Below are positions 1-64,000 of a stretch of 64,000 nucleotides of DNA, piece after piece. The DNA comes from Candidatus Shapirobacteria bacterium (lineage in GTDB: Bacteria > Patescibacteriota > Microgenomatia > UBA12405), in the NCBI GenBank assembly GCA_041660365.1, contig JBAZWK010000001.1, positions 1,524 through 65,523 on the forward strand. Reading direction: 5' to 3'. The translations under genes were made by a program, and so were the position numbers. Position 1 is the stretch's first letter. Every line of letters begins with the position of its first letter. The notes under the pieces were generated by a model. It was given only the letters and a program-made list of their open reading frames with translations. It made no database searches and had not been told where the DNA came from.

Positions 1-166
1 CGCCTTCGTTTAATAGCTTCCAAATCTCTTTTTGTTGTTCCTTATTTCCATTGATTAAAACGTGAGTAACGGCCTTGTACATCTCGTCAAAGGTAACCTC
101 TGGTTGTGTTTCCCCTTTCGTGTTTTCTTGTATTATCGACTTTTTTTGTGTTTTCCTTTTCACAAT
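1..166 (-). CDS. Partial hypothetical protein. The ORF runs off the window start, so only its N-terminal ~50 codons are visible, with a possible GTG start at 166
   Basis: An open minus-strand frame from about 166 to 1 has no stop before the window edge. No recognisable motif. Shorter than the ORF-track cutoff. Confidence 0.25.
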   Translation of the reverse strand, partial: MVKRKTQKKSIIQENTKGETQPEVTFDEMYKAVTHVLINGNKEQQKEIWKLLNEG

Positions 167-180
167 TTAAGTTTGATATA

Positions 181-681
181 TTAACTTTGGTTGATCTGTT
201 CAATTGGAAAGATAAATTCATTTAATAGCTTGGTGTATTTTGATTGTAGTTCGGCTGGAATTTGAGGATGAATAAATGGTGAAATGATTCCCTCTTTTTT
301 GACAATATCGCTAGCTTTATCAAAGAAGAAACCCTCAGGAGTTGCGAGAAAAAGATATGACGGTCTCCATGACTCATACATTCTCTTGGCATCAGTAAGA
401 ATTGTACTAGTACTTGGCCTCATTAAATACTTCACTTCAATAAGAAATACATCGTGTGTTTCATTGTTGATGACGGCAAAATCTGGTGCTCGTCGAATAA
501 TTTCCATTGTTTCCTGGGCTTTAATATCATCATGGCGATGAGCTAGTTCTGGAATAATTTGTTCATATCCAAAAGACAAAATAGTGAAACATCCAGCATC
601 ACGGAGCATTTGTTCAAATAGTGTTTCAGCAATTCGACCTTTAACTAAATTCTTTGAGAAATTGATTGGATCATAGTTCAT
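181..681 (-). CDS. Hypothetical protein with a PD-(D/E)xK (Hjc/Mrr-cat-like) nuclease-type core
   Basis: The order 'KGRIAETLFEQ...DFAVIN...DVFLIEVKY' gives the E...D...E-x-K arrangement of restriction-endonuclease-fold nucleases. 166 aa. Confidence 0.45.
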   Translation of the reverse strand: MNYDPINFSKNLVKGRIAETLFEQMLRDAGCFTILSFGYEQIIPELAHRHDDIKAQETMEIIRRAPDFAVINNETHDVFLIEVKYLMRPSTSTILTDAKRMYESWRPSYLFLATPEGFFFDKASDIVKKEGIISPFIHPQIPAELQSKYTKLLNEFIFPIEQINQS

Positions 682-867
682 AAATCCATTATAGCTCAGA
701 CGATTTTTTTGTGGTTTCTAAGTCTTTTTTTTATCTGCTATTTTTGATTGTTCTGTTTCGACCTGTTTGTACTTTTGGTATGCTATTTTGGCTTCCTCTG
801 ATATTTTTTGAGGGGTTTTGCCCTCTGTTGAGATAAGGAACATTAGTCGTTTCATAATTTATTTTAA

Positions 868-1266
868 TTATTTTTGTAAGGCTAAAATACTGTCTAATTT
901 TATCTTCCTGTTAGGTGACTCACCGTATTTATTAGTCTTTTCGTTGCCACTTAAATAAAATAATAAAAATAAAACATATAGCCCATATATTGGAATGTAT
1001 ACCGCTAAACCAAACCAACCATTTTTATCGTGGTCGTGTAGTCTTCTAATTGTCAAAGATAAATAATACACTAACAAGACTACGACTAAGGGTATGCTTA
1101 TAAAATTATAAAAAGGTGAAGTACTGTAATTAGGTATAAAACCTATCGGCACACAAATAAGCATAGGTAGCAAAATACCAACCCAAAAATTACCGACACT
1201 TAATCTCCCCTTAAATAAGTTTGATAGATATTCCATAGTATTATTTACCCTCCTTTGATTTATCAT
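868..1266 (-). CDS. DUF805-family inner-membrane protein
   Basis: Several TM segments plus the conserved 'RRLHDHDKNGWFGL...NKYGE' DUF805 (YhaH-like) signature. Confidence 0.6.
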   Translation of the reverse strand: MINQRRVNNTMEYLSNLFKGRLSVGNFWVGILLPMLICVPIGFIPNYSTSPFYNFISIPLVVVLLVYYLSLTIRRLHDHDKNGWFGLAVYIPIYGLYVLFLLFYLSGNEKTNKYGESPNRKIKLDSILALQK

Positions 1267-1582
1267 TTAACTGGCGATAGGTTAAAACTGATACTAAAAA
1301 GCCAATAAAAGCACTTACATAAGCCATCTTTAAGATAACAGTGTCGCCAAAACCAAACATAACACTAATTATCTGTAAGACAAAATAAGACAAAAACGAC
1401 GCTATAATCCCGACTACCCATGCAATAATAAAGGGCTTGGTTTTATAGTTGGTCAATTTTGTATATATCAACACGGGGATAAAGGGTATTACTACCGTCA
1501 TTAAAAAACCACTCACGCCGATAGCTGTTAATAAGAAAAGGGCGACAAGGCCACTACCTAACGCTATTACTATATTTTTCAT
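1241..1582 (-). CDS. Small integral membrane protein, hypothetical
   Basis: 113 aa with about four hydrophobic helices. Overlaps the downstream gene by 26 nt. Confidence 0.4.
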   Translation of the reverse strand: MKNIVIALGSGLVALFLLTAIGVSGFLMTVVIPFIPVLIYTKLTNYKTKPFIIAWVVGIIASFLSYFVLQIISVMFGFGDTVILKMAYVSAFIGFLVSVLTYRQLNDKSKEGK

Positions 1583-1637
1583 AATTATATTTTTGTTTTA
1601 CCCATTAAACGATTAAAGATATACCAAATAATTCCAC

Positions 1638-1868
1638 CTAACAAAAAGATGACGACAAACTCCATAAACACAAAAAAACGCTTTCCGTTCCTATATATTT
1701 AACTGCGTAACCTCCCGCAAGTATTCCTAAAACAACCCATCTAGGGACTAGTTTTAGTTCATGTTTACTACTACTGGACACTTTTATTGTAATAAAATCT
1801 CTAAGCCATCGACCAAATGAAATATGGCCTTGTTTGGTATTTAATAACATTTTGTCTGTTCTATTCAT
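1638..1868 (-). CDS. Small hypothetical (membrane?) protein. Possibly a degraded ORF
   Basis: 76-aa ORF with a hydrophobic stretch 'VVLGILAGGYAV'. The untranslated gap to the neighbouring gene hints at decay. Confidence 0.25.
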   Translation of the reverse strand: MNRTDKMLLNTKQGHISFGRWLRDFITIKVSSSSKHELKLVPRWVVLGILAGGYAVKYIGTESVFLCLWSLSSSFC

Positions 1869-2520
1869 GTTTATTATTGTCTAATATATTTGTAATTATT
1901 AAATGGACATGCTTATCAAGGAAATCCTTGGGCATACTTATCTTTAGTTGACCAGTTATATTGGTATCATTAATTATCCCACTTACCTTTTTATTGTCTA
2001 TTAAAAAATTTTCCTGGTTAGGATTTGATGCAAAAATTTGTGTTGTTCCGACTAAAAACTTAGCTGCGTTCTTTTTATTCAACTTTTCTCTTGCTCTAAG
2101 AATCGCAGTAATATGAAGTTTGTCTTTTTCGGCCTTTAGATATTCCCCGTATTTTTGATAAAGTTCTTCCATATACTCCTCTGGAGGAAAAAGATGTTTT
2201 GTAGTGAATATAAAAATATCAAGTAATCCCATTGCTAAGAATATTTTATCTTCAGGCGACTTATTGGATCCTTTAATTCCGTTAAGAACATCAATCAATC
2301 CCATAGTCAAAACTTCCTTAGTAATAAATTTATCCAGTTCAAACTTTTTTGGAAACATTTCTTCAACAATACTGCCGTGTTTTGGCCTTTTAGCATACCC
2401 ATAACACTGCCATAAACTATTATCTAATAGTGGATTCATTGCCGTTCCGGCAAGATAATTAATAAGGTCATTTATATCCGTAGTTTTTGCCTTATCCGTG
2501 TTGTTAATTTGTGTAGTCAT
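1861..2520 (-). CDS. Hypothetical protein
   Basis: 219-aa ORF with no recognisable motif. Sits in the accessory region. Confidence 0.4.
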   Translation of the reverse strand: MTTQINNTDKAKTTDINDLINYLAGTAMNPLLDNSLWQCYGYAKRPKHGSIVEEMFPKKFELDKFITKEVLTMGLIDVLNGIKGSNKSPEDKIFLAMGLLDIFIFTTKHLFPPEEYMEELYQKYGEYLKAEKDKLHITAILRAREKLNKKNAAKFLVGTTQIFASNPNQENFLIDNKKVSGIINDTNITGQLKISMPKDFLDKHVHLIITNILDNNKHE

Positions 2521-2640
2521 CTTTTGTTTATCCTCGACTTTATTATTAGTTTTATTAAGTTGATTATATTACTTTTTCAAGCGAACCATTGACCCGGACT
2601 AAAACCTATTTGTATGAATAACTAATACTAATTAATTTAA

Positions 2641-3081
2641 CTAGTACAGAGAAAAATACAAAATTGGAATCGCTAACCAAGGTAAAAATGCAGATATGTA
2701 ATATAAGGCATTTTTTTTCATTAATTTTGGATCGGTTTTTTTATCATGCTTTATATCCCACAATAAATCTGGCAGTCTTCCAAACATAATTATTATTGTC
2801 GCTATTACAACTCCTATATTCCAAATGCGAAATAGTAAATAAAAAAAGGTGATGTTTAATATTAAAGCAATAATAGTAGTTCGTTTTTGTTGATGTATAT
2901 ATTCTTTATCCTTACCTACAATTGTAATAAATTCTGGTGCTTCTTTTTTTATTCTATTAAGTTCTTGTTGTGGAAATAAACCTCTTATAAAAAGACCTAA
3001 AAGATTTACACTTAAAATCATTAAAATAATGCAAAATGCCACAGATATCAAAATATGTGAAATCATAGTTAATAATAACAC
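2641..3081 (-). CDS. Integral membrane protein, hypothetical
   Basis: 146 aa with four predicted TM helices. Confidence 0.4.
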   Translation of the reverse strand: MLLLTMISHILISVAFCIILMILSVNLLGLFIRGLFPQQELNRIKKEAPEFITIVGKDKEYIHQQKRTTIIALILNITFFYLLFRIWNIGVVIATIIIMFGRLPDLLWDIKHDKKTDPKLMKKNALYYISAFLPWLAIPILYFSLY

Positions 3082-3290
3082 TCAGTATTTATTACCTAAT
3101 GGAGTTAACTTGGAACTAGATTAAAAATAAATGGAAACAACCAAAAGATTTATTCTTTAGTATCAATCAAACGAAACTATAAGATTAAAAATCAATTCTA
3201 GTATCCAACAACAATACCCATAAATACCAAGTTTTTAATAGTCTCTTAAGAGGTATAATGTTTTATATTTATCACTTAATAAAATAGAAT

Positions 3291-5096
3291 ATGAAATTAA
3301 ATAATTTTAGAATTCAAAATTATAAATCCATAAAAGATAGTGGAGTTTGTTACTTGTCGGAAAATGACAATATTTTAGTTCTTGCAGGACAAAATGAATC
3401 GGGGAAAAGTTCAATTTTACAAGCTTTAGCAGATTTTTATTCAGGGGAATTGCACCCATATGCAATGAGAAAATTTGATTCCACTACATTTTTTCCTTCA
3501 ATGGATTGTACTTTTAATGTGGATGGAGGCAATTTAGATATTAATCAAATACTAAAAGACTTAGCTTTACCAGAAGAAATGGGTGAATATTTTAGAAAGT
3601 TAGATAAATTTATTATTATTAGAGTTTTTACTTCTCAAACAGAATCTATCTTAAGAGTTGACGATGATACTCATAATGAATTTATTACAGCTATCAAAAA
3701 GATTAATGAAAAAACCAGAAAAAATAAACCCCCATCTAAAACAGAAGGACAGGAGAAGGAAGATGGAGGTGAAGGAATCAATGAAATTAAATTAATAGAT
3801 GAAGAATTATCAAAAGAAGATTTGGGTGATATTTTATTTTCTTATACTACAAAAATAATTTTTTTTGATGACTTGAGAAATTTATTACCAGAAAAAATTT
3901 ATATATCAAGCTTAATCAACAATGAAACTGATGTCGATGGTTATATTGCTGTCAAAAATATTGAAACTATTCTTGGTGAAGATTTTACTAAATTTTCAGA
4001 GCTTGAAGATGGAGTTAGGGAATCACGTCGTGAAACATGTAATAGAACTATTACAGCAGATTTTAATGAAAAGTGGAAACAACAAATATTTAGTGATAGC
4101 AAAACAAAAATATCAATTCAATTTAATCAGGGTGGTCAAAGCGACAAAGGTCCATATCTAAACTTTTTTATTGTAACTAAAGAAAATGAATATCTGATTC
4201 CACAACAAAGAAGCCAAGGCTTTAGATGGTTTCTTTCGTTTTATTTAAGACTAAAAGCAGAAAGTAAAGCCAATGATAAATTAATAATTTTATTCGATGA
4301 ACCAGGACTATTTTTACATTCTAAAGCTCAAAATGATATGAAAAACCTTTTTGAAGAATTAGCCCAAAAAGACCAAATAATATATTCTACTCATTCTCCA
4401 TATCTGATTGATTCAGATCATCTAAACAGGGTTAGGTTAATATTAAATGATAAAAATGATGGTACTAAAATTGAAAAAATAACAGCTAAAATATCTGATA
4501 ATCAACAAGATGCCCTCAAACCTATTGCTGATGCTGTAGGACTGGATATTGCTCATTGTTTTTCACTCATATCTAAAAAAAATGTCATAGTAGAAGGAAT
4601 TTCTGATTTTTATTATTTTGTTGCAATGAAAAAAATATTAGAGATAAACGATGACTTTTCATTTATTCCGTCAGTTGGTGCAACTCAGGTTCATCTTTTG
4701 ATGGAACTATGTATTGGTTGGGGTTTGTCTTGGTTAATTATATTTGATGATGATTCACAATCAAATAATGCCTACCGAAACATTAAGAAAAACTTTTTTG
4801 ATAACAAAGAAAATGATGTAAAAAAGAAAATTTATTTAACAAAAGATATTGATGGTATCGAAAACATGTTTGAGTCAGAAGACTTAAATTTAGTTGATTC
4901 ATCAGCAAATTTTAACAATTCAGAAAAAAATTCAGTACATGTTAAAACTGTTGGTGGTAAAGAATTATATTCTCGGTTATTTTTTGAAAAAGTAAATAGC
5001 GGTGAAATCAAAAAAACACAAATTTCAAGAGAAGCCATTGCTAATTTTCAAAAATCATTCGATTTTATACAAACAAATCTAATTTTGTTAAATTAA
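3291..5096 (+). CDS. OLD-family ATP-dependent endonuclease (N-terminal ABC-type ATPase fused to a C-terminal Toprim). Class-1 OLD / GajA-like
   Basis: N-terminal 'LVLAGQNESGKSSILQAL' is a Walker A. 'LIILFDEPGLFLH' is a Walker B with D-loop and 'STHSP' is the H-loop. The C-terminal Toprim shows 'VIVEGISDFYY' and 'WLIIFDDD' (DxD). A TATAAT -10 box sits at about 3255. Confidence 0.7.
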   Translation: MKLNNFRIQNYKSIKDSGVCYLSENDNILVLAGQNESGKSSILQALADFYSGELHPYAMRKFDSTTFFPSMDCTFNVDGGNLDINQILKDLALPEEMGEYFRKLDKFIIIRVFTSQTESILRVDDDTHNEFITAIKKINEKTRKNKPPSKTEGQEKEDGGEGINEIKLIDEELSKEDLGDILFSYTTKIIFFDDLRNLLPEKIYISSLINNETDVDGYIAVKNIETILGEDFTKFSELEDGVRESRRETCNRTITADFNEKWKQQIFSDSKTKISIQFNQGGQSDKGPYLNFFIVTKENEYLIPQQRSQGFRWFLSFYLRLKAESKANDKLIILFDEPGLFLHSKAQNDMKNLFEELAQKDQIIYSTHSPYLIDSDHLNRVRLILNDKNDGTKIEKITAKISDNQQDALKPIADAVGLDIAHCFSLISKKNVIVEGISDFYYFVAMKKILEINDDFSFIPSVGATQVHLLMELCIGWGLSWLIIFDDDSQSNNAYRNIKKNFFDNKENDVKKKIYLTKDIDGIENMFESEDLNLVDSSANFNNSEKNSVHVKTVGGKELYSRLFFEKVNSGEIKKTQISREAIANFQKSFDFIQTNLILLN

Positions 5097-5311
5097 AACT
5101 TAAACAGTTCCCAAAGTTCAATATTCAATGCTTCAGCTATTCTTGCAATTGTTTTAATTGTCGGTTTTCTTTCTGCCCTCTCAATATACCCAATGAATGC
5201 ACGATTCAAACCAGTATCTAACGCAATATCTTCCTGAGTAAGGTTTTTTTCACCCCTTAGTTTTACAATCTTTTTACCTAAATTTTTATAAATTAGTTCC
5301 GTGTCAATCAC
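5093..5311 (-). CDS. XRE-family helix-turn-helix transcriptional regulator
   Basis: 72 aa. 'LTQEDIALDTGLNRAFIGYIERAERKPTIKTIARIAEAL' is the classic Cro/C1 HTH. Its stop overlaps the OLD gene stop tail-to-tail over 5093-5096. Confidence 0.8.
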   Translation of the reverse strand: MIDTELIYKNLGKKIVKLRGEKNLTQEDIALDTGLNRAFIGYIERAERKPTIKTIARIAEALNIELWELFKF

Positions 5312-5642
5312 AATAGAATTTTCCCTAAATACTGACCCTTGGTCGACTTACTGGTGGTATACTTTGTTCAACATGAAAGATAAACTACTTTCGATTGATA
5401 ACTCTCTTTTGGAATTGGCACGTTTTATTGTTATGTTATTTTTAATAGCTTTAGTTTTTGGAATAGGGTTCATTTTAATGGTTTTTAGTGCATTTAGTGC
5501 AGCTCCAATAATATGGATTTTTATGGGTGGCTTTACTAATACCTGGTTTTTATTTCCTTTTAGTATCCTTAGTATTTATCTATTTAGAGTTTGGATTAAA
5601 ATAAGCCCAAAAATAATAGAAATAATAAACCCAAAAAAATAA
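5301..5642 (+). CDS. Small membrane protein, hypothetical. The start may be the internal Met at 5373
   Basis: Hydrophobic helices 'FIVMLFLIALVFGIGFILMVF' and 'IIWIFMGGF'. Divergent from the XRE gene. Confidence 0.4.
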   Translation: MSITIEFSLNTDPWSTYWWYTLFNMKDKLLSIDNSLLELARFIVMLFLIALVFGIGFILMVFSAFSAAPIIWIFMGGFTNTWFLFPFSILSIYLFRVWIKISPKIIEIINPKK

Positions 5643-5643
5643 A

Positions 5644-6615
5644 ATGAAAAAATTCTTAAAAGTTCTATTTGTTTTAATAATGATTGTGGTTATTTCAATT
5701 GGAGCTTATTTAACTTATAAAGGAATTTCATATGCCAAAACTAAAACCAGTGATTTTATTGTCGATGAGGCAAACATTTTAGATGACAGAACTAAACAAT
5801 ATATCATTAGTATGATTGATGCTGGAGGTTACAAGGGAAAAATTGGTGTTGTGATTACTAAATCAACCAAACCACTAACTATAAAGGAATATGCCACTAA
5901 AATTGATCTTAATTGGGTAATGGAGAAAAACTTTTCAAGAAACGGAGTGATTATTTTTTACGCTGTTGATGACCCTAATTTTTTGGTTCAACATAGTTTA
6001 ACTTCAAATAGTTTAATAAATTTAGATCAGGCACAAAAAATAATTGAAATATCGACATCTTTTATAAGGAACAGTCAAAACAGTGAGGCAATAGTTCAAG
6101 GAGTAAAAGCAACAATAGACTTAGCTTCTGGAAAAGAATTATCTCCAATTCCAACATCAGTTCCCGAGACAACTCCTACTTCTACCTCGACTCCTACAAA
6201 AACAGGTAAACAACCACTTCCTGTATTGAAAGGAAGTAGTATTTTTAGTTTTGTAAATCAATATCGAGCAAGCAAAGGTTTACCTTTTCTCTCAGTATCA
6301 GATGAATTATGTAAACTCGCCGAAAAAAGAGCCGATCTAATGATGGCGAACAATATGGAGGCATTCAAAAAAAGTGGTACTGGCAATCATTATCAATTTG
6401 ATGATGTTCAATATTCAGGTAATGGAGTCGGTGAAAATATAGCAGCTAACTTAGGAAGAGATAAAGATGTAGTTGAGAAATGGAAAACATCACCACCCCA
6501 CAATGAATTAATGCTTTGGACAGAAAAAGAAGGAACTCAAATAACTAAAGGGTGTGTCGCGACTAGAGTGTCAGAGGTCGGATCAATTGTTGTATTATTA
6601 GTTGGAGACAAATAA
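5644..6615 (+). CDS. Secreted or membrane-anchored protein with an N-terminal TPM-like domain and a C-terminal CAP (SCP/PR-1/YkwD-like) domain
   Basis: N-terminal TM/signal. 'DEANILDDRTKQYII...GKIGVVITKS' is TPM-like. A Thr/Pro/Ser linker follows. The C-terminal 'GENIAANLG...VEKWKTSPPHNELML' is the CAP-domain signature. Confidence 0.55.
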   Translation: MKKFLKVLFVLIMIVVISIGAYLTYKGISYAKTKTSDFIVDEANILDDRTKQYIISMIDAGGYKGKIGVVITKSTKPLTIKEYATKIDLNWVMEKNFSRNGVIIFYAVDDPNFLVQHSLTSNSLINLDQAQKIIEISTSFIRNSQNSEAIVQGVKATIDLASGKELSPIPTSVPETTPTSTSTPTKTGKQPLPVLKGSSIFSFVNQYRASKGLPFLSVSDELCKLAEKRADLMMANNMEAFKKSGTGNHYQFDDVQYSGNGVGENIAANLGRDKDVVEKWKTSPPHNELMLWTEKEGTQITKGCVATRVSEVGSIVVLLVGDK

Positions 6616-6627
6616 ATTCAAATAATA

Positions 6628-7086
6628 ATGGGGCAAGATAATGAATATTTAATTAATACGGAAAATATCAAGGTCAGAACCGATTTGGTGGCAAAAATTG
6701 TCATAATTGGAGTTGTTTTATGGATAGTAATGAAATTATTAATTGGCTATTTTGGTAATAATGAGATTGGAAGTTTTTTTGAAAAAAGTAACTACACTAC
6801 TCAATACTGGGTATATCTGCAACCAGAAAATACTCAAACAAAAAATTACAGAATAAAAGCAGATATTCATCATTATGTAGAACCAGGAGATGAAGATTAT
6901 AGTGGTGGAGATAGATATGTTTTGGAAAAAGTTTATTGGGAAAATGGAGGACACTCAGATTTTGATGACTGTGAAATCAGTGATTCTATTTTAAGTAAGA
7001 ATGACAAAAACAATTACACTAACTGTTTTGATGATAATCACAATTACTACAAAATAAGATTGGATGAAAAAGTAAATGAAAAATAA
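6628..7086 (+). CDS. Hypothetical protein with an N-terminal TM anchor
   Basis: 152 aa. TM 'IVIIGVVLWIVMKLLIGYF' followed by a Cys/Asp/Tyr-rich soluble part. Confidence 0.4.
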   Translation: MGQDNEYLINTENIKVRTDLVAKIVIIGVVLWIVMKLLIGYFGNNEIGSFFEKSNYTTQYWVYLQPENTQTKNYRIKADIHHYVEPGDEDYSGGDRYVLEKVYWENGGHSDFDDCEISDSILSKNDKNNYTNCFDDNHNYYKIRLDEKVNEK

Positions 7087-8077
7087 AACAAAAAAAATTT
7101 CCAACAAAATAAAACTAGCAATTCCTCTTGTATTAATTCTTTCAATCTTAATAGTATTCTTTGGCAATAATAGTTCTAATAATTCAAATAGAGGCGTACC
7201 AGAGGCGTTATCAGAGGACCCAGGACGTGCAAACTCGTGTGAAACTGATATTGTTAAGGCCTTCGATAAAAATGGAACATTAAAAGTTTCAAATCAGGTT
7301 CAAAACACAAAATTAAGTTGGAAAGATAAAAAATATGAGACTTTTGTTTTAGACTGCCCAAACGAAGAAGAGTCTTTTAATAAAGTTTTTATTTTGAAAA
7401 ACAGTGAAGGCAAAATAATCTTTTCAATGACAGACGAAAGATTTGATAAAGCCGAAATCAAAGATATTAATAAAGATGACATTGCTGAGTTAGTAGTAGC
7501 TCATGGGAATAGTGGAAATTGTTTCAACTGCCAAGGTCAATCAGTTTTCCAAATAATTAATGACACAGTAAAGGATTTATTATCAAATTTACCAAAATCT
7601 GAAGGTTCAGAACATGCCAATGTTTGGCTATCAGATATTAATAATGATGGGATTGAAGACATAATGCTTAGAGATGATAGTTGGGAAATGCACGAAGGAT
7701 TTTTTCATTCAAATTCACCGAGTCATACTCAAATACTTACTTGGAATAATGGCGAATACCAACAAGGTGGTGAAATGTTTTCAAAATATTATCTCAATCA
7801 AATTAGTGAGAGAAACAAGGAAGTTACAAAACTCTTAAAAAGCAAAAATACTGGATTGAATGACATTGTCAGCTTGGCAATAGAAAATTATTGGGACTCT
7901 CAAGAGATAGGTAGGAACGATGAAGGCTACGCCAATTTTATTCTTCAAACAAATTTAGAAACTCTTCCAAAAACAATCGCAATTAATGACAGTGATAAAA
8001 TCTGGCTTTTGGGAATTAGAAATGAAATCGAGAAAGAATACAAAGAAGCCAGACCAACAATAACACCATTGTATTAA
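7076..8077 (+). CDS. Hypothetical secreted protein
   Basis: 333 aa with an N-terminal signal/TM 'IPLVLILSILIVFF'. No known motif. Overlaps the upstream gene by 11 nt, suggesting an operon. Confidence 0.4.
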   Translation: MKNKTKKISNKIKLAIPLVLILSILIVFFGNNSSNNSNRGVPEALSEDPGRANSCETDIVKAFDKNGTLKVSNQVQNTKLSWKDKKYETFVLDCPNEEESFNKVFILKNSEGKIIFSMTDERFDKAEIKDINKDDIAELVVAHGNSGNCFNCQGQSVFQIINDTVKDLLSNLPKSEGSEHANVWLSDINNDGIEDIMLRDDSWEMHEGFFHSNSPSHTQILTWNNGEYQQGGEMFSKYYLNQISERNKEVTKLLKSKNTGLNDIVSLAIENYWDSQEIGRNDEGYANFILQTNLETLPKTIAINDSDKIWLLGIRNEIEKEYKEARPTITPLY

Positions 8078-8379
8078 GACCCCTCGGTAAAATTTGAAAA
8101 ACGGACTCGGCTAACGATTCTTTAACAATATTTATGAGCAAGCACCCACTTGTAATGGCGTCATTAAAAACCCATCTTTCCATCAAATGTTTACTTTTCG
8201 ATATGATTAAATTAACTACTCAATATCCTGATTATCATCAGCAATAGAGCCATAATCATAATGTAATTTAGAGTTTTATAGTTTATTTTTGTGTTTTTTT
8301 TCATTTTTTTTACGGTTTAAGAGATATTTGAACCCCTCGATATTTTTTTATTTTTTTTAATGGCTTCATGATTTTTTCT

Positions 8380-8474
8380 GGGAGTCACTCCCCCTTTTTT
8401 GAGCTACAGATACGGCTTTGAGTAACCATTGGCTGTAGCTCTCGGAAGCACTTCCTTTTAGTTACACCATCACT
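8380..8474 (+). promoter_or_regulatory. Cluster of three stem-loops in the 430-bp spacer downstream of the primase gene. On the plus strand, GGGAG-tca-CTCCC and GGAAG-ca-CTTCC are each followed by a T-run (terminator-like). Between them is the 9-bp-stem hairpin GAGCTACAG...CTGTAGCTC
   Basis: The palindromes are read directly from the sequence. The T-runs fall on the plus strand. Confidence 0.35.
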
Positions 8475-8510
8475 CCTGAGTTAATGACACAGTGAAAAAG
8501 TCCAGGCATA

Positions 8511-10850
8511 TTATTGAAATATGGCACTTAACTCTGAATCAGACATATCATCAACTGTCTTGTCTAAAACCAAGGGAGGGTTAGTAATAATTTCTGTGCC
8601 TGAGGGAGGGTTTGTGGTTGTTTTTATAAAACTCTCACTAGAGAGACTAGTACTAGATAGTTTTATAGAAATAGGGTCAAACCCTCCAACCCTCCCCAGC
8701 TCTTCAAGAAGTCCTTCGTTGTTTTTAAGCTTAATCCCCTGGTAATGGATCAATCCCCCATTACGTTTTACTTTGTTATGTTTCTCTGTCATCATTTTTC
8801 CAAAGAGCGTGTTGCTTAACATGTCGCGATCCTTTAGTTTTGCATCTTCTGCCCAAGACACATAGTTTTTGTACAGGACTGTTGATTGTGTTAACACACC
8901 TTCAGTTTCTTCACACTCACTGACGATAAAATCGGACAATACGTCGTTCTCAGATTGATATGTTTTGGTTGCTATCTCAACTACTTCAGGTGTTGGGCTT
9001 AGGCCTTCTTTCTGCCATAGTAAGCACCCTTCAATTAACCAGTTTAGAATCCCAGATGATTCTGTTTCTAGTTTAGATACAAGATTTTCATCTTGTTCTT
9101 CTGGTTTGAATATCCGATTAAAACTGATTAGTTTAATTCTTCGCCAAAATCCGAAACTGTTGTCGTCAACACCAGGTAGATGATTGATGAACATCCAAGG
9201 TTTTGCTGTCGGTTTGAAAGTAAAGTTCTCTTGATAAAGATATCGAGCAGTGACATTATCACCGCCAGTCCAAGCCTTTAGTCTTTGTTCGTTAATTCGT
9301 GCAGTGGTCAATGTCTCACTGGATACTAAGAATCGTTTGAACTCTGTCGCTGCTTCATCGTTACTATTACTCGCCTGAAGATTTTTGCGAAAAAGACTAG
9401 CTGGCGCGTCATACGAATAGTCTCCCAATATATTAGAGATGGTCTTGAACATGACGCTTTTTCCGTTTGCACCATTACCATAACAAAAGAATGCGGCCTG
9501 ACTTTTGACACTTCCAGTTATTGAGTAACCCAATGCTTTTTGAACGTATCGAATTAGCTCTTTGTCACCTTGAAATATCTCGTCAAGAAACTGTTCCCAC
9601 CTTGGACAAGGTGCACCTGAATCATAGGTAACACTTGCTTGCATTGTAATTCTGTCTTCTGGTTGTCCATCTCTTAATTTACCAGTGGTTAGGTCAATAA
9701 TCCCATTTTTACACGATAACAACATTTCATTAGAATCCCAGTTTTTACCATCATCAGTTATTGGATGTTGATCTCTTGCAAGGGCAATGGCTGCTTCTAT
9801 CTTTTGCCTACTTTCGCTTTGCATAGCCCATTTTGCTACAGCTTCCTTCTTTTTTGGATTCTCTATTGTTGAGGCTTCTACAAATCGTTTTCTGGCAGCA
9901 TCAATAGCGTATCGGCTTATAGATCCATTATTGTCAGGCTTCCATCTGTGCTGATCCCACACTAACCAACGATTACGTCGATGATCGAACCTTAACTTAT
10001 TTCCAAATAGTTCTGCTATCTTTTCGGCATTACCAGTATCAGTCAGATGTAGTTTCTTCTTTTTCTTTTTTGTTTTATCTGATGGTTCCTGATTAGTAGA
10101 TTCTAGTTTACTGTTTTGAACAAACTCCCAAGCTCTTGAGACATTATAATTAAACTCAGTTTCATCTAAAGGTGGAGTAAAAGTTTGATTCATTCCAAAG
10201 AGGATTCTTTTACCTTCATCATAATTAGTTGAATAGAATTGATGACATGCCCATTGATACAACTTTCCACTTCTCTCACCTTCAGGAATATCTATAAAGT
10301 CTTTGATTACTAATGGGGTATAGTCAGTCGGACTCTTTTTATCTCCTCTAATTAGATTTTCTATGTCCAATGGAAGAGATTCCAACTTATTTATATTTTC
10401 AGTTGGATCACTTAACCACCTTCTATTATTGAAAGGTGGTAATAAAGCATATGAACGATCCCCTTTAATATCAATATGGAGTTCTGGGTTTGAATGACTT
10501 TGAATTCGTCTGTTGTACTTAAAGTAATAGTGTTTGCCACCACTTTGAGAAACAGCTTCTAGTGGAGAATGAAATCCCCATTCAGGTAATCCTTTCTTTA
10601 TACGGTCGTCGTCTACGATCATGACACCAGAAATATCACCAGTGACTACGGCCAGATAATACCCTTTATTTATCCATCTTTCGACGTCTTCAAGAGAGGC
10701 TTTGTTTGTTTGATATTTCTTCCATTTGTATACAGGTTTTTTGTCACCTTTTGAGCTTATTGGAATTATGGACCAGCCCAATTCTATATATTTTTTAGCG
10801 TATTCTAACGCGTTAAATTCTTGGGGTATTTTGTCCATCTTCATCATCAA
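8511..10850 (-). CDS. Primase-helicase of the phage/plasmid P4-alpha/D5 type (N-terminal Prim-Pol domain plus C-terminal SF3 helicase)
   Basis: N-terminal 'GWSIIPISSKGDKKPVYKWKKYQ...YLAVVTGDISGVMIVDDD' is a bifunctional primase/polymerase domain. The C-terminal 'FFCYGNGANGKS' is a Walker A of the D5_N/P4-primase helicase type. Confidence 0.75.
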   Translation of the reverse strand: MMMKMDKIPQEFNALEYAKKYIELGWSIIPISSKGDKKPVYKWKKYQTNKASLEDVERWINKGYYLAVVTGDISGVMIVDDDRIKKGLPEWGFHSPLEAVSQSGGKHYYFKYNRRIQSHSNPELHIDIKGDRSYALLPPFNNRRWLSDPTENINKLESLPLDIENLIRGDKKSPTDYTPLVIKDFIDIPEGERSGKLYQWACHQFYSTNYDEGKRILFGMNQTFTPPLDETEFNYNVSRAWEFVQNSKLESTNQEPSDKTKKKKKKLHLTDTGNAEKIAELFGNKLRFDHRRNRWLVWDQHRWKPDNNGSISRYAIDAARKRFVEASTIENPKKKEAVAKWAMQSESRQKIEAAIALARDQHPITDDGKNWDSNEMLLSCKNGIIDLTTGKLRDGQPEDRITMQASVTYDSGAPCPRWEQFLDEIFQGDKELIRYVQKALGYSITGSVKSQAAFFCYGNGANGKSVMFKTISNILGDYSYDAPASLFRKNLQASNSNDEAATEFKRFLVSSETLTTARINEQRLKAWTGGDNVTARYLYQENFTFKPTAKPWMFINHLPGVDDNSFGFWRRIKLISFNRIFKPEEQDENLVSKLETESSGILNWLIEGCLLWQKEGLSPTPEVVEIATKTYQSENDVLSDFIVSECEETEGVLTQSTVLYKNYVSWAEDAKLKDRDMLSNTLFGKMMTEKHNKVKRNGGLIHYQGIKLKNNEGLLEELGRVGGFDPISIKLSSTSLSSESFIKTTTNPPSGTEIITNPPLVLDKTVDDMSDSELSAIFQ

Positions 10851-11049
10851 TCACTAACTTTCCAGTCATATTATCTATAACTAGAACACCTTTGCCTTTA
10901 CAAACGGGACAAATGGTCTTCCCAAAAGAAACGGTGGTATATCCGTTACAGTTAGGGCATTTTTTTACTGTGAAATTTTCATCAGTCATACAATCAATGT
11001 AATTTATATTCCCAGCTCTATTCGTGGAGTTTCCTGGCTCTCGTATCAA
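10813..11049 (-). CDS. Small zinc-ribbon protein, co-oriented with and overlapping the primase gene
   Basis: 78 aa with 'CPNCNG...CPVCKGKG' (two CxxC knuckles, DnaJ-like CxxCxG spacing). Confidence 0.45.
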   Translation of the reverse strand: MIREPGNSTNRAGNINYIDCMTDENFTVKKCPNCNGYTTVSFGKTICPVCKGKGVLVIDNMTGKLVIDDEDGQNTPRI

Positions 11050-11467
11050 TCTCTCAAAAGAATTTCTTCTTCCTTACTTAATTTTAACAAGTGCAATACG
11101 TGTAGCGCAAGTGTTCTTATAGGATATGTTGCTTTTGTAAACATTGTCTTAAGAATCAATTCATAAAAGGTATTTTGATATGAAATATAGCCAATTGGAA
11201 ATAAATTTACTATATTTTAATTTATTGCGTGTATTACCGTAAAAATAATATAGTTTATGAGTTTATGAAAATTTACTTATGTAGTTATATTGATAGTTCT
11301 GTTAGAATTTTTTTGCTGAATTAGATAATTTTGATTAACATCTTCAAAATGATTAATTTTTATCAACGGAAATTTGTTATATCCTTTGTTTAGGGTAATT
11401 ATCAATTTTACAATTTTATTGTAACTAATTCCAGGGACTTGGGGCGAGTTGGAACCCAGAGGCGATT

Positions 11468-12976
11468 TTGGTAGGAAGTACGAGTGCTTCTTATCAGTGG
11501 ACAATGACGCCATTTGTAAAAAATTATGACTTATTAATTAGTGCTTTGGAAGCAAATGGTTTAGTAAAGAATCAAGATTTTTATGTATGGAATTATGACT
11601 GGCGAAAACCGTTGTCACAAATAGTAAATGATTTTAATGATTTTATAAATGGATTGAATTTACAAAATGGCGAGAAAGTAGATCTTGTGGGTCATAGTTT
11701 GGGTGGTTTATTGGCTCGGGTGTGGACTCAGGATCATCCGGAAATGGTGGGAGAAGTGATTACTTTGGGTAGTCCACATTTTGGGGCGCTTAAGGCATAT
11801 GAGGCTTGGAATGGAGCAAAAATTAGTGATAATTTTGATGTGGCTTCAGTGGCTCTGAACGTTTTGTTACAACTGGAAAAAAAGAACAATAATACTAGTG
11901 TAGAAACATTGAGAAACTACGCTCCGATTGTTTTTGATTTGTCCCCTACTTTTACTTTTTTGAAGAGAAATGGGGTTAATGTTTTAACGAAAAGCAGTCA
12001 GTATTTAAATGATAAAAATAATTCGGTAAATTTAATTAAAGATAAATTGATGACGGTTGATGGTCAGGGAGTATCGACCAAAGAATGGATAAAATTAGGG
12101 GACAGATCGGTGATTGATAAAATTTTAGGAGTATGGGAAGAAGGCCGTCCGACATCGTACTTATATGGAATTGGTGATGGCACCGTATTGAAAAAGAGCG
12201 CCATAATAAGCGGGACCGAGACAATGGAATTTAGTTCTAATCATGGTGATTTGGTTAACAAATCAACAAATTTTGTTTTGGAAAAATTGGGTTTGGGAAC
12301 AACGGTGAAAATAACAGCAGATAATATTCCCTTAAAACAGGCAGTATTTTATTTAGGTTCTCCGGCGAATATGATAGTTAATTGCGGCGGAACAGAAAGA
12401 AGTGAAAATAATGGTTGGGTGATAATGGAAAATCAAGATAGTAAAAATTGTATCGTAAAATTAATGGGTAAAGATGGCGGTGGAACTTATCATTTAGTGA
12501 TTGGTGATAATGACAACTGGAAATATGTGGAAGGGGAAATTGTTGATAGTCAGCAAATTAGTTTAACGGTAAATAGTGAAGATATTTATTGGCAGATGTT
12601 AAAACGTGATTTTCAAAGTTTGGGAATAAACACTTCGACGATTGATAATAAAAACATTTTAACGACGGCTGATATTTATATTAATTTTAGAGCGATCAAT
12701 AAAAATTATAAATTGAGTGAAGAAATAATTGATAATTTGAAAACTATTTTGGCAAAGAAAAGTGTCAGTAGTACAGATTTAAATAGTACCTATAACAAGG
12801 CATTAAGTTCTAAGTCTTTAGTTGATACTAATTTAAGATTAATGGCCAGAAATGGGGTTAATCCCCAGTACTCGGCGGCGATTACTTATGATCAGGCTAA
12901 TAAATTAATGGCTGAAGGAAAAAACTATGCGGCAAATTATTTGGCGTCGAAACTATTTGGAATTGTCTGGAAATAA
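11468..12976 (+). CDS. LCAT/PGAP1-like alpha/beta-hydrolase (lipase/acyltransferase family). Start codon uncertain (TTG at 11468 or ATG at 11504)
   Basis: 'YDWRKP' is the LCAT-family motif. 'VDLVGHSLGGLLAR' is the GxSxG nucleophile elbow. 'GSPHFGA' follows. Confidence 0.6.
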   Translation: MVGSTSASYQWTMTPFVKNYDLLISALEANGLVKNQDFYVWNYDWRKPLSQIVNDFNDFINGLNLQNGEKVDLVGHSLGGLLARVWTQDHPEMVGEVITLGSPHFGALKAYEAWNGAKISDNFDVASVALNVLLQLEKKNNNTSVETLRNYAPIVFDLSPTFTFLKRNGVNVLTKSSQYLNDKNNSVNLIKDKLMTVDGQGVSTKEWIKLGDRSVIDKILGVWEEGRPTSYLYGIGDGTVLKKSAIISGTETMEFSSNHGDLVNKSTNFVLEKLGLGTTVKITADNIPLKQAVFYLGSPANMIVNCGGTERSENNGWVIMENQDSKNCIVKLMGKDGGGTYHLVIGDNDNWKYVEGEIVDSQQISLTVNSEDIYWQMLKRDFQSLGINTSTIDNKNILTTADIYINFRAINKNYKLSEEIIDNLKTILAKKSVSSTDLNSTYNKALSSKSLVDTNLRLMARNGVNPQYSAAITYDQANKLMAEGKNYAANYLASKLFGIVWK

Positions 12977-12992
12977 TTTCTCTAAGTGTTTA

Positions 12993-13262
12993 TTACTCGG
13001 CATCAATAGGAACGTATCCTGGTAATAAATCGTATCTAAATCCATTTGTATTTAAGGAGCCAGTTTTTATTTCACTAAATCCGACTTTTTCTGGGTTTCT
13101 AATAGCTGATTCTGGACAGCCTTCATCAGTTAAAACTTTTGCTAGATCTTGTCTTTTTGAACAATAGTTTTCACCATTTTCGTTGGCTTTAACAAATACA
13201 CATTCATGTTTTTGACATATTTTAAGTATGTCTTGTTCGGACAATTCTGTTTGATTTGCCAT
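12993..13262 (-). CDS. Small hypothetical Cys-containing protein. The start is trimmed to the internal Met because the longer ORF runs into the tRNA gene
   Basis: ORF 12993..13331 overlaps tRNA-Val. The Met at 13262 gives an 89-aa product 'MANQTELSEQDILKICQKHECVF...'. Confidence 0.35.
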   Translation of the reverse strand: MANQTELSEQDILKICQKHECVFVKANENGENYCSKRQDLAKVLTDEGCPESAIRNPEKVGFSEIKTGSLNTNGFRYDLLPGYVPIDAE

Positions 13263-13295
13263 ATTAAGTTGATAATAACATTTTTTTAAAAAATG

Positions 13296-13369
13296 TGGTT
13301 GTTGCGGGACTTGAACCTGCGACCTCATCAATGTGAATGATGCGCTCTAACCAACTGAGCTAAACAACC
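13296..13369 (-). tRNA. tRNA-Val (anticodon CAC)
   Basis: Reverse complement reads GGTTGTT-T-AGCTCAGTTGGTTAGAGC-G-CATCA-TTCACAT-TGATG-AGGTC-GCAGGTTCAAGTCCCGC-AACAACC-A. It has a 7-bp acceptor stem, a D-arm, an anticodon loop 'TT CAC AT', a T-arm GGTTCAAGTCC and discriminator A. No CCA is encoded. One A-C mismatch in the T-stem. Confidence 0.8.
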
Positions 13370-13382
13370 AGATTGTTAATGA

Positions 13383-13430
13383 ATGCTCTACCAACTGACC
13401 TGCCTGCCGGCGGGCAGGGCTAAACAACCA
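13383..13430 (-). repeat. Degenerate partial copy of the tRNA-Val 5' half (acceptor 5' strand plus D-arm), interrupted by a 16-nt GC palindrome (cctgccggcgggcagg). Lies immediately 5' of the tRNA gene
   Basis: 13419-13430 'gctaaacaacca' is identical to 13358-13369. 13383-13400 'atgctctaccaactgacc' matches 13343-13360 'gcgctctaaccaactgagc'. A GC-rich palindrome sits between them. Confidence 0.5.
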
Positions 13431-13480
13431 ATACTGAGAGATTATACCAAAAATGGCTCCGAATAAGGGTATAATTAGCT

Positions 13481-14851
13481 ATGAATAAATTGGGTATAGT
13501 AGTTTTTGGAGTAACAAGTAATTTAGCTCAGCTAAAACTGTTGCCGGCTTTATTTGAATTGTGGCGACGGGGAAACATTGACAAAAATGTTTCAATAATC
13601 GGTTTATCGCATCGGGAAAGAAGTGAAGAGGAGATGAAAAACATATTTCGAGAGTCGTTAAAAAATAGAAAGTTAGTGTTCGATGAAGATTTGTTTGAAA
13701 ATTTTTGGCAATGTTTTACTTTTTTTTCAGGTAATTTAGACGAAAAGAAAATTTATGAAAAAACGGCTAAAGAATTATTAAAAGAAAATATAGAAAACGT
13801 TATTTTTTATTTGGCGGTCCATCCAAATTTATATGAGGGTATTTTTGAAAATTTAAAAAAGTGCAGTTTAAATAAAAATACTAAAGGCTTTGTGAAAGTG
13901 ATGATTGAAAAACCAATTGGAAGCGATTTTGTTAGCGCTAAAAAATTAAATGATTTGATGAGTAAGTATTTTTTGGAGTCGCAAATTTTTAGAATTGATC
14001 ACTATTTAATTAAGGAAACAATCCAAAATATTTTGATGTTTAGATTTCACAATAAAATTTTTGAGGCTTTGTGGAATAAAAATATGATTGATCATATTCA
14101 GGTGACAGCGGCAGAGGATTTTGGAGTGGAAATGAGAAACGCTTATTATGATTCGGTGGGGGCATTAAAAGATATGGGTCAAAGTCATGTACTGCAGATG
14201 ATTGCTTTGATTTTAATGAAAAAACCGGTATGTTTTGATAATAAGGAAATAACTGCTGAAAGGATGTCTGTCTTTAATAATTTAGTCCCCTGTCCGGAAA
14301 CCTTGGTCTTGGGGCAATATGAAAATTATAGTAAAGAAAAACTGTCGACAGATACATTTTTTGCCTTTAAAACAGAACTAAATATTAAAGAATTTAAAGG
14401 TGTGCCAATTTATGTCCGAAGTGGAAAAAAGCTTAAAAGCACAGCAACGGAAATTTCGGTAGTGTTCAAAAATGAAGCCGATCGAGATCCGAATGTATTA
14501 ATTTTTAGAATTCAACCAAATGAAGGAATAGTTTTAGAAATGGCGGTGAAAAAACCGGGTTTAGAGATGAAGTCAGAAAAAGCGACTATGCAATTTTGTT
14601 ACCATCAATTGGGAAAATTAAGCGAAGCTTATGAAAAATTGTTAGTAGATGCAATTAATGGCGAGCAAACTTATTTTAATGATGCAGTAGAAGTGGAGGC
14701 CCAATGGAAATTTATAGACGCCCTGAATGCTAAAAAATCAAAGATAAGTATCTATAATCCTGGAACTTGGGGACCAAAAGAGGCTGATGAGTTAATAGAA
14801 AGAGATGGCCGAAAATGGTTGGAACCATCTTTGGCATTGTGCCGAATCTGA
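13481..14851 (+). CDS. zwf: Glucose-6-phosphate 1-dehydrogenase
   Basis: N-terminal 'VVFGVTSNLAQLKLLPAL' is the G6PD dinucleotide-binding motif. 'RIDHYLIKE' is the G6PD active-site signature (DHYLGK). Confidence 0.8.
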   Translation: MNKLGIVVFGVTSNLAQLKLLPALFELWRRGNIDKNVSIIGLSHRERSEEEMKNIFRESLKNRKLVFDEDLFENFWQCFTFFSGNLDEKKIYEKTAKELLKENIENVIFYLAVHPNLYEGIFENLKKCSLNKNTKGFVKVMIEKPIGSDFVSAKKLNDLMSKYFLESQIFRIDHYLIKETIQNILMFRFHNKIFEALWNKNMIDHIQVTAAEDFGVEMRNAYYDSVGALKDMGQSHVLQMIALILMKKPVCFDNKEITAERMSVFNNLVPCPETLVLGQYENYSKEKLSTDTFFAFKTELNIKEFKGVPIYVRSGKKLKSTATEISVVFKNEADRDPNVLIFRIQPNEGIVLEMAVKKPGLEMKSEKATMQFCYHQLGKLSEAYEKLLVDAINGEQTYFNDAVEVEAQWKFIDALNAKKSKISIYNPGTWGPKEADELIERDGRKWLEPSLALCRI

Positions 14852-14870
14852 AAAAGTTATAAACTGATCT

Positions 14871-15449
14871 ATGAAATTTAGAAAAGCTTTTTCTTTAGGT
14901 AATTTTATTTTAGAGTTTGTTCAATCGATTGTTTTAGCCCTATCTGTTTTTGTTTTACTTTATCTATTTGTGGTGCAGCCAAATCAAGTTAGTGGTAGTT
15001 CTATGGAACCAAACTTTAAAAATGGTGAATATTTGTTGACTGATAAGTTAACTTATCAGTTTTCTAGTCCTCAACGTGGCCAAGTGGTGGTTTTTAGAGC
15101 GCCAGCTTCTGAGCCGTGTTCAGCTGATGAATGTGAATATATTAAGAGAATAATTGCTTTGCCCGGTGATAGGATAAAAGTTGAAAATCAAAAAGTTTAT
15201 TTAAATGGACAATTATTAAATCAAAGTTGGATACCGACTGATTTTGTGACTGAACCAGGGTCTTATTGTCAAGAAGGGGTAGAGGTGACAGTTCCATTGG
15301 GAACTTATTTAGTTTTTGGAGATAATCGATCTCATTCTCGGGATGGTCGAGAATTTGGACCAATCAAAAAAGATTCGATTGTGGGGAGAGCTTTTTTTGT
15401 ATACTGGCCAATTAAATCGATGGGTTTAGTTCCCACTATCAGCTTTTAA
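14871..15449 (+). CDS. lepB: Signal peptidase I
   Basis: N-terminal TM. 'SGSSMEPNF' is the S26 serine box. 'RIIALPGD' and 'GDNRSHSRDGR' are also present. Confidence 0.8.
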   Translation: MKFRKAFSLGNFILEFVQSIVLALSVFVLLYLFVVQPNQVSGSSMEPNFKNGEYLLTDKLTYQFSSPQRGQVVVFRAPASEPCSADECEYIKRIIALPGDRIKVENQKVYLNGQLLNQSWIPTDFVTEPGSYCQEGVEVTVPLGTYLVFGDNRSHSRDGREFGPIKKDSIVGRAFFVYWPIKSMGLVPTISF

Positions 15450-16274
15450 ATCTTTTTTACAGATTTGTTTGTACAATTCACTTAATTCAGTAAAACGTTT
15501 TTCGATTGGACCTCGGAATTGAAAAACAACTCGAGTGTAAATGTTAGTTTGAGAAATTTTAACTTTAGTAGTTTTATCGTCAAAAACTGATTCTAAGTCG
15601 TTACTGATATTATCTAAACGGGATTTTAAAAATTGAGGAATATTTTCTTTATTGATGGGAACTAAACCTTCTTCTATTTTTTGACGCATGCGTCTGGCGA
15701 TTTCTTCGGCGCGACGAACGGAAGCTTTTTCTTTGAGAATGATTTTATAGGCTTCAATCATTAAACGGGTGTCACCAATGCCAGAAAGGGCTCTAGCGTG
15801 ACCCTCAGAGATGATTCCAGAGAGTAAGCCGTCTTTTAACGCATCGGGAAGAGTCAAGAGTTTTAAGACGTTAATAACGTAAGGAACACTTTTGCTGACT
15901 TTTTTGGCAATGGCGTGATTATCGAGGTTAAATTCTTCTTTTAAACGTAAAAAAGCTTTGGCCCTTTCGATAGGATTAAGATCTTTACGTTGGACATTTT
16001 CGACTATAGCCATTTCCAACATTTGTTGAGGTGAAGTTTTTTTAATAATTGCCGGAACATAGGGTAATTTTAGAACACGGGCAGCGCGCCAGCGACGTTC
16101 GCCAGCAATAATTTGATAACCAGCGGGGGTTTGAGCAATAATTAAGGGTTCTAGAATGCCATGTTCGCGAATGGATTCAACTAATTCAGAAATCGAGTCA
16201 TTATTAATAATGCCGCGGGGTTGGAGTGGATTTGGTTCTAATTGATTGGTCGGAATTTGAGTGACATCTTTCAT
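15426..16274 (-). CDS. parB: Chromosome partitioning protein ParB/Spo0J
   Basis: 'LEPNPLQPR', 'ILEPLII', 'IIAGERRWRAA' and an HTH region give the ParB N-terminal and CTP-binding box. Confidence 0.8.
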   Translation of the reverse strand: MKDVTQIPTNQLEPNPLQPRGIINNDSISELVESIREHGILEPLIIAQTPAGYQIIAGERRWRAARVLKLPYVPAIIKKTSPQQMLEMAIVENVQRKDLNPIERAKAFLRLKEEFNLDNHAIAKKVSKSVPYVINVLKLLTLPDALKDGLLSGIISEGHARALSGIGDTRLMIEAYKIILKEKASVRRAEEIARRMRQKIEEGLVPINKENIPQFLKSRLDNISNDLESVFDDKTTKVKISQTNIYTRVVFQFRGPIEKRFTELSELYKQICKKDLKADSGN

Positions 16275-16324
16275 AGATTAAGACTACTATGAAAACCCCT
16301 GTGAAAAAAGAGAGATGAAATGTA

Positions 16325-16537
16325 TCAGATGCTTTTTCTGGTTTCTGGAACAGATTCGGACACAAGGTTTTCTATTAAAACTTGTTCTCCATCGTGAGTA
16401 TATCTAGTGGGTGCTATTGGTTTATTTTGATGAAGACGTTTAATCAAATCAGTGTTTGGGGTTGATGTTAGACCGATGTATTCCTCGTAAGAAGCTAAAG
16501 CTTGAAAATTTATTTCAGGTGCTTTTATTTTTGCCAT
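16325..16537 (-). CDS. Hypothetical small protein
   Basis: 70-aa ORF between rpmA and parB in the same orientation, with no motif. Confidence 0.3.
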   Translation of the reverse strand: MAKIKAPEINFQALASYEEYIGLTSTPNTDLIKRLHQNKPIAPTRYTHDGEQVLIENLVSESVPETRKSI

Positions 16538-16540
16538 AAA

Positions 16541-16939
16541 TTATTTTTTAGAAATAGATTTTTTAACAGTTTTTTTAGTTGCTTTTACGGCTACTTTTTC
16601 GACAACGGCTTTTTTGGTGACGTATTTGGCTTTAACAATTTTACTAGCATGTTCAATAGCTTTTTTCTCAATTTTCTTAGATTTAGGTGGTGCTTTGACC
16701 ACAGAAACGAATTTTTTACCTAATTTCTTAAAGAATTTGACAACACCGGGACGCATAGCGTAAATTGTAAAATCTTTACCTTGTTTAGTGCCGATACCAG
16801 GGTGAAATTTAGAACCAACTTGGCGAACAATAATTTGACCAACTTCAGTTTTTTGATCACCAAATTTTTTTAAACCTCGTCTTTGTCCAGGACGGTTGGA
16901 CTTTTGATTGGTTTTACCTTGAGATTTGACATGTGCCAT
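16541..16939 (-). CDS. rpmA: 50S ribosomal protein L27 with a ~50-aa Lys/Ala/Val-rich C-terminal extension
   Basis: 'MAHVKSQGKT...GQRRGLKKFGDQ...GQIIVRQVGSKFHPGIG...GKDFTIYA' is canonical L27. 132 aa against the usual ~85. Confidence 0.85.
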   Translation of the reverse strand: MAHVKSQGKTNQKSNRPGQRRGLKKFGDQKTEVGQIIVRQVGSKFHPGIGTKQGKDFTIYAMRPGVVKFFKKLGKKFVSVVKAPPKSKKIEKKAIEHASKIVKAKYVTKKAVVEKVAVKATKKTVKKSISKK

Positions 16940-16978
16940 ATATTTTTGAAAAAAATTTTAAAGTATAAATTCTAAAAA

Positions 16979-17284
16979 TTAAAAATTTAACTTAGTAATT
17001 TTAATGTCGGTTAGTTGGGCACGGAAACCGTGAGTTTTTCGATAGCGGGATTTAGCTTTGAAAATGGAGACTCGAAGTTTTTCACCTTGATAATCTCGAA
17101 CGATTTCAAAATCGACCGAAGCACCCTTGACAGTAGGGGTGCCAACTGTAATTTTGTCGTCATTGACGGTTAAAAGAACTTGATCAGTGGATTTAAGCGC
17201 TGGATCGAGTTTATCAACTGTAATAACCTGATTTTCTTCAACTTTATATTGTGTGCCAGAAATGGCAATTACCGCGTATTTCAT
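16979..17284 (-). CDS. rplU: 50S ribosomal protein L21
   Basis: 'MKYAVIAISGTQYKVEEN' is the L21 N-terminus. 101 aa, directly upstream of rpmA. Confidence 0.85.
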   Translation of the reverse strand: MKYAVIAISGTQYKVEENQVITVDKLDPALKSTDQVLLTVNDDKITVGTPTVKGASVDFEIVRDYQGEKLRVSIFKAKSRYRKTHGFRAQLTDIKITKLNF

Positions 17285-17314
17285 ACTTTTCGATTATAAC
17301 ATAGGGTATTTTTT

Positions 17315-18313
17315 TTAGGCTGAGTAAATAATACCCAAAGAAAACATTAGGGCCATGACTGAAGAGCCGCCGACGGACATAAAGGGCAGTGGAATGCCAG
17401 TGACAGGTAAAAGGCCGAGATTCATACCAATATTGATAAAGGTTTGAGCCCAAATTTCGAAAGCAATGCCTAAGGTAAATAAAAATAAAGGTAAATTGTT
17501 AGTGGTTTGGTAGGCTTTTTTGAGTAAAGTTCTAATAATGGTGATATAGGCACCAATAATTAATAAAACGGAAAAAAGGCCTAATTCTTCAGTGGTGGCG
17601 GCAAAAATAAAATCGGTGTGTTTTTCGGGTAAATAAAGTAATTGAGCTTGAGTTCCCTGGCGGTAGCCTTTGCCAAAAAAACCACCAGAACCGATGGCAA
17701 TTTGGGATTGAATTAAATTATAACCCTGACCCAGAGGATCAGTGCTTGGTTCCAGAAAGTGAGTAATTCGCTGTTGTTGATAATCTTTGAGAACAAATTT
17801 GTATGCTAAGGGCGAGAGAATCAGAAGAATAACACCAATAACAAGGCTTAATTTAAATAGTTTTTTATTGTATAAAATTATAGGGATGATCATAACTAAA
17901 ACAGTAATGGCACTACCTAAATCTGGCTGTAGCATAATTATTCCCACCGGGATTAAGTAAAATAAAGGCTGCGAGGTGGTGGCTAAAAATAACATTAGGG
18001 CGGGTTTGACAATTTCACTGGGTTGGATTGAAGAACCGCCAAGATACAGCCAGCGACGAGAACCACGGGTGAAATTTCCTAGAATTACCGGTAAAAGTAA
18101 AAATAGACAGGAAATTATAAAAATGATCCATCTTTGGGAATAGGTTTGTTTGGGATTAATTTGAGTCCCAATAGTAAAGAGGACAATGCCAATAAGCCAA
18201 GCCAAAATTTGTTTAAATAAAAGTTGTGGGGCCAGAGAGGAAACCATTACCAAATTAAGACTGCAGAGAACAATTAGACCGATGATTAAAGGCAGTGAAA
18301 GATTTTTTCTCAT
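17315..18313 (-). CDS. rodA: SEDS-family peptidoglycan glycosyltransferase (RodA/FtsW family). Likely RodA, since a second SEDS gene sits beside murG
   Basis: Polytopic, with 'GIPLPFMSVGGSSVMALMFSLGII' as the C-terminal SEDS signature. Confidence 0.7.
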   Translation of the reverse strand: MRKNLSLPLIIGLIVLCSLNLVMVSSLAPQLLFKQILAWLIGIVLFTIGTQINPKQTYSQRWIIFIISCLFLLLPVILGNFTRGSRRWLYLGGSSIQPSEIVKPALMLFLATTSQPLFYLIPVGIIMLQPDLGSAITVLVMIIPIILYNKKLFKLSLVIGVILLILSPLAYKFVLKDYQQQRITHFLEPSTDPLGQGYNLIQSQIAIGSGGFFGKGYRQGTQAQLLYLPEKHTDFIFAATTEELGLFSVLLIIGAYITIIRTLLKKAYQTTNNLPLFLFTLGIAFEIWAQTFINIGMNLGLLPVTGIPLPFMSVGGSSVMALMFSLGIIYSA

Positions 18314-21078
18314 GAAGTTTTACCAAGACTGAGAGTGTCCCCGACTTGGATGGAATCAGCCAAGGTTTTTTCCAGAATTTGGGATTCAAAGTTTTTGGGC
18401 CAGGTGGGGGCAATAATTTTTATACGGTCCTGAACTTGTAAACCTTGATTTTTTCTTAAAACTTGGATGTTTCTGACAAGATCACGATATTCACCTTCGG
18501 CGGCAAGTTCAGGGGTAATTTTAGTCTCTAAAATTGCTTTAATGTCGGTAGATACTTTAGTTATATTGACACTTTTAACATTAACTTCATCAGCGATTAT
18601 TGCCAATAGTTCGGGACTTAATTTACTTGGACAGTGGAGATCTAAATTAGATAAAGGTTGACGGATTTTAATGTTGGCCAATTGTCTTTGAGCGTGAGCT
18701 AATTGGCAAAGAGTGCGAACTAATTCCATATCTTTTTCCAAATTTTGGTCAATAAAGTTTTTATCAAATTCTGGCCAGGTTTGAAGGTGAACCGAAGAAT
18801 TTTGATGTAAATTTTGATAAAGAGTTTCACTTAAAAATGGGGTAAATGGGGCCATTAAGCGAGAAAGATTATCAAAGACAAAAAATAAAAATTCAAAATT
18901 GTCACTACGGTCACGGGATCGGCGGATATACCAAGTAGATAGGTCAGTTACAAAATTTTGGATACTTTCGGTAACTTTGGAAGTGTTGAATTTTTCAAGA
19001 TTTTTAGTAGAAATTTCAATGGTATGGTAAAGGCGTGATAATAACCATTTATCCATAGGATGGGACAAATTTTCTGGTTTAAACTTTGAGGGCTGCCAAT
19101 TTTCCAAATTAGCGTGCTGGGTGAAAAAGCGATAGGAATTCCAGAGGATCAGCAAAAAATCGCGTTTGACTTGATCGGCGATACTATAGCCAAAATTGAC
19201 ATTAGTGTGGGCTTTTTGTTGACAGTAAAGCCAACGCATTGGGTCGGCACCAATTTTTTCAATAGCATCTTCGTAAGGAATACCATTTTTTTTAGTTTTG
19301 CTAATTCTTTCGCCTTTTTCGTTACGAACTTCGCCATAAGTGACAACTTGTTTGTAAGGAGTGACATTTTCTAAAGTGACACTCATAAAAAGCATGGAAT
19401 AAAACCAGAGACGGATTTGTTCGGTGTTTTCTAAAACCATATCAGCCGGAAACCATTTTTGCCAATATTGTTTGTCTTCAAGATATTTGAGGGTAGAAAA
19501 GGGGACAACACCGGCGTCAAGCCAGACATCACCGACGTCAGGAACACGTTTAACATTTTTACCGCAATTAGGGCATTTTATTTCAATAGTATCAATCCAG
19601 GGACGGTGAATGGATTTTAGTTCATCAACTTTTTTGGGATCGACAGCTAAAGATTTTAGTTCTTTTAAGTCTCCGACGACAGTTAATTGGCCACAGGAAC
19701 ATTCATAAAAAGGCAGAGCTAATCCGTAGAAACGCTTGCGACTGATCATCCAATCTTCCATAGAATCAAGCCAATTTTGCATTCGGCGCCCAGTATACTT
19801 GGGATGCCATTCAACTTTTTTGGCGGCTTCTTTTAGAAGCGGACGGATTTCATCACTATTCATACACCAATTATTTTCTAAGCGGAAGAGACATTTGGTT
19901 TTGCAACGCCAACAATGAGGGTAACGGTGAGTGATAGGTTCGGTTTTAAAAAGTGAACCAATTGATTTTAAATATTCAAAAACTTGATCATTGACGTTAT
20001 GGGCGTATTTGCCAGTTAAATCACCATAACCTTCACCAAAGTGACCGTTTTCAATCAAAGGTGAGAGCATATCGGCATTTAATTTTTTACCTAATTCAAA
20101 GTCTTCCTGACCACAGCCGGGAGCAATGTGAACGACACCAGTGCCCTCGGAAGGATTAACCTGATTCCACTCAGTAATATAGTGTTTAATCCCCTGTTGA
20201 GCGGGAATATCAAATAAAGTTTCATATTTCAAATTGAGTAAAGTTTTGGCATCAATTGATTCATAATCAGTTAATCCCAATCTATCGGCAGAATCTTTGG
20301 CTAAATATAAGATTTGGTTTTCATATTTGGCTTTAACATATTCAAAATCAGTATTGATGGCCAATAAAACGTTGGCGGAGAGGGTCCAAGGGGTGGTGGT
20401 CCAGGCTAAAACATATTCGTTATCGCGGTCACTCAATTTAAATTTTAAAAAGACGGAAGTATCAGTGTCCATTTGATAACCGTCGGTTTGTTCGTGTTGA
20501 GAGAGACCGGTTTCACAGCGGGGACACCAGGTGGTGGCACTTTTCTTTTTGACGAGCCAGCCTTTTTCTTGGACGCTTTTCAAAAAATGCCAAATGTAAA
20601 GATTATTAGTTTGAGAATTGGTGTAATAAGAATTTTCCCAATCCATAAACATGCCCAAGCGAATTGATTGTTCAGTTTGAATTTTAGAAAATTTATCGAC
20701 ACGGGCGACGCAGGCATTGGTAAAGTTTTCTAAACCAAAATTTTGAATGTCTTTTTTGGAATTAAAACCATTTTCTTTTTCGACTTCCACTTCGACCCAG
20801 AGACCCTGGCAATCAAAACCATTTTGAAACCTTTCGGCAAAGCCTTGGGCATTTTTGAAACGCTGAAAGACGTCTTTGAGAGCACGGCCGCGAGCATGGT
20901 GGACGCCCATGGGGGCATTGGCAGTAATGGGACCATCAATAAAAGAAAAAGTTTCTTTAGAAGAATCGTTTTTATGAAGGTATTGATTAACAATATCGTT
21001 TTTCTGCCACCAGGTTAGAATCTGTTTTTCCTGTTGAGGAAAATCAGGAGTATTGGGAAGGTCTTTGAAATATGCCAT
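18310..21078 (-). CDS. ileS: Isoleucyl-tRNA synthetase (type 2 / archaeal-eukaryal-like)
   Basis: 'FIDGPITANAPMGVHHARG' is a HIGH-region variant. 'AWTTTPWTLSAN' is the IleRS editing-domain motif. 'ISKTKKNG' is KMSKS-like. Cys clusters CPRC and CWRC are present. Confidence 0.75.
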   Translation of the reverse strand: MAYFKDLPNTPDFPQQEKQILTWWQKNDIVNQYLHKNDSSKETFSFIDGPITANAPMGVHHARGRALKDVFQRFKNAQGFAERFQNGFDCQGLWVEVEVEKENGFNSKKDIQNFGLENFTNACVARVDKFSKIQTEQSIRLGMFMDWENSYYTNSQTNNLYIWHFLKSVQEKGWLVKKKSATTWCPRCETGLSQHEQTDGYQMDTDTSVFLKFKLSDRDNEYVLAWTTTPWTLSANVLLAINTDFEYVKAKYENQILYLAKDSADRLGLTDYESIDAKTLLNLKYETLFDIPAQQGIKHYITEWNQVNPSEGTGVVHIAPGCGQEDFELGKKLNADMLSPLIENGHFGEGYGDLTGKYAHNVNDQVFEYLKSIGSLFKTEPITHRYPHCWRCKTKCLFRLENNWCMNSDEIRPLLKEAAKKVEWHPKYTGRRMQNWLDSMEDWMISRKRFYGLALPFYECSCGQLTVVGDLKELKSLAVDPKKVDELKSIHRPWIDTIEIKCPNCGKNVKRVPDVGDVWLDAGVVPFSTLKYLEDKQYWQKWFPADMVLENTEQIRLWFYSMLFMSVTLENVTPYKQVVTYGEVRNEKGERISKTKKNGIPYEDAIEKIGADPMRWLYCQQKAHTNVNFGYSIADQVKRDFLLILWNSYRFFTQHANLENWQPSKFKPENLSHPMDKWLLSRLYHTIEISTKNLEKFNTSKVTESIQNFVTDLSTWYIRRSRDRSDNFEFLFFVFDNLSRLMAPFTPFLSETLYQNLHQNSSVHLQTWPEFDKNFIDQNLEKDMELVRTLCQLAHAQRQLANIKIRQPLSNLDLHCPSKLSPELLAIIADEVNVKSVNITKVSTDIKAILETKITPELAAEGEYRDLVRNIQVLRKNQGLQVQDRIKIIAPTWPKNFESQILEKTLADSIQVGDTLSLGKTS

Positions 21079-21097
21079 AGTCTATTTTAATATAAAA

Positions 21098-21143
21098 AAT
21101 CCCGCAGGTGCGGGATTGATAAGGCTCCGAAAAAAATCGGAGC
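21098..21143 (-). terminator. Two adjacent stem-loops downstream of ftsZ. Hairpin 21098-21117 is followed on the minus strand by UUUUUAUAUU, which fits a Rho-independent terminator
   Basis: aatcccgca-ggt-gcgggatt and gctccga-aaaaaa-tcggagc are GC-rich palindromes in an AT-rich spacer between the ftsZ 3' end and the ileS start. Confidence 0.45.
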
Positions 21144-21194
21144 TATTTAATAATTATTTGGTTAAAAGATAACACTGGGGATATTATACAACGA

Positions 21195-22364
21195 TTAATT
21201 ATTTTTTCTCAAAAAGGCGGGGATGTCGAACTCGTTTTCAATATCAAGGCCGGGGGGAATTTGCTGATCGTTTAAAAGACTTTGAAGTTGAGGATCTAAA
21301 GAACTGGTTTTTTCGGAGTTAGTGTCTAAATTTTGAGAATCAGCATCTAAGAGATTTTTCTGGAGAGAAAGGGGTTTTTTATAGGAAGAATAAGTCGAAC
21401 TTTTGTTGGGATCGAAGCCGGTGGCAATGACGGTAATTTTAATTTTGTCCTTAAGATCGGGGTCAATTGAGGCACCAAAAATAACGTTAGCGTCGGGAGC
21501 GACGTGGGCGGTAATGGTCTTAGCTGATTCTTCGATCTCGGACATAGTCAGATCGGGTCCACCAGTAATATTGATTAAGACTCCCCTAGCCCCATCAATA
21601 TTAACTTCAACTAAGGGTGAATCGATAGCAGCTTCGACAGCTTTGGCAGCTTTATCTGGTCCTTCGGCTTCACCAACACCCATCAGGGCGGAACCGGCAT
21701 TATTCATAATAGATTTAATATCAGCAAAATCGAGATTAATTAAACCAGGAGTGGTGATTAAGTCGGCAATGGCTTTAGTGCCTTTAGTTAAGACAGAATC
21801 GGCAACTTTAAAAGCGTCGAGTAAAGTGGATTGAGAATTAACTACTTCCATAACCCTTTGATTGGGAATAATAATTAGGGTGTCGACGTGTTGACGAAGA
21901 CGGGAGAGACCTTCATCGGCCCGACTCATGCGACGAGTGCCTTCAAATAAAAATGGTTTAGTAACGACACCAATAGTTAAAATCCCTAATTCTTTTTTGG
22001 CAATTTCAGCAATAATTGGAGCAGCTCCGGTACAGGTGCCGCCACCCATACCGCCGGTAATAAAAAGCATATCGGTGCCTTCAAGAACTTCCTTAATGCG
22101 TTCTCGGGATTCTTCAGCAGCTTGTTGACCAATATTTGGGTCACCGCCGGCACCAAGACCTTTAGTAATTTTTTCGCCAATTTGGATTTTGATAGGGGCC
22201 AAAGAATTTAAAAGTGCCTGGGAATCGGTGTTAACGGCAATAAAATCAACACCTTTAATCTCTTCTTGAGAAATCATGGAGTTGACGGCGTTGTTACCAC
22301 CACCACCAACACCGATGACTTTTATTTTAGCAAATTGTCCAGTTAATGTTTTAATTAATCCCAT
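21195..22364 (-). CDS. ftsZ: Cell division protein FtsZ
   Basis: 'IKVIGVGGGGNNAVNSM' and 'GGGTGTGAAP' form the tubulin-like GTPase signature. Confidence 0.9.
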   Translation of the reverse strand: MGLIKTLTGQFAKIKVIGVGGGGNNAVNSMISQEEIKGVDFIAVNTDSQALLNSLAPIKIQIGEKITKGLGAGGDPNIGQQAAEESRERIKEVLEGTDMLFITGGMGGGTCTGAAPIIAEIAKKELGILTIGVVTKPFLFEGTRRMSRADEGLSRLRQHVDTLIIIPNQRVMEVVNSQSTLLDAFKVADSVLTKGTKAIADLITTPGLINLDFADIKSIMNNAGSALMGVGEAEGPDKAAKAVEAAIDSPLVEVNIDGARGVLINITGGPDLTMSEIEESAKTITAHVAPDANVIFGASIDPDLKDKIKITVIATGFDPNKSSTYSSYKKPLSLQKNLLDADSQNLDTNSEKTSSLDPQLQSLLNDQQIPPGLDIENEFDIPAFLRKNN

Positions 22365-22367
22365 AAA

Positions 22368-23621
22368 TTAGGGTAAAAGAGGTTCAATAAAATTTTTAAG
22401 CCGGCCGAACAAACCCTCAAAAGAGACCTTAATTTTTTTGTTAGGGGAATTATTTTTAGAATTAGTTTTGGAATTTTGAAAATAAAGTAAGGTGCCAATG
22501 GCGCTGCTAAAGGCAGGGTTGGTAATGTCATCAACAAGTCCGCCAAGACGCGGGATATCGGCAATTCTGACAGGTAAAGATATTACTTCGTTACAAATTT
22601 CTTTGGCCAGAATGCTTTGAGCTCCGCCACCAGTAAGGACGATGCCGGCGGGAATAGTATTTTGAAAATCATAATCTTTGATTTGTTGAGCGATAAAACG
22701 GAAAATTTCTTCAAGTCGGGCCTTGATTATGCCGTTAACAGTGGTGGAAAAAGAAATTTTTTTCTTATCTTCACTGACAATGCCGAGGTGACTGAGATCA
22801 ATTTCATCTTCAAAACCTTTTTTATCAGCATAAGACTTTAATTTAATTTTAATTTTTTCCGAATCTTCCAGAGATAAACGGAGACCTATGGCCAAGTCAT
22901 TGGTAATATTATTGGCACCAAGGGGAATAACCCCGGAAAAAACCGGGGAAGACTCTTGAAAAATAGTAATAGTAGTATTACTGCCGCCGATGTCGACTAG
23001 AGCCACACCCAATTCTCTTTCGGTATCGTTAAGACAGGCTTTGGCAGCAGCTAGACCGGAATAAATTAGAGAATCAACTTTAATGCCAATATCCTCTAAA
23101 CATTTGTAAAGATTTTTTAAAGCGGGAGTAGAAGCAATGATTAAGTGTGTCTCGACTTCTAATCGGACACCATTCATACCAATGGGGTCAATAACTCCTT
23201 CTTGGCCATCGACAGTGAAGAGACGAGGAATAATGTGGATAATTTCTTTGTTCGCGGGAAGGGAAATAGCTTTGGCAGCTTCAATAGCTCGATCAATATC
23301 AGTACTGGAAATTTCGCCATTTTGTCCGGAAACAGCGGTAACACCCTTGGTGTTGAGACATTCAAAGTGAGGAGCAGTTAGAGAGATGTAGGCGTGGTTA
23401 ATTTGAAACCCGGCCATTCTTTCGGCAGATTCAATACATTCAGTGATAGTTTTAGAAGCTTGGTCAAGGTTAATTATTTGGCCTTTTTTAAAACCGGCAG
23501 CAGGTAGTGAGGCGACGCCAACAATGTTAATTTTATTATCGTTTTCAGAAATTTGACCAATCAAAACGGTAAGTTTAGAAGTACCAATATCAAGACAATT
23601 AATAGTTTTAAAATGCTGCAT
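22368..23621 (-). CDS. ftsA: Cell division protein FtsA
   Basis: Actin-like ATPase. 'CLDIGTSK', 'VDIGGSNTTI' and 'IVLTGGGAQ' are present. Immediately upstream of ftsZ. Confidence 0.85.
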   Translation of the reverse strand: MQHFKTINCLDIGTSKLTVLIGQISENDNKINIVGVASLPAAGFKKGQIINLDQASKTITECIESAERMAGFQINHAYISLTAPHFECLNTKGVTAVSGQNGEISSTDIDRAIEAAKAISLPANKEIIHIIPRLFTVDGQEGVIDPIGMNGVRLEVETHLIIASTPALKNLYKCLEDIGIKVDSLIYSGLAAAKACLNDTERELGVALVDIGGSNTTITIFQESSPVFSGVIPLGANNITNDLAIGLRLSLEDSEKIKIKLKSYADKKGFEDEIDLSHLGIVSEDKKKISFSTTVNGIIKARLEEIFRFIAQQIKDYDFQNTIPAGIVLTGGGAQSILAKEICNEVISLPVRIADIPRLGGLVDDITNPAFSSAIGTLLYFQNSKTNSKNNSPNKKIKVSFEGLFGRLKNFIEPLLP

Positions 23622-23630
23622 AAGTTAATT

Positions 23631-24710
23631 TTAGAGCTTTTTAAGGAGATTTAATAGCTTAAGGTTTGAATTTAAGGGAAGTGTTTTATTTTTAGTCTTA
23701 ATTTTGATTAATTTATTGATGTTATTTAACAAATTTTCTGCCGAAACTTCGGTATCTTTAATAATAATGGTACTTTTGGGAGACCTTGTTTTCAAATAAA
23801 GGGCATTTTTAAGTTGTTCATTTTGTTGACTGACTGGGAGTGGAATTAAAAGACATTTTTTGTGTAGAGCCATTAATTCCTGGGTAGTGTTGGCTCCGGA
23901 ACGAGAAATAATAATTTGACTATAATGAAAAAGCCAGCCAATATCAGGAGATTCGATATATGGATATGGATAATAATGTTTAAATTTGTTGGCAAATTTT
24001 TTAAATTGGAAATAATCTTCTTCGCCACACTGATGAATAATAGTATATTTTTGACTTAAAATAGGCAAAATTTCTTTTAGAATTAAGTTAAGATGGTGGG
24101 AACCCTGATTGCCGGCGGTGAGAAAAATTAAAGGATATTTTTTAATTTCCGGGATTAATTTTTTAAATAATTTAGAATTAGTAGAAAAAATTTCCCGGCG
24201 GAGTAAATTGCCGGTAAGGACATATTTTGAAGAATCATTGGCTATAGGAAAAGATAGGGCCACTTTTTGACAAAAAAGAGCATTAATTTTGGTGGATAAA
24301 CTCAAAGTAGAGGTTTGTTCGTGAGTGAGACAAGGAATTTTTTGAAGCCAAGCGGCAAAAACAACTGGGACTGAAAGATAACCACCAAAAGAGAGGACAT
24401 ATTTTGGTTTAATTTCTTGAATTGTTTTGTAAGCTTGCCAAAAACCACGAAAAATATGGGGAATGCCCTGAAGAGTGTTTGGTAACCAACGACGATCAAG
24501 CTTACCAGAATCAAGGCCATAAAATTTCACCCCTATTTTAGGAATAATTTTTGATTCTATTGATTTATCTTGGCTGACACTGGAATTGTAGTTGCGGCCG
24601 AAATAAAAGATTTTCCAGTCAAATTCCCGGTCTTGCTGTAATTGATGAATAAATTCAAGGGCGGGAGTGAGATGGGTGCCGGTGAGAATTATTTTTTGAC
24701 TCTTGATCAT
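23631..24710 (-). CDS. murG: UDP-N-acetylglucosamine--N-acetylmuramyl-(pentapeptide)-PP-undecaprenol GlcNAc transferase
   Basis: GT28 family. 'ISRSGANTTQELMALHKKCLLIPLP' is the C-terminal UDP-GlcNAc-binding motif. Sits in the dcw position. Confidence 0.8.
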   Translation of the reverse strand: MIKSQKIILTGTHLTPALEFIHQLQQDREFDWKIFYFGRNYNSSVSQDKSIESKIIPKIGVKFYGLDSGKLDRRWLPNTLQGIPHIFRGFWQAYKTIQEIKPKYVLSFGGYLSVPVVFAAWLQKIPCLTHEQTSTLSLSTKINALFCQKVALSFPIANDSSKYVLTGNLLRREIFSTNSKLFKKLIPEIKKYPLIFLTAGNQGSHHLNLILKEILPILSQKYTIIHQCGEEDYFQFKKFANKFKHYYPYPYIESPDIGWLFHYSQIIISRSGANTTQELMALHKKCLLIPLPVSQQNEQLKNALYLKTRSPKSTIIIKDTEVSAENLLNNINKLIKIKTKNKTLPLNSNLKLLNLLKKL

Positions 24711-25785
24711 GCTTTGAGTATAGCAATTGAGGATATTTTTTTTCTATGTTTATGGCTAAACCAATGGCGGTGAAGAGAGTAATTAAGGAGGAACCGCCAT
24801 AAGCAATAAATGGAAAAGGAATGCCGGTTAGAGGAATTAAGGCGACAATAGCGGCAAAATTAATTAGCCCTTGGTAGGCAATCCAACAGGCAATACCGCT
24901 GACCAGAAGTTTTTCAAAGGTGTCGGGGGTAGTCTGAGAGATTTTAATAAGTCGGGAAATTAAAAGCAAAAAAAGATAAGTTATTAAAGATAAACCAATA
25001 AAACCGGTTTCTTCGCCAATAACAGCCAAAATGGAATCGGTGCTAATTTTTGGCAAAAATTTATACTTTTGGTCGGAATTAGCAAAACCTTTACCATTTA
25101 ACCCTCCCGAAGCTAAGGATAAAATTAATTGTTCACTATGATAATTGAGATCGGTATTAGTTTGTTGATTTAAAAGGGTTTTGACTCGAGCCAGACGGTA
25201 AGGAGAAACTAAAATTAAAACTAAACTAAAGATGGTAATGACAAAGGCGGCAGAAAAGAGACTGGTAATTTCAGCGCCAGACAAGTAATAAATAGTGATG
25301 ACAATGGCGGCAATCATAACGGTAGTGCTTAGGTTTGGCTCAGCAATAACTAAAATTAGAGGTAAAAACAAGTAAATAGCTAAATTTTTAAGATTTCGTT
25401 TTTCTGGAAGGGAAAAGAGATATGAGAAAAAAATCACTGCGGCTAGTTTGAAGAGTTCTGAGGGTTGAAAATTAAAAAAACCGAAATCAATCTGACGTCT
25501 GGCGCCTAAAACTTTGACACCAATCCCGGGAATTAAAACTAAAATCAAGGTGATTAAAGATAAGGCGTAAAAGCGAAAGGAGTTATTCATGAAAAAGCTT
25601 ATTTTCAAACGGGAAGTGATTAAAAGACAAATTAAACCAAGGACAATCCAAATTAATTGTTTTTTGAGAAAAAAATAAGGATCACCAATGGTTTTTTCAG
25701 CTTCAAAAAGAGAAGCGGAAGAGATAAAAAGAAGACCAATTATTGAGAGAATAATAGTGTATAAAAAAGTTTGAGAAAACTTCAT
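24655..25785 (-). CDS. ftsW: SEDS-family cell division protein FtsW
   Basis: Polytopic. 'GIPFPFIAYGGSSLITLF' is present. Adjacent to murG. Confidence 0.8.
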   Translation of the reverse strand: MKFSQTFLYTIILSIIGLLFISSASLFEAEKTIGDPYFFLKKQLIWIVLGLICLLITSRLKISFFMNNSFRFYALSLITLILVLIPGIGVKVLGARRQIDFGFFNFQPSELFKLAAVIFFSYLFSLPEKRNLKNLAIYLFLPLILVIAEPNLSTTVMIAAIVITIYYLSGAEITSLFSAAFVITIFSLVLILVSPYRLARVKTLLNQQTNTDLNYHSEQLILSLASGGLNGKGFANSDQKYKFLPKISTDSILAVIGEETGFIGLSLITYLFLLLISRLIKISQTTPDTFEKLLVSGIACWIAYQGLINFAAIVALIPLTGIPFPFIAYGGSSLITLFTAIGLAINIEKKYPQLLYSKHDQESKNNSHRHPSHSRP

Positions 25786-26882
25786 GATTTAATTTCGGCC
25801 AACATTTGGGGGTTAATAATGACGGGATTATTAGTTTTTGAAAAAATTTCAAATTTATTAATTTTTTTAATAGTGGTGCCAAGTTGGTTTCGAAGAGTAA
25901 TTTCGGAGCCGATTAAATTTTGGTTATAAAATCTGGCCTGTTCTTGGAATAAATTTACTTGATAGTTTAGGTTAGAAAATTCAGCCAGATGAAAATAAAA
26001 AAGTGGGGTTAAATTATTTTTTAATTCAATTTGAGTGTAAAAAGCAAAAGAAGCGGTTAGACGGGGGTTGCATTCCAAAAGATAAACTTGATCATTTTGA
26101 ACCATAAAATCAAGGCCAAAAAAACCACGATAATTTAAAGGATTTAAAATTTTTTCGGAAAAATCGGTAGTAATTTTTTTAATTTTTTCTTGAATTTCTA
26201 TTGGAGCTAGAGAAGGCCATTGACGGCCGACAGTGGCAAAAGAATTAGTGGTTAATTCGGAAAGACCGGTGTATTGGAGAGCCGGCGGACTTTGAAGAAG
26301 ACCGAATTTAGTGAGACAGCAATTATTTAAGAGAGAATAGGAGTTGGTAAGTAGAGGTGAAAATTTAGCGAGAGTATTGACGGGAATTAAATTTTTAGCA
26401 GTATCATAATTATCAAACTGATGGGTACTATTGCCGGCCCAACCAAAATGAGTTTGAATAACAATGTCCTTCCCAAATTTTTGTTGAGCTTCCTGAAAGG
26501 AATTTTGAGTAAAAGGGGCGATAAAAGCGGGAACTACAGGTAAATTATTTTGGGTACACAACTCAAAAAATTTAATTTTATCTTCTAAGAGACGATTAGT
26601 TTTAGCCGGATTAGCAGCCAAAAGCCATTGGTTTTTTTGACATAAAAGATCAATTTTGGCCGAAGGCTTAAAGGGGATAATAACTGTTTTATTTGATAAT
26701 TTAATTTGATCTTGAATATTTTTTTGAGACAAAAGAAAGCCACTATTTTTTATTTTTAAATAATTTTGAAATAACGAATGAAAATTGGGTAGTTGGGGTA
26801 AAGAAATATCTAAAAATTTATCGACGACTAAAAAATAGAAATCAAGTTCGGAATTTTTTAAAAGATCTTCTAAATAGTTCAT
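25782..26882 (-). CDS. ATP-grasp domain ligase of unknown specificity, in the dcw slot where ddl is normally found
   Basis: 'LEDKIKFFELCTQNNLPVVP' and 'RGFFGLDFMVQNDQVYLLECNPRLTASF' are the ATP-grasp C-domain motifs. No Ddl-type N-terminal domain is evident. Confidence 0.6.
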   Translation of the reverse strand: MNYLEDLLKNSELDFYFLVVDKFLDISLPQLPNFHSLFQNYLKIKNSGFLLSQKNIQDQIKLSNKTVIIPFKPSAKIDLLCQKNQWLLAANPAKTNRLLEDKIKFFELCTQNNLPVVPAFIAPFTQNSFQEAQQKFGKDIVIQTHFGWAGNSTHQFDNYDTAKNLIPVNTLAKFSPLLTNSYSLLNNCCLTKFGLLQSPPALQYTGLSELTTNSFATVGRQWPSLAPIEIQEKIKKITTDFSEKILNPLNYRGFFGLDFMVQNDQVYLLECNPRLTASFAFYTQIELKNNLTPLFYFHLAEFSNLNYQVNLFQEQARFYNQNLIGSEITLRNQLGTTIKKINKFEIFSKTNNPVIINPQMLAEIKS

Positions 26883-27676
26883 CGTTTAGTGCCAGTCAAA
26901 AGAATAACGGGATAATCCCCTACTTCAGGGTTATTTTTCATTTGTTGAAAAGCAGCAATGGTTAAAGCAGATTCGGCGGAAAGAGAAAATTGATTAGTAA
27001 AATCAAGACAATCAATGGTCTCTTGGTTGGAAATGATTAGACCAGAGCCTTGGTGTTTTTTGATAGCTCTAATAACTTCATTTTTTAAAGGCAAATATTT
27101 AACACTGAGGGCATCGGTAATAGTTTCTGTTTCTAATGTATATTCTGAGGTAAAAGCACTACAGATAGTAGGATTGCTAGCCGGCTGGACGGCAAAAATT
27201 TTTATAGTTAGGGGTAATTTTTTGGCAATCCCCAAAAGGGTAGTGCCGCTGCCAACGGGAATAAAAAGACTGGTAATTTGAGGAAGTTGCTCTAATAATT
27301 CAGTAGCAACTTGGCTGTAGCCAATTTGAGCGCTAGGATCAGTTGATTGGCGTAAAAGATAAGCGTGATTGGCTTTAGAAAATTTAATAGCATCGCTAAT
27401 TGCTTGTAAAGACTGAATAACATGGCCTTTGATTAGGGGTAATTTGCTTTGACTAATTTTTGGAGAGACAAAAATGGTCAGAGGAATATTGGCTTGCTGG
27501 CAATAGTAGGAGGCGGAAATGGCGGCATTACCGGTAGAAGAAATAACGGCAGTAGAGAAATTATTTTTAATTAAATTTTGAATTTGGAAAGGCAGAGCCC
27601 GATCTTTGGTGGAGCCAGTAGGGTTAAGATCTTCGCGTTTAAAATAAAGGTTATCGATTTTAGTTAGAGGTGTCAT
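26879..27676 (-). CDS. Fold-type II PLP-dependent enzyme (threonine synthase / cysteine synthase / serine-racemase superfamily)
   Basis: 'FKREDLNPTGSTKDRA' carries the Schiff-base lysine box. 'AVISSTGNAA' is the glycine-rich loop. 265 aa. Overlaps the ATP-grasp gene by 4 nt. Confidence 0.65.
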   Translation of the reverse strand: MTPLTKIDNLYFKREDLNPTGSTKDRALPFQIQNLIKNNFSTAVISSTGNAAISASYYCQQANIPLTIFVSPKISQSKLPLIKGHVIQSLQAISDAIKFSKANHAYLLRQSTDPSAQIGYSQVATELLEQLPQITSLFIPVGSGTTLLGIAKKLPLTIKIFAVQPASNPTICSAFTSEYTLETETITDALSVKYLPLKNEVIRAIKKHQGSGLIISNQETIDCLDFTNQFSLSAESALTIAAFQQMKNNPEVGDYPVILLTGTKR

Positions 27677-27710
27677 ATAATAGTGATTAGTTATATTTTA
27701 GCTAAATTAT

Positions 27711-27875
27711 ATGCCAGATACTAATAATAAAGTTATTTGCCCTGATTGCCAAACAGAAATTAAAAGTGAAACGATGAGTGTGGGAGATATTTTAGAGTGT
27801 CCAGAATGCGGTACCGAGGTGGAAATATTATCAATTAATCCCTTGAAATACCGGGAATTGATTGAAGAAAAATAA
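27711..27875 (+). CDS. LysW-like small zinc-ribbon protein (amino-group carrier protein family?). Absent from the ORF track, which has a 60-aa cutoff
   Basis: The 54-aa product 'MPDTNNKVICPDCQTEIKSETMSVGDILECPECGTEVEILSINPLKYRELIEEK' has two CPxC knuckles. Its 'GxxLxCxxCGxExEIxxxNPL' stretch parallels LysW. The stop overlaps the def start (taATGg). Confidence 0.45.
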   Translation: MPDTNNKVICPDCQTEIKSETMSVGDILECPECGTEVEILSINPLKYRELIEEK

Positions 27876-28462
27876 TGGCCACTAGAGAGACAATTCAAAT
27901 TGGAGATTTGCGATTAAAGGCAGAAAATGAGACTGTGGGTGATTTTGCTAATTTAAAAATAAGACAAGTGGTGACTGATTTGGTGGATACGATGCACCAA
28001 GAAGGAAATATTGGTTTAGCAGCCCAACAAATTGGGGAAAATTGGAAAATTTTTGTAACGGAACCAAGAGAAACTAAAGACAGAACGGCAGATCAGGCTG
28101 ATGAATTACGGGTTTATATTAACCCAATAATTACTGAATTTTCTAAAGAGGAAAGCGTTATTTATGAAGGTTGTGGAAGTGTTTTACATGGAACTTTATT
28201 TGGACCGGTTAAGAGACCAAGAGAAATTACTATTGAGGCCTTTGATTTAGAAGGTAAAAGATTTAGATTAATTTGTGATGGAATTTTAGCGAGAGTAATT
28301 CAACATGAATATGACCATTTACAAGGAATTGAATTTGTGGAAAGGATTAGCGATTATAAGAAATTGATGGTGGCGGAATTTTATCGACAAAGAGTAAAAA
28401 ACTCTCCAGAGCAAATTGAGGCATCAAAAATTACTAAGAAAATATACCAATATTTAGGATAG
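27875..28462 (+). CDS. def: Peptide deformylase
   Basis: 'GNIGLAAQQIG' is motif I, 'EGCGSV' is motif II and 'QHEYDHLQG' is motif III (HExxH). Confidence 0.85.
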   Translation: MATRETIQIGDLRLKAENETVGDFANLKIRQVVTDLVDTMHQEGNIGLAAQQIGENWKIFVTEPRETKDRTADQADELRVYINPIITEFSKEESVIYEGCGSVLHGTLFGPVKRPREITIEAFDLEGKRFRLICDGILARVIQHEYDHLQGIEFVERISDYKKLMVAEFYRQRVKNSPEQIEASKITKKIYQYLG

Positions 28463-29032
28463 ATTTAGTCTAAAGACACCTTGGTTCGGAAATTTTTTGT
28501 TGGTAATACTGAACTCGCCGTAGTGGACTCCCCTACCGATAAGTGAAGAATCGACATAAACGACTTTATCTCCCATTTTTTCGATGACAAAGAGAAGGTG
28601 TCGGCCATTTTTTTGTCGAATTAAATCAGCGGTTTGGATGTTGTTGATATCGATTTTTTTAGATAATGGAGCGGAAGTTAGCATATCGGCAGAGGTGCGG
28701 CGAACGTTTAATTTAATATCAAAATAAAAATTCAAAAGATGACAGGCAAGACCAGAGCAATCAATACCAATTTTATTTTTCTTTTGGAAGTTATAAATTT
28801 GTTGAGGGCTTAAATCAACTAATTTTATATTTTGAATATTAGCTAATTCAATTGTTTTTAAGGCAATTTCTTTAGCACTGCCTTTACCAACATCAACAGC
28901 ATTTAGAGAAATTTTTTTGGGACGATTGGTATAGTAGGGAATGCCAATATATTTTAAAATTTCGGAGTGAAGATCTGCTAATTTAGTCCTAACCATAGTC
29001 CAAAAATAGCTAATATAAATGTGGCCAACCAA
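28454..29032 (-). CDS. NlpC/P60-family cysteine peptidase with no evident signal peptide. Possibly a murein-peptide-processing enzyme
   Basis: 'GIDCSGLACHLL' gives the catalytic Cys. '...GRHLLFVIEKMGDKVVYVDSS' gives the His region. Overlaps the mraY 3' end. Confidence 0.5.
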   Translation of the reverse strand: MVGHIYISYFWTMVRTKLADLHSEILKYIGIPYYTNRPKKISLNAVDVGKGSAKEIALKTIELANIQNIKLVDLSPQQIYNFQKKNKIGIDCSGLACHLLNFYFDIKLNVRRTSADMLTSAPLSKKIDINNIQTADLIRQKNGRHLLFVIEKMGDKVVYVDSSLIGRGVHYGEFSITNKKFPNQGVFRLNLS

Positions 29033-30012
29033 GCTCTAAAAACAATTTTTGGTTCTTCCCAGCCAAGTTTTTGTAATGTGAGATGAATTGGAGCAGCGGG
29101 AAAAACTTTTTTATGTAAATATATTTTACTAAAAATTTGAATGGCGCTGCTGAGACCTTCGATTATAAAAGGTAAACCGACAATAATTAGTGGAACAATT
29201 TTTCCTAATAGTAGGGCTATAACAGCAAAGGTGGCTCCAAAGGAAAGAGAACCGACGTCACCAAGCCAGAGGCGGGCGGGAAAGACATTAAAGTAAAGAA
29301 AGGCGATTAAAGCGCCGATCCAGAGAGCTAGAAATAAGGAAATTGGAGTGTCTAGAGAAGTGCTGGCGAGAATCCAAAAGGCGAAGAGAGAAATCATTAA
29401 AATACCACAGGACAGGCCGTCTAGACCGTCACTAATGTTAAAAAAATTAGCGAAAGCGACGATAATAGTTGTAGAAATAGGAATGAAAAAAAGTCCTAAG
29501 CTGACAGCACCAATAAAAGGTAGATAGATAAAATTAATGCCGAGTTGAAAATAAATTAGAGAAGAGGTAATCGTAGCTAGAATTATTTGAAGTAATAATT
29601 TGTACTTCATGCGGAGACCGAAAAAACCTGTTTTAGGAAAAGCAAAAAACTTAAGAACATCATCATAAAGGCCAAGGAGACCGAAGCTGATAAAGGTAAA
29701 AAAGATAATGGTAATTTCGTTAATTAAATGGTAGTTACTGGAAATAAAAATTCGCGACATTTTTAGAATGGGAAAAAGAAAGAGAAAAAGTACTGAAACG
29801 GCAACAATAATTAATAATCCTCCACCAACAGGAGTACCACTTTTCTGGGCATGAAATTTGTCAAAAATCGGAGTGTGTTTGTTCTGAAAATCGAGAGTAT
29901 TTTGTTTTTGACGTTGAAATTTAAGTTTGTAAAGTAAATTAATGAATGGCACTACTAAAATACTAGTGGCAATAAAAGAAAAAAGGAGTAGTCCAAGATA
30001 TAAGTGAATCAT
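28978..30012 (-). CDS. mraY: Phospho-N-acetylmuramoyl-pentapeptide transferase
   Basis: Polytopic. 'GLYDDV', 'NISDGLDGLSCG' and 'LGDVGSLSFGA' are MraY/WecA-family motifs. Confidence 0.85.
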   Translation of the reverse strand: MIHLYLGLLLFSFIATSILVVPFINLLYKLKFQRQKQNTLDFQNKHTPIFDKFHAQKSGTPVGGGLLIIVAVSVLFLFLFPILKMSRIFISSNYHLINEITIIFFTFISFGLLGLYDDVLKFFAFPKTGFFGLRMKYKLLLQIILATITSSLIYFQLGINFIYLPFIGAVSLGLFFIPISTTIIVAFANFFNISDGLDGLSCGILMISLFAFWILASTSLDTPISLFLALWIGALIAFLYFNVFPARLWLGDVGSLSFGATFAVIALLLGKIVPLIIVGLPFIIEGLSSAIQIFSKIYLHKKVFPAAPIHLTLQKLGWEEPKIVFRAWLATFILAIFGLWLGLN

Positions 30013-31337
30013 GTTTTGATATATTTTATATTAGCACCTAATGAGCAGAGACGGTCAGCAAGTTTTTCGTAACCACGTTCGATATATTCCACATTATCAA
30101 TGGTGCTTTCGCCGGTGGCGGTGAGGGCGGCCAAAGTGATACAAGCACCGGCGCGAAGATCGTTAGCACTGAAATTGGCAGCTTTTAATTTAATTGGGCC
30201 ATAAATTTTGACGGCGTGAAAATACTCAGATTTATCGGTGTCTAAATTAAATTCATAATATGCCTCAGGATTGGCTATTTTTGGGTTGTAAGTTTGAGTT
30301 TTAGCCCCCATTTGGTTCAAGAAAGCTAGGTGTTGAAAACGGGAAGGATAGACTCGTTCAATAACATTACTGACGCCAATGGCTTGAGTTAAAAGAACTG
30401 AAAAAATAGCTTGCCAATCGGTCATAAAACCTGGTTCTGGCCCTGTTTCAATATCGATAGCAGTTAATTGTTTTTGCCAAGAGACAGTGACTTCATCTTT
30501 GCCGGCATCAATTTTAGCGCCCATTTTTTCAATAGTATCTAAAAAAGTCTTAATAATTTGGGAATCAGTTCGTAAAATATTGATGGAACCTTTGGTGGCC
30601 AGGGCGGCACAGGCAAAAGTGATGGCTTCGTTTCTATCAGAGATGACTTGATGACTAGTGCCATGAAGTTTGGTGACACCATTAATAATAATAGTTTTAG
30701 AATTATCTTTCTGGCGGACAATATCGGCACCCATGGTATTTAACATGGCAATTAAATCATCAATTTCCGGTTCTAAAGCAGTGTTTTCAAAAATACTTTG
30801 GCCTGAAGCTAGGACGGCGGTCATAATGACCACTTCAGTAACGGTGTGACTAGGTTTGTTGAAAACATAGTGAGTACCTTTGATTTGTTGAGTAGTAAAA
30901 ATCATTAAATCATCTTTAAATTCAGTATTAATTCCCATAGTGGCAAAACAATCAAAAAGACGATCTAAAGGCCTGGCACCTAAACGGTCACCGCCAGGAG
31001 TGGGAATAGTGGCCTGACCAGTTCTGGCTAAGAGTGGAGCGGCAAAAATAAATGAAGTCCGGGATTTTTCACCGGTACCGTGAGGAACAACTGTGGAGCT
31101 AATTTTAGGAGTTTGAATACTGAGACTGTGTTCCCCGGTTCTAATAATTTTTGAGCCCAAACTTTCAGCGATACTTTCGGTAATTTTGACGTCAGAAATT
31201 TGAGGAATGTTAAAAATGTGAGTGATTTCATCAGAAAGAAGAGAAGCAATTATTTGTTTATAACTGGCATTTTTGGCACCGCGAATGGAAACTTCCCCAT
31301 TAAGAGATTGGCCTCCATTAATAATATATTTAGACAT
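30009..31337 (-). CDS. murA: UDP-N-acetylglucosamine 1-carboxyvinyltransferase
   Basis: 'MSKYIINGGQSLNGEVSIRGAKNAS' is the MurA N-terminus. EPSP-synthase fold. 442 aa. Confidence 0.8.
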   Translation of the reverse strand: MSKYIINGGQSLNGEVSIRGAKNASYKQIIASLLSDEITHIFNIPQISDVKITESIAESLGSKIIRTGEHSLSIQTPKISSTVVPHGTGEKSRTSFIFAAPLLARTGQATIPTPGGDRLGARPLDRLFDCFATMGINTEFKDDLMIFTTQQIKGTHYVFNKPSHTVTEVVIMTAVLASGQSIFENTALEPEIDDLIAMLNTMGADIVRQKDNSKTIIINGVTKLHGTSHQVISDRNEAITFACAALATKGSINILRTDSQIIKTFLDTIEKMGAKIDAGKDEVTVSWQKQLTAIDIETGPEPGFMTDWQAIFSVLLTQAIGVSNVIERVYPSRFQHLAFLNQMGAKTQTYNPKIANPEAYYEFNLDTDKSEYFHAVKIYGPIKLKAANFSANDLRAGACITLAALTATGESTIDNVEYIERGYEKLADRLCSLGANIKYIKT

Positions 31338-31343
31338 AGATTA

Positions 31344-32627
31344 TTAAGAGTATAAACTAATAATTTTTTTAAAAAGTTTTTGACCCTCTAGACCGCCGGA
31401 GCTAAAGTGAATTAAAATATTGTCTGATTTAAGGTTGTTTTTATAGTGGTCTAAAACTGATTTTGGTAAAGGTAAATAGCAACTATGGGAAATATTGGTT
31501 AAAAAATCTTTGGCGGAAAGTCGGAAAGAATTTCTAGTGGGGAAATTTAAACGATAAATAACAATTTCGGAACAATTTTTGAAGGCAGTTTTTAATTCTA
31601 AAAGATTTTGAGGATGTTGAATGAAAGAAGCATGAGCTTCAAAAAAAACTTTAATTAAAGATTGGGGATATTTTATTTTGAGAGCGTTTATAGTAGCTTC
31701 AATTCTATTGGCACTTTGAGCAAAATCATCGAAAAAAAGAATTTTTTGATGAGTAGCTAAGAGTTGTAAACGACGTTTAATGCCTTTGAATTGAAGAAAG
31801 GCAGTGGTAATTATTTTAGGTGAAATAGTAAGATTTTGGGCAAGAATTTCGACGGCAGCTAAATTATTTTGGTTGTATTCCCCAATCAAATTATTTTTTA
31901 TTTTAGTGGAGTTGTAGGGAATAACTTTACATTTAGCTGAGGAAAGTAAGGGCAAAATTGAGGGATCATTTTGGTTGTAAATTAAAAGGCCATCAATGGG
32001 AATATTTTTAACTAAGTTTTGAAAGGCAAGAAAATTTTCATTTTCGTTTTGGTAGCTATCTTTGTGTTCCCATTGAGCACTGGTTAAAATTAAATATTTG
32101 ACGGGGTAATAGAGAAATTTAGCCTGAGTGTCGAGACCGTGAATGGATTCGTCGGCTTCGACCACAGACCAATCGGAATTATTAAATTGACAAGATGGTA
32201 ATAAATTTAGACTTTGGCCGCCAAACATGAAATTTGGTTTTAGACCGGCCTTTTTTAATAAAAAAGCAGTGGCAGCGGTAGTAGTAGTTTTGCCGTAAGA
32301 GCCAGCAATTAAAATAGAGTTGCTTTTAATTAAATTTTTAGCAATGTAATTAGTAGCGGAAATATAGGGAATTTTTAGTTTTTTAATTTCAGCAAATTCG
32401 GCTTTTGTTTTGGAAAAAGATTGATAAGAAGAGCCAATAATGGCTAAATCAATATAGGAATTAATTTCAGTTTGGTTAATAGAAATATGGGCTTTTTTTA
32501 ACTGCTGACTAAAAGGTGGGTAGATTTTTTCTTGGTCAGAGCCAGTGATTAGATGGCCTTGTTTTTGCAAAGCCAAAGCCAGCGGGGCAGTCATAGAACC
32601 AGCAATGCCTAAAATATGGATATGCAT
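31344..32627 (-). CDS. murC: UDP-N-acetylmuramate--L-alanine ligase (MurC/Mpl family). Its N-terminus carries the Mpl-like 'YPPxSxQL' motif
   Basis: 'MHIHILGIAGSMTAPLALALQKQGHLITGSDQEKIYPPFSQQL' matches the MurC/Mpl N-terminus. 'LIAGSYGKTTTTA' is the Mur-ligase P-loop. 'VVEADESI' follows. Confidence 0.7.
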   Translation of the reverse strand: MHIHILGIAGSMTAPLALALQKQGHLITGSDQEKIYPPFSQQLKKAHISINQTEINSYIDLAIIGSSYQSFSKTKAEFAEIKKLKIPYISATNYIAKNLIKSNSILIAGSYGKTTTTAATAFLLKKAGLKPNFMFGGQSLNLLPSCQFNNSDWSVVEADESIHGLDTQAKFLYYPVKYLILTSAQWEHKDSYQNENENFLAFQNLVKNIPIDGLLIYNQNDPSILPLLSSAKCKVIPYNSTKIKNNLIGEYNQNNLAAVEILAQNLTISPKIITTAFLQFKGIKRRLQLLATHQKILFFDDFAQSANRIEATINALKIKYPQSLIKVFFEAHASFIQHPQNLLELKTAFKNCSEIVIYRLNFPTRNSFRLSAKDFLTNISHSCYLPLPKSVLDHYKNNLKSDNILIHFSSGGLEGQKLFKKIISLYS

Positions 32628-32698
32628 ATTAATTCAAAATTTCTAAAGTCTAAATTCTAAATAATTAAAAAATATTTTCAATTTTTACTATTAAATTT

Positions 32699-33301
32699 TT
32701 AATTGTAAGAATGCCATTGGCCATTAATAAAATACTCAAAATTGGGGAAATTACGTTTGTAATAACCTAATTTAGTTTCGGGATTAAAACGGCCTAAATA
32801 ACAATATTTTAGTTTTTGGTCGTAAGAATCCTGAATTACTTGAAGGGATAATCTGATCGGTAGATCGTGATGGGCATATTTAGGGTCGTAAAAAACGTAA
32901 GCAATATGGGAAATAGTTGAAGAAAAATAGCATATGGCGTAGGCACATTCCTGATGATTTTCATCAGAGTAAACATATAGACGATTAAAAATATGATCTT
33001 TAAACAGGGTTTTTATAGTGGATGTAGGAATTTCCCATTCTAAAGTTTTTGACCAAGTAAATAATTTCTTTTGAAATTCTGGTGTGTAAGCAGAGAAATC
33101 TTTTAAAGGGATTTGCTTAAAAGAAAAAGTGTTAGTTTTTTTAAAAATACGACGGTTCTCGGAGGAGAGTTGAAAATTACTGAGATCACAGCGGGAAGAA
33201 TAATTCTCGTCGTGATAAAAAGTATCTTTAAGATTACGTTGAGGTAAAAGACCCTGTTGATAATTTTCTTCTATAGATAGATTGTTTTTAATATTAAACA
33301 T
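32699..33301 (-). CDS. ATE_C / Bpt-like aminoacyl-tRNA--protein transferase homologue (GNAT fold) lacking the Cys-rich ATE_N domain. Start trimmed to the Met at 33301
   Basis: 'IAYVFYDPKYAHHDLPIRLSLQVI...YCYLGRFNPETKLGYYKRNFPNFEYFINGQW' parallels the conserved FYDP...YLGYW...KxxYKxxFxPxE...GxW core of arginyl-tRNA-transferase / Bpt C-domains. The longer ORF overlaps murE. Confidence 0.55.
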   Translation of the reverse strand: MFNIKNNLSIEENYQQGLLPQRNLKDTFYHDENYSSRCDLSNFQLSSENRRIFKKTNTFSFKQIPLKDFSAYTPEFQKKLFTWSKTLEWEIPTSTIKTLFKDHIFNRLYVYSDENHQECAYAICYFSSTISHIAYVFYDPKYAHHDLPIRLSLQVIQDSYDQKLKYCYLGRFNPETKLGYYKRNFPNFEYFINGQWHSYN

Positions 33302-34549
33302 TTTGAGTTTTAAGGCGGAAAGCGCTTCTAAAGGCTTCGGCTTCAGACCAAGGATATTCAGTAGAACCGTGAAGAATGGTAGTTTCATGACCCTTGCCAC
33401 AGGCAACAATGGTATCGCCGGGCTTAGCAATTTTAACAGCCAGATTAAAAGCATCTTGACGATTGGGAATATTGAAATAATGAAATAAGTTTGGGTCTTT
33501 AATAACGGAATCGAGAGGATCAAGAAAAAGTGACTTTTTGGGATTAATACCAGAGATTATTTGCTGATTAATGTCTTCAATTTTTTCGTGACGGGTATCA
33601 TCAGCGGTAATAAAGGCAATATTGGCTAATTTGGAAACGACTTTTCCCATGAGTGGGCGTTTACTTTGATCTCTGCCGCCGGTAGCACCAAAGATGACCA
33701 AAAGACGTCCTGGAGTGATTTTTCGAAGTGAATCTAGAGTAACCTTGAGGGCGTTGGGGGTATGAGCAAAATCAATAACAGTTTTTATTTTAGGGTCTAA
33801 AGAGATATTTTCCCGACGGCCTTTGGCTTCGGGAAAATTAAGAATAGTTTCGACAAAAATTCTTGGATCAAGATTTAATTTTGAAAATGCCGAATAACAG
33901 GCTAAAATATTATAAATTTGGTATTCGTAATTACTGTCTGTAGAAAATTGTTGATGATTTATTTTAAAACTTAAAGATTGAGAATCAATCTTAACTTCGG
34001 TAGCGGTGAAATCGGATTTATTTCTAACGCCGTAGTCAATACAGGGAATTGAAATCATGGCTTTTAACTTGGGGTAATAAGGGTCATCATGATTAATGAC
34101 CGCTAAATCTGACTGAGAGAAAATTTTAGCTTTAGTTTGAAGGTAATTGTCAATAGTGTGGTGATAATCGAGGTGTTCGTGAGATAAATTAGTAAAAATA
34201 CCAATTTTAAAATGGCAACCCCAATAACGATATTGGTCTAAAGCATGGGAAGTAACTTCACAGACAACGTGGGTGTAACCTTGTTTTTGATAATCAAATA
34301 AGATTTTTTGGATATCTTTAGGATCGGGACTGGTGGTGTGAAGGCCTTGGGTGCTGAGAGTACTGATAATGCCGCATTTAAGGCACTATTTTCTAACAAT
34401 TTTTGCATTAGAGTACAAGTGGTAGTTTTACCATCAGTACCAGTGACCCCGATTAGAGTTAGTTTATGGCTAGGAAAATGGAAATATAAGTTCCAAAAAA
34501 TACTTTGGGGTAAGTGCCAAAAGAGATTTTTAAAGCGCTGAGTATTCAT
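33294..34549 (-). pseudogene. murE: UDP-N-acetylmuramoyl-L-alanyl-D-glutamate--2,6-diaminopimelate ligase MurE, split by a 1-nt frameshift near 34377-34388. The ORF track shows it as fragments 34238..34549 and 33294..34058
   Basis: The N-terminal fragment has the P-loop 'LIGVTGTDGKTTT'. The downstream frame continues 'GIISTLSTQGLHTTSPDP...VCEVTSHALDQ...FTNLSHEHLDYH...VIDFAHTPNAL...GKGHE', which covers all the MurE motifs. The two frames differ by one base at a TTT/AAA run. Restoring one A gives the contiguous stretch ...LLENSALKCGIISTL... Confidence 0.65.
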
Positions 34550-34561
34550 TGATTGCTTTAA

Positions 34562-36151
34562 TTATAACAAAGGCTCTAACTTTTGAGCTAATTCGAACCA
34601 CATTGGCGCGGCGGTAGATGAACCCCAAGGGGAAGAACGTGGATTGTCAATAGTAATAATCATGGTGAATTTAGGATTATCGCAGGGGGAAAAACCGATA
34701 TAGGAACCAATAGTGTTGGAATTGTCGTAAACACCCTGGATTGAGACTTGAGCGGTACCACTTTTGGCACAAACATCCATGTTTTTGGGTCGAAATTGGT
34801 TAACGGGGCTATTTTCGACTGCGTAGCGCAAAATGCCTTTAATTTGGTCAATAGTACTGTTTTTATAAACTGAAGTGCTTTCAATTGGAGAAAGCTTATT
34901 AAGATGAACTTTGACCAGTTGGCCATTATTGGCTATAGAATTGAAAGCTTGAATCATTTGTAATTGGTTGACGGCAATACCTTGGCCAAAAGCGGCGGTG
35001 GCAATATCAATATCGGACCAATAAGTTTTGGGTGGGGAAATAGATTCCCCACTAAGTTCGACGCCAGTTTTTTGATCTAATTTCAAAAGATGAAAATAAT
35101 CCAAAAATTTGTTGATAGTTAATTTGTCCATAACATAGGACATACCAATATTATCGGAATTTTTTATAATATCATCTAAAGTGGAATCGGGGTGAAGAGA
35201 ATTGTCCCAATTACTGATAGTATACTGACCAATCTGTCGGGGGCGGTCACATTTTTGACAAATAAAATTGCGATCTAAATTGCCAGAATCAAGAGCAGCG
35301 GACATAACTAAGGGTTTAAAAATAGAACCTGGTTCAAAAATATTGGCAATATTGGTGGTTTTGGTGGTGGCGGAAGGACTGGCCTCGTATGAAGCCATAG
35401 CCAGAATTTCTCCACTCTGAGGTTTAATAATGATAATTGAAGCAGAATCAGCTTGGTATTTTTCTACACCATCTTTGATAGTATTTTCGGCTAATAGTTG
35501 AATTTGGCGGTTAAGAGAAGTGTGAATATCTTGACCATCAATTTCATTTTTTTGCCAGTTTTTACGGGTTAATAGGTTAGCACCGGTGCCGTCAACTGCG
35601 GAACGGGAAAAACCGACCTGACCGGAAATTTGACGTTGGTAATAACGTTCCAGATTTTGAATAATGTTGATAGCGAGGCTTTGTTCTGGATATAATCGGG
35701 CCTGCTTTTCAGTAAAATCAATACCAGGGATATTTTGAAGATTTTGCATTTGGCTACGATTAAATCTGGTAATGAAGTCTAACCATTTTTGATTCGGATT
35801 ATTAAATTTTTCTAAAAGGATGGCATTTTCAGAGGTAAATTTGGCTTCAGTGGAGCTGATTTCGGCAATAATCTCTGGAAGAGATTTTTGAAAATTTGGT
35901 TTATAAAGGGAAAGGTTATAGTAGGTATAACTTAGACTTAAAGGAAAGTTATCAGAACTAAGAATATTGCCCTGTTTTGGGAAAATAGTATTAAGTTTAT
36001 AGATCTGAGAAGTAGCTTGATCTCGAAGTTCTTGGCCTTTAAGGATTTGCCAATAAAAAAGGCGACCTAAAATTAAAATAAAACAAAGATAAATAGTTAA
36101 AAGAATAATTTTAGAACGTTTGTTTTCCATTGATGGCGTATTTGTTAGCAA
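34562..36151 (-). CDS. ftsI: Penicillin-binding protein 2/3 family transpeptidase (FtsI)
   Basis: N-terminal TM. 'GSIFKP' is SxxK, 'NSDN' is SxN and 'KSGTA' is KTG. Sits in the dcw position after ftsL. Confidence 0.8.
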   Translation of the reverse strand: MLTNTPSMENKRSKIILLTIYLCFILILGRLFYWQILKGQELRDQATSQIYKLNTIFPKQGNILSSDNFPLSLSYTYYNLSLYKPNFQKSLPEIIAEISSTEAKFTSENAILLEKFNNPNQKWLDFITRFNRSQMQNLQNIPGIDFTEKQARLYPEQSLAINIIQNLERYYQRQISGQVGFSRSAVDGTGANLLTRKNWQKNEIDGQDIHTSLNRQIQLLAENTIKDGVEKYQADSASIIIIKPQSGEILAMASYEASPSATTKTTNIANIFEPGSIFKPLVMSAALDSGNLDRNFICQKCDRPRQIGQYTISNWDNSLHPDSTLDDIIKNSDNIGMSYVMDKLTINKFLDYFHLLKLDQKTGVELSGESISPPKTYWSDIDIATAAFGQGIAVNQLQMIQAFNSIANNGQLVKVHLNKLSPIESTSVYKNSTIDQIKGILRYAVENSPVNQFRPKNMDVCAKSGTAQVSIQGVYDNSNTIGSYIGFSPCDNPKFTMIITIDNPRSSPWGSSTAAPMWFELAQKLEPLL

Positions 36152-36317
36152 ATTCTATTTGAAGATTTTCGTTTTGTTGTTTTATTTCAGAATATTTTTT
36201 TTCTAGCTCAGAATATCTTTGGTTTTCGGTAACCATTTGACTGGAATAATAAACAGAAAAAAGGATTTGAAAAAAAACCAAACCGAGAGTGATAGCCAGT
36301 AAGAGTCGGTTAAGCAT
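36111..36317 (-). CDS. ftsL: Cell division protein FtsL-like (single TM plus coiled coil)
   Basis: 68 aa. The TM 'LLLAITLGLVFFQILFSVYY' is followed by a heptad-like 'ELEKKYSEIKQQNENLQIE'. Lies between rsmH and ftsI. Confidence 0.5.
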   Translation of the reverse strand: MLNRLLLAITLGLVFFQILFSVYYSSQMVTENQRYSELEKKYSEIKQQNENLQIEFANKYAINGKQTF

Positions 36318-37183
36318 TAGTTATTTTGATAAATTCTAAGAACGGCCGAACGGGATAAAGGATTTTTTTTAATTTCTTGATGAGTCGGCAGAAATTTTTC
36401 TGATTTTAGATGGTGTTGAACAATAAATTGTTTAATAATCCGATCTTCACCGGAATGAAATGAAATAATAACAACTTTACCCGATTTTTTGGTTATTTTT
36501 AATGAAGCATTGAGAAGTTTTTTTAAATTATCAAATTCATGATTAACGGTAATTCGCAGGGCCAAGAAAATTTTAGTAGAGGGATTTTTTTGAGTAGAAT
36601 AATGTTTTTTTTGATAATAATTTTGGACAATTTGGCTGAGCTCTAAACCATTTTTTATGGGATGATGTTGTCGAGCCTGAATGATTTCATAAACTAATGG
36701 TTTGGCAAGTTTTTCCTGAGCATATTTAGTAAAAATTTCATAAAGTTGATCTTTATCCCAAGTATTAATAATTTCTTCGGCGCTTAGAGTTTGAGTTTTA
36801 GGATTAAGTCGCATATCCAAAGATTTTGGATCATTAAATGAGAATCCCCTATCTGTGCCTGATTGTTGGTTAAGACTTAAGCCTAAATCGACTAGAAGAC
36901 CATCTAAAGGCTGTTTTATTTTTTTGTGCCAAAGAGAATAGATTTGAGAAAAATTGCCTTTAAGGGGATGAAAGTTTGTAGATAAATTTTCGTTCTTTAT
37001 CCTATCTACAGCAATTTTTTGATTTTGTGGATCAAGATCAAGGCCATAGACAGTAGCGCCTTTATTTAAAATTTCCAGAGTATGTCCAGCATGACCTAAA
37101 GTAGCATCTAAAAATGTTTGACCACTTTGAGGGTCGAGAAGTTTAATGACTTCTGATAATAGGACAGGCTGGTGATAATTCAT
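36317..37183 (-). CDS. rsmH: 16S rRNA (cytosine1402-N4)-methyltransferase RsmH (MraW)
   Basis: 'HQPVLLSEVIKLL...FLDATLGHAGHT' is the RsmH N-terminus. Ends with 'FHSGEDRIIK'. Confidence 0.85.
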   Translation of the reverse strand: MNYHQPVLLSEVIKLLDPQSGQTFLDATLGHAGHTLEILNKGATVYGLDLDPQNQKIAVDRIKNENLSTNFHPLKGNFSQIYSLWHKKIKQPLDGLLVDLGLSLNQQSGTDRGFSFNDPKSLDMRLNPKTQTLSAEEIINTWDKDQLYEIFTKYAQEKLAKPLVYEIIQARQHHPIKNGLELSQIVQNYYQKKHYSTQKNPSTKIFLALRITVNHEFDNLKKLLNASLKITKKSGKVVIISFHSGEDRIIKQFIVQHHLKSEKFLPTHQEIKKNPLSRSAVLRIYQNN

Positions 37184-37797
37184 TAAAGAGAAGAAGAGTT
37201 GGTGACTAAGTAAGAGCCATCATTTTTATAGTCTTTAAGAACCACAAAGTAAGTGCTGCTGGGTATGGATTTGGGAACAGAACTAAAGTTTTGATCAGTC
37301 CAAACTAATTTACCCGCTTTTTTAACTTCGGCGGAACTTTTGAGAGTAAAAGGAGTGTCAAAAGTGGAAATCTGGCCATTTTGGGTGGTAAAAGTTAAAT
37401 TTAAATTACCACCGGTGACGCCATTGTCGTAACTGTATTTACAGCCAGAGGTACAACTTTCAGTACCTAAAAGAATTTTTCTATCGGTTTTTGTAGCAGC
37501 TAAATCGGTGGCTTCAATGTTTCCAGAGGCTCCTTTTTCAATTTCTAAACCATTAGTGGCGGCAGTATAAGTGAGTTCGTATTCTATTTTGGTAATATTT
37601 TTCGAAATTGACCCTATTCTTAGAGTTAATTCGTGGCCGTCATTTCGGGAAAGAAGAGAAATTGTGGGACGGTCGGCGACAGCCATTTCTACTAGTCTAG
37701 GGGTGGGGGTGGGAGAAGTGGTGGCTGTGGGAGTATTTTTACCACAAGCGGAAAGAATTAAAACGGAAATAAGAATTAGACCAAGATATTTTTTCAT
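37183..37797 (-). CDS. Hypothetical lipoprotein
   Basis: Signal peptide with lipobox 'ILSACG', then a Thr/Pro-rich linker. 204 aa. Confidence 0.4.
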   Translation of the reverse strand: MKKYLGLILISVLILSACGKNTPTATTSPTPTPRLVEMAVADRPTISLLSRNDGHELTLRIGSISKNITKIEYELTYTAATNGLEIEKGASGNIEATDLAATKTDRKILLGTESCTSGCKYSYDNGVTGGNLNLTFTTQNGQISTFDTPFTLKSSAEVKKAGKLVWTDQNFSSVPKSIPSSTYFVVLKDYKNDGSYLVTNSSSL

Positions 37798-37800
37798 AGG

Positions 37801-39117
37801 TTAATTTAACTGCTTTTTGAGCCAGGTGTCAATTTCGTCGATATTTATTCTAATTTGAGACATAGTATCCCGATCGCGAATAGAGACAGTGTGGTCTTCT
37901 AAAGTTTGATAATCAATAACAGCACACCAAGGAGTGCCAATTTCGTCCTGACGACGATATTTTTTACCAATATTACTGCTGTCGTCAAAATCAACGGAAT
38001 AATTTTGTGATAGGTCGGTGTAAAGTTTTTGAGCTTTTTCAACGAGTTCTGGTTTATTAGCTGCTAAGGGAAAAATAGCCAATTTATAGGCAGAAACCTT
38101 TGGATTGATTTTTAAATAAGTTCTAATTTCACCATTGTCTAATTTTTGTTCCTGATAAGCGTCAAGCAATAAAAAGAAAAAAGAACGGTCAACTCCACCA
38201 GAAGCCTCGACGATATGAGGTAAATATTTTTCATGAGTGACTGGATCTAAATAACTAAGATCCTGACCACTAAATTTGGAATGTTGGGTTAAATCATAGT
38301 TACCACGCCAATGAATGCCTTCCATTTCCGCCCATCCCCAGGGAGCATTATATTCAATATCAAAGGCTTTTTTGGCATAAAAAGCGAGTTCGTCTGGTTC
38401 ATGTTGGCGAAATCTTAAGGAATCTTTTTGGTTAAATAAATTTTGATACCAGGTCATACGCTGTGCTTTCCAATATTCATAGAATTTATCCATATCGGCT
38501 TCTTGGCAAAAATATTGGATATCCCATTGTTCAAATTCTCGGGTACGATAGAGAAAATTTTTGGGAGTGATTTCATTTCGAAAGGCTTTTCCAATTTGAG
38601 CAATACCAAAAGGAATTTTGACACGGCAGGAATTAACCACATTTTGAAAATCTAAATAGATAGTTTGACAGGCTTCACCACGAAGATAAGTTTTTATTTT
38701 TTCACCTTCAATAACCCCAATACTAGTTTCCATAAGGGTATTAAATTTTTTGGCTTGAGTGAATTCTCCCCCACAATCAGGACAAATTTTAGCATTATCG
38801 ATTAAATCGGGACGAAAACGGTGGTGACATTTTTTACATTCCACCATAAGATCACCAAAATTTTGGATATGACCGGAGGCTTCCCAAACTTTAGGGTGAG
38901 TAATTATGGTCCCATCAATCAAAACAAGATCAGAACGCTGCTGGACATTGTGTTTCAACCATAAAGATTTCCAGTTGTTTTTCATTAAAGAACCGATGGG
39001 GCCGTAATCATAAAAACCTTGGATACCACCGTAGATTTCACTGTTTTGAAATATTATCCCTCGACGTTTACAAAGGGAGACAATCTTAGCGACTTGATCA
39101 TTTTGCTCATTACTCAT
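37801..39117 (-). CDS. glyQS: Glycyl-tRNA synthetase, alpha2 (archaeal/eukaryal-like) type
   Basis: 'FQNSEIYGGIQGFYDYGPIGSLMKNN' is the class-II GlyRS motif 1 region. A zinc knuckle 'CKKCHHRFR...CPDCGG' is present. Confidence 0.85.
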   Translation of the reverse strand: MSNEQNDQVAKIVSLCKRRGIIFQNSEIYGGIQGFYDYGPIGSLMKNNWKSLWLKHNVQQRSDLVLIDGTIITHPKVWEASGHIQNFGDLMVECKKCHHRFRPDLIDNAKICPDCGGEFTQAKKFNTLMETSIGVIEGEKIKTYLRGEACQTIYLDFQNVVNSCRVKIPFGIAQIGKAFRNEITPKNFLYRTREFEQWDIQYFCQEADMDKFYEYWKAQRMTWYQNLFNQKDSLRFRQHEPDELAFYAKKAFDIEYNAPWGWAEMEGIHWRGNYDLTQHSKFSGQDLSYLDPVTHEKYLPHIVEASGGVDRSFFFLLLDAYQEQKLDNGEIRTYLKINPKVSAYKLAIFPLAANKPELVEKAQKLYTDLSQNYSVDFDDSSNIGKKYRRQDEIGTPWCAVIDYQTLEDHTVSIRDRDTMSQIRINIDEIDTWLKKQLN

Positions 39118-39133
39118 GTGTGTATTATAAACG

Positions 39134-40516
39134 TTAATTTATAGTTCTGGAAATTTTATATACAAACCAGTCTGAACGGTTTATCTTGATAGTATCTGAA
39201 GGTTTTAGATTACGAAAGTTATCGAGTTCGTAAGCCGGATCTTTTGAGAGTTTTTGCCAATCATTTTGATAAGAAATAACGTACAAAGTATCAATTTTTT
39301 TATATTCAGCGGGATCTTTTATGACAATATCTTTTAAAGTTAATTGATCTTTAAAACGAAAACCTTTGGTATTTCCATCTGGACTTTGGAGAACAATTAA
39401 ATTAAACAATGGGTCACTTTTTTGATTTTCGTCAATATAGTTGATAATTTGTTTTTGGGCCTGAATATTACTAGTCCAATCTGATGAATTTAAAATGGTA
39501 GGAATATTTAAAAGATTAAAAACAATTAATAGGAGAGTTAATAATTTGATTAAAAGATATTTTTGATTTTTATATAACCAAAATAAGTAAAAAATAGTGA
39601 CTGGTAGGATATAGTGACCACTAAATCGGCTATGTGCTAAAGAGAGGCCGACTATTTGAAAAATAAACGGTAGTATCCAGAGGTTATTTTTGTTTCGATA
39701 AATAATGAGACTAGTTAATGTCAGAATAAAAGCAATATAGCCAAAAACTATTTGATTTCCAGAGAAATAGGTAAAAAGATTAGTGGTAAGAAGCCAAAGA
39801 TTTTGCAAAAAGGAGATTTGGTGGGTATTGGTGTAGAGCTGACTAAAAGAAAGCATTCTGGTTATAAATAATCCGGGAGGATGGGTTAAATCAAACAAAA
39901 TGAAAGGAGTAATGCTTAGGAATAAACCGAGCGAATATTGCCAACTGTCTTTAAATTTTCTATTAAGAAAAAATATTATTGGAATAATGGCTAGTGTAGT
40001 AAAAACGGCAAACCAGTGAAGATGAATAGTTAAGCCCATTAGAATACCGGTGATAATATATTTATAAGGTAACTTAGAAAAAAGAATTAAGAGAGATAGG
40101 GCTTGAAAAAATGGAATAAGGTGAGGACTCCAAGCCCAGCGGGAGGAGACCAATAGAGGAGTAAAGATAACTGTTAATATAAAAATTGGATAAGACCAAT
40201 GAATTTTTTTTAGAATTAAAGCAAAAAGTATAAGAGTCAGAAGGCCGTAAAAGACAGTGCTATAGGCGGTAACCATGGGGTCATAACCAAAGATAATACA
40301 AAATGGCAAAAATAAATAATAAGGCAGGGAACTAAAAACTTCGATACCGTTTTCATCTGTTGGACCAATTAAAGTAATTTTTTTGTTTTGATAAATATTT
40401 TTAATACTGACGAGAACACTGGATTCATCGCGTGTAAAACGGGAACTATATTGAAGATTGTATAAGCGAAAAAATATCGCCAGAGCGATTAGTAATATAA
40501 TAATTATTTTTTTCAT
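39134..40516 (-). CDS. GT-C-fold polytopic membrane glycosyltransferase (ArnT / PMT / GT39-83-like)
   Basis: About 11 TM helices. The first loop 'FFRLYNLQYSSRFTRDESSVL' carries the DE motif typical of ArnT/PMT-type GT-C enzymes. Soluble C-terminal domain. Confidence 0.45.
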   Translation of the reverse strand: MKKIIIILLIALAIFFRLYNLQYSSRFTRDESSVLVSIKNIYQNKKITLIGPTDENGIEVFSSLPYYLFLPFCIIFGYDPMVTAYSTVFYGLLTLILFALILKKIHWSYPIFILTVIFTPLLVSSRWAWSPHLIPFFQALSLLILFSKLPYKYIITGILMGLTIHLHWFAVFTTLAIIPIIFFLNRKFKDSWQYSLGLFLSITPFILFDLTHPPGLFITRMLSFSQLYTNTHQISFLQNLWLLTTNLFTYFSGNQIVFGYIAFILTLTSLIIYRNKNNLWILPFIFQIVGLSLAHSRFSGHYILPVTIFYLFWLYKNQKYLLIKLLTLLLIVFNLLNIPTILNSSDWTSNIQAQKQIINYIDENQKSDPLFNLIVLQSPDGNTKGFRFKDQLTLKDIVIKDPAEYKKIDTLYVISYQNDWQKLSKDPAYELDNFRNLKPSDTIKINRSDWFVYKISRTIN

Positions 40517-41073
40517 TTAAATAGTTTACTGCTAATAAGTGGTTTTTCGATAATGGATTCACAATATTTTTTAAGAAGTTGTTGAGTATTTTTATAATCT
40601 TGTTCTTGGTAAATATTTTTTATTTCAGTGGGAATGCCATAACCCAATAATTCCAAAAACAAAATTTCATTTTTAATAAATATATTGAACTGGTCCTGAC
40701 TAATGGATTCGATAATTTTAGCTAAAATTGGGTAAATTTCTGGGAGATTTTGATTGAAGGGTAAAAGAAGGTTGGCTATTTCTAAAAAATAAAACAGTAA
40801 ATTAATCTGGCCAAGCTTTTGGGAATGATAAAGAAAGGACAGTTCCGATTCCGATTCAGAGAGCCAAAGAAAATTATTTTTTTGATAAAGACCAACCTTA
40901 ATGATGTTGCCTATTTCTAAATGACCAAGACGGCGGCTTTTAACGGACTGAACGCTTTTTGCTAAACAGTTTATTTTGCCTAAGTTTGGGGTAAATAATG
41001 TTAAAAGTAAATCCCCTTCTCCACGACGTTGTTTTTTGATAACAATGGCATGTGTGGAAATATTTCGGTCCAT
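40513..41073 (-). CDS. recO: DNA repair protein RecO (short form)
   Basis: 'THAIVIKKQRRGEGDLLLTLFTPNLGKINCLAKSVQSVKSRR' parallels the RecO N-terminal OB-fold consensus. 186 aa. Confidence 0.55.
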   Translation of the reverse strand: MDRNISTHAIVIKKQRRGEGDLLLTLFTPNLGKINCLAKSVQSVKSRRLGHLEIGNIIKVGLYQKNNFLWLSESESELSFLYHSQKLGQINLLFYFLEIANLLLPFNQNLPEIYPILAKIIESISQDQFNIFIKNEILFLELLGYGIPTEIKNIYQEQDYKNTQQLLKKYCESIIEKPLISSKLFK

Positions 41074-43016
41074 TAGAGAGAGAGTTTGATGGTTTTATCG
41101 GCTACCCAAGAGAAAGTATCAACTTTTTGGCCGTTGACATAGATATCGTAATTAATGGCTTTGGTGCCGGGTTGTTTTTGTAAATAAAGAGTATAGTTAC
41201 TGCTGGCTTTAACAGATGAAGTATATTGGACGGTGATAATATTGCTTGACATAGCATAAAGCGGATATTTGTTGCCGTAAAAGCCTTCAAAAACTTGTTT
41301 GCCTAATTCCTCGTAGAGAACTGGCTCGACTTCAGAGCCGGTCATTTTGATTAGTTTGCTACCAATTGGAACATAAAATCTGAACATATCTCGATAGGTG
41401 GGAGCGTTAAGACAAAGGTCACCTTTTTCCAAATTACAATTAGAGGCTTTGGCGGGATTGGTGTAAGTTAGAGTGATTTTATGATTAACTAAGCCGTTAC
41501 TGGTAGTAATTTCATCTTTAATTTTTTGGGTAATAAAGATATTACTTTTGGCACTGGCAAAATTAGCGTCGTTGAGGTGGAAATAATCAGTGTTGGCATC
41601 AGTGGCGACAATTTGGCCGGCAATATTGACTGATTCAGCTGCCTTTTGAATTTCTGTATTATTGGGAAAATAGAATAAAATGTGTTTTTGGTTAATATTT
41701 TTAAATAAAGCTTGGGCTAATGGGGCAATTTTATCTTTTTCAGAACCCATAGCATTGGCTAATAGTGCCTGCATTAATGGTCCCATAAATCCTTTCCGAT
41801 TGGTTTCGATGTAATTTCTGGGACGGCCGGCGATATATTCAAGAGCGTAAATAATTTGGGGACAGCCGTCACAACGGGAATCGGGAGCGGCAGTAAAGGT
41901 ACCAACAGTAGTATCTAATTTACCTAAAACACTAACCATATCGACCAAAACTTGGGTATCAATAGCTACTACGGCATCGAACTGAGTTTTTTTGCCCATA
42001 GCTTTATAGTAACTATCCAAAAATATTTGGGCATCAGTAGGAAAATCAGGCGATAAATTACTGTCACGAAGGTTAAGATAAGGAACGTTAATGTGATAGG
42101 ACTTAATAATTCGGGGAGCTGGGGTAGTGCTCGAGAGTTTATCGTCAAGGTCATAAATATTGCTGGCAGTGCCGGGAGTAATTTTACCGTTGGTAACTTT
42201 TATGGAAGAATAAGCAGTCCAAAAGCCACCACTGGGACGGAGTTCGCCGTCATTTTGAAAGATCATTAAGTAATTTCGGGAACTATCTTTACCGAGTAAC
42301 CAAGAGATGTTGGTTAAAATTGGTTTACCTTCACTTAAAATTTTATTGGCTTGACTGATAGTCTCTTTGACCTGATTAAAATCTTGATGAATGGCGATAT
42401 TTTTGTAAGTAGCCGGATAACGATTAATATCAATTTTATTGATTAATGAATCAATTTCAATAATTTTATTTTCAATAGAGTCCAGATGAGGCAATAAACT
42501 TCCTACCGATTCGGTCAAAAAAGAAATCCGATCTTCAGTGGTTTTGGCGCTGCTAACCCCCGAGCCTTTAAGACCGAGAAAATCTTGATATGGCTCAATA
42601 GCTTGAATTACAATATCTCCAGTATCTAGGGCGTTTTGACTAATTTTAATCAAATTTTGGCCGTCAGAATAGTAGTTTTTAGCAATAGGGATAATTTTTA
42701 GATAGGATAATTTTTGGAATTTATTATTAATAAGAGTTAACTGTTGACGTAAATTTCCGAGTGTAGTTTTGCTTTGATTTAAATCCTTGTCAGAAATAGA
42801 CTGTTTTAAGGTTTGAACAGTGATTTTGGCAGTATTAATTTGATTGAGTAAATCTTTTCCGGGTAAATAGAGACCGAAAAAGAGAAAAATTAATATTAAA
42901 ACAATAATACTAATTATTACCGATAATACGGTAATAATCTTTTTATGAAATTTCTTTTTTGGAGTTTTTTTAATCGAAACAGAGGTGTTTTTAATCAAGG
43001 TAGCAGGAATTTCCAT
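41073..43016 (-). CDS. DUF4012 domain-containing membrane-anchored protein, of the kind usually linked to cell-envelope polysaccharide loci
   Basis: N-terminal TM. The motif 'LLGKDSSRNYLMIFQNDGELRPSGGFWTAY' is the DUF4012 hallmark. 647 aa. Confidence 0.65.
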   Translation of the reverse strand: MEIPATLIKNTSVSIKKTPKKKFHKKIITVLSVIISIIVLILIFLFFGLYLPGKDLLNQINTAKITVQTLKQSISDKDLNQSKTTLGNLRQQLTLINNKFQKLSYLKIIPIAKNYYSDGQNLIKISQNALDTGDIVIQAIEPYQDFLGLKGSGVSSAKTTEDRISFLTESVGSLLPHLDSIENKIIEIDSLINKIDINRYPATYKNIAIHQDFNQVKETISQANKILSEGKPILTNISWLLGKDSSRNYLMIFQNDGELRPSGGFWTAYSSIKVTNGKITPGTASNIYDLDDKLSSTTPAPRIIKSYHINVPYLNLRDSNLSPDFPTDAQIFLDSYYKAMGKKTQFDAVVAIDTQVLVDMVSVLGKLDTTVGTFTAAPDSRCDGCPQIIYALEYIAGRPRNYIETNRKGFMGPLMQALLANAMGSEKDKIAPLAQALFKNINQKHILFYFPNNTEIQKAAESVNIAGQIVATDANTDYFHLNDANFASAKSNIFITQKIKDEITTSNGLVNHKITLTYTNPAKASNCNLEKGDLCLNAPTYRDMFRFYVPIGSKLIKMTGSEVEPVLYEELGKQVFEGFYGNKYPLYAMSSNIITVQYTSSVKASSNYTLYLQKQPGTKAINYDIYVNGQKVDTFSWVADKTIKLSL

Positions 43017-43034
43017 AATTAAAGTTTAGCATGT

Positions 43035-43721
43035 TTACCAATTAGAAAACATGGCAGCTGGGGTTTTGAAAATAATGGCAATTTCTTGACGAAGCGAGCG
43101 ATTTTTAATATAGACAGCATCCATCTTGGCTCTTTTTTCAAAAGGGAGGTTGTTACGTCCTGAAACTTGCCAGAGACCGGTGATGCCGGGTTTGGCGGTT
43201 CGAATAATATCAATGTATTTTTTTGTTTTAGGGTATTTTTGAGCATATTCATTTAACTCTTCATCGCGATAGGCTCGAGGGCCAACTAAACTCATTTCCC
43301 CTTTTAAAACATTGATAAACTGGGGCATTTCATCAATAGAGGTGGCACGAATAAATTTACCAATTTTGGTAATGCGGGGATCCTCAGAGGCGGAGAGCTT
43401 CCAGTCATTAGCTTTATATTTTTCCCAAAGTTCTGGATAGTTTTCTCTTAAAAATTTATCATTGTCACCACAACGCATAGAGCGAAATTTATACATGAAG
43501 AACTCACGATCTTGACCAACCCTTTTTTGTTTAAAAATAATTGGACCGAAAGAAGTTATTTTGATAAGGAGGGAAACAATTAAAAGAATTGGTGAGAAGG
43601 CAATTAACAAAAGAGCGGAGGCAAAAATATCAATAGTTCTTTTAACGGGAGCAAATAAAAAAACTCTTAGGTTGTAAAAAGGTAAATCTCTTCTAGTCAT
43701 TTTTTGAACATAGAGTGTCAA
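43035..43721 (-). CDS. Initiating polyprenyl-phosphate sugar-phosphate transferase (Bac_transf / PglC-WbaP C-terminal type)
   Basis: 'KRTIDIFASALLLIAFSPILLIVSLLIK...GPIIFKQKRVG...FFMYKFRSM...PGITGLWQVSGR' is the full sugar-transferase motif set. Confidence 0.75.
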   Translation of the reverse strand: MTLYVQKMTRRDLPFYNLRVFLFAPVKRTIDIFASALLLIAFSPILLIVSLLIKITSFGPIIFKQKRVGQDREFFMYKFRSMRCGDNDKFLRENYPELWEKYKANDWKLSASEDPRITKIGKFIRATSIDEMPQFINVLKGEMSLVGPRAYRDEELNEYAQKYPKTKKYIDIIRTAKPGITGLWQVSGRNNLPFEKRAKMDAVYIKNRSLRQEIAIIFKTPAAMFSNW

Positions 43722-44736
43722 CTTGTTGCTTAAAGTTTAACATAAAGTTTTTATGGTCAAAGCGGGAAGCTTGTAACTGACAACCACGGCTGTTTGGGGT
43801 ATGTTTAAGATATTCATTTAAAGCCTTAAATAAGGAATTTTCATTTAATTCAGAAAAGAAAATGCCAGTTTTATGGTCGATAATTGTTTCTAATGCTCCG
43901 CCTTTTTGATAGGCTACCACTCCTCGACCACAAGCTTGAACTTCAAGGGCACTAAGACCAAAATCTTCTTCTTGAGGATGAATTAAACCGAGGCAGTTTT
44001 GATAAAGAGAAACTAATTGATGATCATCAATATTTCCTAAAAATTCGATATTTTTATTATTTTTGGCTAAAGATTTTAAATAGTTTTGGTCTCGACCGAC
44101 GCCAACAATCTTAAGGAAATAAGGAAAATCGCGAAAAGTTTTAATAACTAAGTCAATATTTTTATGAGCGACTAAACGGGAGACAATTAAAAAATAATTT
44201 TTTGGTTTTTGCTGGTTAGGGAAGAACTTTTTAGTATCAATTCCAGGGTAGATGACAGTGGTGGGACGTTGATAATTAGCCTGAATACGTTTGGCAACAT
44301 TTTGTGAATTACAAAAAATATAATCGGGACGAGAGGCATAAATTTTATCTATTTTTTGATATTTTTTTAAAAGTGGCCTAAGTATAAGTGGCGGATTTTG
44401 ATAGAGGTAACGATTAATATTGTGGTAATAGCAAATAAATAAAGTTTGGGGAAGGGTAAGAAAACAGTGACCGATGGTGGAGGTAGTGGAGATTAAAAGA
44501 TCATATGAAGAAAAATCAACTTGCTCCATTTTATAGGCATAAAATGGAGTGTATAGAAGTTTATTTTTTAAATTTAGGGAAATAATTTTGTGGCCTTTTG
44601 GCAACCAAGAGGTTTTTTGAGGGTCATAAATGAGAGTATAAATATCGGCTTGAGGATAGATTTCTAAAAGATCGAGAAGAACTCTTTCGGCACCACCCCA
44701 TTGATTGAGCCAATCATAAAAGATTGCAATTTTCAA
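43693..44736 (-). CDS. Glycosyltransferase family 4 (GT-B). Apparent TTG start sits inside a heptamer repeat
   Basis: 'MKIAIFYDWLNQWGGAERV' and 'EDFGLSALEVQACGRGVVAY' are the GT4 EX7E-type motifs. Confidence 0.7.
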   Translation of the reverse strand: MKIAIFYDWLNQWGGAERVLLDLLEIYPQADIYTLIYDPQKTSWLPKGHKIISLNLKNKLLYTPFYAYKMEQVDFSSYDLLISTTSTIGHCFLTLPQTLFICYYHNINRYLYQNPPLILRPLLKKYQKIDKIYASRPDYIFCNSQNVAKRIQANYQRPTTVIYPGIDTKKFFPNQQKPKNYFLIVSRLVAHKNIDLVIKTFRDFPYFLKIVGVGRDQNYLKSLAKNNKNIEFLGNIDDHQLVSLYQNCLGLIHPQEEDFGLSALEVQACGRGVVAYQKGGALETIIDHKTGIFFSELNENSLFKALNEYLKHTPNSRGCQLQASRFDHKNFMLNFKQQVDTLCSKND

Positions 44737-44762
44737 TTACGAATTACGAATTACGAATTAAG
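44735..44762. repeat. Tandem heptanucleotide repeat (AATTACG)x3 plus one imperfect unit. Spans the 14-bp gap between two GT4 genes and includes the downstream TTG start and the upstream stop
   Basis: Reads aattacg aattacg aattacg aattaag directly. Confidence 0.6.
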
Positions 44763-45869
44763 TAATTCTTGATAAAAATTTAATGTTTGAATAGCGGTTT
44801 TAGACCAAGAATATTTGGTGACTTGTTGATGACCTAACTTTAATAATTTATTTCTGAGTGTTGGAGATTTTTGTAATAATTTAATTTGCTTGATTAAGTC
44901 GTCCGGGTTGTGGGGATTAAAATAGAGAACTGAGTTTTCATAAATTTCCGGAAGACAGCTGGAATTAGCAGCAATAACTGGACAGTTTAGAGCCATAGCT
45001 TCTAAGCCGGTTAAGCTGAAACCTTCTAGAAATGAGGGGTGAACTAAAGCCAAAGCTCGTTGATAAATTTGTTGGAATTTATTGTCTGGCAAATAACCTA
45101 AAAATTCAACTTGTTTTTCCAAGTGATTTAACCTAACTAATTTAACAATTCTTTGAGTAAAAACAGAACGGGCGCAAATAATTTTTAGTTTTAACTTAGG
45201 CAATTTTTTTAAGGCTTCAAAAACAACTTCAATATTTTTATGGGGGTAAAGGTTGCCGGTGTAAATAAGATAGTCAGAGATTCTAGGTTCTGGATTCGAG
45301 AGACGAGAAGATTTTTGGAGAAATTCAGGATCAACGGCTTCGTAAGTAGTAATAATTTTTTGAGAATTAAAATGGTATTTTTCTATGATGTAGTCACGCC
45401 AAAAATTACTGGGGACAATGATAAAACTAGTGTTAAAAATAAAACGGGTCATTAATAAATAACCCCAGTATTTAGGCCAATAAAAAAGAGAATTTCTGGT
45501 CGAGGTAGCTGGTCCTTTGGAAAAATGGCGGATTAAATCATGAACAGTGACGACTGATTTACCACCATAAAAGATGGGTTTATCTAGATGGGTAAAGTGA
45601 ACTAAATCGGGTTTTAAACTTCTTAAAAGAAAGGGTAAGAGTAATTGTTCCTGAATGGAATAATGTCTAAACTTTGTGGTTACGTAGGTAAAATTATTTC
45701 CTAAATCATTTTTTACTTCTGGCAATAATTCTGAATAAACTAAAAGAGTAAAATGATATTTTTTAAAATCAGACTGATCTTTTAGGGCGATTAAAAGATT
45801 TTTGGTATAACGGCCAAGACCGGTGTGTTTGGGACCATAAAGACGAGCATCAATAACAATATGCATCAT
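44751..45869 (-). CDS. Glycosyltransferase family 4
   Basis: 'EGFSLTGLEAMALNCPVIAANSSCLPEI'. GT-B fold. Confidence 0.7.
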   Translation of the reverse strand: MMHIVIDARLYGPKHTGLGRYTKNLLIALKDQSDFKKYHFTLLVYSELLPEVKNDLGNNFTYVTTKFRHYSIQEQLLLPFLLRSLKPDLVHFTHLDKPIFYGGKSVVTVHDLIRHFSKGPATSTRNSLFYWPKYWGYLLMTRFIFNTSFIIVPSNFWRDYIIEKYHFNSQKIITTYEAVDPEFLQKSSRLSNPEPRISDYLIYTGNLYPHKNIEVVFEALKKLPKLKLKIICARSVFTQRIVKLVRLNHLEKQVEFLGYLPDNKFQQIYQRALALVHPSFLEGFSLTGLEAMALNCPVIAANSSCLPEIYENSVLYFNPHNPDDLIKQIKLLQKSPTLRNKLLKLGHQQVTKYSWSKTAIQTLNFYQELLNS

Positions 45870-46819
45870 AGATGTTTGACCTTGAAGATACGATATTTTT
45901 CTAAAAGATTAATACCCAGCCAAACTATTTGTTGAAGAATTGGTGGATAACTTTTAATTAAATTTTCGCGGTAGAAAATGCGCATGGCGTTAGTAGTGGC
46001 CATGGCACTTCTGACTTTAGTTTCTATGGATTTGGTAGCAATATTCTGGGTGTGTTTAATAATTCCCGAGGAAACTCCTTGGTAGTGATAGGCTTTGCAG
46101 CCAGGATAAAAATAAAGGCTGTAACCTTTTTGTTTTATTTGCCAACAAAGATCAATATCTTCGCCGTACATAAAATATTTTTCATTCCACCAATTAATAT
46201 TTTCACCAACACTTCTTTTGAGCATGACGAAAGCACCGACACAGGCATCAATTTTTTGAACTTTAGAATAATCTAAGTGGCCCATAAAGTAGCCATTTAG
46301 TAATTTAGAGTGAGGAAAAAGTTTAGGCAAACCAAAGCCAAAGAAATGACAAAAAGCATTCCAGGGAGTGGGAAAGCCACGGTGGCATTCGGGTTGAGTT
46401 TTGCCGGTTAATACTAGAATTAAATTACAAGTAGCAGAGTCAACTTCAGAATGGTGTTCAAAAAAATCCAAGATTTTCCGAAAAGTATCTTTTTCAACTG
46501 TGGTATCAGGATTAAGAAATAAAACGTATTTAGACTGGGGATTAGTGGCTTTTAAAGCCTCATTATTGCCGGCAGCAAAACCAATATTGCCAGAATTAGG
46601 ATGAAAGACGAATTTCAATTGAGAACGATTTGATTTGACGGTTTTGGCAAGCTTAAAACTGTCATCTGTAGAAGCATTATCGGCAACAATGATTTCTATA
46701 GAATAATCACCAAGTTGGGATTGTTTGATGCTTTCTAAATTTTTCTTAAGATAATCCTTGGCGTTGTAGTTTAAAACAACTACCGAAAGAATGGGATTAT
46801 TTTTTGGTGATGTTTTCAT
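45866..46819 (-). CDS. Glycosyltransferase family 2
   Basis: 'LSVVVLNYNAKDYL...IIVADNASTDDS' gives the GT2 DxD region. Confidence 0.7.
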   Translation of the reverse strand: MKTSPKNNPILSVVVLNYNAKDYLKKNLESIKQSQLGDYSIEIIVADNASTDDSFKLAKTVKSNRSQLKFVFHPNSGNIGFAAGNNEALKATNPQSKYVLFLNPDTTVEKDTFRKILDFFEHHSEVDSATCNLILVLTGKTQPECHRGFPTPWNAFCHFFGFGLPKLFPHSKLLNGYFMGHLDYSKVQKIDACVGAFVMLKRSVGENINWWNEKYFMYGEDIDLCWQIKQKGYSLYFYPGCKAYHYQGVSSGIIKHTQNIATKSIETKVRSAMATTNAMRIFYRENLIKSYPPILQQIVWLGINLLEKYRIFKVKHL

Positions 46820-48008
46820 AGATTTGATTTAAACCCTCAACACATTTAATAAAAGAGTAATTATTTTTAATTAATTTCCGAGCGTTTGCGCCCATAGCTT
46901 GGCGAAATTTAGTGTCTGTCAAAATTTTGAAAACATTTTTGAGAATGTCTTTGTTGGGACTGACGATAGCGTCTTTATAATTTTCAATTTTGATGCTGCC
47001 CATACCACCTTCAGGGGTGGTAATAACTGGCAGACCGAAGGTCATGCCTTCTAGAAATTTATTACGGGTGCCTCCCCCACTGCCCATGGGAGCTAAAAGC
47101 AACCAACAGTGTTCGTAATAATATTGAGGATCATGTGGCTGGCCATCGGAATCAGCTTCGGCCACAATAATGTCTGGTGAGGCGTATTTGCCAAAAAATT
47201 CTGGAGCAAAACGACCAATGATATAGAGCTGACAGTTAGGAACTTGAGTTTTAATTTGAGGCCAATAATTTTCTAAAATTAATTCTACCGATTCTCGATT
47301 TTGCATCCATTTCATGTTTGAAACACCAAAAAGAATGCTGGGATTTTTCGATTTTTGACTTTTGGTGGGGGCGTCAATATATTTTTGATCAACGCCGTTT
47401 TGAAAATATTGAATATCTTTACGATTAGTAACTTCAGAAATAGTTTTTTGATCCTCAATACCAAAAGCGACCACAGTGTGAGTATTTTTCCAATAATGAG
47501 TTTCCCAATACTTTAGTTTACTGACGTCATACCAAAGGACGGGTGCTAAAATTTTTCTCCAACCCTTGAGACTTTCGACATAGTGTTGATAAACAGCGTA
47601 TTCAATAGTTAAATCGACTAAGACCACCGGAATATCAGTTTTAGGGATATTGGGCATAGGGTAAAAACAATCACAGTGAATAAGGTCAAATTTGTGGGTG
47701 TCAATTTCTTCTTGAATGGCTTTGCGAAAATCGTCAGAAATATAGTTGACCACTAAAAAAGGATAGGGACTAAAAGCGGTAGCTAGGATTTTTTTAAGGT
47801 CCCAAGTCTTACCTCTTTTAACCACAACAATTTTTTGACAATATTGACGAAGATCTTCGACTCCCTCTTCATCACGACTAAAACAAATCAAAGTAATGTC
47901 ATTTTTTGGAGCTAAATATTTGATGGAATAAAAGGATGATCTTTGACCTCCGGATTGAGATAAACGAGGAACGTAGGGAGTGATCATTAAGATTTTTCTT
48001 TTAATCAT
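46797..48008 (-). CDS. Glycosyltransferase, GT-B fold (GT4-like)
   Basis: 'ILMITPYVPRLSQSGGQR' is the N-terminus. The C-terminal 'GGGTRNKFLEGMTFGLPVITT' is GT-B-like. Confidence 0.6.
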   Translation of the reverse strand: MIKRKILMITPYVPRLSQSGGQRSSFYSIKYLAPKNDITLICFSRDEEGVEDLRQYCQKIVVVKRGKTWDLKKILATAFSPYPFLVVNYISDDFRKAIQEEIDTHKFDLIHCDCFYPMPNIPKTDIPVVLVDLTIEYAVYQHYVESLKGWRKILAPVLWYDVSKLKYWETHYWKNTHTVVAFGIEDQKTISEVTNRKDIQYFQNGVDQKYIDAPTKSQKSKNPSILFGVSNMKWMQNRESVELILENYWPQIKTQVPNCQLYIIGRFAPEFFGKYASPDIIVAEADSDGQPHDPQYYYEHCWLLLAPMGSGGGTRNKFLEGMTFGLPVITTPEGGMGSIKIENYKDAIVSPNKDILKNVFKILTDTKFRQAMGANARKLIKNNYSFIKCVEGLNQIYENITKK

Positions 48009-49395
48009 GTTTTAAATTTAAACTTTGATAATAGAGAGCCATAATAATCCAAAAAGTATAAGCCACTTTTGAAGCTTCTAGAATATCAATAAAAGTAGCG
48101 TTAGCCAACAGACTGGCCATTACAGAAAGGAAAATCAATGATAGTTGAGAGGCTAAATCTGTGGGACGTTTTTTAATTAGAGGTACGGTTTTAATAAAGA
48201 AATAAAGGAAAATAATATTTAAGGTCATAAAACCTAAAAGGCCACTTTCACCTAAAGATCGGAGATAATCATTATCTGTGGCGAGGGTAATGGAACCTAG
48301 GCCGGTACCTAAAATCGGGTTTTTCTTAAAGGCATTTAAAGCTCGAGGCCATTCAACATTAAAGCGAATTTCCCCAGAGCGAGCCACACCGGCGTCAATA
48401 TCGGCTGGGGTAACTTCTTCAACAGCCGGATGACGAAAGACAGTGGGGGTGGGTTTTTGGATAATGACGGCCACTGGTTTTTGAATAATAGCAATGACAG
48501 TTGTAGTTGGAGTTGGAAAAATAGTGGGAGTGGAGCTGATTTTTACAGTTGAGGTTTTAACAATATTAATGGTGGCTAGAAGTCGTTGATTTAAGTCTCC
48601 TGAACTAAAAAAAGAATAAACAACCAGGGCAGAAAGCGGCAGTATCCACCAATAGCGACGTAGGAGTATAAAGCAGAGAACAATGCCGCCCCAAAATGCA
48701 AAAATGGAAACTCGAGAAGCGGTGAGAGTTAATAAATTAAAGCCAATTAAAAAGATGATAAAGGAAGAAATTTTTAGTAATTTGTTTTTAGTTAAAACGG
48801 TGACAGCACCAATAATAATTAAAACTAAACTAAGGTAAGCGGCCAAATCATAGTGGCCGGCAAAGGTGGAGGAAATTCGAGTCCAAACATTCATTTGAAG
48901 AAGTTGGCCTTTTGAGAATTCTTCATTCATGGTGGAAACAACTGGAAATTGAAAATATTTTTGACCATAGCCATAAACAGCGATGCCCAGCATGGCCATC
49001 AAAAGAAAAATATAAGGATAAATGAAATCTTTAATATTTTTAATAGCATTTAAAGTGATAAAGAAGAGAGAAATATATTCAAAACGACGAAAGGTGTTAA
49101 GCAAAAGAACCGAGGGTAAGTTATTTTGATAAATTAATATTGAGTTGACCGTACTAAGCAAAATAGCGATAAAATAGGCAATAAACAGTAAAGTAATTTT
49201 TTGTTTAAAGAAAGAAAAATGATTTTTTAGTTGATAAATAAAGAAAAATACAAAACAGAGGGCGATAACAATATCATCAAGGCGAATGGCTACGTAGGTG
49301 CCTTCAACGCCAGTTAAGGGAAATTTGGGATAGAGAGGAATAAAGAGAATTAAGATGGCTAAAATAATCCGAAAAGGATTTAAATTCTTGAACAT
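48001..49395 (-). CDS. O-antigen ligase / Wzy-like polymerase family membrane protein
   Basis: Polytopic with a periplasmic loop. 'ILGTGLGSITLATDNDYLRSLGESGLLGF' is the Wzy_C signature. Confidence 0.6.
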   Translation of the reverse strand: MFKNLNPFRIILAILILFIPLYPKFPLTGVEGTYVAIRLDDIVIALCFVFFFIYQLKNHFSFFKQKITLLFIAYFIAILLSTVNSILIYQNNLPSVLLLNTFRRFEYISLFFITLNAIKNIKDFIYPYIFLLMAMLGIAVYGYGQKYFQFPVVSTMNEEFSKGQLLQMNVWTRISSTFAGHYDLAAYLSLVLIIIGAVTVLTKNKLLKISSFIIFLIGFNLLTLTASRVSIFAFWGGIVLCFILLRRYWWILPLSALVVYSFFSSGDLNQRLLATINIVKTSTVKISSTPTIFPTPTTTVIAIIQKPVAVIIQKPTPTVFRHPAVEEVTPADIDAGVARSGEIRFNVEWPRALNAFKKNPILGTGLGSITLATDNDYLRSLGESGLLGFMTLNIIFLYFFIKTVPLIKKRPTDLASQLSLIFLSVMASLLANATFIDILEASKVAYTFWIIMALYYQSLNLKHD

Positions 49396-50297
49396 ACCTC
49401 TTTATAAATTGGAATAATTAAACTGCGGAGGAAGGCGTTAACTTTGAGGACTTTTTTAACCACTTTAGTTTGCCACTGAGGCCGATGTCGTTCAAAAAAA
49501 GAGATAACACCAGTATATTCACGAACAATGGGATCGGAACGTTTGATAGCTGAAGCGCCGCCAAGATGGATAATCTGTGGGCCAACAAGATACCAACATT
49601 GAGATTTTGGAAAGGCTAAATGCATGCGGTAAGCCCATTCAACTTCTTCGCCATACATAAAGTAACTTTCGTCAAAACCTTTAGTTTTATCAACAACAGA
49701 GCGACGAATTAACATAAAAGCGCCAGTGACCCAGTCTTGTTGGTGATCCTTAAGAAATAATTTTTCATGAGTATAAAACTGGGGAGTGTGGGGATGAAAA
49801 GGTCTAACTAGAGAGTTAAAAAAAGGCAAATCATCAAAACCTAAAGACCAGGCAATAGTATTGGCTAAGTTCGGAAAATAACCACCACTGGCTTGAATAC
49901 TTAAATCTTTGTTTAATAATTGGGCGCTACACATATGAGCTTCGGGGTGGGCCGAGAGCCAAATTAGGCTTTGGCTGATAGCGGAGTGAAGAATAATAGT
50001 ATCAGGGTTTAAGAGAAGAATATAATTGCCTTTTGAAATTCTAATCCCTTGGTTATTGGCTTTACCAAAACCGACATTTTCATTAAGAATTAATTGACAG
50101 TTTTTTGCTTTTGAGCTCTTAATAAATTTATTTATTTGGACAACTGAATCGTCTGGAGAAGCATTGTCAATAACAATAATTTCAAAGGGGATATCTTTAA
50201 GACCTTTATCGGTATAAATCGATTTTAAACAGTCGACAGTAATTTGGCTGGTATTATAAGAGACAATGATGATGGAGAGGAGTGGATTATTTTTCAT
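49380..50297 (-). CDS. Glycosyltransferase family 2
   Basis: 'LLSIIIVSYNTSQIT...IIVIDNASPDDS'. Confidence 0.7.
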   Translation of the reverse strand: MKNNPLLSIIIVSYNTSQITVDCLKSIYTDKGLKDIPFEIIVIDNASPDDSVVQINKFIKSSKAKNCQLILNENVGFGKANNQGIRISKGNYILLLNPDTIILHSAISQSLIWLSAHPEAHMCSAQLLNKDLSIQASGGYFPNLANTIAWSLGFDDLPFFNSLVRPFHPHTPQFYTHEKLFLKDHQQDWVTGAFMLIRRSVVDKTKGFDESYFMYGEEVEWAYRMHLAFPKSQCWYLVGPQIIHLGGASAIKRSDPIVREYTGVISFFERHRPQWQTKVVKKVLKVNAFLRSLIIPIYKEVCSRI

Positions 50298-50835
50298 CTG
50301 AGTTTAGAAATTTTTTATATACAAAAACAATGGAAATTAAGGATAATTCTAATATAGCAAAATTAGCTAGGCGACGAAAAGGTGAAGTTGGAACAATTTT
50401 TAAAGTGATTTTGGCATTATATTCTTTGCCTTTGAAAATTAGTTTATTAACGATTCTTTTTTCCGGTTTAGTGAAGACATCGTTTTGCCATTCGTAACCA
50501 TTAATATAGAGTGACTCTTTAAAAGGGAGGTGAAATTCTTCAAAATAATAACTTTGAATTGTATCTTTGATAATAGTTTTGGCTAATTCCGGGGGGTGAT
50601 TAAGGATAATTAAAAATGGGGCATTATAAGTGGATTTATAGAAATTGATAACCTCGTTTCTGGTTAAATTAGTGTAATAAGCAGAAACATTTTTCAATTG
50701 AACAGTATCCCCTGGTTCGTCTGACTTGGCACTATTGGGCAGATTTTTTAAAGTGGGAGTGGGAATTAAAAGATAGGCAAGAGATATGGCATTAAATAAA
50801 ATAATTAAAATAGTGGGAAGGATTTTTTTAAGCAT
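50287..50835 (-). CDS. Membrane-anchored hypothetical protein
   Basis: N-terminal and C-terminal hydrophobic helices. 182 aa. Sits within the glycan locus. Confidence 0.35.
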   Translation of the reverse strand: MLKKILPTILIILFNAISLAYLLIPTPTLKNLPNSAKSDEPGDTVQLKNVSAYYTNLTRNEVINFYKSTYNAPFLIILNHPPELAKTIIKDTIQSYYFEEFHLPFKESLYINGYEWQNDVFTKPEKRIVNKLIFKGKEYNAKITLKIVPTSPFRRLANFAILELSLISIVFVYKKFLNSDEK

Positions 50836-51428
50836 TATTGAAAAAGCATGGCTCGACCCAAAGAATATTGGGGATTTTTAAGTTGACGATCGGAAATCTT
50901 TTTAGCGGGAATTCCACCCCAAACTTCATAATCGGGAATGTCTTTGGTGACCACTGCGCCGGCAGCGACAATGGCTCCCCGACCAATAGTAACTCCGGGA
51001 AGAATAATAGCCCGAGGACCAATAAAAACGTAATCTTTGATGATAACTGGAGCAAAGGAATTTTTAAAATCGGAGGAATTTATGTCGTGTTCGTCAGTAT
51101 AAATTAAAACTTCACTGGCAATATCCACGTGATTACCAATATCTAATTTTCCTCGACCGTCTAAAAAAGCGCGATAACCGATGATGCTGTTTTGGCCGAT
51201 AGTGATGCCGCTTGGGTGGAAAAAATTGGCTTCGAGTTGAATAGTACTGTTGAAGGGCATTTTTAAACCCGAGATTAGATAAAAAACTTTTCGAAGACTA
51301 TGGATGGGGAGGTAACCGATAATTCTTAAAATCAGTAGCCAAAATTCACTAAAAACAGTGAGAAAACGATTTAGTATTTTAGGAAATAGGTTTTGGAGAG
51401 TTAGTTTTTGACCAACGTATTCATTCAT
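50835..51428 (-). CDS. Hexapeptide-repeat (left-handed beta-helix) acetyltransferase, sugar O/N-acetyltransferase type
   Basis: The repeats '[42 protein letters not shown]' are LbH repeats. Confidence 0.65.
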
Positions 51429-51436
51429 AAGTTAAA

Positions 51437-52534
51437 TTATAGCTTAGAAAAAATTTTAATGAGGGATTTAGCGGAGTTGATCCAGGTGAATTTTTGAGCT
51501 TGTTTTAGGCCTTTGCTAATTAAATTTTGCCTAATTTCAGGATTAATAATTTGGGTCATCGCTTCTAATAAAGTTTGAGAATTATATGGATCAATATAAA
51601 GGGCAGTATCGGCGAGAACTTCTTTAAGCGGGGAAATATTACTGGCGATAACCGGGGTGCCGGCTTGCTGACTTTCAATAGCGGGAATACCGAAACCTTC
51701 GTAAGTACTGGGAATAATTAAAGAGACGGCGTTTTGATAGAGACAAGATTTCTCTGTTTCACTGAGGTAATCGGTAAAAATAATTTGAGAATTTAATTTT
51801 AGTTTGGCGACTAATTGAGCGATGTCGGTGTAAAGCCAGCCTTTTTTTCCACCAATGACCAACTGGTAGTTGGGATTTTTGGCTAAAAATTTGGCAAAAG
51901 TTTCGATTAAAAAGGGATAATTCTTATTAGGTTTGAGAGTACCGATAGCTAAAAAATAAGGATAAGTTAGGTGAAATTTTTTAGCAACAGGTGAAAAACT
52001 TTGAGTTTTGATTTTGGAAATCTGGGACACGCCATTATAAACTAAAGAGATTTTTTGCGGGTCAATTTGGTAAGTTTTGACTAATTCGTCTTTGGTAAAT
52101 TGGGAAACGGCCACAATGTGGGCGGATTTTTTAAGTGAAGTTTCAGTCCAATTTTTAAGCTGATAGAAATCTTTTTTGGTAAATTGGGAAGGGTCTTGCA
52201 AATAACCAATGTCGTGAATAGTAGGAACGCAGGGAAAGGGGGAAAATAACGGAGAATAGTGATTAAAGGAATAAAATAAATCTAGATCAGGAGATTTAGT
52301 ATAAAGATAAAAAGGCAGGGCAATTTTGGTCCAAAGTTTTTGGGGACCAAAAACTAAATAATGCCAGTTAGCCTTGGTTTTAGGGAGATCGTTTTGAGGT
52401 GGATTTTTAAGAAAAATATAATATTGGTTTTTTAAGTCTTGACGGTAAAGTTCCCATAAAATATTAAAGGCGTATTGACCAACACCGACCCTTTGGGGAA
52501 AATTGGCTTCATTAGCGTCGATTCCAATCAACAT
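51437..52534 (-). CDS. Glycosyltransferase family 4
   Basis: 'EGFGIPAIESQQAGTPVIASNISPLKEV'. Confidence 0.7.
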   Translation of the reverse strand: MLIGIDANEANFPQRVGVGQYAFNILWELYRQDLKNQYYIFLKNPPQNDLPKTKANWHYLVFGPQKLWTKIALPFYLYTKSPDLDLFYSFNHYSPLFSPFPCVPTIHDIGYLQDPSQFTKKDFYQLKNWTETSLKKSAHIVAVSQFTKDELVKTYQIDPQKISLVYNGVSQISKIKTQSFSPVAKKFHLTYPYFLAIGTLKPNKNYPFLIETFAKFLAKNPNYQLVIGGKKGWLYTDIAQLVAKLKLNSQIIFTDYLSETEKSCLYQNAVSLIIPSTYEGFGIPAIESQQAGTPVIASNISPLKEVLADTALYIDPYNSQTLLEAMTQIINPEIRQNLISKGLKQAQKFTWINSAKSLIKIFSKL

Positions 52535-53664
52535 ATTTTTTTATAAATATTTAAAGTTTGTTTGGCGGTGATATCCCAAGAAAATTTGGTCGATTGCAGA
52601 AGAGATTTTTGGGAAAGTTTTTTTCTAAGAGTGCTCGAACTAATCAATTTTTGTAAACCTTGAAAAATCGATTCAATGGAATTGGGATTAATTAAAATAC
52701 CAGAGTTGCCAACAACTTCGGGCAGTGAGGAAGTACAGCTAGTTAAAACAGGAACACCAAGTTTTAGAGATTTAACTAAGGGCAGGCCAAAACCTTCGTA
52801 GAGGGAGGGGTAAGCTAAAAATAAAGCTGAGGCGTGAAGAGCCACCATATCTTTTTCGGGAATGTAACCCAGGATCTTAATCCGAGAATTTTTGAACTGG
52901 AGAATATCTTTACCCCAACCATATTTACCGGTGATAGCTAATTCTACCTTAGATTCGGGATGTTTTTGATGGTATAAATTAAAGGCAGCAATTAAACGAG
53001 TTAAATTTTTGCGCGGTTCCCGGGTGCCTTGGGAAAGAATAAATTTTTTAAGGCCGTACTGTTTTTCGATGGCAGATTTTTTGCGATTTTGAATTTCTGG
53101 GGACAGTTTCAAAAAATCACTGTATTTATCTTCGGCGGCTTCATAAATAACGCTAGTTTTTTGAGAATTTATTTTAGGGAAAATTCTTAAAAGATCTTTT
53201 TGAGAATTTTGCGAGACACAAATAAAATTTTGACATTCTTTGGCTGCCCAAAACATTTTTCGTTGATGAGTAGTGACAATTTTAGGAGATAACCATTGGG
53301 GAAAAAGAAAGGGCGTTAAGTCGTGGACAGTAGTGATAGTTTTGGCTTTTAATGTCGGCGGCTGGGTCCAATCAGAAGTATGAAAAACATCGCATCGGCC
53401 AATAAAAAATTCTATCGGTAAAATATGAAGTTGATTCCATAGAATGGCTAAAAAAGTGGGAGGTAAGCGATAATGGTAGATTTTGACATTTTTATATTTG
53501 GCTAATTCAGAAATTTCTTTTGGCAGTGGTTGGCGAAGAAGAGAAAAAAAGAGTTTATATGTGTTTTGGCGATCATTTTTTAGAAGATGCCGGACTAGGT
53601 TTAGGGTGTAATTACTGACACCGGTGCCATAAGCAATAGAAGAGACATCGATTCCGATTATCAT
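52528..53664 (-). CDS. Glycosyltransferase family 4
   Basis: 'EGFGLPLVKSLKLGVPVLTSCTSSLPEVVG'. Confidence 0.7.
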   Translation of the reverse strand: MIIGIDVSSIAYGTGVSNYTLNLVRHLLKNDRQNTYKLFFSLLRQPLPKEISELAKYKNVKIYHYRLPPTFLAILWNQLHILPIEFFIGRCDVFHTSDWTQPPTLKAKTITTVHDLTPFLFPQWLSPKIVTTHQRKMFWAAKECQNFICVSQNSQKDLLRIFPKINSQKTSVIYEAAEDKYSDFLKLSPEIQNRKKSAIEKQYGLKKFILSQGTREPRKNLTRLIAAFNLYHQKHPESKVELAITGKYGWGKDILQFKNSRIKILGYIPEKDMVALHASALFLAYPSLYEGFGLPLVKSLKLGVPVLTSCTSSLPEVVGNSGILINPNSIESIFQGLQKLISSSTLRKKLSQKSLLQSTKFSWDITAKQTLNIYKKIC

Positions 53665-54512
53665 ATCTGTATGGTTGATTTTAGCAAATATGATAAATTT
53701 CGGAGGCGTTCGACGAAAATTTGAGGAAAATTTTTAATAAATTCGGAAAAAGTATAATTTTTGTGAATAAAATAAATCCAATTTTTAAAAACTTGTTTAG
53801 CCCGAAAGTTGCCCATGCGATTGCTGGTGCCGCCACCTAGATGGTAAGCCAAGGCTTGAGGAATCAACAAAGTCTGATAGTGATTTTTTTGGAGCCGAAA
53901 GGCAAGGTCGACATCTTCGACATAGGCGAAATAATGTTCGTCGAAAAGGCCTATTTTAAGGATAATTTCTTTATTATAAATGACGACGGCGCCACTGGAA
54001 CCCCAGACTGATTTAGAGGAATAGTTAGTTAGATGAGTAGATAAGTAGTTAATAGTTGAAAAGTGGTTTTGAAGGCACTTACCTGACCAATCAAAACTGA
54101 TGCCTTGGGATTCAATGGCAGTGCCGTCACGGTTTAAAACCGTGCCACAAAAACAGGCAAACTTAGGGTATTTTTTAATGTTTTGAACAATTAATTTAAA
54201 ATAATTTTGATCGAGATTCAAGTCGTTGTTTAATAGACAGACGTAATTGTATTTGGCAGCCTTAATGCCCCGATTAACGGCAAAAGCAAAACCAGTATTG
54301 CGATTTAGTTGAATAGTGGAATAGTCGAATAGTTTAATAGATGAAGAGTTGAATAGTTGAATAGAATTATCAGTGGAGCCGTTGTCGACCAGAATTATTT
54401 CGAATTTGGCGTTGAGGCAATTTTTAATGGCAAGGTTAAGATTTTTTAGACAGTCGGGTAGATATTTAGCACCATTAAAATTAGGAATAATGATACTAAA
54501 ATTAATTTCCAT
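53661..54512 (-). CDS. Glycosyltransferase family 2. Carries an in-frame 8-bp periodic insert
   Basis: 'FSIIIPNFNGAKYL...IILVDNGSTDNS' then 'IQLFNSSSIKLFDYSTIQLN', encoded by the 54309-54364 repeat array, then 'RNTGFAFAVNRG'. Confidence 0.7.
   Translation of the reverse strand: MEINFSIIIPNFNGAKYLPDCLKNLNLAIKNCLNAKFEIILVDNGSTDNSIQLFNSSSIKLFDYSTIQLNRNTGFAFAVNRGIKAAKYNYVCLLNNDLNLDQNYFKLIVQNIKKYPKFACFCGTVLNRDGTAIESQGISFDWSGKCLQNHFSTINYLSTHLTNYSSKSVWGSSGAVVIYNKEIILKIGLFDEHYFAYVEDVDLAFRLQKNHYQTLLIPQALAYHLGGGTSNRMGNFRAKQVFKNWIYFIHKNYTFSEFIKNFPQIFVERLRNLSYLLKSTIQI
54309..54364. repeat. 8-bp periodic array, seven units (TTGAATAG-like), in-frame inside the GT2 gene
   Basis: Reads ttgaatag tggaatag tcgaatag tttaatag atgaagag ttgaatag ttgaatag. 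Confidence 0.7.
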
Positions 54513-54966
54513 AATTTATTTTAATAGAATCCCCTATTTTTAATTTTATTTTTTGGGCAGTACCGGCATTTAATTCGATGACGTATTTAACGGCTTGGGA
54601 ACTTTGGTAGAGTTTGAGTTGAAGGTCGGGAACATTGGGTTCGGGTTTTGCGGTGAAGATATCGGTAACTTGACCGCTTTGAGTGACAAAAATCATGTCT
54701 AAAGAAATCAAGGTATCTTTCATCCAAAAATAGCGAATAGTTTCACCATTAAAAACAAAAAGCATCCCGCAGTTAGAACAAAGTTCTGATCGATTAGAGA
54801 GTCCTTTGGCCTGAAGATAGGAATTATTTGCAATCTCAAGAATATAACTTTGATCTTTAATATTTTGATTTATTGTCTTGGGTGGTGATGATTTATTGAT
54901 AAATAGTTTAGTAGATAAGTAGATTAGTAGTAAGACAACTAGAACTATAATGATAATTTTTTGCAT
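54502..54966 (-). CDS. DUF192 (COG1430) domain protein with an N-terminal TM anchor
   Basis: 'LQAKGLSNRSEL...GMLFVF...FWMKDTLISLDMIFV...YVIELNAG' is the DUF192 pattern. Confidence 0.6.
   Translation of the reverse strand: MQKIIIIVLVVLLLIYLSTKLFINKSSPPKTINQNIKDQSYILEIANNSYLQAKGLSNRSELCSNCGMLFVFNGETIRYFWMKDTLISLDMIFVTQSGQVTDIFTAKPEPNVPDLQLKLYQSSQAVKYVIELNAGTAQKIKLKIGDSIKINYGN
54898..54937. repeat. 8-bp periodic array (GATAAGTA-like, five units) inside the N-terminal codons of the DUF192 gene
   Basis: Reads gataaata gtttagta gataagta gattagta gtaagaca. Confidence 0.55.
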
Positions 54967-56147
54967 AAGCTTTCCCCTATTCTATCCCAAGTGTAAAAAC
55001 TTTTAATATTTTGATAACCGGTATGGGCCAGATTTTTCGAAAGTTGCGGTGATTTAATTAATTTAATAATAGTTCTAGTTAAGTTGTTTAGATTATCTAT
55101 TTTGAAAGTTAAACCGCCCTTTAAGGTATTAATAACTTCGAATGTTTGGGGAGTATTGGCACCGATTATCGCTTTGCCTCGGGCTAGGCTTTCGACAAAA
55201 ACCAAGCCAAAACTTTCATGAACTGAGGGCAGAATTAAAAAAGAACTTTGATCTATGGCATCCTTAATTTGTTTTGGAGTGGGTTTAAAAATAAATTTAA
55301 TTTTTGACCGAGTCTGTGGAGGAATAGTTTTTAAAAAAGTCGAAATTTTGGGAAAATAAAGGGTTTTTTGACCGAGAAGGGTTAAAGACGAGTGAGGGTA
55401 TTTTTTTAAAATTAAATCAAAAGCTTGGATTAAAAGTTCGCTTCTTTTATGAGCGGAAAAATTAGCAATAAAAACTAGGTGAGTTTCTTTTGGATAATGA
55501 ATTCTTTTTTCATCAATAATAAAATCTGGGTCAACCCCGAGACCGTGGACAAAATATTGGGGTTGAGTGATTTTTAAATTTTTTTGAAAATATTTTTTTT
55601 CATAGTCGGTGAGACACCAAAGGTAGTCGGCTTTTTTTAATACGGAAAGTAAAATGGGACTTTGAAAATCCGGATCATTAGGGTGAAAACAAGGAACGAG
55701 GAGTAATTTAGTTGAATAGTGGAATAGTTTAGTAGTTAAGAAGTGAAGAAAAGAAGCATAAAGAATAATGGTGGTGGGAAGCGGGCCAGCGATTATATAA
55801 TCGGGATGAAATTGGACAATAGATTTTAGAGATGAGAAAAAAGAAATTGGGGAAAAGATGGGACCTTTACTAAAAGTTTTGAAGTTGGGAAGTAATTTAG
55901 ATAATAGTTTAAAGGGACGATGGAGGAAAGTAAAAACTGGTAATCGAATAATGTTTGAGCCGTCTTTGCCATAATTTAATTGGCTATGACGAGCCGAGGA
56001 GAAGTCGTCGGTGGAAGTACAGTTAGTAGTTAAAACTAAAATTTGATGGCCCTGTTTTTCTAGGTATTCCCCTATTTTATTGATGGCTCTGGAGCCGCCG
56101 TCAACGGCGGGAGGGTAAATATGAGTCAGTAGTAAAAATTTGGCCAT
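54945..56147 (-). CDS. Glycosyltransferase family 4. Carries an in-frame 8-bp periodic segment
   Basis: 'MAKFLLLTHIYPPAVDGGSRA' and 'ESFGLVFVESLARGKAIIGANTPQ'. The peptide 'LHFLTTKLFHYSTKLLL' is encoded by the 55701-55748 array. Confidence 0.7.
   Translation of the reverse strand: MAKFLLLTHIYPPAVDGGSRAINKIGEYLEKQGHQILVLTTNCTSTDDFSSARHSQLNYGKDGSNIIRLPVFTFLHRPFKLLSKLLPNFKTFSKGPIFSPISFFSSLKSIVQFHPDYIIAGPLPTTIILYASFLHFLTTKLFHYSTKLLLVPCFHPNDPDFQSPILLSVLKKADYLWCLTDYEKKYFQKNLKITQPQYFVHGLGVDPDFIIDEKRIHYPKETHLVFIANFSAHKRSELLIQAFDLILKKYPHSSLTLLGQKTLYFPKISTFLKTIPPQTRSKIKFIFKPTPKQIKDAIDQSSFLILPSVHESFGLVFVESLARGKAIIGANTPQTFEVINTLKGGLTFKIDNLNNLTRTIIKLIKSPQLSKNLAHTGYQNIKSFYTWDRIGESLCKKLSL
55701..55748. repeat. 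8-bp periodic array (xTAGTxxA units) inside the GT4 gene
   Basis: Reads gagtaatt tagttgaa tagtggaa tagtttag tagttaag aagtgaag. Confidence 0.5.
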
Positions 56148-56173
56148 TTGATATAGTATATTTCATAAGAGCT

Positions 56174-57109
56174 ATGAAAACGGTAATGAATAAGTTAAAA
56201 AAAGTTTTGAATTCCAAATTGTTCCAATTGTCCTTTTCGGCGATATTAATTTTTGTGGCTTTTCGAAGGGTTAATGTTGGCCATTTACTAAATGAGGTGC
56301 ATCAAGCCCCCTGGTGGGTGGTGATAGTTTTGTTGGTATATATGGCTTTTTCCATGGTTTTGGGTGGTTTACGCTGGAGTATTTTAGTTTTAGGTAAGGT
56401 TAAGCTTAGTGATGTTTTGGCCTTCACCAAAGCTACTTATGCCGGCAGCTTTTATTCACTATTTTTTCCATCTTCTGTTGGCGGAGATTTATTAAAATGG
56501 ACAAGTTTAACTAAAAAATATCCGGAAATGTCAAAGCTAAAGTTAATGGGTTCGGCCTTAATTGATCGGGTAATTGGTTTTAGCGCTTTTTCAATCGCGG
56601 CTTTAATAGCTTTAATTGCCGGGAAAATATTGAAGTATCAATTTCCTGAGATTTTATTTTGGTTATTTTTAGGGATTAATTTTGCTTTAATTGTTTTTTA
56701 TGTTTTGGTTTTTACAATTGATTTTGAAAAAATGTTGAGTAAATTTAAATTTTTAAATAAGTTATTGGAAATTGTGGATTTACTAAAGAATAGTAATAAA
56801 CAAAGAATTATTATTTGTTTTTTAATCTCTTTAATATCTGAACCGGTATGGATGTTAATGACCTGGTTTTCGTCCTTGACCTTCAAAGCTCACATAAAAC
56901 TACTGCAAGTATTTATTTTTATGCCGATAATATCCTTAATTTTAGTATTACCCATTTCATGGGCGGGTTTTGGGGCCAGAGAAAATTTATTTTTAATATT
57001 TTTTGGGCAGTTAGGATATCAATCAGAAAAATTGCTGTTAGTATCGGCTTTTGGTGGAATATTAGGAATATTAAATGCTTTGATTGGCGGACTGGTGCTG
57101 TTGTTCTAA
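56174..57109 (+). CDS. Flippase-like (UPF0104 / lysyl-PG-synthase-TM-like) polytopic membrane protein
   Basis: About eight TM helices. The N-terminal 'KLFQLSFSAILIFVAFRRVNVGHL...LGGLRWSIL' pattern matches the UPF0104 family, which is often linked to GT2 genes. Confidence 0.5.
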   Translation: MKTVMNKLKKVLNSKLFQLSFSAILIFVAFRRVNVGHLLNEVHQAPWWVVIVLLVYMAFSMVLGGLRWSILVLGKVKLSDVLAFTKATYAGSFYSLFFPSSVGGDLLKWTSLTKKYPEMSKLKLMGSALIDRVIGFSAFSIAALIALIAGKILKYQFPEILFWLFLGINFALIVFYVLVFTIDFEKMLSKFKFLNKLLEIVDLLKNSNKQRIIICFLISLISEPVWMLMTWFSSLTFKAHIKLLQVFIFMPIISLILVLPISWAGFGARENLFLIFFGQLGYQSEKLLLVSAFGGILGILNALIGGLVLLF

Positions 57110-57149
57110 ATAGATAAGTAGTTGAATAGATAAGTAGTTGAGAAGTAAA
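57110..57149. repeat. 8-bp periodic array (ATAGATAAGTAGTTGA x2 plus tail), intergenic, immediately after the stop of the flippase-like gene
   Basis: Reads atagataa gtagttga atagataa gtagttga gaagtaaa. Confidence 0.65.
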
Positions 57150-57157
57150 ATACTATT

Positions 57158-57256
57158 AACTGTCAAGAAGGTCTGGTGTATAGCCAGACTGGCAACCGAG
57201 CCCGCCGAAGAGGTGGATCACGGTGCCCGTCCAAAAACAATTTGGAAGACAGGCCT
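57158..57256 (+). ncRNA. SAM-I (S-box) riboswitch in the metK leader
   Basis: P1 is CUGUC (57160-64) paired with GACAG (57248-52). J1/2 is 'AAGAAGG', against the consensus AAGAGAGG. The P2 hairpin is GUCUGG-uguauag-CCAGAC. The P3 strands are 'GGCAACC' (57191-97) and 'GGUGCCC...UCC' (57222-). The P4 hairpin is CCAAA-aacaa-UUUGG. 'GGAAGA' precedes the P1 3' strand. It ends 22 nt before the metK ATG. Confidence 0.7.
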
Positions 57257-57277
57257 TATTAATTAAAAAGGAAAAAT

Positions 57278-58375
57278 ATGAACTATTTCCAGTTTTCTTC
57301 CGAGTCGGTATCGTCGGGTCATCCCGATAAAATCTGTGATCAAATTTCTGATGCAGTGCTAGATGAAGCTTTGAGTTTAGATAAAAATTCCAGAGTAGCG
57401 GTAGAAACTCTACTGACTGTTAATAGAATTGTTTTAGCTGGCGAAGTCACTTGTACTAATAAAATTGATTTTGAAAAAGTAGCCAGAAATAAAATTAAGG
57501 AAATTGGTTACGATAAAGAGATTTATAACTTTACTGATAAGTCCCCGATTGAAATATATGTTCACCAACAGTCGGCTGACATTGCAATCGGGGTTGATAA
57601 TGAGGGTGCTGGCGATCAGGGAATGATGTTTGGTTATGCCAGTGATGAGACCAAGGAATTGATGCCGTTGCCGATAGTTTTGGCTCATAGATTATGCCGA
57701 AAGATGGATGAATTAGAGAAAAAAGAAAATTGGATTAGACCCGATGGAAAATCACAGGTGACAGTAAATTATGATAATGGAAAAGTAATTGGAATTGAAA
57801 AAGTAGTCTTGGCAAAACCGTTGGATTATAAAAAAAAGATTGATTTTAAACAATATTTTTATGAGTCGGTAATTTTACCAGTGTTGAGTGAATACAATTT
57901 AAATATTGGAATAGATCAGGTTATTTTTAATGGAACAGGACGTTGGGAAATTGGCGGTCCGGCAACTGATACGGGGGTGACTGGTCGGAAAATTGTAGTC
58001 GATACTTATGGTGGGATGGGAAGAATTGGCGGTGGTTGTTTTTCCGGAAAGGATCCAACAAAAGTTGATCGAAGTGCGGCTTACGCCGCCAGGTTTTTAG
58101 CTAAAAATGTGGTGGCAGCAGGATTGGCGAAACGCTGCGAAGTGCAATTAGCTTATGCAATTGGTGTTAGAGACCCAGTTGGTAAAGGTTTTGAGACTTT
58201 TGGAACTGCTACTAAAGATGAAAAAATTATTAATGATTTTATTTGGAATTTAATGGATTTGTCGGTCAAAGGTATTATAGAAAAATTTGATCTTAAGAGA
58301 CCAATATTTGCCCAAACAGCCAAATATGGACATTTTGGAAATGAAAATTATTCTTGGGAGAGTATAGATAAGTAG
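57278..58375 (+). CDS. metK: S-adenosylmethionine synthetase
   Basis: 'FSSESVSSGHPDKICDQISDAVLD', 'GAGDQGMMFGYA' and 'DTYGG' are canonical MetK motifs. Confidence 0.9.
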   Translation: MNYFQFSSESVSSGHPDKICDQISDAVLDEALSLDKNSRVAVETLLTVNRIVLAGEVTCTNKIDFEKVARNKIKEIGYDKEIYNFTDKSPIEIYVHQQSADIAIGVDNEGAGDQGMMFGYASDETKELMPLPIVLAHRLCRKMDELEKKENWIRPDGKSQVTVNYDNGKVIGIEKVVLAKPLDYKKKIDFKQYFYESVILPVLSEYNLNIGIDQVIFNGTGRWEIGGPATDTGVTGRKIVVDTYGGMGRIGGGCFSGKDPTKVDRSAAYAARFLAKNVVAAGLAKRCEVQLAYAIGVRDPVGKGFETFGTATKDEKIINDFIWNLMDLSVKGIIEKFDLKRPIFAQTAKYGHFGNENYSWESIDK

Positions 58376-58403
58376 TTGAATAGTTGAATAGATAAGTAGT
58401 AAG
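58364..58403. repeat. 8-bp periodic array overlapping the metK stop codon
   Basis: Reads atagataa gtagttga atagttga atagataa gtagtaag. It has the same unit family as the array at 57110. Confidence 0.65.
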
Positions 58404-58494
58404 ATGAGTGTATGTTATATCACAATATTTTAGTTTGGAAAAAGTCACATGAATTTACTTTAGAAATCTATAAAATAACTAAAAAATATCCCAA

Positions 58495-58743
58495 ATGAGA
58501 AGAGCTTCTAGTTCAGTTCCGGCCAATATTGTGGAAGGAAATGCTAGAAGATCAAGTAAGGAATTTGCTCAATTTTTAGTTCAAGCCAGGGGTTCTTTAT
58601 CAGAAACACAATATTTTTTAGAATTATCAAAAGATTTAGAATACATTTCAGTATCTGAATTTGAAAATCTTACTACACTGTCTATTGAAGTAGCTAAGAT
58701 GTTAAACTCTTTATTAACTAAGATTAAGAGTTGTAATTATTAG
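58495..58743 (+). CDS. Four-helix-bundle protein (the family encoded in 23S rRNA intervening sequences), N-terminally disrupted. The first ~28 codons lie in another frame at 58412..58498, so this is a likely pseudogene or truncated product
   Basis: 'RRASSSVPANIVEGNARRSSKEFAQFLVQARGSLSETQYFLELS' matches the family core (RRAAxSIxANIAEGxxRxSxKEFxxFLxIAxGSxxE). The upstream frame encodes 'MLYHNILVWKKSHEFTLEIYKITKKYPK*', which matches the family N-terminus. About 7 codons are missing and there is a frameshift. Confidence 0.6.
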   Translation: MRRASSSVPANIVEGNARRSSKEFAQFLVQARGSLSETQYFLELSKDLEYISVSEFENLTTLSIEVAKMLNSLLTKIKSCNY

Positions 58744-58746
58744 ATT

Positions 58747-58787
58747 TTAACTATTAATCTATTTATCTATTAAACTATTCATCTAAC
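58747..58787. repeat. 8-bp periodic array in inverted orientation (reverse complement ATAGTTTA ATAGATAA ATAGATTA ATAGTTAA), between the four-helix-bundle gene and galE
   Basis: With the array at 58364-58403 it forms imperfect inverted repeats flanking the four-helix-bundle gene. Confidence 0.6.
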
Positions 58788-59756
58788 ATGATATTAATAG
58801 TCGGAGGGGCCGGATATATCGGCTCAGAAATAAACAAAGAATTAAATGTAAACGGTTACAAAACCGTAATTTTAGACAGTTTGGTTTCGGGGCATAAAGA
58901 GTCGGTAAAATGGGGAGAATTTGTTCAGGGTGATTTAGTTAATTTAGAAGATATTCGGGGAGTGTTTAAAAAATATCCAATTGAGGCGGTGTTTAATTTT
59001 GCGGCTTTTATCGAAGTTGGTGAATCAGTGAAAGATCCGCAAAAATATTATTTTAATAATTTAATAAACACTCTTAATTTATTAAAAGTAATGAGAGAGT
59101 TTAACGTTAATAAAATTATTTTTTCCTCAACGGCAGCGACTTTTGGCGAACCAAAATACACGCCAATTGATGAAAAACATCCGCAATGGCCAATTAATCC
59201 CTATGGTTGGACTAAATTTATGATAGAGCGGGTGTTTTCAGATTACGATACTGCATATGGTCTACGATATGTGGCTTTGCGTTATTTCAATGCTTGTGGG
59301 GCCAATGATGAGGCGGATATTGGCGAAAATCATAACCCAGAATCTCACTTAATTCCTTTGGTTTTGGATGCGGCCATTGGGAAAAGGGAAAATATAAAAA
59401 TTTTTGGCACTGACTACCCTACCCCGGACGGCACTTGTGTTCGGGATTATGTTCACGTGGTTGATTTGGCCTCAGCTCATCTTTTAGCTTTAAAACATCT
59501 GTTGGATGGTGGAGAATCAAAACAATACAACTTAGGTAATGGTAAAGGTTTTTCAGTCCGCGAGGTAATTGAGGCGGTTAAAAAAGTAACTGGGAAAGAG
59601 TTTACAGTAATTGAAGATGTCAGACGTCCTGGCGATCCACCGGTTTTGGTGGCCACTTCAGAAAAAATTAAAAAAGAATTGGGCTGGGATCCAAAATATA
59701 CTGATATTGAGGCAATTGTAGCGACCGCTTGGAAATGGCACCAAAAAAAGGCATAA
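58788..59756 (+). CDS. galE: UDP-glucose 4-epimerase
   Basis: 'MILIVGGAGYIGSEI' is the Rossmann GxxGxxG. 'YGWTKFMIE' is the YxxxK motif. SDR extended family, 322 aa. Confidence 0.85.
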   Translation: MILIVGGAGYIGSEINKELNVNGYKTVILDSLVSGHKESVKWGEFVQGDLVNLEDIRGVFKKYPIEAVFNFAAFIEVGESVKDPQKYYFNNLINTLNLLKVMREFNVNKIIFSSTAATFGEPKYTPIDEKHPQWPINPYGWTKFMIERVFSDYDTAYGLRYVALRYFNACGANDEADIGENHNPESHLIPLVLDAAIGKRENIKIFGTDYPTPDGTCVRDYVHVVDLASAHLLALKHLLDGGESKQYNLGNGKGFSVREVIEAVKKVTGKEFTVIEDVRRPGDPPVLVATSEKIKKELGWDPKYTDIEAIVATAWKWHQKKA

Positions 59757-59763
59757 TAGAGTC

Positions 59764-61056
59764 ATGACAAAAATAGCCGTAATTGGAACTGGTTATGTAG
59801 GTTTAGTGACTGGCACATGTTTGGCGGAAATTGGACATAGTGTTTTTTGTGTGGATATTGATGAGAAAAAAATTGAAAATTTAAAAAAAGGGATTATTCC
59901 GATTTATGAACCAGGTCTAGAGGAGTTAGTCAAAAAGAATTTTGAGAAAAAGAGTTTATTTTTTACCACAGATATCAGTGAGGCGGTGTCACAGGCCGAA
60001 GTAGTGTTTATTGCGGTGGGGACGCCACCAATGCCTGATGGTTCGGTAAATTTGGAATATGTTAATGTTGCGGCGGAATCGATTGGTAAGGCAATGAACG
60101 GCTATAAAATAATTATCAACAAGTCGACGGTGCCAATTGGTACCGGTGGTTCAGTTCAAAGAATAATTTCTACCTATTATAAGGGAGAATTTGATATAGT
60201 ATCAAACCCGGAATTTTTAAGAGAAGGTAGTGCCGTTGCTGATTTTATGAATCCAGATAGAATTGTAATTGGTAACGGTGGGGAAAAAGGTCGAAAAATA
60301 ATGTTGGATTTGTATGCTCCCCTACCCGGTGAAAGAGTGTTAACTAATATCAAAACAGCCGAGATGATCAAATATGCTTCTAATGCTTATTTAGCGACCT
60401 CTATTTCCTTTATTAATTCGATTGCTGGAATTTGTGAAAAGGTGGGAGCGGATGTGACCGAAGTGGCCTTGGGAATGAGATTAGATAAAAGAATTGGCAA
60501 ATATGCTTTTTTGGATGCCGGGGTGGGTTACGGCGGTTCTTGTTTTCCCAAAGATGTTAAAGGACTAATTCAAATTGCCAATGAAAATAATATTTCTTTT
60601 GATATTTTAGAATCAGTAGAAGCGACTAATGAAGCCCAGAAAAAATCTTTGTTACGTAAAGTTCAGAAATTATTGGGAGAAAATTTAAGCGGGAAAAGAA
60701 TTGCCATTTGGGGTTTGGCCTTTAAAGCGGAAACTGACGATATGCGGGAAGCGCCGGCTTTGACGATTATCAAACAACTACAAGATCGGGATGTAAAATT
60801 AGTGGCTTATGACCCGGTGGCCAGAAAACAAGTTGAAAAGATTAATAGTGAATTAGTTTTTGCTGATGATTTGTATGAGTCAGTAAAAGGTGTCGATGCT
60901 TTGGTAATAAGTACAGCTTGGAAAGAATTTAAAGAGGCGGATTTGGATAAAATTAAATCACTAATGAAAACGCCGAATATTGTGGATGGCAGAAATATGT
61001 TTAATGTGGAAGAGATGAAGGAAAAGGGCTTTAATTATCTTTCGGTGGGGCGATAG
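59764..61056 (+). CDS. ugd: UDP-glucose 6-dehydrogenase
   Basis: 'KIAVIGTGYVGLVTGTCLAEIGHSVFCVDID' and 'GGSCFPKD' give the catalytic Cys. Confidence 0.85.
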   Translation: MTKIAVIGTGYVGLVTGTCLAEIGHSVFCVDIDEKKIENLKKGIIPIYEPGLEELVKKNFEKKSLFFTTDISEAVSQAEVVFIAVGTPPMPDGSVNLEYVNVAAESIGKAMNGYKIIINKSTVPIGTGGSVQRIISTYYKGEFDIVSNPEFLREGSAVADFMNPDRIVIGNGGEKGRKIMLDLYAPLPGERVLTNIKTAEMIKYASNAYLATSISFINSIAGICEKVGADVTEVALGMRLDKRIGKYAFLDAGVGYGGSCFPKDVKGLIQIANENNISFDILESVEATNEAQKKSLLRKVQKLLGENLSGKRIAIWGLAFKAETDDMREAPALTIIKQLQDRDVKLVAYDPVARKQVEKINSELVFADDLYESVKGVDALVISTAWKEFKEADLDKIKSLMKTPNIVDGRNMFNVEEMKEKGFNYLSVGR

Positions 61057-63700
61057 CAGAAATAGTGTAGAGGGTGAAGAAATCTGTAGGATCTGTTTTT
61101 ATTTTTTTTAAGATAAAGTGTTTTTGGATAAATTCCATAATGGCCGGGGTATCGTTGCTGTAGACAATGGTAGTGCCGATTTGGAGTTTGTCGAGATTTG
61201 GCAGAAAATATTTGATGTCATAATTTGGCAGTAAAACAGTTTCGAGGGATGGATTTATAGGTAAATAAGTTTTCATTTGATATTTTAAAATTAAGGCGGT
61301 ATCACCGTCCCGACTGATAATTAAGGGGCTGATTTTGGTCAGATTATATTTGTTTTGAAAGATTGGATATTGTGTCAATTGAGTGTAAACGTTGTGTTGA
61401 TTGCTGTTGTGAATTCGCGTGGGCTGCTTAATATTTAAATAGGAAATATAGAAGAAGGTAACGATAAATAAACTAATCGGCAGAGTATAAATATTTTTAT
61501 TTTTGATTTTTTGGCTAAGTATTTTTAGAATTAAACAAAATTCTATCAGCAGAAAAGGACTGATATTAACAATGTTATTTTGGTTGGAACGGCTGACAAA
61601 ATAACTGAAAATAGCCACATTGTGAATGATGATAAAGGCAAAAGCGGTGGTCAACTCGTTTTTTCGATTATAGATTTGCTCAAAGAAAAGGATAAAACCA
61701 CTAATCAGAATAATAAGGGCCAAATAATAATTTCCAAAATCAGGTATTAATTCCGAGCTGAAACCGTCGATATATGTAGTGGCGTATTGGAGGTAATTTT
61801 TGATTGGCGGAGAAATATGATGATATTGATATTCTTTAAAGATTATTATTCCAAAGATAGTTAGGGTAATAACTAGGAAAAGTGACAAATATTTTAGAAA
61901 TATTTTAAAAGCATTTTTAAAGTTTGAGTAATTAATAAATGAATAGGCTCCAAGGGAAAATATGTAGGCCGGGACGATGTAGATGGCAGTTTCAATTGAC
62001 CAAAAGACAGAAATAGAGGCGATAAAAGCAGAAATGATAATACCAATTTTATTGGGAAAGTAGGTGATAAAAAATATTATTAAGGTGCCAAGACCAAAGC
62101 GAATCGGTCCGGAGGATGGAAAAAGTCCGTTGCTATCTAGAGAAAATTGAGTTTGAAGAAAGATAGTAATTATTGAAAAGAGAAAACTTAGATAATTATT
62201 TTTGGTGATTTTATAAATAATTAAAAAGTCCAGTAAATAAATCAAAATATAGATGCCCTGATTTAAAATGTGAAAATTTTCAAAAGTTATTCCAAATGGT
62301 TTTAAAACTGAGCTAATAAAATGGATCGATAGATAGCCGTATTGAGAAGGAACATCACTAAGGAGGCTTCTATCCTGGCTAATTTCATAAGCGGGGCCAA
62401 GATAAAAGGAATAATGGTGATAATCAATAGGTTTATTGGTGGAATATAAGGCAAACACAGCAGAAATAATAAACAAAATAGAGGTAATTAAAATATTTTT
62501 ATGAGAGCTGATGGTGAGGACTATTTTTAGAATTTGAGATAGTAAAAGGGTGGAAAGCATGATGACAAGAACTATAGGGAAGGAGAAATTGTCGATATCG
62601 AGTCGAAAATAACTGAGAACGGAAATCAGGACAATTAACTGCAAAAGAAAATTTTTCAAGAATTGCTCTGGACTTTGTTTTAACTGTATCAGGGTGGGAA
62701 CAAGACTCAATATGAGAAAAATTAAATAGTTGTAACTAAGTAAATGTCGGAAAAATATTAAATAGCTTAATTGAACAGCAAAGATAAAGAATCCCAGTAT
62801 TAAGGATTTTTTGAAGAATTTTTGGGCAATATTCTTTTTTAAAAAAGTCAGTGTCAAAGTAAAAGAAAACAGAAGGATTGAAGAAATTTCATAAATTAAC
62901 CACTCGCTTGATTCGCTATGTTTTTTGATAAGCAAAATAGCTGCTGTAACAAACAACAAAGCGTATATGGAAGTTAGAAATGTAAAAATACCTTTATTGT
63001 CCTGATTTATAGGTAGATTATCTTTGGGGGAATATTGAAAATATTTAACAAAATTTCCTCCGAGCCGGGTATTGAGAAAAATATATAAAATCAGGGTGGC
63101 AAGCAGGGCGTAAGCCCACGAGGCGAAATTAAGATGGTTGATAAAGGAGAGAGATTTGTTTAGAAGATATGAAGGAATTTCAGATTTGTTTTCAGAAAGA
63201 TATTTTTTGGAATAATTGTACTTTGAAATAAAATCATCGGAAAATGGCGATAAAGTTAAGTAATTATTGCCTTGACCATAAAGCGATTTAATTTCAATTT
63301 CATAGCTTTTTCCTTTGGAATTGGGAATCTCTGGAAAACCAAAAGGAAAATATTCATAGTTATTAAATTGATCAACTTTGTATTTAGCGCTGTAAAACCA
63401 GTTGCTTTGACCTTGCTCTTTAATACTGAATTGAAGATAATCATCGTTGATATTCCAATGGGTATCAAATTTCATGGCAATGATTCCTAGGTGATCGTGC
63501 TTGGCAGTGAACAAAGCTTGAGCAGAAACATTTTGGTATAAATTTAGGGGAGTTTTAGTGTTGAAATGGGAATTTTCAGTGATAATGACCGGACTGTAAT
63601 CCTGGTAGTCGTAGATCTTTTTATATACAAAACCGATGAGAAGAATTAGGAAAAAAATGAAACAGATTTTTATTTTTGTATTTAGGTGTTTTTTTAACAT
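61031..63700 (-). CDS. Large polytopic membrane protein (more than 20 TM helices) with an N-terminal extracytoplasmic domain. Possibly a GT-C / YfhO-DUF2079-like polysaccharide-associated enzyme
   Basis: 889 aa. Signal/TM, a ~170-aa soluble stretch, then continuous hydrophobic helices. Its 3' end overlaps the ugd 3' end convergently by 26 nt. Confidence 0.4.
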   Translation of the reverse strand: MLKKHLNTKIKICFIFFLILLIGFVYKKIYDYQDYSPVIITENSHFNTKTPLNLYQNVSAQALFTAKHDHLGIIAMKFDTHWNINDDYLQFSIKEQGQSNWFYSAKYKVDQFNNYEYFPFGFPEIPNSKGKSYEIEIKSLYGQGNNYLTLSPFSDDFISKYNYSKKYLSENKSEIPSYLLNKSLSFINHLNFASWAYALLATLILYIFLNTRLGGNFVKYFQYSPKDNLPINQDNKGIFTFLTSIYALLFVTAAILLIKKHSESSEWLIYEISSILLFSFTLTLTFLKKNIAQKFFKKSLILGFFIFAVQLSYLIFFRHLLSYNYLIFLILSLVPTLIQLKQSPEQFLKNFLLQLIVLISVLSYFRLDIDNFSFPIVLVIMLSTLLLSQILKIVLTISSHKNILITSILFIISAVFALYSTNKPIDYHHYSFYLGPAYEISQDRSLLSDVPSQYGYLSIHFISSVLKPFGITFENFHILNQGIYILIYLLDFLIIYKITKNNYLSFLFSIITIFLQTQFSLDSNGLFPSSGPIRFGLGTLIIFFITYFPNKIGIIISAFIASISVFWSIETAIYIVPAYIFSLGAYSFINYSNFKNAFKIFLKYLSLFLVITLTIFGIIIFKEYQYHHISPPIKNYLQYATTYIDGFSSELIPDFGNYYLALIILISGFILFFEQIYNRKNELTTAFAFIIIHNVAIFSYFVSRSNQNNIVNISPFLLIEFCLILKILSQKIKNKNIYTLPISLFIVTFFYISYLNIKQPTRIHNSNQHNVYTQLTQYPIFQNKYNLTKISPLIISRDGDTALILKYQMKTYLPINPSLETVLLPNYDIKYFLPNLDKLQIGTTIVYSNDTPAIMEFIQKHFILKKIKTDPTDFFTLYTISAIAPPKDN

Positions 63701-63717
63701 TATGAGTGTGATGTAAA

Positions 63718-63975
63718 TTAAAGCTTATCAATAAACTGATATTTAATTTTCCAAACATAATAGGTCCATTTTCCAGTAATAGTAGAAAAATCAAAATGGG
63801 CTAGGTGATCAAGACCTCTTTTGGTCAGATATAGAATTTTTGTTAGAGTAAACAATACGGGGTATTCTTTGGTTCTATTTTTAGGATTTATAGCAACGTC
63901 TGTTAACTTGTTAAATATAAAATCAGGAATTTTAAATGTAGCCAAAAGATACAATAGAATATTGTTAAATGTCAT
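63718..63975 (-). CDS. Hypothetical small protein
   Basis: 85-aa ORF directly upstream of the large membrane-protein gene. No motif. Confidence 0.3.
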   Translation of the reverse strand: MTFNNILLYLLATFKIPDFIFNKLTDVAINPKNRTKEYPVLFTLTKILYLTKRGLDHLAHFDFSTITGKWTYYVWKIKYQFIDKL

Positions 63976-64000
63976 TTTAGTGTCAAGGTAAGATGAATTT

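What the first reader, a model, noticed from the sequence alone, without database searches (positions are those of the whole stretch)
1..13369. AT-richer accessory region ending at tRNA-Val, carrying defence and replication genes but no visible integrase
Bases 1-13.3 kb are visibly more A/T-rich than the rest of the window. They encode a typical mobile/defence repertoire: an OLD-family nuclease, an XRE repressor, a P4/D5-type primase-helicase with a Zn-ribbon partner, a PD-(D/E)xK nuclease-like protein, DUF805 and other small membrane proteins, a secreted TPM-CAP protein and an LCAT-like lipase. The block ends within ~30 bp of the 3' end of a tRNA-Val gene, the classic target side for integrative elements. 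No integrase or recombinase lies within the window, and a partial ORF runs off the 5' edge. The element is therefore either larger than the window or degraded.
Basis: partly seen in the sequence, partly recalled or inferred. Interest (0 to 1): 0.6.

Follow-up and report, generated by a model that had tools for sequence, protein, structure and literature searches.

The report
Defence island splitting a lipase gene
An 11.4-kb block of foreign DNA carrying an anti-phage nuclease and its own replication gene sits in a tiny groundwater bacterium (Candidatus Shapirobacteria), but it ends inside a conserved lipase-like gene and not at the tRNA-Val gene, so it is a fairly ordinary mobile defence island with a mislocated boundary.

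Summary
The boundary and the tRNA interpretation are wrong.

In the closest genome (Ca. Shapirobacteria L007), the LCAT-like gene, tRNA-Val and G6PD are adjacent in the same order. The segment 11.43-13.37 kb is therefore core, and its GC and GC skew are core-like. The window's LCAT-like copy lacks its first ~230 codons. Homology starts at GLGASWN (about 11,432, possibly 11,389).

The accessory DNA spans 1 to ~11.4 kb and abuts a truncated conserved gene 1.9 kb from the tRNA. No copy of the tRNA 3' end exists in the window.

Low GC is confined to 880-7085 (0.296 against 0.352). This is a cargo bay that a close relative (L032) fills with different defence genes between 86-91% identical flanks.

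Two related elements carry a large serine recombinase at their edge. Here none is seen: the source contig ends at most 2 kb upstream of the window.

Verdict: a mobile-element-derived defence island, probably moved by a serine recombinase. It is a new member of a known kind.

The parts
1..163 (-). First 54 codons of a 205-aa orphan protein (NCBI MFA6007019.1, WC784_00015) that runs off the window. It is a conserved end-of-cargo gene.
   Evidence: L001 is 100% identical and extends 284 nt further. The full-length protein is P0008, on a 66,034-nt contig. It has no Pfam, PHROG or PADLOC hit. An AF2 model (pLDDT 71) has no PDB fold match. Homologues end defence cassettes in L021, L026, L027/28 and L032.
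181..681 (-). 166-aa PD-(D/E)xK nuclease-like protein, TnsA-N-like. It is a backbone gene.
   Evidence: It has no direct Pfham hit. It has 368 representative homologues. K14, G15, E19, E40, P66-D67 and V83-K84 are conserved. 31 of 57 homologues hit PF08722 Tn7_TnsA-like_N, best E 4.5e-6. It is 93% identical in L032, L033 and L035.
880..7085 (.). Variable cargo bay, GC 0.296. Contents: DUF805 (868-1266 -); small membrane or unknown ORFs (1241-1582, 1638-1868, 1861-2520, 2641-3081 -); OLD; XRE; a 113-aa membrane ORF (5301-5642 +); TPM-CAP (5644-6615 +); a 152-aa ORF (6628-7086 +).
   Evidence: DNA identity to L032 is 86% for window 3-879 and 91% for 7086-7267. The 6.2 kb between is replaced in L032 by XRE + SMC-like ATPase + HpaII restriction-modification genes.
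3291..5096 (+). OLD-family ATPase-TOPRIM nuclease, stand-alone (class 1-like). It is the recognisable anti-phage effector.
   Evidence: Pfam AAA_15 3.6e-24 and OLD-like_TOPRIM 5.8e-5. PADLOC Old 4.8e-27 and AriA 4e-26. The best PDB sequence match is 6P74, an OLD-family endonuclease, at 2e-13. No UvrD or reverse-transcriptase partner lies next to it.
5093..5311 (-). XRE / C-protein-like HTH regulator, convergent with OLD.
   Evidence: Pfam HTH_3 1.7e-12. PADLOC 'control protein' 1.3e-13. It is 41% identical to the XREs of L021 and L026.
7076..8077 (+). 333-aa backbone protein with an N-terminal hydrophobic segment, convergent with the primase.
   Evidence: It is 40% identical to the 343-aa gene in the same position in L021, which has weak FG-GAP hits. 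It is 90% identical to the partial gene at the start of L032.
8368..8506 (-). Conserved non-coding element directly 3' of the primase-helicase gene: three hairpins followed by an A-rich tract. It is a candidate origin of replication or a structured RNA.
   Evidence: The core is almost invariant between the window and L021, whereas the flanking coding DNA is 63-76% identical. GC is 0.44. There is no Rfam match. The folding z-score is -1.95. In SaPI and SCCmec, the origin lies directly downstream of the homologous helicase gene (PMC7581432).
8511..10850 (-). PrimPol (AEP) - D5_N - SF3 helicase - Pox_D5 primase-helicase ('P4 family'). It is the replication module.
   Evidence: Pfam D5_N 4e-32, Prim-Pol 9e-12, DUF5906 9e-10 and Pox_D5 1e-5. 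PHROG DNA primase 1.5e-125. P0013 is the exact match, 775 aa, named 'phage/plasmid primase, P4 family'.
10813..11049 (-). 78-aa CxxC...CxxC zinc-ribbon ORF overlapping the primase start.
   Evidence: Only weak, sub-threshold Pfam Zn-ribbon and DnaJ_CXXCXGXG hits. The Cys pairs are visible in the translation.
11050..11431 (.). AT-rich (GC 0.24) non-coding leader of the element plus the right-hand junction. The stretch 11389-11431 may be a decayed stub of the LCAT-like gene.
   Evidence: Stop codons occur in all frames, and a TAA lies 2 codons before GLGASWN. A local DNA alignment to L007 reaches 11389 with net +4 indels.
11432..12976 (+). 5'-truncated LCAT-like alpha/beta hydrolase. It is a core gene, not part of the island. 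It lacks the signal peptide, the N-terminal domain and the strand before GLGASWN.
   Evidence: It is 62% identical to residues 233-745 of the L007 protein. Full-length orthologues in the library are mostly 741-763 aa. Its skew (+0.37) and GC are core-like.
12993..13262 (-). 89-aa orphan ORF in a ~320-bp spacer between the LCAT stop codon and the tRNA 3' end. L007 has no such spacer.
   Evidence: In L007 the LCAT stop is 3 nt from the tRNA. The ORF occurs only in contigs of the same organism. It has no Pfam hit.
13295..13369 (-). tRNA-Val(CAC). It is a core gene and not the attachment site of this island.
   Evidence: ARAGORN and Rfam, 68 bits. It occupies the same position in L007. Its 3' end is not repeated in the window.
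13370..13429 (-). 60-nt tRNA 5'-half-like fragment interrupted by a 20-nt GC-rich palindrome, directly upstream of tRNA-Val.
   Evidence: It is present in the independent contig L039 and absent from L007, L016, L006 and L005.

Best explanation
Bases 1 to ~11.4 kb are the visible part of a horizontally acquired integrative element in a Candidatus Shapirobacteria (Patescibacteria) chromosome. The element continues past the window start.

Backbone, read on the minus strand: Zn-ribbon ORF; PrimPol-D5 primase-helicase; a conserved hairpin-rich non-coding element (inferred origin); a convergent 333-aa protein; a cargo bay opened by an XRE regulator; a TnsA-like PD-(D/E)xK protein; a 205-aa orphan protein.

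In this copy the cargo bay (880-7085) holds a stand-alone OLD nuclease plus membrane and secreted proteins. Closely related copies hold other defence genes.

The right end of the element abuts a conserved LCAT-like hydrolase gene whose first ~230 codons are missing. The insertion, or an associated deletion, therefore hit that gene, 1.9 kb from tRNA-Val. The tRNA is only a neighbour.

Shown: gene content, foreign composition, absence from relatives, junction position, cargo swapping.

Inferred:
- The element moves by a large serine recombinase encoded beyond the window. This rests on two related elements that have one at their edge.
- It replicates after excision from the conserved element downstream of the primase gene.
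- OLD provides anti-phage defence under XRE control.
For: Synteny:
- L007 has GT1(-), LCAT-like (745 aa, +), tRNA-Val(-), G6PD, signal peptidase, ParB, L27, L21, RodA and IleRS in the window's order. Protein identities are about 60-90%.
- L006 and L016 keep the block tRNA-Gly/tRNA-Thr/240 aa/Wzy/GT2, and L016, L005 and L007 also keep the GT1 gene. L006, L007 and L016 keep the LCAT-like gene. The glycosyltransferase and Wzy genes have only weak paralogue-level hits in the window, far from this locus.

Truncation:
- The alignment starts at GLGASWN, and a stop codon lies just upstream.
- Orthologues are about 745 aa.

Foreignness:
- Island ORFs differ from 46 core ORFs in GC, GC3, CAI and plus-strand skew.
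- Five of the six island minus-strand genes have negative plus-strand skew. The 39 core minus-strand genes average +0.19, with a minimum of -0.008.

Mobile family:
- L021 shares the primase (52%), the 333-aa protein (40%), XRE (41%) and the 205-aa protein (76%) in the same order, and it ends in a Resolvase + Recombinase + Zn_ribbon_recom gene.
- In the P0019 element (primase 50% identical), the gene nearest the divergence point is a serine recombinase. Its 3' end reaches the tRNA-Gln gene in L041, L042 and L044. The identical element sits in a different right-hand context in L040.

Cargo swap relative to L032.

Origin analogy: PMC7581432.
Against: - No recombinase was found for this copy.
- The closest relatives of the end module (L032-L035, 91-93% identical) do not have a serine recombinase right after the 205-aa gene.
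- The 205-aa gene is the third gene of the 66,034-nt source contig, so at most ~1.6 kb and two genes lie upstream.
- A chimeric query found nothing on a 66,034-nt contig. It combined the L007 LCAT N-terminus, the L035 downstream ORF and the L021 recombinase N-terminus.
- The left junction and the missing LCAT 5' part were not seen. Simple insertion therefore cannot be told apart from insertion plus deletion.
- No independent assembly spans the 11.4-kb junction.
- Backbone GC (0.34-0.35) equals host GC, so composition alone does not mark the backbone as foreign.
Confidence: 0.62

Rival explanations
1. One reading: a tRNA-Val-targeted island spanning 1-13,369, with its integrase and the distal att repeat beyond the window.
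For: The tRNA 3' end faces the block. A ~320-bp spacer with an orphan ORF lies at the tRNA 3' end and is absent from L007. A tRNA 5'-half fragment lies just upstream. These hint at old recombination at this tRNA. A related primase element does sit at a tRNA-Gln 3' end.
Against: The LCAT-like gene between the island and the tRNA is syntenic with tRNA-Val in L007, is core-like in GC and skew, and is 5'-truncated exactly where the foreign DNA starts. There is no repeat of the tRNA 3' end in 64 kb.
Confidence: 0.06
2. An assembly chimera: the metagenomic contig wrongly joins an element or plasmid contig to the chromosome near 11.4 kb.
For: None of the independent contigs recovered crosses 11.0-11.5 kb. 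The region 11050-11389 is very AT-rich (GC 0.24).
Against: The LCAT-like gene is broken at that point, and its missing 5' part and upstream neighbours are nowhere else in the window. The 45 nt before GLGASWN look like a decayed stub with indels and a stop codon, which a chimeric join would not create. The contig is held with the same length by both NCBI and JGI.
Confidence: 0.07
3. An immobile remnant or lineage-specific variable region. An old element lost its recombinase and is now a fixed defence islet whose cargo turns over by homologous recombination between conserved flanks.
For: No recombinase is visible. Close relatives of the end module lack an adjacent serine recombinase. Cargo replacement between 86-91% identical flanks fits flank-mediated exchange. 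In L026 and L027, the homologous 200-aa gene is followed by housekeeping-type genes.
Against: The primase-helicase ORF is intact at 779 aa. The downstream non-coding element is conserved. The strand skew has not been brought into line with the chromosome. These argue for a recent, still functional replicon.
Confidence: 0.22

Closest known systems
SCC / SCCmec elements of staphylococci
   Same: Cargo islands, including anti-phage defences, that insert at a protein-coding gene. They carry a D5_N/Primase_Cterm-type initiator helicase with a conserved origin sequence directly downstream of its gene, and they are moved by large serine recombinases (PMC7581432; PMC11470126 title and abstract). Here there is a D5_N helicase, a conserved element right after its stop codon, defence cargo, a junction in a coding gene, and serine recombinases in two related elements.
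   Different: No recombinase was found in this copy. The primase here is an AEP PrimPol fused to the helicase. The target is an LCAT-like gene, which is truncated rather than preserved. The host phylum is different. There is no sequence relationship beyond shared domains.
Tycheposons of Prochlorococcus
   Same: Integrative elements of streamlined genomes that combine a site-specific recombinase (mostly tyrosine, a few large serine), a primase/helicase replication module and swappable cargo, and that build islands (bioRxiv 10.1101/2020.12.28.424599).
   Different: Tycheposons sit next to tRNA genes and leave partial tRNA repeats. This island does not abut the tRNA and has no such repeat.
P4-like satellites and PICIs, and the P2 Old locus
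   Same: A P4-family primase-helicase, an XRE-type regulator, a size of about 10-15 kb, and a hotspot with interchangeable defence genes. OLD was first known as a prophage P2 gene (my own knowledge; the PADLOC 'Old' hit is).
   Different: There is no tyrosine integrase, no tRNA att site, and no capsid-redirecting or packaging genes. No close relative was found in the scans of the IMG/VR viral contigs: only three distant primase hits at 32-33% identity, and nothing for the end-module protein, the L021 recombinase, the 333-aa protein or the conserved non-coding motif.
Class 1 OLD nucleases (e.g. PDB 6P74)
   Same: An N-terminal ABC-type ATPase plus a C-terminal TOPRIM domain in a single gene.
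   Different: Only 53 bits to 6P74 over the TOPRIM half. Activity and defence function are untested.

Membership tests
tRNA-targeted integrative island (tyrosine-integrase type) | The island boundary coincides with the 3' part of a tRNA gene | tested here: not met
   The junction is at 11.39-11.43 kb, 1.9 kb from tRNA-Val. The LCAT-like gene in between is syntenic with the tRNA in L007.
tRNA-targeted integrative island (tyrosine-integrase type) | A direct repeat of the tRNA 3' segment at the distal end | tested here: not met
   There is no second match to the 29-nt tRNA 3' end with up to 3 mismatches in 64 kb, and no such repeat family was reported. The distal end lies outside the window.
tRNA-targeted integrative island (tyrosine-integrase type) | An integrase gene next to the att site | tested here: not met
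   No recombinase domain was found in any ORF of the window.
Horizontally acquired genomic island (generic) | Absent from the syntenic position in related genomes, with atypical composition | tested here: met
   No island ORF was found in L005-L017. GC, GC3, CAI and skew differ from the core. This holds for 1-11.4 kb only.
Element mobilised by a large serine recombinase (SCC-, PLE- or phage-like) | A large serine recombinase gene at one end of the element | not testable with these tools
   The end lies off the window, and only 284 further nt were recovered. A recombinase is present in the related L021 and in L040-L044. It was not detected on the 66,034-nt source contig.
Element mobilised by a large serine recombinase (SCC-, PLE- or phage-like) | Two att junctions without long direct repeats, and an empty site in relatives | tested here: inconclusive
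   One junction was located, inside a gene that is uninterrupted in L007, L006 and L016. The second junction was not seen.
P4-family primase-helicase replicon | AEP primase + D5_N + SF3 helicase + C-terminal Pox_D5 domain in one protein | tested here: met
   All four Pfam domains score above their cut-offs. PHROG DNA primase families match at up to 1.5e-125.
P4-family primase-helicase replicon | A cognate origin near the gene | tested here: inconclusive
   A conserved ~130-nt non-coding element lies directly 3' of the gene. There are only two copies, so there is no covariation and no binding data.
OLD-family nuclease, class 1 | ABC ATPase + TOPRIM in one polypeptide, with no UvrD or reverse-transcriptase partner | tested here: met
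   The neighbouring genes are XRE and membrane ORFs.
PD-(D/E)xK nuclease superfamily (166-aa ORF) | A conserved D...(D/E)xK motif and homology to a known PD-(D/E)xK family | tested here: met
   P66-D67 and V83-K84 are at least 90% conserved, and E82 is the consensus residue. 31 of 57 homologues hit Tn7_TnsA-like_N. The window protein itself has no direct hit, and its AF2 model is unusable at pLDDT 47.

The most novel reading that the evidence does not exclude
The window holds one copy of an undescribed family of self-replicating defence-cargo elements of Patescibacteria that are moved by serine recombinases. The fixed backbone would be: Zn-ribbon/primase-helicase; a nearly invariant structured element after the primase gene (origin or RNA); a secreted 333-aa protein; a cargo bay gated by XRE; and a TnsA-like nuclease plus a 205-aa protein with no detectable sequence or PDB-fold relatives. 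The last pair could be a cargo-exchange or mobility module rather than passengers. A related possibility is that excision restores the interrupted LCAT-like gene, as in a gene-interrupting 'regulatory switch'.
Probability: 0.3. Interest if true: 0.55.

Novelty: new member of a known kind. Interest (0 to 1): 0.36.

Why it matters
Patescibacteria have tiny genomes, few known mobile elements and little CRISPR. How they acquire and exchange defence genes is therefore of interest. Genomic islands enriched in defence genes have been reported for them in bulk (PMC12455944), but the vehicles are poorly described.

This locus, together with L021, L032 and L040-L044, shows a concrete vehicle: a primase-helicase backbone with a hot-swappable cargo bay, associated in relatives with large serine recombinases. 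For this window the practical lesson is narrower. The island is real, but proximity to a tRNA was coincidental. The true junction is in a conserved gene, which fits a serine recombinase better than a tRNA-targeting tyrosine integrase.

Tried and rejected
- att search. Direct and inverted repeats in 1-16 kb and a 3-mismatch search for the tRNA 3' end found nothing meaningful.
- Extending the contig. Exact-protein look-ups never returned the 66-kb source contig; only short contigs came back. The metagenome scan with the 205-aa protein gave two short contigs. The net gain was 284 nt.
- Testing for a recombinase or the LCAT 5' fragment on the source contig, using a chimeric query and the contig-length column. 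No hit was on a 66,034-nt contig. This is inconclusive, not negative.
- Viral origin. Five IMG/VR scans found only three distant primase hits at 32-33% identity. PHROGs hit only the primase, OLD and CAP. I rejected 'prophage'.
- Function of the 205-aa protein. There is no family hit. The AF2 model has pLDDT 71, and no PDB match has E below 0.1.
- The single-sequence AF2 model of the 166-aa protein had pLDDT 47 and was not used.
- Conserved non-coding element. There is no Rfam hit. A covariance model finds no further copy in 19 sources. With two sequences there is no covariation.
- Tandem repeats or iterons in 1-13.5 kb: only trivial A/T-rich repeats.

Full report
**Organism and setting.** The window is a chromosome segment of a Patescibacteria (CPR) bacterium. 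The primase and the 5'-edge protein match proteins of an NCBI/JGI MAG named Candidatus Shapirobacteria, on a 66,034-nt contig. From 13.4 to 64 kb the window encodes G6PD, signal peptidase, ParB, L27, L21, RodA, IleRS, FtsZ/FtsA/MurG/FtsW, Mur ligases, a PBP, MraW, RecO, a large glycosyltransferase/Wzy cluster, MetK and sugar-nucleotide enzymes. None of these ORFs carries a recombinase domain.

**Checking the observation.** tRNA-Val(CAC) is at 13295-13369 on the minus strand, with its 3' end facing lower coordinates.
- OLD: AAA_15 + OLD TOPRIM. The best PADLOC model is 'Old', and the best PDB sequence is the OLD endonuclease 6P74.
- XRE.
- PrimPol + D5_N + DUF5906 + Pox_D5 primase-helicase.
- A small CxxC zinc-ribbon ORF overlapping the primase start.
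- DUF805, TPM + CAP, and the LCAT-like hydrolase.
- The 'PD-(D/E)xK-like' 166-aa ORF has no direct Pfam hit. In an alignment of 57 homologues, P66-D67 and V83-K84 are at least 90% conserved, with E82 as the consensus residue. 31 of the 57 hit Tn7_TnsA-like_N.

The A/T-richness claim is only partly right. GC is 0.296 in 880-7085, 0.340 in 1-879, 0.349 in 7086-11389 and 0.343 in 11390-13369. The rest of the window is 0.352.

**Where the accessory DNA really ends.** A scan of species-representative genomes with the G6PD protein returned five syntenic loci.
- In the closest one (L007, Ca. Shapirobacteria), the order is GT1(-), LCAT-like(+), tRNA-Val(-), G6PD(+), signal peptidase, ParB, L27, L21, RodA, IleRS, as in the window. 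Protein identities are about 60-90%.
- The LCAT-like gene is therefore a conserved neighbour of tRNA-Val. Homologues of it also lie upstream of G6PD in L006 and L016.
- The L007 protein is 745 aa, and the other orthologues in the protein library are mostly 741-763 aa. The window ORF is 502 aa.
- The protein alignment starts exactly at the motif GLGASWN, near window 11432. A TAA lies two codons upstream, and stops occur in all frames before that.
- A DNA alignment suggests a decayed stub back to about 11389, with net +4 indels.
- Upstream of the LCAT-like gene, the relatives have a conserved block: tRNA-Gly, tRNA-Thr, a 240-aa gene, Wzy-like, GT2 and GT1. The GT and Wzy genes have only weak, paralogue-level hits in the window, far from this locus.
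- None of the ORFs between 181 and 11049 has a counterpart in any of these loci.

The foreign DNA thus spans 1 to ~11.4 kb. Its right junction lies inside the LCAT-like gene, 1.9 kb from the tRNA.

GC skew gives independent support. It is -0.007 for 1-11430, +0.28 for 11431-13369 and +0.21 for the core. No 11.4-kb core window is below +0.15.

Gene by gene, the island ORFs differ from 46 core ORFs in GC (p = 0.0013), GC3 (0.0063), CAI (7e-5) and plus-strand skew (5e-4). Five of the six island genes on the minus strand have negative plus-strand skew. The 39 core minus-strand genes average +0.19, with a minimum of -0.008. A 29-nt probe for the tRNA 3' end has no second match with up to 3 mismatches.

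**What the element is.** Look-ups of the edge protein and its relatives gave contigs that share the backbone.
- L021 (a 14-kb contig) has, in the same order and orientation as the window read on the minus strand: the primase-helicase (52% identical), a convergent 343-aa gene (40%), XRE (41%), a run of cargo genes including a UvrD helicase, the ~204-aa protein (76%), and then a bona fide large serine recombinase (Resolvase + Recombinase + Zn_ribbon_recom) at the contig end.
- L032 is 86% identical in DNA to window 3-879 and 91% identical to window 7086-7267. Between these flanks it carries XRE + a 1007-aa SMC-like ATPase + an HpaII-type restriction-modification pair, instead of the window's 6.2 kb.
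- L026 (Dcm + Vsr) and L027/L028 (OLD-like + HsdR) likewise place the ~200-aa gene at the end of a defence cassette; in L026 the cassette is visibly led by an XRE gene.
- Window 880-7085 is therefore a cargo bay in a conserved backbone. This bay is also the AT-rich part.

A second family member, with primase P0019 (50% identical, same domain architecture), was recovered in about two dozen contigs.
- The gene nearest the point where the contexts diverge is a 580-aa serine recombinase.
- L040 and L042 are identical up to residue 568 of that gene and then diverge.
- In L041, L042 and L044 the next feature is tRNA-Gln(TTG), whose last 6 nt fall within the shared sequence. In L040 the context is entirely different.

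This shows mobility and a link between this primase lineage and serine recombinases. It also shows that tRNA targets occur in the wider family, though not in this window.

**Replication module.** Immediately 3' of the primase stop codon lies a ~130-nt non-coding stretch (8368-8506, minus sense).
- Its core is almost invariant between the window and L021, although the neighbouring coding DNA is only 63-76% identical.
- It forms three hairpins followed by an A-rich tract, and its GC is 0.44.
- It has no Rfam match.
- In SaPIs and SCCmec, the origin lies directly downstream of the homologous D5_N-type helicase gene and is bound by that helicase (PMC7581432).
- I therefore infer that this is the element's origin. 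A structured RNA is the alternative. With two copies, no covariation test is possible.

**Mechanism proposed.**
- Shown: a foreign, mobile-element-type block with an intact replication gene and a swappable defence bay abuts a truncated core gene.
- Inferred, moderate confidence: a site-specific serine recombinase encoded past the 205-aa gene integrates and excises the element. Serine recombinases need no long repeats and often target coding genes, which fits the junction.
- Inferred: after excision, the primase-helicase fires the adjacent origin.
- Inferred from family knowledge: OLD, an ATP-dependent TOPRIM nuclease, restricts phage DNA, and the convergent XRE/C-protein-like regulator controls the bay.

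**Limits.**
- No recombinase was found for this copy.
- The source contig has only two more genes, and at most ~1.6 kb, upstream of the window.
- The closest relatives of the end module lack an adjacent recombinase.
- A chimeric query found neither a recombinase, nor the LCAT 5' fragment, nor the L035 neighbour on a 66,034-nt contig.
- No independent contig crosses the 11.4-kb junction, so a chimeric assembly is not formally excluded. The decayed stub and the absence of the LCAT 5' part argue against it.

**Comparison with known systems.** It works most like the following:
- SCC elements: serine recombinase, D5_N helicase with a downstream origin, defence cargo, insertion at a coding gene.
- Tycheposons: recombinase + replication module + cargo in streamlined genomes.
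- P4-like satellites and PICIs: P4-type primase, defence hotspots.

It fails the defining tests of a tRNA-targeted island. Membership of the recombinase-borne class cannot be tested without the missing end.

**Verdict.** The island is real, but it is shorter than claimed and is not anchored at the tRNA. I rate it a new member of a known kind, with modest interest (0.36). The conserved backbone, the origin-like element and the orphan end module are the parts worth following up.

Noticed in passing
window 13370-13429 (minus sense), directly 5' of tRNA-Val: A 60-nt insertion that looks like the 5' half of a tRNA (acceptor, D arm, anticodon arm). A 20-nt GC-rich palindrome, CCTGCCCGCCGGCAGGCAGG, splits its D stem. 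It is present in the independent contig L039 and absent from L007, L016, L006 and L005. Its D and anticodon stems resemble L007's tRNA-Val more than the intact window tRNA. It may be a scar of an older recombination event at this tRNA.
   Followed up: partly
window 12977-13294: A ~320-bp spacer with an 89-aa orphan ORF (12993-13262, minus) lies between the LCAT stop codon and the tRNA-Val 3' end. In L007 these two features are 3 nt apart. The ORF was found only in contigs of the same organism.
   Followed up: partly
window 8368-8506 and L021 1375-1515: A hairpin-rich non-coding element right after the primase-helicase stop codon is almost invariant between two elements whose coding DNA is only 63-76% identical. 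It has no Rfam family, and no further copy was found in 19 sources.
   Followed up: partly
window 1-163 plus L001 2494-2940; relatives P0001-P0012: A ~205-aa protein family has no Pfam, PHROG or PADLOC hit and no PDB fold match. It recurs at the downstream end of defence cassettes of differing content, and in L021 it lies directly before a large serine recombinase.
   Followed up: partly
L040 vs L041/L042/L044, around locus position 14,528: Identical elements (primase P0019) diverge 12 codons before the end of a 580-aa serine recombinase gene. One context continues into tRNA-Gln(TTG), and the other into a 94-aa ORF and a 3577-aa Peptidase_S8/cadherin-repeat giant protein. The recombinase C-terminus therefore differs between contexts.
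   Followed up: partly
window 13.4-64 kb: 39 of 46 core ORFs are on the minus strand, yet the plus strand is G-rich throughout (skew about +0.2). Most genes therefore have C-rich coding strands, which is an unusual relation between gene orientation and GC skew.
   Followed up: no
L005, L006, L016 vs window and L007: tRNA-Val(CAC) lies downstream of G6PD (between G6PD and signal peptidase) in three relatives, but upstream of G6PD in the window and in L007. The tRNA gene has moved across G6PD within this group.
   Followed up: no
window 11432-12976: The truncated LCAT-like ORF is still open for 502 codons and has an AGAGG motif 5 nt before its TTG start at 11468. It may still be expressed as a protein without a signal peptide rather than being a dead pseudogene.
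   Followed up: no

What the first reader, a model, noticed from the sequence alone, without database searches (positions are those of the whole stretch)
3291..5311. Stand-alone OLD-family ATPase-Toprim nuclease converging tail-to-tail on an XRE repressor
The 601-aa protein has a complete ABC-type ATPase (Walker A/B, H-loop) fused to a Toprim domain (EG.SD and DxD motifs). This is the architecture of P2 Old / class-1 OLD and of Gabija GajA. No UvrD-like GajB partner follows. Instead a 72-aa XRE HTH gene converges on it with stop codons overlapping over 5093-5096, and the XRE gene is divergent from a four-gene operon of membrane and secreted proteins at 5301-8077. Either this is a single-gene OLD defence module, or the XRE gene and the downstream secreted proteins are functionally coupled to it. 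Neither arrangement is a described multi-gene system.
Basis: partly seen in the sequence, partly recalled or inferred. Interest (0 to 1): 0.6.

Follow-up and report, generated by a model that had tools for sequence, protein, structure and literature searches.

The report
Stand-alone OLD nuclease as mobile-element cargo
The gene is a real, intact single-gene OLD-type (ATPase plus Toprim) nuclease, most likely an anti-phage defence gene. It sits in a swappable cargo slot of a mobile element in a Candidatus Shapirobacteria genome, and the neighbouring XRE repressor and envelope-protein genes belong to the element's backbone rather than to the nuclease.

Summary
ORF 3291-5096(+) encodes a 601-aa protein with every ABC-ATPase motif and the Toprim E/DxD residues. 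It matches AAA_15, OLD-like_TOPRIM, PADLOC "Old" and Thermus scotoductus Class 1 OLD (6p74). The AlphaFold model matches GajA, Ts OLD and retron-Eco8 OLD. The 72-aa XRE gene converges on it with stop codons sharing TTAA (5093-5096).

The "coupled multi-gene system" reading does not hold. XRE, the 333-aa protein, TPM-CAP, p152 and the PrimPol/D5 primase recur in related Patescibacteria elements. In those elements the position behind the XRE stop codon holds other cargo: a Gabija-like GajA+GajB pair, a type VI retron-like RT+HTH, M78 peptidase/DUF4411 plus HpaII R-M, or unrelated genes. DNA homology breaks exactly at the XRE stop codon. Candidate XRE operators lie only in the XRE/rightward-operon promoter region, not upstream of OLD. 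Among 57 non-redundant ~600-aa homologues, no neighbour family recurs in more than 9 of 103 flanking genes, and no UvrD family reached two members among them.

Verdict: this is a Class 1-type (single-gene) OLD carried as defence cargo, a new member of a known kind. Its target (DNA or tRNA) and its trigger are unknown. Interest is modest. The defence hotspot in a CPR mobile element is the most useful by-product.

The parts
3254..3259 (+). Probable -10 box (TATAAT, within GAGGTATAAT) of the OLD gene's own promoter, 32 nt upstream of the ATG
   Evidence: Read from the sequence. The block GAGGTATAAT...TATATTTATCA is conserved with the 75%-identical locus L002 while the rest of the upstream region has diverged. 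The consensus scan did not list it, since its -35 is weak. Function is inferred.
3291..5096 (+). OLD-family nuclease gene (601 aa): N-terminal ABC ATPase (aa 1-~400) with a helical insertion, and C-terminal Toprim (aa ~428-540) followed by C-terminal helices
3387..3410 (+). Walker A / P-loop (G33-Q-N-E-S-G-K39-S40)
   Evidence: Invariant in A1. K39 aligns to Ts OLD K34 (PMC7049728).
4281..4301 (+). Walker B (L-I-I-L-F-D336-E337), followed by D-loop H343 and H-loop H368 (4392-4394)
   Evidence: Invariant D336, E337, H343 and H368. They align to Ts OLD E276, H283 and H310 (PMC7049728).
4593..4607 (+). Toprim E435-G-I-S-D439 (metal A Glu and metal B Asp)
   Evidence: Invariant. They align to Ts OLD E377 and D381 (PMC7049728).
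4746..4754 (+). Toprim D486-D487-D488 (DxD, metal A)
   Evidence: D486 is invariant. D486 and D488 align to Ts OLD D431 and D433.
5093..5311 (-). XRE-family HTH repressor gene (72 aa), a backbone gene of the mobile element. Its stop codon marks the cargo junction.
   Evidence: HTH_3 at 1.7e-12. RstR-like phage repressor and C-protein-like hits. 80-88% identical copies sit next to different cargo. DNA homology breaks at its stop codon.
5333..5360 (.). Candidate XRE operators: TGACC-CTT-GGTCG (5333-5345) and TTACT-GGT-GGTAT (5348-5360), in the divergent promoter region
   Evidence: Nearly invariant in window, L002, L115 and L116. The XRE-upstream regions of L003 and L004 carry a different palindrome twice: two exact TAACC-N3-GGTTA copies in L003, and one exact plus one copy with one mismatch in L004. 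No copy lies upstream of OLD. Binding is inferred.
5373..5642 (+). Small membrane protein (89 aa from ATG 5373), first gene of the rightward operon
   Evidence: No family hit.
5644..6615 (+). Membrane-anchored TPM + CAP domain protein (323 aa), element backbone
   Evidence: Pfam TPM_phosphatase and CAP. 68% identical in L113, which has no OLD.
6628..7086 (+). 152-aa membrane-anchored protein, element backbone
   Evidence: 93% identical in L111, beside a Gabija-like pair.
7076..8077 (+). 333-aa anchored protein with FG-GAP-like DxNxDG repeats, the most widely shared backbone gene
   Evidence: Homologues in L111 (89%), L113 (68%), L116 (44%), L004 (42%) and L003 (39%). FG-GAP_3 hit in the L003 homologue.
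8511..10850 (-). Prim-Pol / D5_N / P4-type primase-helicase (779 aa), the element's replication gene
   Evidence: Pfam, PHROG DNA primase at 1.5e-125, TIGR01613. 54% identical to the L116 primase next to a serine recombinase.
10813..11049 (-). Zn-ribbon protein (78 aa) upstream of the primase
   Evidence: 84% identical to the L116 gene at 3509-3682 in the same position.
13295..13369 (-). tRNA-Val(CAC). Housekeeping chromosome begins beyond it, so it is a possible integration landmark.
   Evidence: No att-like repeat was found in the window.

Best explanation
The gene at 3291-5096 encodes an intact, stand-alone (Class 1-type) OLD-family nuclease. It is carried as anti-phage or anti-mobile-element cargo in a variable slot of a mobile element in a Candidatus Shapirobacteria (Patescibacteria/CPR) chromosome. 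The element is integrated and possibly degenerate.

Shown: the protein has all ATP-binding and hydrolysis residues of an ABC ATPase and the two-metal Toprim acidic residues of OLD nucleases. It has its own conserved promoter-like block. It has no conserved partner gene across its family. In related elements the same slot, directly behind the stop codon of the element's XRE repressor gene, holds other recognised defence systems.

Inferred: by analogy with Ts OLD, P2 Old and Vc OLD, the protein dimerises through the helical insertion in the ATPase domain. The ATPase acts as the sensor or switch. The Toprim domain cleaves nucleic acid by two-metal catalysis once an infection cue is sensed. The substrate could be invading DNA (nicking or 5'-3' degradation) or a tRNA, as recently reported for P2 Old.

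The XRE protein is the element's own repressor. It probably binds the conserved palindromes at 5333-5360 to control itself and the divergent envelope-protein operon. It is not a dedicated OLD partner.
For: Family and motifs:
- AAA_15, AAA_21 and OLD-like_TOPRIM.
- PADLOC best model 'Old'.
- Homologues named 'ATP-dependent endonuclease of OLD family'.
- Invariant K39, D336/E337, H343, H368, E435, D439 and D486. Together with D488, which is not invariant, they map onto the mutationally validated Ts OLD residues K34, E276, H283, H310, E377, D381, D431 and D433 (PMC7049728).
- In a family-profile search, Ts OLD is the only solved OLD protein found by sequence.
- AF2 model with pLDDT 84. Its best PDB matches are GajA, Ts OLD and Eco8 OLD.

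No partner:
- Among 103 flanking genes of 57 non-redundant ~600-aa homologues, no family exceeds 9 members and no UvrD family is among those with two or more members.
- The convergent XRE occurs only in the clade with 66% identity or more.

Cargo slot:
- XRE, p333, TPM-CAP, p152 and primase homologues occur with a GajA+GajB-like pair in L111 (PADLOC 1e-71 and 4e-92), RT_VI+HTH_VI in L115, M78+DUF4411+HpaII R-M in L113, or other genes in L116.
- DNA homology among window, L002, L115 and L116 ends at the XRE stop codon.

Mobile context:
- P4-type primase.
- Serine recombinases in sister elements.
- GC of 26-29% against 33-40% around it.

Operators are found only in the XRE promoter region. Single-gene OLD defence is experimentally established elsewhere (PMC12392090, PMC13261556).
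Against: - No experiment exists on this protein or on any close relative. Closest identity to a characterised OLD is low: Foldseek reports 13-16%, and HMMER aligns only residues 322-490 to 6p74.
- The metal-B Ser/Asp-x-Glu and the K/R seven residues later, as in Ts and P2, are not evident.
- The OLD-XRE tail-to-tail pair persists across four independent loci while OLD diverges to 66% and XRE to about 37-40%. This could mean more than shared ancestry.
- No integrase and no att repeat lie in the window, so 'mobile element' rests on gene content and on comparison with sister loci.
- CPR bacteria may lack the RecBCD trigger used by P2 Old, so the trigger is unknown.
Confidence: 0.75

Rival explanations
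1. OLD and XRE form a two-gene regulated defence module. The XRE protein represses or licenses OLD expression, as C-proteins do for R-M systems or CapH for CBASS. Alternatively, convergent overlapping transcription couples their expression.
For: The convergent XRE, overlapping or within 5 nt of the OLD 3' end, is kept in window/L001, L002, L003 and L004-6, while upstream flanks differ and XRE diverges to about 37-40% identity. The XRE's best PADLOC hits are R-M control proteins (1.3e-13) and capH. No terminator-like site lies between the two genes.
Against: XRE copies 80-86% identical to the window's sit beside a retron-like RT (L115) or unrelated genes (L116) instead of OLD. DNA homology stops exactly at the XRE stop codon. 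The conserved palindromes occur only upstream of XRE, not in any OLD promoter. OLD homologues at 55% identity or less lack an adjacent XRE.
Confidence: 0.12
2. OLD, XRE and the membrane/secreted proteins at 5373-8077 form one multi-gene system, for example an envelope sensor feeding an intracellular nuclease.
For: A p333-family gene lies two or more genes to the right of XRE in three of the four OLD-bearing locus types.
Against: p333, TPM-CAP and p152 homologues (68-93% identical) occur without this OLD in L111, L113 and L116. The genes between XRE and p333 differ between OLD-bearing loci: TPM-CAP+p152, p251/p265, or an S26-peptidase-like protein. None of these proteins appears next to any of about 80 more distant OLD homologues.
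Confidence: 0.03
3. The OLD protein serves the element or the cell rather than immunity. It might process DNA during element replication or maintenance, act as an addiction (post-segregational killing) function, or have a cell-cycle role like the archaeal OLD-family ATPase Cran1.
For: It lies in an element with its own primase-helicase. An OLD-family protein with a cell-cycle function has been reported (cited in PMC13261556). The YbjD Toprim domain is dispensable for its anti-phage phenotype (PMC13261556), so OLD biology is not uniform.
Against: The gene is dispensable for the element family, since sister elements lack it. In those elements it is replaced by recognised defence systems. Homologues sit inside type I R-M operons, next to type II R-M systems and on predicted viral contigs. 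This is the signature of defence genes.
Confidence: 0.1

Closest known systems
Class 1 OLD nucleases (Thermus scotoductus OLD, PDB 6P74; P2 Old; Vibrio cholerae Vc OLD; E. coli YbjD/OldB)
   Same: [quoted passage not shown] It is a single gene with no obligate partner. Walker A Lys, Walker B acid, D-loop His, H-loop His and the metal-A E/DxD residues align residue-for-residue with Ts OLD (PMC7049728). Like P2 old, it is carried on a mobile element beside variable defence cargo.
   Different: It is about 70 aa longer than Ts OLD (601 against 528). It has a canonical Walker B Asp and a conserved S-x-G signature-like motif (R307-S308-Q-G310), whereas Class 1 signatures are described as degenerate. 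The Ts/P2 pattern of metal-B S/D-x-E followed by K/R at +7 is not seen. Instead the family has invariant E524, D531 and a Lys (K557) 33 residues later in a C-terminal helix. Sequence similarity is detectable only from Walker B through the Toprim. The host is a CPR bacterium.
Gabija GajA (Class 2 OLD)
   Same: Same two-domain architecture. GajA chains are the top Foldseek hits (8u7i_A at 1.1e-15). The length is similar. A catalytic Lys possibly supplied from a C-terminal helical segment would resemble Bp OLD K562.
   Different: No UvrD/GajB gene is adjacent here or among the neighbours of the homologues examined. GajA profiles score well below the Old profile (57.7 against 93 bits). GajA is not found by the family profile in PDB sequences at E<=1e-3. 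A Gabija-like pair (PADLOC GajA- and GajB-profile hits) in the sister element L111 has an OLD only 28% identical over 173 aa.
Defence hotspots of P2-like phages and P4-like satellites (Rousset et al. 2022, PMC9122126)
   Same: A fixed position in a mobile-element backbone holds alternative defence systems in different element copies: OLD, Gabija-like, retron-like, or R-M. P2 old itself sits in such a hotspot.
   Different: The backbone is different and uncharacterised: XRE, envelope proteins, a Prim-Pol/D5 or DnaG-like primase, and a serine recombinase. The host phylum is Patescibacteria. The junction lies exactly at the stop codon of the XRE gene.
PARIS (AriA/AriB, Class 4 OLD) and Rlo/AbiL-type ATPase+Toprim pairs in type I R-M loci
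   Same: An ABC ATPase of the AAA_15/AAA_21 type combined with a Toprim nuclease. Distant homologues of the window protein are embedded between hsdS and hsdR.
   Different: Here the two domains are fused. The Toprim matches OLD-like_TOPRIM, not the AriB-type DUF4435. No R-M genes flank the window gene.

Membership tests
OLD family nucleases (general) | N-terminal ABC-type ATPase with Walker A Lys, Walker B acidic residue, D-loop and H-loop His | tested here: met
   AAA_15 at 3.6e-24 over aa 1-373. K39, D336/E337, H343 and H368 are invariant in 34 homologues and align to Ts OLD K34, E276, H283 and H310 (PMC7049728).
OLD family nucleases (general) | C-terminal Toprim domain with metal-A ligands (Glu + DxD) | tested here: met
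   OLD-like_TOPRIM at 24.0 bits against a cut-off of 23.2. E435, D486 and D488 align to Ts E377, D431 and D433. E435, G436, D439 and D486 are invariant. Whole-chain Foldseek hits to GajA, Ts OLD and Eco8 OLD.
OLD family nucleases (general) | Metal-B ligands (D/E of the EGxxD motif plus S/T/D-x-E) and a transition-state K/R | tested here: inconclusive
   D439 (= Ts D381) is present. The candidates E524, D531 and K557 are invariant, but their spacing differs from Ts (S478-x-E480, R487) and P2 (D541-x-E543, K550). HMMER aligns E524 with Ts E470, not E480.
OLD family nucleases (general) | Dimerisation domain inserted in the ATPase fold; oligomeric assembly | tested here: inconclusive
   The AF2 monomer shows a mostly helical insertion at about aa 125-260 between the ATPase halves. 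No multimer prediction was made.
OLD family nucleases (general) | ATP hydrolysis and metal-dependent nuclease activity | not testable with these tools
   Needs purified protein.
Class 1 OLD (single-gene) | Isolated gene: no conserved UvrD helicase, reverse transcriptase/ncRNA or separate Toprim partner | tested here: met
   The window neighbours are a 146-aa membrane protein on the opposite strand and XRE. In the census of 103 flanking genes of 57 homologues, the top family reaches 9 (ResIII), HTH_3 reaches 6, and no UvrD family reaches 2 or more members.
Class 1 OLD (single-gene) | Lacks the Class 2 Toprim insert / C-terminal helical domain; about 50 aa shorter than Class 2 | tested here: inconclusive
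   The protein is 601 aa with three C-terminal helices (aa 547-598) carrying invariant K557. This is closer to Class 2 in length. No residue-level structural superposition was possible.
Class 2 OLD / Gabija | [quoted passage not shown] | tested here: not met
   The downstream gene is a convergent 72-aa HTH. No helicase lies within 1-13 kb of the window.
Class 3 OLD / retron I-B | Adjacent reverse transcriptase and msr/msd ncRNA | tested here: not met
   No RVT domain was found in the flanking ORFs that were scanned. Rfam finds only tRNA-Val in the window.
Class 4 OLD / PARIS | Separate AriA ATPase and AriB (DUF4435 Toprim) genes, or their fusion | tested here: not met
   It is a single fused protein whose Toprim matches PF20469, not DUF4435. 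The PADLOC 'AriA' hits have the same lengths as the generic Pfam AAA_15 and AAA_21 models (373/374 and 304), so they are probably those models. The AriAB fusion model scores lower than Old.
C-protein-controlled nuclease module (R-M-like regulation) | HTH controller co-transcribed with, or upstream of, the nuclease, with its operator in the nuclease promoter | tested here: not met
   XRE is convergent. The palindromes lie only in XRE's own upstream region.
Anti-phage defence system | Protects cells against phage or plasmid challenge | not testable with these tools
   Only context supports it: the same slot holds Gabija-like, retron-like and R-M systems in sister elements, and homologues lie in R-M operons.

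The most novel reading that the evidence does not exclude
The stop codon of the XRE repressor gene marks a dedicated cargo-exchange hotspot in a previously undescribed family of Patescibacteria (Microgenomates) integrative elements. The tail-to-tail, terminator-less overlap seen for both OLD and the retron-like RT makes repressor and defence-gene transcripts mutually antisense, so defence expression is tied to the element's regulatory state. In addition, this OLD clade may be a structural intermediate between Class 1 and Class 2: stand-alone, but with the catalytic Lys supplied from a C-terminal helix.
Probability: 0.15. Interest if true: 0.5.

Novelty: new member of a known kind. Interest (0 to 1): 0.3.

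Why it matters
This adds a well-supported stand-alone OLD nuclease from the Candidate Phyla Radiation. The group has tiny genomes, an episymbiotic lifestyle and few characterised defences. The protein belongs to a large and diverse clade (more than 1,500 hits) that is only distantly related to the few Class 1 OLDs studied.

The more useful by-product is a recombination hotspot in a CPR mobile-element family that swaps OLD, Gabija-like, retron-like and R-M cargo behind one repressor gene. Such hotspots are productive places to look for new defence genes. Nothing here changes how OLD nucleases are understood to work.

Tried and rejected
1. I searched for an att-type direct repeat of tRNA-Val (13250-13380) elsewhere in the window. 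Nothing of 14 nt or more was found.

2. I ran tblastn with recombinases, excisionase, DnaG-like primase, GajB, RT, M78 and DUF4411 from sister elements against the whole window. There were no hits, so there is no recombinase remnant.

3. I looked for the XRE operator palindrome in OLD promoters, using the window/L002 TGACC-N3-GGTCA type and the L003/L004 TAACC-N3-GGTTA type. None was found. The window-wide count is also not above chance, so only the conserved copy at 5333 is meaningful.

4. The 10-nt palindrome CTCTTAAGAG at 3243-3252, just before the OLD -10 box, is not conserved in L002. I did not treat it as an operator.

5. The single-protein scan of metagenome contigs found only two distant loci. 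Close relatives had to be reached through the look-up of encoding contigs.

7. Only the P-loop region (aa 1-48) matches Rad50. SMC_N and AAA_23 score below their cut-offs. I rejected it.

8. I considered a fused PARIS system. I rejected it because there is no DUF4435.

9. NCBIfam has no specific model for this family. Only sub-threshold PtuA and Rad50 hits appear.
Full report
**1. Observation**

The window has an ATG-initiated ORF at 3291-5096(+) of 601 aa and a GTG-initiated ORF at 5093-5311(-) of 72 aa. Bases 5093-5096 read TTAA, so the two TAA stop codons overlap on opposite strands. The N-terminus MKLNNFRIQNYKSI matches the family consensus, so the start is right. GC is 26-29% across 2500-6000, against 33-40% in the flanks.

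**2. What the protein is**

Sequence-profile evidence:
- Pfam gives AAA_15 (3.6e-24, aa 1-373, full model), AAA_21 and OLD-like_TOPRIM (aa 428-488, just above the gathering score).
- SMC_N, AAA_23 and Rad50-type hits are sub-threshold or limited to the P-loop.
- The best PADLOC model is Old (4.8e-27). GajA models score lower. The 'AriA' models have the same lengths as the generic Pfam AAA_15 and AAA_21 models, so they are probably those models.
- The best solved relative by sequence is 6P74, the Class 1 OLD of Thermus scotoductus, at 2e-13. With a 34-sequence family profile this improves to 8e-16. In that profile search Ts OLD is the only OLD-family structure recovered, alongside ATPase-only matches to AriA, PtuA and Rad50.

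Structural evidence: an AlphaFold2 model (mean pLDDT 84) matches GajA, Ts OLD and the retron-Eco8 OLD over the whole chain at 1e-15 to 1e-13. It also matches giant-virus 'ATP-dependent endonucleases' in BFVD.

Catalytic residues: I combined the HMMER alignment to 6P74 with the mutational map of Schiltz et al. 2020 (PMC7049728).

| Window residue | Ts OLD residue | Role |
|---|---|---|
| K39 | K34 | Walker A |
| D336 | E276 | Walker B |
| H343 | H283 | D-loop |
| H368 | H310 | H-loop |
| E435 | E377 | metal A |
| D486 | D431 | metal A |
| D488 | D433 | metal A |
| D439 | D381 | metal B |

All of these except D488 are invariant in the 34 homologues.

What I could not settle is the rest of the metal-B site and the transition-state K/R. 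The family has invariant E524, D531 and K557. Their spacing does not fit the Ts or P2 pattern. K557 lies in a C-terminal helix, which recalls Class 2. Without model coordinates this stays open.

**3. The family and its neighbours**

The protein belongs to a large family. More than 1,500 hits passed among the 8,000 candidates scored. They occur in Patescibacteria, Bacteroidota, Planctomycetota, Nanoarchaeota and others, and many are named 'ATP-dependent endonuclease of OLD family'. There are 15 loci on IMG/VR contigs, and distant relatives on plasmids and phages.

I examined the flanks of about 110 loci. The convergent XRE gene at +1 occurs only in the four locus types whose OLD is at least 66% identical: window/L001, L002, L003 and L004-6.

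At 55% identity or less the neighbours vary widely:
- a small terminase (L007, L106);
- HaeII R-M plus Vsr (L107);
- a two-component system plus serine recombinases (L109);
- type I R-M operons with OLD between hsdS and hsdR (L030, L031, L062 and others);
- Dam-like or C5 methyltransferases directly upstream (L017, L035);
- an HTH-M78 fusion (L024).

A Pfam census covered the 103 immediate neighbours of 57 non-redundant ~600-aa homologues. It gives ResIII in 9, HTH_3 in 6, Methylase_S in 5 and phage integrase in 3, with no UvrD family in 2 or more. This is the Class 1 pattern of no obligate partner. However, these genes often sit in defence or mobile contexts, contrary to the older statement that Class 1 genes avoid defence islands (PMC10568477).

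**4. What XRE and the 'secreted-protein operon' are**

Searching with p333 and with XRE identified the host as Candidatus Shapirobacteria. The evidence is a 100% XRE match on a 66-kb NCBI MAG contig and an 89% p333 match in GCA_028704635.1. The same searches returned four further loci.

All-against-all comparison shows a mosaic element family. The table gives, for each backbone gene, the sister loci that share it and the percent identity to the window copy.

| Backbone gene | Loci that share it |
|---|---|
| XRE | all eight loci |
| p333 | L111 (89%), L113 (68%), L116 (44%), L004 (42%), L003 (39%) |
| TPM-CAP | L113 (68%) |
| p152 | L111 (93%) |
| Prim-Pol/D5 primase and its Zn-ribbon neighbour | L116 (54% and 84%) |

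L116 and L004 share an excisionase-like HTH_17 and a large serine recombinase (91%). L113 and L003 share a DnaG-like primase and adjacent genes. Each also carries a resolvase-domain gene there, but those two did not match each other.

The position behind the XRE 3' end differs between loci:

| Locus | Cargo behind the XRE 3' end |
|---|---|
| window, L002, L003, L004 | this OLD |
| L111 | GajA-like OLD (PADLOC Old 1e-71) plus GajB (4e-92) |
| L115 | RT_VI (9e-29) plus HTH_VI, i.e. a type VI retron-like pair; the RT overlaps XRE tail-to-tail by 11 nt |
| L113 | Peptidase_M78 + DUF4411, followed by HpaII R-M |
| L116 | unrelated small genes |

A four-way DNA alignment shows near-identity through the promoter/operator region and the XRE coding sequence. 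Homology is then lost abruptly, exactly after the XRE stop codon. So XRE and the envelope-protein genes are backbone, and OLD is interchangeable cargo.

**5. Regulation**

The XRE upstream region carries conserved palindromes: TGACC-CTT-GGTCG at 5333-5345 and an adjacent TTACT-GGT-GGTAT. L003 and L004 have a different palindrome, TAACC-N3-GGTTA, present twice. No copy lies upstream of any OLD gene.

OLD has its own conserved GAGGTATAAT block 32 nt before the ATG. I infer that XRE autoregulates and controls the divergent rightward operon, and that OLD is expressed independently. No terminator-like structure separates the convergent genes. Antisense interference therefore cannot be excluded.

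**6. Mechanism**

I commit to the following: an ATP-regulated, two-metal Toprim nuclease acting alone as an anti-phage or anti-MGE effector.
- Shown: intact catalytic motifs, stand-alone status and location in a defence hotspot.
- Inferred from Ts OLD, P2 Old, Vc OLD and YbjD: dimerisation through the ATPase insertion; ATP binding or hydrolysis gating the nuclease; and cleavage of DNA (nicking or 5'-3' degradation) or of tRNA, as reported for P2 Old in work cited by PMC13261556.
- Unknown: the trigger. P2 Old senses RecBCD inhibition, but YbjD does not.

**7. Comparison and novelty**

The gene passes the tests for the OLD family and for Class 1 by context. It fails the defining context tests for Classes 2, 3 and 4. 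It is a new member of a known kind. Two features are mildly unusual. First, the ATPase motifs are canonical and there may be a Class 2-like C-terminal Lys. Second, it sits in a CPR mobile-element hotspot.

**8. Limits**

- No integrase or att site lies in the window, and the element's left end may lie before position 1.
- The neighbourhood gene calls for the GTDB loci are my own greedy ORF calls.
- The hotspot rests on eight locus types.

Noticed in passing
L017:1913-2986, L035:1296-2327, L031:6195-7325, L062:6790-8004, L030, L028, L022:9815-10957: OLD homologues at 32-43% identity are often the second gene of a tight operon (a 4-nt overlap to an 18-nt gap). The first gene is a DNA methyltransferase (Dam-like D12 in L017, C5 in L035) or a type I HsdS, and HsdR directly follows OLD in L031. 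This looks like OLD acting as an extra or alternative nuclease of R-M-like modules. It does not apply to the window gene.
   Followed up: partly
L044-L088 (about 31 Bacteroidales loci), e.g. L044:7007-7990 + 8001-10349: A longer (~776-aa) OLD-like subfamily at 29-35% identity is preceded, nearly always immediately, by a co-oriented SpoIIE/PP2C-type phosphatase gene of 263-327 aa (30 of 31 loci at -1). This is a conserved two-gene arrangement that I did not find described.
   Followed up: partly
L115:9209-10499: A type VI retron-like pair (PADLOC RT_VI 8.9e-29 and HTH_VI 2.1e-13) converges on and overlaps an XRE gene that is 86% identical to the window's. This is the same geometry as OLD in the window. 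I did not search for an ncRNA.
   Followed up: no
L111:2475-7748: A Gabija-like pair occupies the same slot of a Shapirobacteria element that shares p152 (93%) and p333 (89%) with the window. The OLD scores 1e-71 against PADLOC Old. The GajB scores 4e-92 and carries an N-terminal TM2-domain extension. The two genes are separated by about 1.1 kb with no called gene.
   Followed up: partly
window 181-681 (-): A 166-aa protein with no family hit has a PDFAV...EVKY motif that looks like a PD-(D/E)xK nuclease core. It is 85.5% identical to L113:1470-1955, which lies next to an HNH endonuclease gene at the far side of that element's cargo region. It may mark the left part of the element.
   Followed up: partly
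window 868-3081 (-): Four small genes sit between the PD-(D/E)xK-like gene and OLD: a DUF805 membrane protein, 113-aa and 146-aa membrane proteins, and a 219-aa protein without hits. They have no counterpart in sister elements except the close copy L001. They may be further cargo.
   Followed up: no
window 7076-8077 and homologues P0121-P0134: The 333-aa anchored protein with DxNxDG (FG-GAP/VCBS-like) repeats and a CxxC pair has only 14 detectable homologues. Every homologue whose source gives an organism name (one, P0121) or whose contig was examined looks like Patescibacteria. It is the most conserved backbone gene of the element family, and its role is unknown.
   Followed up: partly
window 13481-63700: The rest of the window is ordinary chromosome of a small-genome bacterium: G6PD, signal peptidase I, ParB, L27, FtsW, IleRS, FtsZ, FtsA, a PBP transpeptidase, Mur ligases, SAM synthetase, and UDP-sugar epimerase and dehydrogenase genes.
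   Followed up: partly
window 11468-12976 (+): A 502-aa LCAT/PGAP1-like alpha/beta-hydrolase (lipase-type) gene lies between the primase module and tRNA-Val. It is unclear whether it belongs to the element or to the chromosome.
   Followed up: no

Follow-up and report, generated by a model that had tools for sequence, protein, structure and literature searches.

Among described systems, the one closest to the gene set reported here is the LysW/ArgW carrier with its LysX/ArgX ligase, found in Thermus, Sulfolobus and Thermococcus and in the AmCP pathways of Streptomyces. The resemblance lies in a homologous Zn-ribbon domain, in a carrier that is small and acidic and has a flexible C-terminal tail, and in the pairing of an ATP-grasp ligase with a hydrolase able to unload, analogous to LysK. 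The two differ in the tail itself: LysW ends in EDWGE and carries the amine of its substrate on the γ-carboxyl of the terminal glutamate, whereas the carrier described here ends in lysine. A synthetase and a hydrolase also occur together in Gss (glutathionylspermidine synthetase/amidase) of E. coli, where a single polypeptide combines an ATP-grasp amide synthetase with a papain-like CHAP amidase related to NlpC/P60 enzymes. In peptidoglycan synthesis, MurD2 and MurL of Xanthomonas ligate L-Glu and then epimerise it, as an alternative to MurI/MurD; the D-Glu step has thus been re-invented before.

Here we report a cassette that Microgenomates (CPR) bacteria carry in their cell-wall gene cluster and that points to a carrier route into the D-glutamate step of peptidoglycan synthesis, undescribed so far; our literature search found no paper that describes the cassette. 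The window, a stretch of 64,000 nucleotides from a Candidatus Shapirobacteria bacterium, was analysed by ORF reading and profile searches, and every feature of an earlier, sequence-only reading was found where that reading had placed it (Table 1).

Table 1. Position of the cassette and its neighbours in the window
Feature	Position	Strand	Evidence
ftsW, downstream flank of slot	24655..25785	-	PF01098 3.6e-83
ATP-grasp ligase, 366 aa	25782..26882	-	PF02655 2.3e-8
PALP gene, fold-type-II PLP enzyme, 265 aa	26879..27676	-	PF00291 2.9e-40
AT-rich divergent intergenic region, carrier gene / PALP gene	27677..27710	.	34 bp, read from sequence
LysW-like Zn-ribbon carrier, 54 aa	27711..27875	+	PF21344 above cutoff
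def, peptide deformylase	27875..28462	+	PF01327 1.2e-39
NlpC/P60-like cysteine peptidase/amidase	28454..29032	-	PF00877 E 0.005
mraY, upstream flank of slot	28978..30012	-	Glycos_transf_4 matches on orthologues and conserved synteny

The slot occupied by the cassette is preceded in the dcw cluster by mraW, ftsI, murE-like, murC-like, murA and mraY and followed by ftsW, murG, ftsA and ftsZ. As the earlier reading had it, the PALP gene overlaps the ATP-grasp gene and the latter directly precedes ftsW, with an overlap of 4 nt at each junction. The gene ftsW is translationally coupled to the ATP-grasp gene, and at this junction most loci have a spacing of -4, -14 or -8 nt. The gap between the carrier and PALP genes had been described as a divergent promoter. 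The divergent spacer is there, and in relatives it is typically 31-44 bp long and partly conserved in sequence, but the promoter is unproven, the spacer region holding three promoter-consensus matches against 4.1 expected from shuffles, that is, no excess. A proposed coupling of the carrier to def likewise stands only in part: the carrier stop codon overlaps the ATG of def (TAATG), but a role of def in the cassette is not supported, for no def occurs within ±10 kb of the cassette in the 80 loci from related genomes at species level. The order is Zn-ribbon, MazG, Def in the closest relative and Zn-ribbon, MazG in another; def is a variable passenger that is co-oriented with the carrier and lies outside the cassette.

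Comparison of about 165 related loci shows a conserved unit made up of an NlpC/P60-like peptidase, the Zn-ribbon protein, the PLP enzyme and the ATP-grasp protein. Among the 78 related genome loci with sufficient upstream sequence, 77 contain the Zn-ribbon gene and 77 the PALP gene. Nearly all Shapirobacteria-type loci and most metagenome loci retain the order NlpC, Zn-ribbon (on the opposite strand), PALP, ATP-grasp, and this arrangement lies far above chance expectation. Natural fusions also occur, of PALP with ATP-grasp in loci L007 and L062 and of ATP-grasp with NlpC/P60 in locus L089, where Pfam calls NLPC_P60 on the fused protein. The near-invariant synteny, together with the PALP and ATP-grasp fusions, supports a functional tie between the carrier, the PLP enzyme and the ATP-grasp protein. 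The four-gene neighbourhood proposed earlier is thereby retained for Zn-ribbon, PALP and ATP-grasp, while its fourth member is not def but the NlpC/P60-like peptidase, a conserved part that the sequence-only reading did not contain.

The small protein (MPDTNNKVICPDCQTEIKSETMSVGDILECPECGTEVEILSINPLKYRELIEEK; knuckles CPDC and CPEC) scores 41.5 bits against PF21344 Zn_ribbon_LysW (gathering score 27, E 9.9e-11), which agrees with the LysW-like architecture first read from this ORF. A match to a generic Zn-ribbon family had been named as one finding that would speak against that reading; PF21344 is the only Zn-ribbon family whose cutoff is passed, and because the next best families each score under their own cutoffs, we conclude that the protein is not a generic ribbon. 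Its top PDB matches are the solved LysW chains 3wwl, 3vpb and 5k2m, obtained with a search profile that contained two LysW sequences; the independent homology test is the PF21344 score. In the window the protein has a pI of about 4.2 and a net charge of about -7.5, and the mean net charge over 140 loci is -7.8. This acidic character, together with the basic PALP and NlpC-like partners, resembles LysW and its enzymes and supports the reading of the protein as a carrier. Against TIGR01206 it scores 39.8, under the cutoff of 53.2, in keeping with the earlier remark that this is not a standard LysW, and against NF041070 it scores 25, under a cutoff of 75.

The carrier departs from LysW at the C-terminus, which in the window reads RELIEEK. 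The tail lysine is found in 139 of 140 loci (128 distinct sequences); it is the last residue in 137 and is followed by a single glycine in two more. Glutamate precedes it at -1 in 136/139 and at -2 in 137/139, and substitutions are tolerated at each of these two positions. Given that two loci end in EEKG, a terminal α-carboxylate is not required. The EDWGE tail of LysW occurs in none of the 140 loci, and most tails end in EEK, as first seen in one sequence. Domain match and tail together show true homology to the LysW domain, combined with a tail that is non-canonical. Databases go further: NCBI and JGI label these proteins 'lysine biosynthesis protein LysW', which would make the genes a genuine fragment of the LysW/AmCP pathway for lysine or arginine; the Pfam LysW domain match supports the homology. 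We regard such a fragment as extremely improbable, given the two missed equivalog cutoffs, the EEK tail, the absence of LysX, LysZ, LysY, LysJ and LysK genes nearby and an ATP-grasp protein unlike LysX. True membership of LysW/AmCP is refuted on the defining features tested, namely equivalog scores, tail, gene neighbours and ligase type.

The 366-aa partner has a three-domain ATP-grasp fold in which the Mg-binding D/E-x-N residues are present. Its structural class is that of PurK, biotin carboxylase and the L-amino-acid ligases, to which it is nearer than to Ddl, and its scores against Dala_Dala_lig_C (15.3, cutoff 24) and TIGR01205 (16.7, cutoff 245.65) fall short. It is neither LysX/RimK-like nor Ddl-like, and the LysX/RimK-type ligase that had been expected beside a LysW-type carrier is not what this locus encodes. 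In structure the protein is equally near carboxylases such as PurK and biotin carboxylase, an observation that counts against the carrier pathway proposed below.

The PALP protein contains a PLP-lysine motif (NPTGSTKDR), an SSTGN loop and a PVGSGTT phosphate loop, so the Schiff-base lysine, the S/T-x-G-N loop and the Gly-rich phosphate loop of fold-type II are all present; with the PF00291 match these motifs identify it, at the sequence level, as a minimal fold-type-II PLP enzyme, as the earlier reading had proposed. Threonine synthase (ThrC) was tried and rejected, the best equivalog score being 97.5 against 358 and the match beginning at profile position 64. In threonine synthase NSxNPxR is a phosphate-binding motif; the NSVNPYR region of ThrC aligns with an invariant RQSTDP. 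In fold-II serine and aspartate racemases a second catalytic base is the Ser before GN in an SSGN loop; Shapirobacteria have Thr47 at the aligned position and the L089 and L090 proteins have Ser, but Ser occupies this place in CysK and SbnA as well and the position is non-discriminating. One alternative takes SbnA, CysK and lanthionine synthase as models: the PLP enzyme would make a non-proteinogenic di-amino or di-carboxy amino acid by β-replacement, for example 2,3-diaminopropionate or a lanthionine-like or lysinoalanine-like residue, possibly with the carrier lysine amine as nucleophile, and the ATP-grasp protein and a Mur ligase would incorporate the product. We consider this quite unlikely, given that an NlpC/P60 amidase could not release an N-alkyl bond to lysine, that an SbnB-like oxidative partner is absent and that the genomic association is with murD and not murE.

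For the NlpC/P60-like protein the likely true start is a Met at about 28996 (MVRTKL...), giving a protein of ~180 aa. Its catalytic signature is DCSG ... H ... YV(D/H)SS, with C80 and H133 invariant in the family and the third residue within YV(D/H)SS; DCSG is found in 73 of 76 orthologues. The protein of the window scores 17.4 against PF00877, under the gathering score of 23, and 12 of 14 orthologues match this family (best 1.3e-6). No signal peptide is evident in it, and it is likely a cytoplasmic cysteine peptidase/amidase. NlpC/P60 enzymes characteristically cut γ-D-glutamyl amide bonds, and this specificity, taken with the Cys/His signature and the lack of a signal peptide, supports a role in unloading the carrier. 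A pair of ATP-grasp protein and peptidase might also tag the Zn-ribbon C-terminus reversibly, after the models of tubulin tyrosination/detyrosination and of RimK acting on ribosomal protein S6, in which case the Zn-ribbon would regulate division or wall synthesis and not serve as a metabolic carrier. TTL (ATP-grasp) and vasohibin (a papain-like peptidase) act on an acidic ...EE-X C-terminus, which is a parallel, and the dcw operon is where these genes lie; however, tagging leaves no role for a PLP enzyme that is fused to the ATP-grasp protein in some lineages, and the LysW homology indicates carrier function. We hold it to be very improbable indeed.

The position of the cassette links it to murD. 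The sequence-only reading had placed the ATP-grasp gene in the usual ddl position before ftsW, but the slot between mraY and ftsW canonically belongs to murD. At least 12 loci have the order MurF-like, MraY, cassette, FtsW, MurG, which puts the cassette in the canonical murD slot, and wherever the cassette lies between mraY and ftsW, no murD was found in the 7-10 kb of flank examined. The L117 cluster contains MurE, MurC-like, MurB, Ddl, MurF-like, MraY and MurG, without MurD. In Gottesmanbacteria-type loci the cassette lies outside the dcw cluster and encloses a murD-like ligase, and in 20 metagenome loci such a ligase is enclosed by the cassette or abuts it. Every top PDB match of the murD-like ligase is a MurD; against TIGR01087 (cutoff 211.95) the proteins of L090, L089 and L150 score 221.7, 228.5 and 233.7 and that of L094 scores 166.8, under the cutoff, and some MurF-like and MurD-like calls in general are slightly under NCBIfam cutoffs. 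In Shapirobacteria-type loci, murF, ddl and murB are likewise absent from the surrounding ±10 kb. That these clusters are unusual in several ways counts against the reading proposed below.

That the gene set serves peptidoglycan precursor synthesis, as first suggested, is supported; the specific suggestion of a Ddl substitute, in which a fold-II racemase or β-replacement PLP enzyme and the ATP-grasp protein would provide a dipeptide of D-Ala-D-X type for MurF, fares worse. Ddl and a MurF-like ligase share a cluster with the cassette in six related loci, and in L117 they lie directly downstream of the cassette ATP-grasp gene (Dala_Dala_lig_C 1.4e-61 for Ddl, which was Pfam-checked in L117 and assigned in the other five by similarity to it). 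Because these six loci retain Ddl beside the cassette, a substitute is disfavoured; moreover, the cassette follows murD and not ddl, the ATP-grasp protein is of another structural class than Ddl, and the carrier and NlpC/P60 protein would be left without a role. We rate this possibility as very unlikely.

Starting from what was observed, that is, part homologies, gene order, fusions, tail invariance and the association with murD or its slot, we hypothesize that the cassette is a carrier-protein pathway of loading, modification and unloading that serves the MurD step and possibly makes D-Glu, and we put this proposal at about an even chance. The reactive group of the LysW-derived carrier would be the C-terminal lysine, in place of the terminal glutamate. 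The ATP-grasp enzyme would use ATP to join an amino acid to the tail by an amide, the fold-II PLP enzyme would transform the bound amino acid at the α-amino centre that is left free, and the cytoplasmic NlpC/P60 amidase would cut the amide and free a product that enters the MurD step, at stem-peptide position 2. We infer here the covalent loading, the atom of attachment, what the PLP enzyme does and which product is released; since PLP enzymes require a free α-amine, a substrate tethered by its carboxylate to a carrier amine would fit. Our most specific guess is that L-Glu is linked through its γ-carboxyl to the ε-amine of Lys54, that the PLP enzyme epimerises it to D-Glu and that an NlpC/P60 enzyme specific for γ-D-glutamyl bonds releases D-Glu, in which case the supply of D-Glu for MurD would be independent of MurI. 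Against this guess, we know of no fold-II PLP glutamate racemase, and NlpC/P60 enzymes normally cut γ-D-Glu on an α-amine and not on an ε-amine.

Alternatively, the ATP-grasp enzyme may act on the stem peptide itself, amidating or extending the α-carboxyl of D-Glu or adding a (D-)acidic residue to the ε-amine of Lys3 in the manner of the D-aspartate ligase Aslfm, with help from a PLP enzyme that might supply an amine, ammonia or a D-amino acid and from an ...EEK protein that might be an adaptor, a mimic of a γ-Glu-Lys precursor end or a regulator. Fold-II dehydratases do release ammonia, the E-K tail resembles the D-Glu-L-Lys part of the stem peptide, and a modification at position 2 would accord with the MurD association. 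For the side chains of peptidoglycan, the pairing of an ATP-grasp D-aspartate ligase with a racemase is, in the account given in PMC2922099, an established system (Bellais et al. 2006). We see modification of the stem peptide as possible, though unlikely, for it leaves unexplained the fusion of a ligase with a hydrolase that cuts the same type of bond, the need for a LysW-fold protein with a universal terminal lysine in every lineage and the absence of murD from the examined flanks of dcw-type loci.

The proposed carrier route may finally be set beside known systems that share parts of it. The ATP-grasp and NlpC/P60 fusion of L089 is the same kind of pairing as the synthetase and amidase of Gss, which differs in acting on small molecules (glutathione and spermidine) and in having no carrier, PLP enzyme or cell-wall link. 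MurI/MurD and MurD2/MurL would share with the cassette the provision of D-Glu at stem-peptide position 2, but have none of its carrier, ATP-grasp, PLP enzyme and NlpC/P60 components. PylC of the pyrrolysine pathway and the γ-glutamyl ligase BesA differ in using free amino acids as substrates, at a sequence identity of only 9-13%. In the Aslfm and Racfm system of Enterococcus faecium, a D-aspartate ligase and racemase for the peptidoglycan cross-bridge (Bellais et al. 2006, cited in PMC2922099), an ATP-grasp gene adjoins a racemase gene and an acidic D-amino acid is joined through its side-chain carboxyl to a lysine ε-amine, much as we propose; however, the acceptor is Lys3 of UDP-MurNAc-pentapeptide and not a protein, Racfm is a PLP-independent racemase, and the system includes neither a carrier nor an NlpC/P60 enzyme. 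In the pearlins, a scaffold peptide bears at its C-terminus an amino acid that PEARL enzymes build there (PMC9303977); as in the proposed route, it is made or modified on the end of a small ribosomal peptide and then cut off, but there the loading is by tRNA and LanB-like enzymes, and the setting is secondary metabolism.

The window belongs to a Candidatus Shapirobacteria (Microgenomates, CPR) genome, the name that NCBI gives to a protein 100% identical to one encoded here. The Zn-ribbon ORF, peptide deformylase gene (def), fold-II PLP enzyme (PALP) and ATP-grasp ligase lie inside the dcw cluster of the window, where ORF and Pfam matches bear out the positions assigned by the sequence-only reading (see table). 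On the minus strand the cluster runs mraW, ftsI, murE-like, ATE/Bpt-like, murC-like, murA, mraY and a small NlpC/P60-like gene, followed by the Zn-ribbon gene and def (on the opposite strand), the PALP gene, the ATP-grasp gene, ftsW (which overlaps the ATP-grasp gene by 4 nt), murG, ftsA and ftsZ. A divergent promoter of 34 bp had been placed between the Zn-ribbon and PALP genes; the 34-bp spacer is there, but a promoter scan of it gave matches not above chance. Among the ORFs scanned in the rest of the 64-kb window there is no murD, murI, ddl, alr, murF or murB. Because murF, ddl and murB are also missing within ±10 kb in the Shapirobacteria-type loci, window included, the wall pathway is unusual in more than one respect.

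Features of the window and of related loci (positions are those of the window or of the locus named)
Feature	Location	Positions	Strand	Match or remark
Zn-ribbon ORF, 54 aa	window	27711-27875	+	CPDC and CPEC knuckles; tail ...RELIEEK
Peptide deformylase def	window	27875-28462	+	PF01327 1.2e-39; start overlaps Zn-ribbon stop
PALP-domain protein, 265 aa	window	26879-27676	-	PF00291 2.9e-40; 34 bp from Zn-ribbon ORF, on the opposite strand
ATP-grasp protein, 366 aa	window	25782-26882	-	PF02655 2.3e-8; 4-nt overlap with PALP gene
MurC-type ligase	window	31344-32627	-	194.6 against MurC cutoff 335.1; 159.5 against Mpl cutoff 388.7
ATE-like gene, ~205 aa	window	32699-33523	-	between murE-like and murC-like; ATE_C 2.8e-5; arginyltransferase NCBIfam models 1e-8
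murE-like gene	window	33294-34549	-	N-terminal ~65 aa in one frame, remaining ~369 aa in another; in-frame stop where the two meet, about 34.35-34.40 kb
OLD-like AAA/TOPRIM ATPase, Prim-Pol/D5_N primase-helicase, near tRNA-Val	window	3291-5096; 8511-10850; 13295-13369	+; -; -	
Surface-polysaccharide cluster	window	43035-56147	-	adjoins dcw; GT4 glycosyltransferases, Wzy-like O-antigen ligase domain protein, Bac_transf sugar transferase, DUF4012 protein
889-aa ORF	window	61031-63700	-	no Pfam match at E<=1e-3
MazG	L003	8656-8964		between NlpC-like and carrier genes
MazG and def	L173	3093-4009		between NlpC-like and carrier genes
SAM methyltransferase and murB	L117	5130-6972		between PALP and ATP-grasp genes
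UbiA, LytR-CpsA-Psr, DUF2130, murB	L136	1730-6950		between PALP and ATP-grasp genes
Carrier gene	L090	6770-6928	-	uncalled, in an apparent 240-bp 'intergenic' gap
P0393 cluster	L008	3643-10480		7TM transglutaminase, ATPgrasp_ST, MATCAP-like, FGase, Ddl-like ATP-grasp, GNAT

Elsewhere in the window, the OLD-like ATPase and primase-helicase region resembles a defence island or an integrated mobile element; screening the window with Rfam and for tRNA genes gave tRNA-Val alone. Within the dcw cluster, the murE-like gene is frameshifted, either by an assembly error or as a pseudogene, its relatives being single ORFs of 400-441 aa; a simple pattern search for a DNPR-type motif (position-3 residue) in the MurE-like protein found none, which says little. 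The neighbouring ATE-like gene recurs in several distant loci as well as in 56/84 of the Shapirobacteria-type loci; its product, which resembles arginyl/aminoacyl-tRNA-protein transferases, may be a FemX-like branch-adding enzyme. The sole MurC-type ligase of the cluster is divergent: it may be a MurC whose specificity has changed, or else an Mpl-like enzyme that ligates pre-formed peptides.

Scanning a single genome for each species showed that 160 genomes encode the ATP-grasp enzyme, and we examined gene order in the best 80 of these, which are labelled mostly Shapirobacteria, Woesebacteria or Patescibacteria, with many 'uncultured Gammaproteobacteria' (a placeholder title) and a few others. 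Across these best 80 of 160 loci the order is near-invariant: MraW, PBP, MurE, ATE-like, MurC-like, (MurA), MraY, NlpC-like, Zn-ribbon (opposite strand), PALP, ATP-grasp, FtsW, MurG, FtsA, FtsZ. The neighbourhood is thus conserved in relatives, the Zn-ribbon and the PALP gene each accompanying the ATP-grasp gene in 77 of the 78 loci whose upstream sequence was long enough, and the PALP/ATP-grasp and ATP-grasp/ftsW junctions are overlaps in most loci. The NlpC/P60-like gene, present in 74/84 loci, belongs to the conserved unit. Its product has an invariant Cys80 and His133, a YV(D/H)SS motif and, in 73 of 76 orthologues, DCSG; PF00877 is matched by 12 of 14 members, and no signal peptide was seen. 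The deformylase, which had been read as coupled to the carrier, fares differently: def is absent within ±10 kb from every one of the best 80 of 160 loci, while the closest relative (83% identity) has the arrangement Zn-MazG-Def and another has Zn-MazG. We therefore consider def a passenger, and synteny rules it out as a functional partner. The convergent gap between the NlpC-like and carrier genes collects such passengers, although it holds no gene in most genomes; further genes separate PALP from ATP-grasp in certain distant lineages, as in L117 and L136 (table).

The Zn-ribbon protein matches the Pfam LysW domain at 41.5 against a gathering cutoff of 27, and since all other Zn-ribbon families fall below their cutoffs, a generic or ribosomal Zn-ribbon, an outcome that would have spoken against the sequence-only reading, is ruled out. 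The top PDB matches of its profile are solved LysW proteins; this profile included two LysW sequences, which the PDB alignments show to be accurate over the aligned residues, a stretch that ends short of the EDWGE tail. The Zn-ribbon protein was also correctly described as not a standard LysW: its scores fall short of the NCBIfam LysW equivalog cutoffs (39.8 vs 53.2 and 25 vs 75), and it ends in EEK instead of EDWGE. We surveyed the tail in 140 loci (128 distinct sequences), none of which carries EDWGE. The lysine is found in 139 of the 140; it is the terminal residue in 137, and two tails have one Gly after it. The single exception, L135, has an anomalous ORF end. Glutamate precedes the Lys at -1 in 136/139 tails and at -2 in 137/139. 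The carrier is strongly acidic (mean net charge -7.8), and its PALP and NlpC-like partners are basic. A true LysW pathway is ruled out by the sub-cutoff equivalog scores, the wrong tail and the lack of partner genes, and we regard it as extremely improbable; a cycle of C-terminal tagging is also a very improbable account of the cassette.

An exhaustive HMMER search returned 1112 relatives of the ATP-grasp enzyme, 484 of them at E<=1e-10. The Mg/ATP motifs of the enzyme, D257 and E269-x-N271-x-R273, are invariant. The closest structures to its AF2 model (pLDDT 94.7) indicate that the enzyme is of neither the LysX nor the Ddl type. Distant loci carry the same cassette genes at 41% and 47% identity, and the ...EEK-tailed Zn-ribbon occurs throughout the distant members, including an uncalled ORF in L090, whose ATP-grasp protein (KKR88598.1, Candidatus Gottesmanbacteria GW2011_GWA2_41_12) is annotated 'Acetyl-CoA carboxylase'. 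Because the source annotation of these Gottesmanbacteria contigs leaves the carrier gene uncalled, censuses of called proteins will under-count the carrier. PALP is fused to ATP-grasp in two loci (L007 and L062) and ATP-grasp to NlpC/P60 in one (L089). At 27% identity the homologue P0393 marks the edge of the family; we left it out, as its locus is an unrelated 7TM-transglutaminase/MATCAP cluster, predicted to act in peptide modification.

The distant loci link the cassette to murD. L089 and L090 each have a Mur ligase gene placed between those for the NlpC-like protein and the Zn-ribbon; NCBIfam identifies the ligase as MurD (228.5 bits in L089 and 221.7 in L090, cutoff 211.95), and its top PDB matches are all MurD. 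Scanning metagenomes with the distant ATP-grasp class added 80 loci, and we used references for MurF, Ddl, MurB and MurC in a reclassification. Nineteen loci, outside any dcw cluster, have the order (NlpC) MurD, Zn-ribbon (opposite strand), PALP, ATP-grasp, and MurD is present in one more (L150). At least 12 loci read MurF-like, MraY, NlpC, Zn-ribbon, PALP, ATP-grasp, FtsW, MurG. The canonical dcw order is murE-murF-mraY-murD-ftsW-murG-murC-ddl, so the cassette in these loci fills exactly the murD slot, and no murD was found within 7-10 kb of flank where the cassette lies between mraY and ftsW. The clearest case is L117 (MurE, ATE-like, MurC-like, NlpC, Zn-ribbon, PALP, methyltransferase, MurB, ATP-grasp, Ddl, MurF-like at 287.9 bits, MraY, FtsW, MurG), in which all Mur ligases but MurD are present. 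For the MurF-like proteins MurF is the clear best match, but at 224-288 bits they fall formally below the subfamily cutoff (288.6). By the same canonical order, the ATP-grasp gene, which the sequence-only reading had put in the usual ddl position, occupies that of murD. That reading's example of a Ddl substitute meets a further obstacle in six loci that carry Ddl in the cassette cluster (confirmed by Pfam Dala_Dala_lig_C, 1.4e-61, in L117, the other five by similarity to the L117 Ddl). A Ddl substitute is therefore ruled out for those lineages, and we consider replacement of Ddl or Alr very unlikely overall.

From these observations, we hypothesize a LysW-like cycle in which the ATP-grasp enzyme would load an amino acid as an amide onto the carrier tail, the PLP enzyme would modify it while tethered, and the NlpC/P60 amidase would free the product. 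Such a scheme would account for all cassette parts together and feed the MurD step, and we judge the case for and against it to be about evenly balanced. The ATP-grasp and NlpC/P60 fusion can be likened to glutathionylspermidine synthetase/amidase, a precedent for joining an ATP-grasp enzyme to a papain-like amidase. A PLP enzyme requires a free alpha-amine on its substrate, and the tether should therefore link a carboxylate of the substrate to an amine of the carrier, which would account for Lys being the sole universal tail residue and for the tolerance of a trailing Gly. Two other uses of these parts seem less probable to us: modification of the stem peptide, with the ribbon as adaptor or mimic, is unlikely, and synthesis of an unusual amino acid by beta-replacement decidedly so.

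Within the load, modify and unload scheme, D-Glu is proposed on two grounds: gamma-D-glutamyl amides are what NlpC/P60 enzymes typically cleave, and the cassette is associated with murD. The gamma-carboxyl of L-Glu would be ligated to N-epsilon of the carrier's terminal Lys54, the tethered L-Glu epimerised by the PLP enzyme, and D-Glu released to MurD. We put forward this specific chemistry tentatively, as less likely than not. The fuller proposal, which is rather doubtful, is of a Microgenomates 'carboxyl-group carrier protein' with the LysW fold and a Lys in place of the tail Glu, on which L-Glu would be tethered by the ATP-grasp ligase, epimerised by the fold-II PLP enzyme and stereospecifically released by a cytoplasmic NlpC/P60 enzyme; where murD is missing from a near-complete dcw cluster, the cassette may replace both MurI and MurD.

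Our searches of the literature on LysW with ATP-grasp and peptidoglycan, Patescibacteria or NlpC, on Shapirobacteria peptidoglycan and on CPR glutamate racemase found no description of the cassette, the parts of which databases name 'lysine biosynthesis protein LysW', 'threonine dehydratase or synthase' and 'acetyl-CoA or biotin carboxylase'; these annotations would be wrong if the hypothesis is confirmed. Cytoplasmic synthesis of the peptidoglycan precursor (MurA-F, MurI, Alr, Ddl) is among the most conserved and best-studied bacterial pathways and a major antibiotic target. Should the D-Glu or MurD-replacement reading hold, the cassette would be close to a new kind of precursor step, and the first that depends on a carrier protein; a large CPR lineage, one that spans 160 or more species-level genomes as well as hundreds of contigs from metagenomes, would then carry out the position-2 (D-Glu) step differently. 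The four cassette proteins are small and soluble, so that the hypothesis is directly testable in vitro and with E. coli strains auxotrophic for D-Glu. If confirmed, the cassette would also extend the LysW carrier principle beyond lysine, arginine and secondary metabolism, apparently with its chemical polarity reversed. The cassette is a variation on that principle, its carrier differing from LysW-type carriers in tail chemistry, enzyme partners and pathway context.
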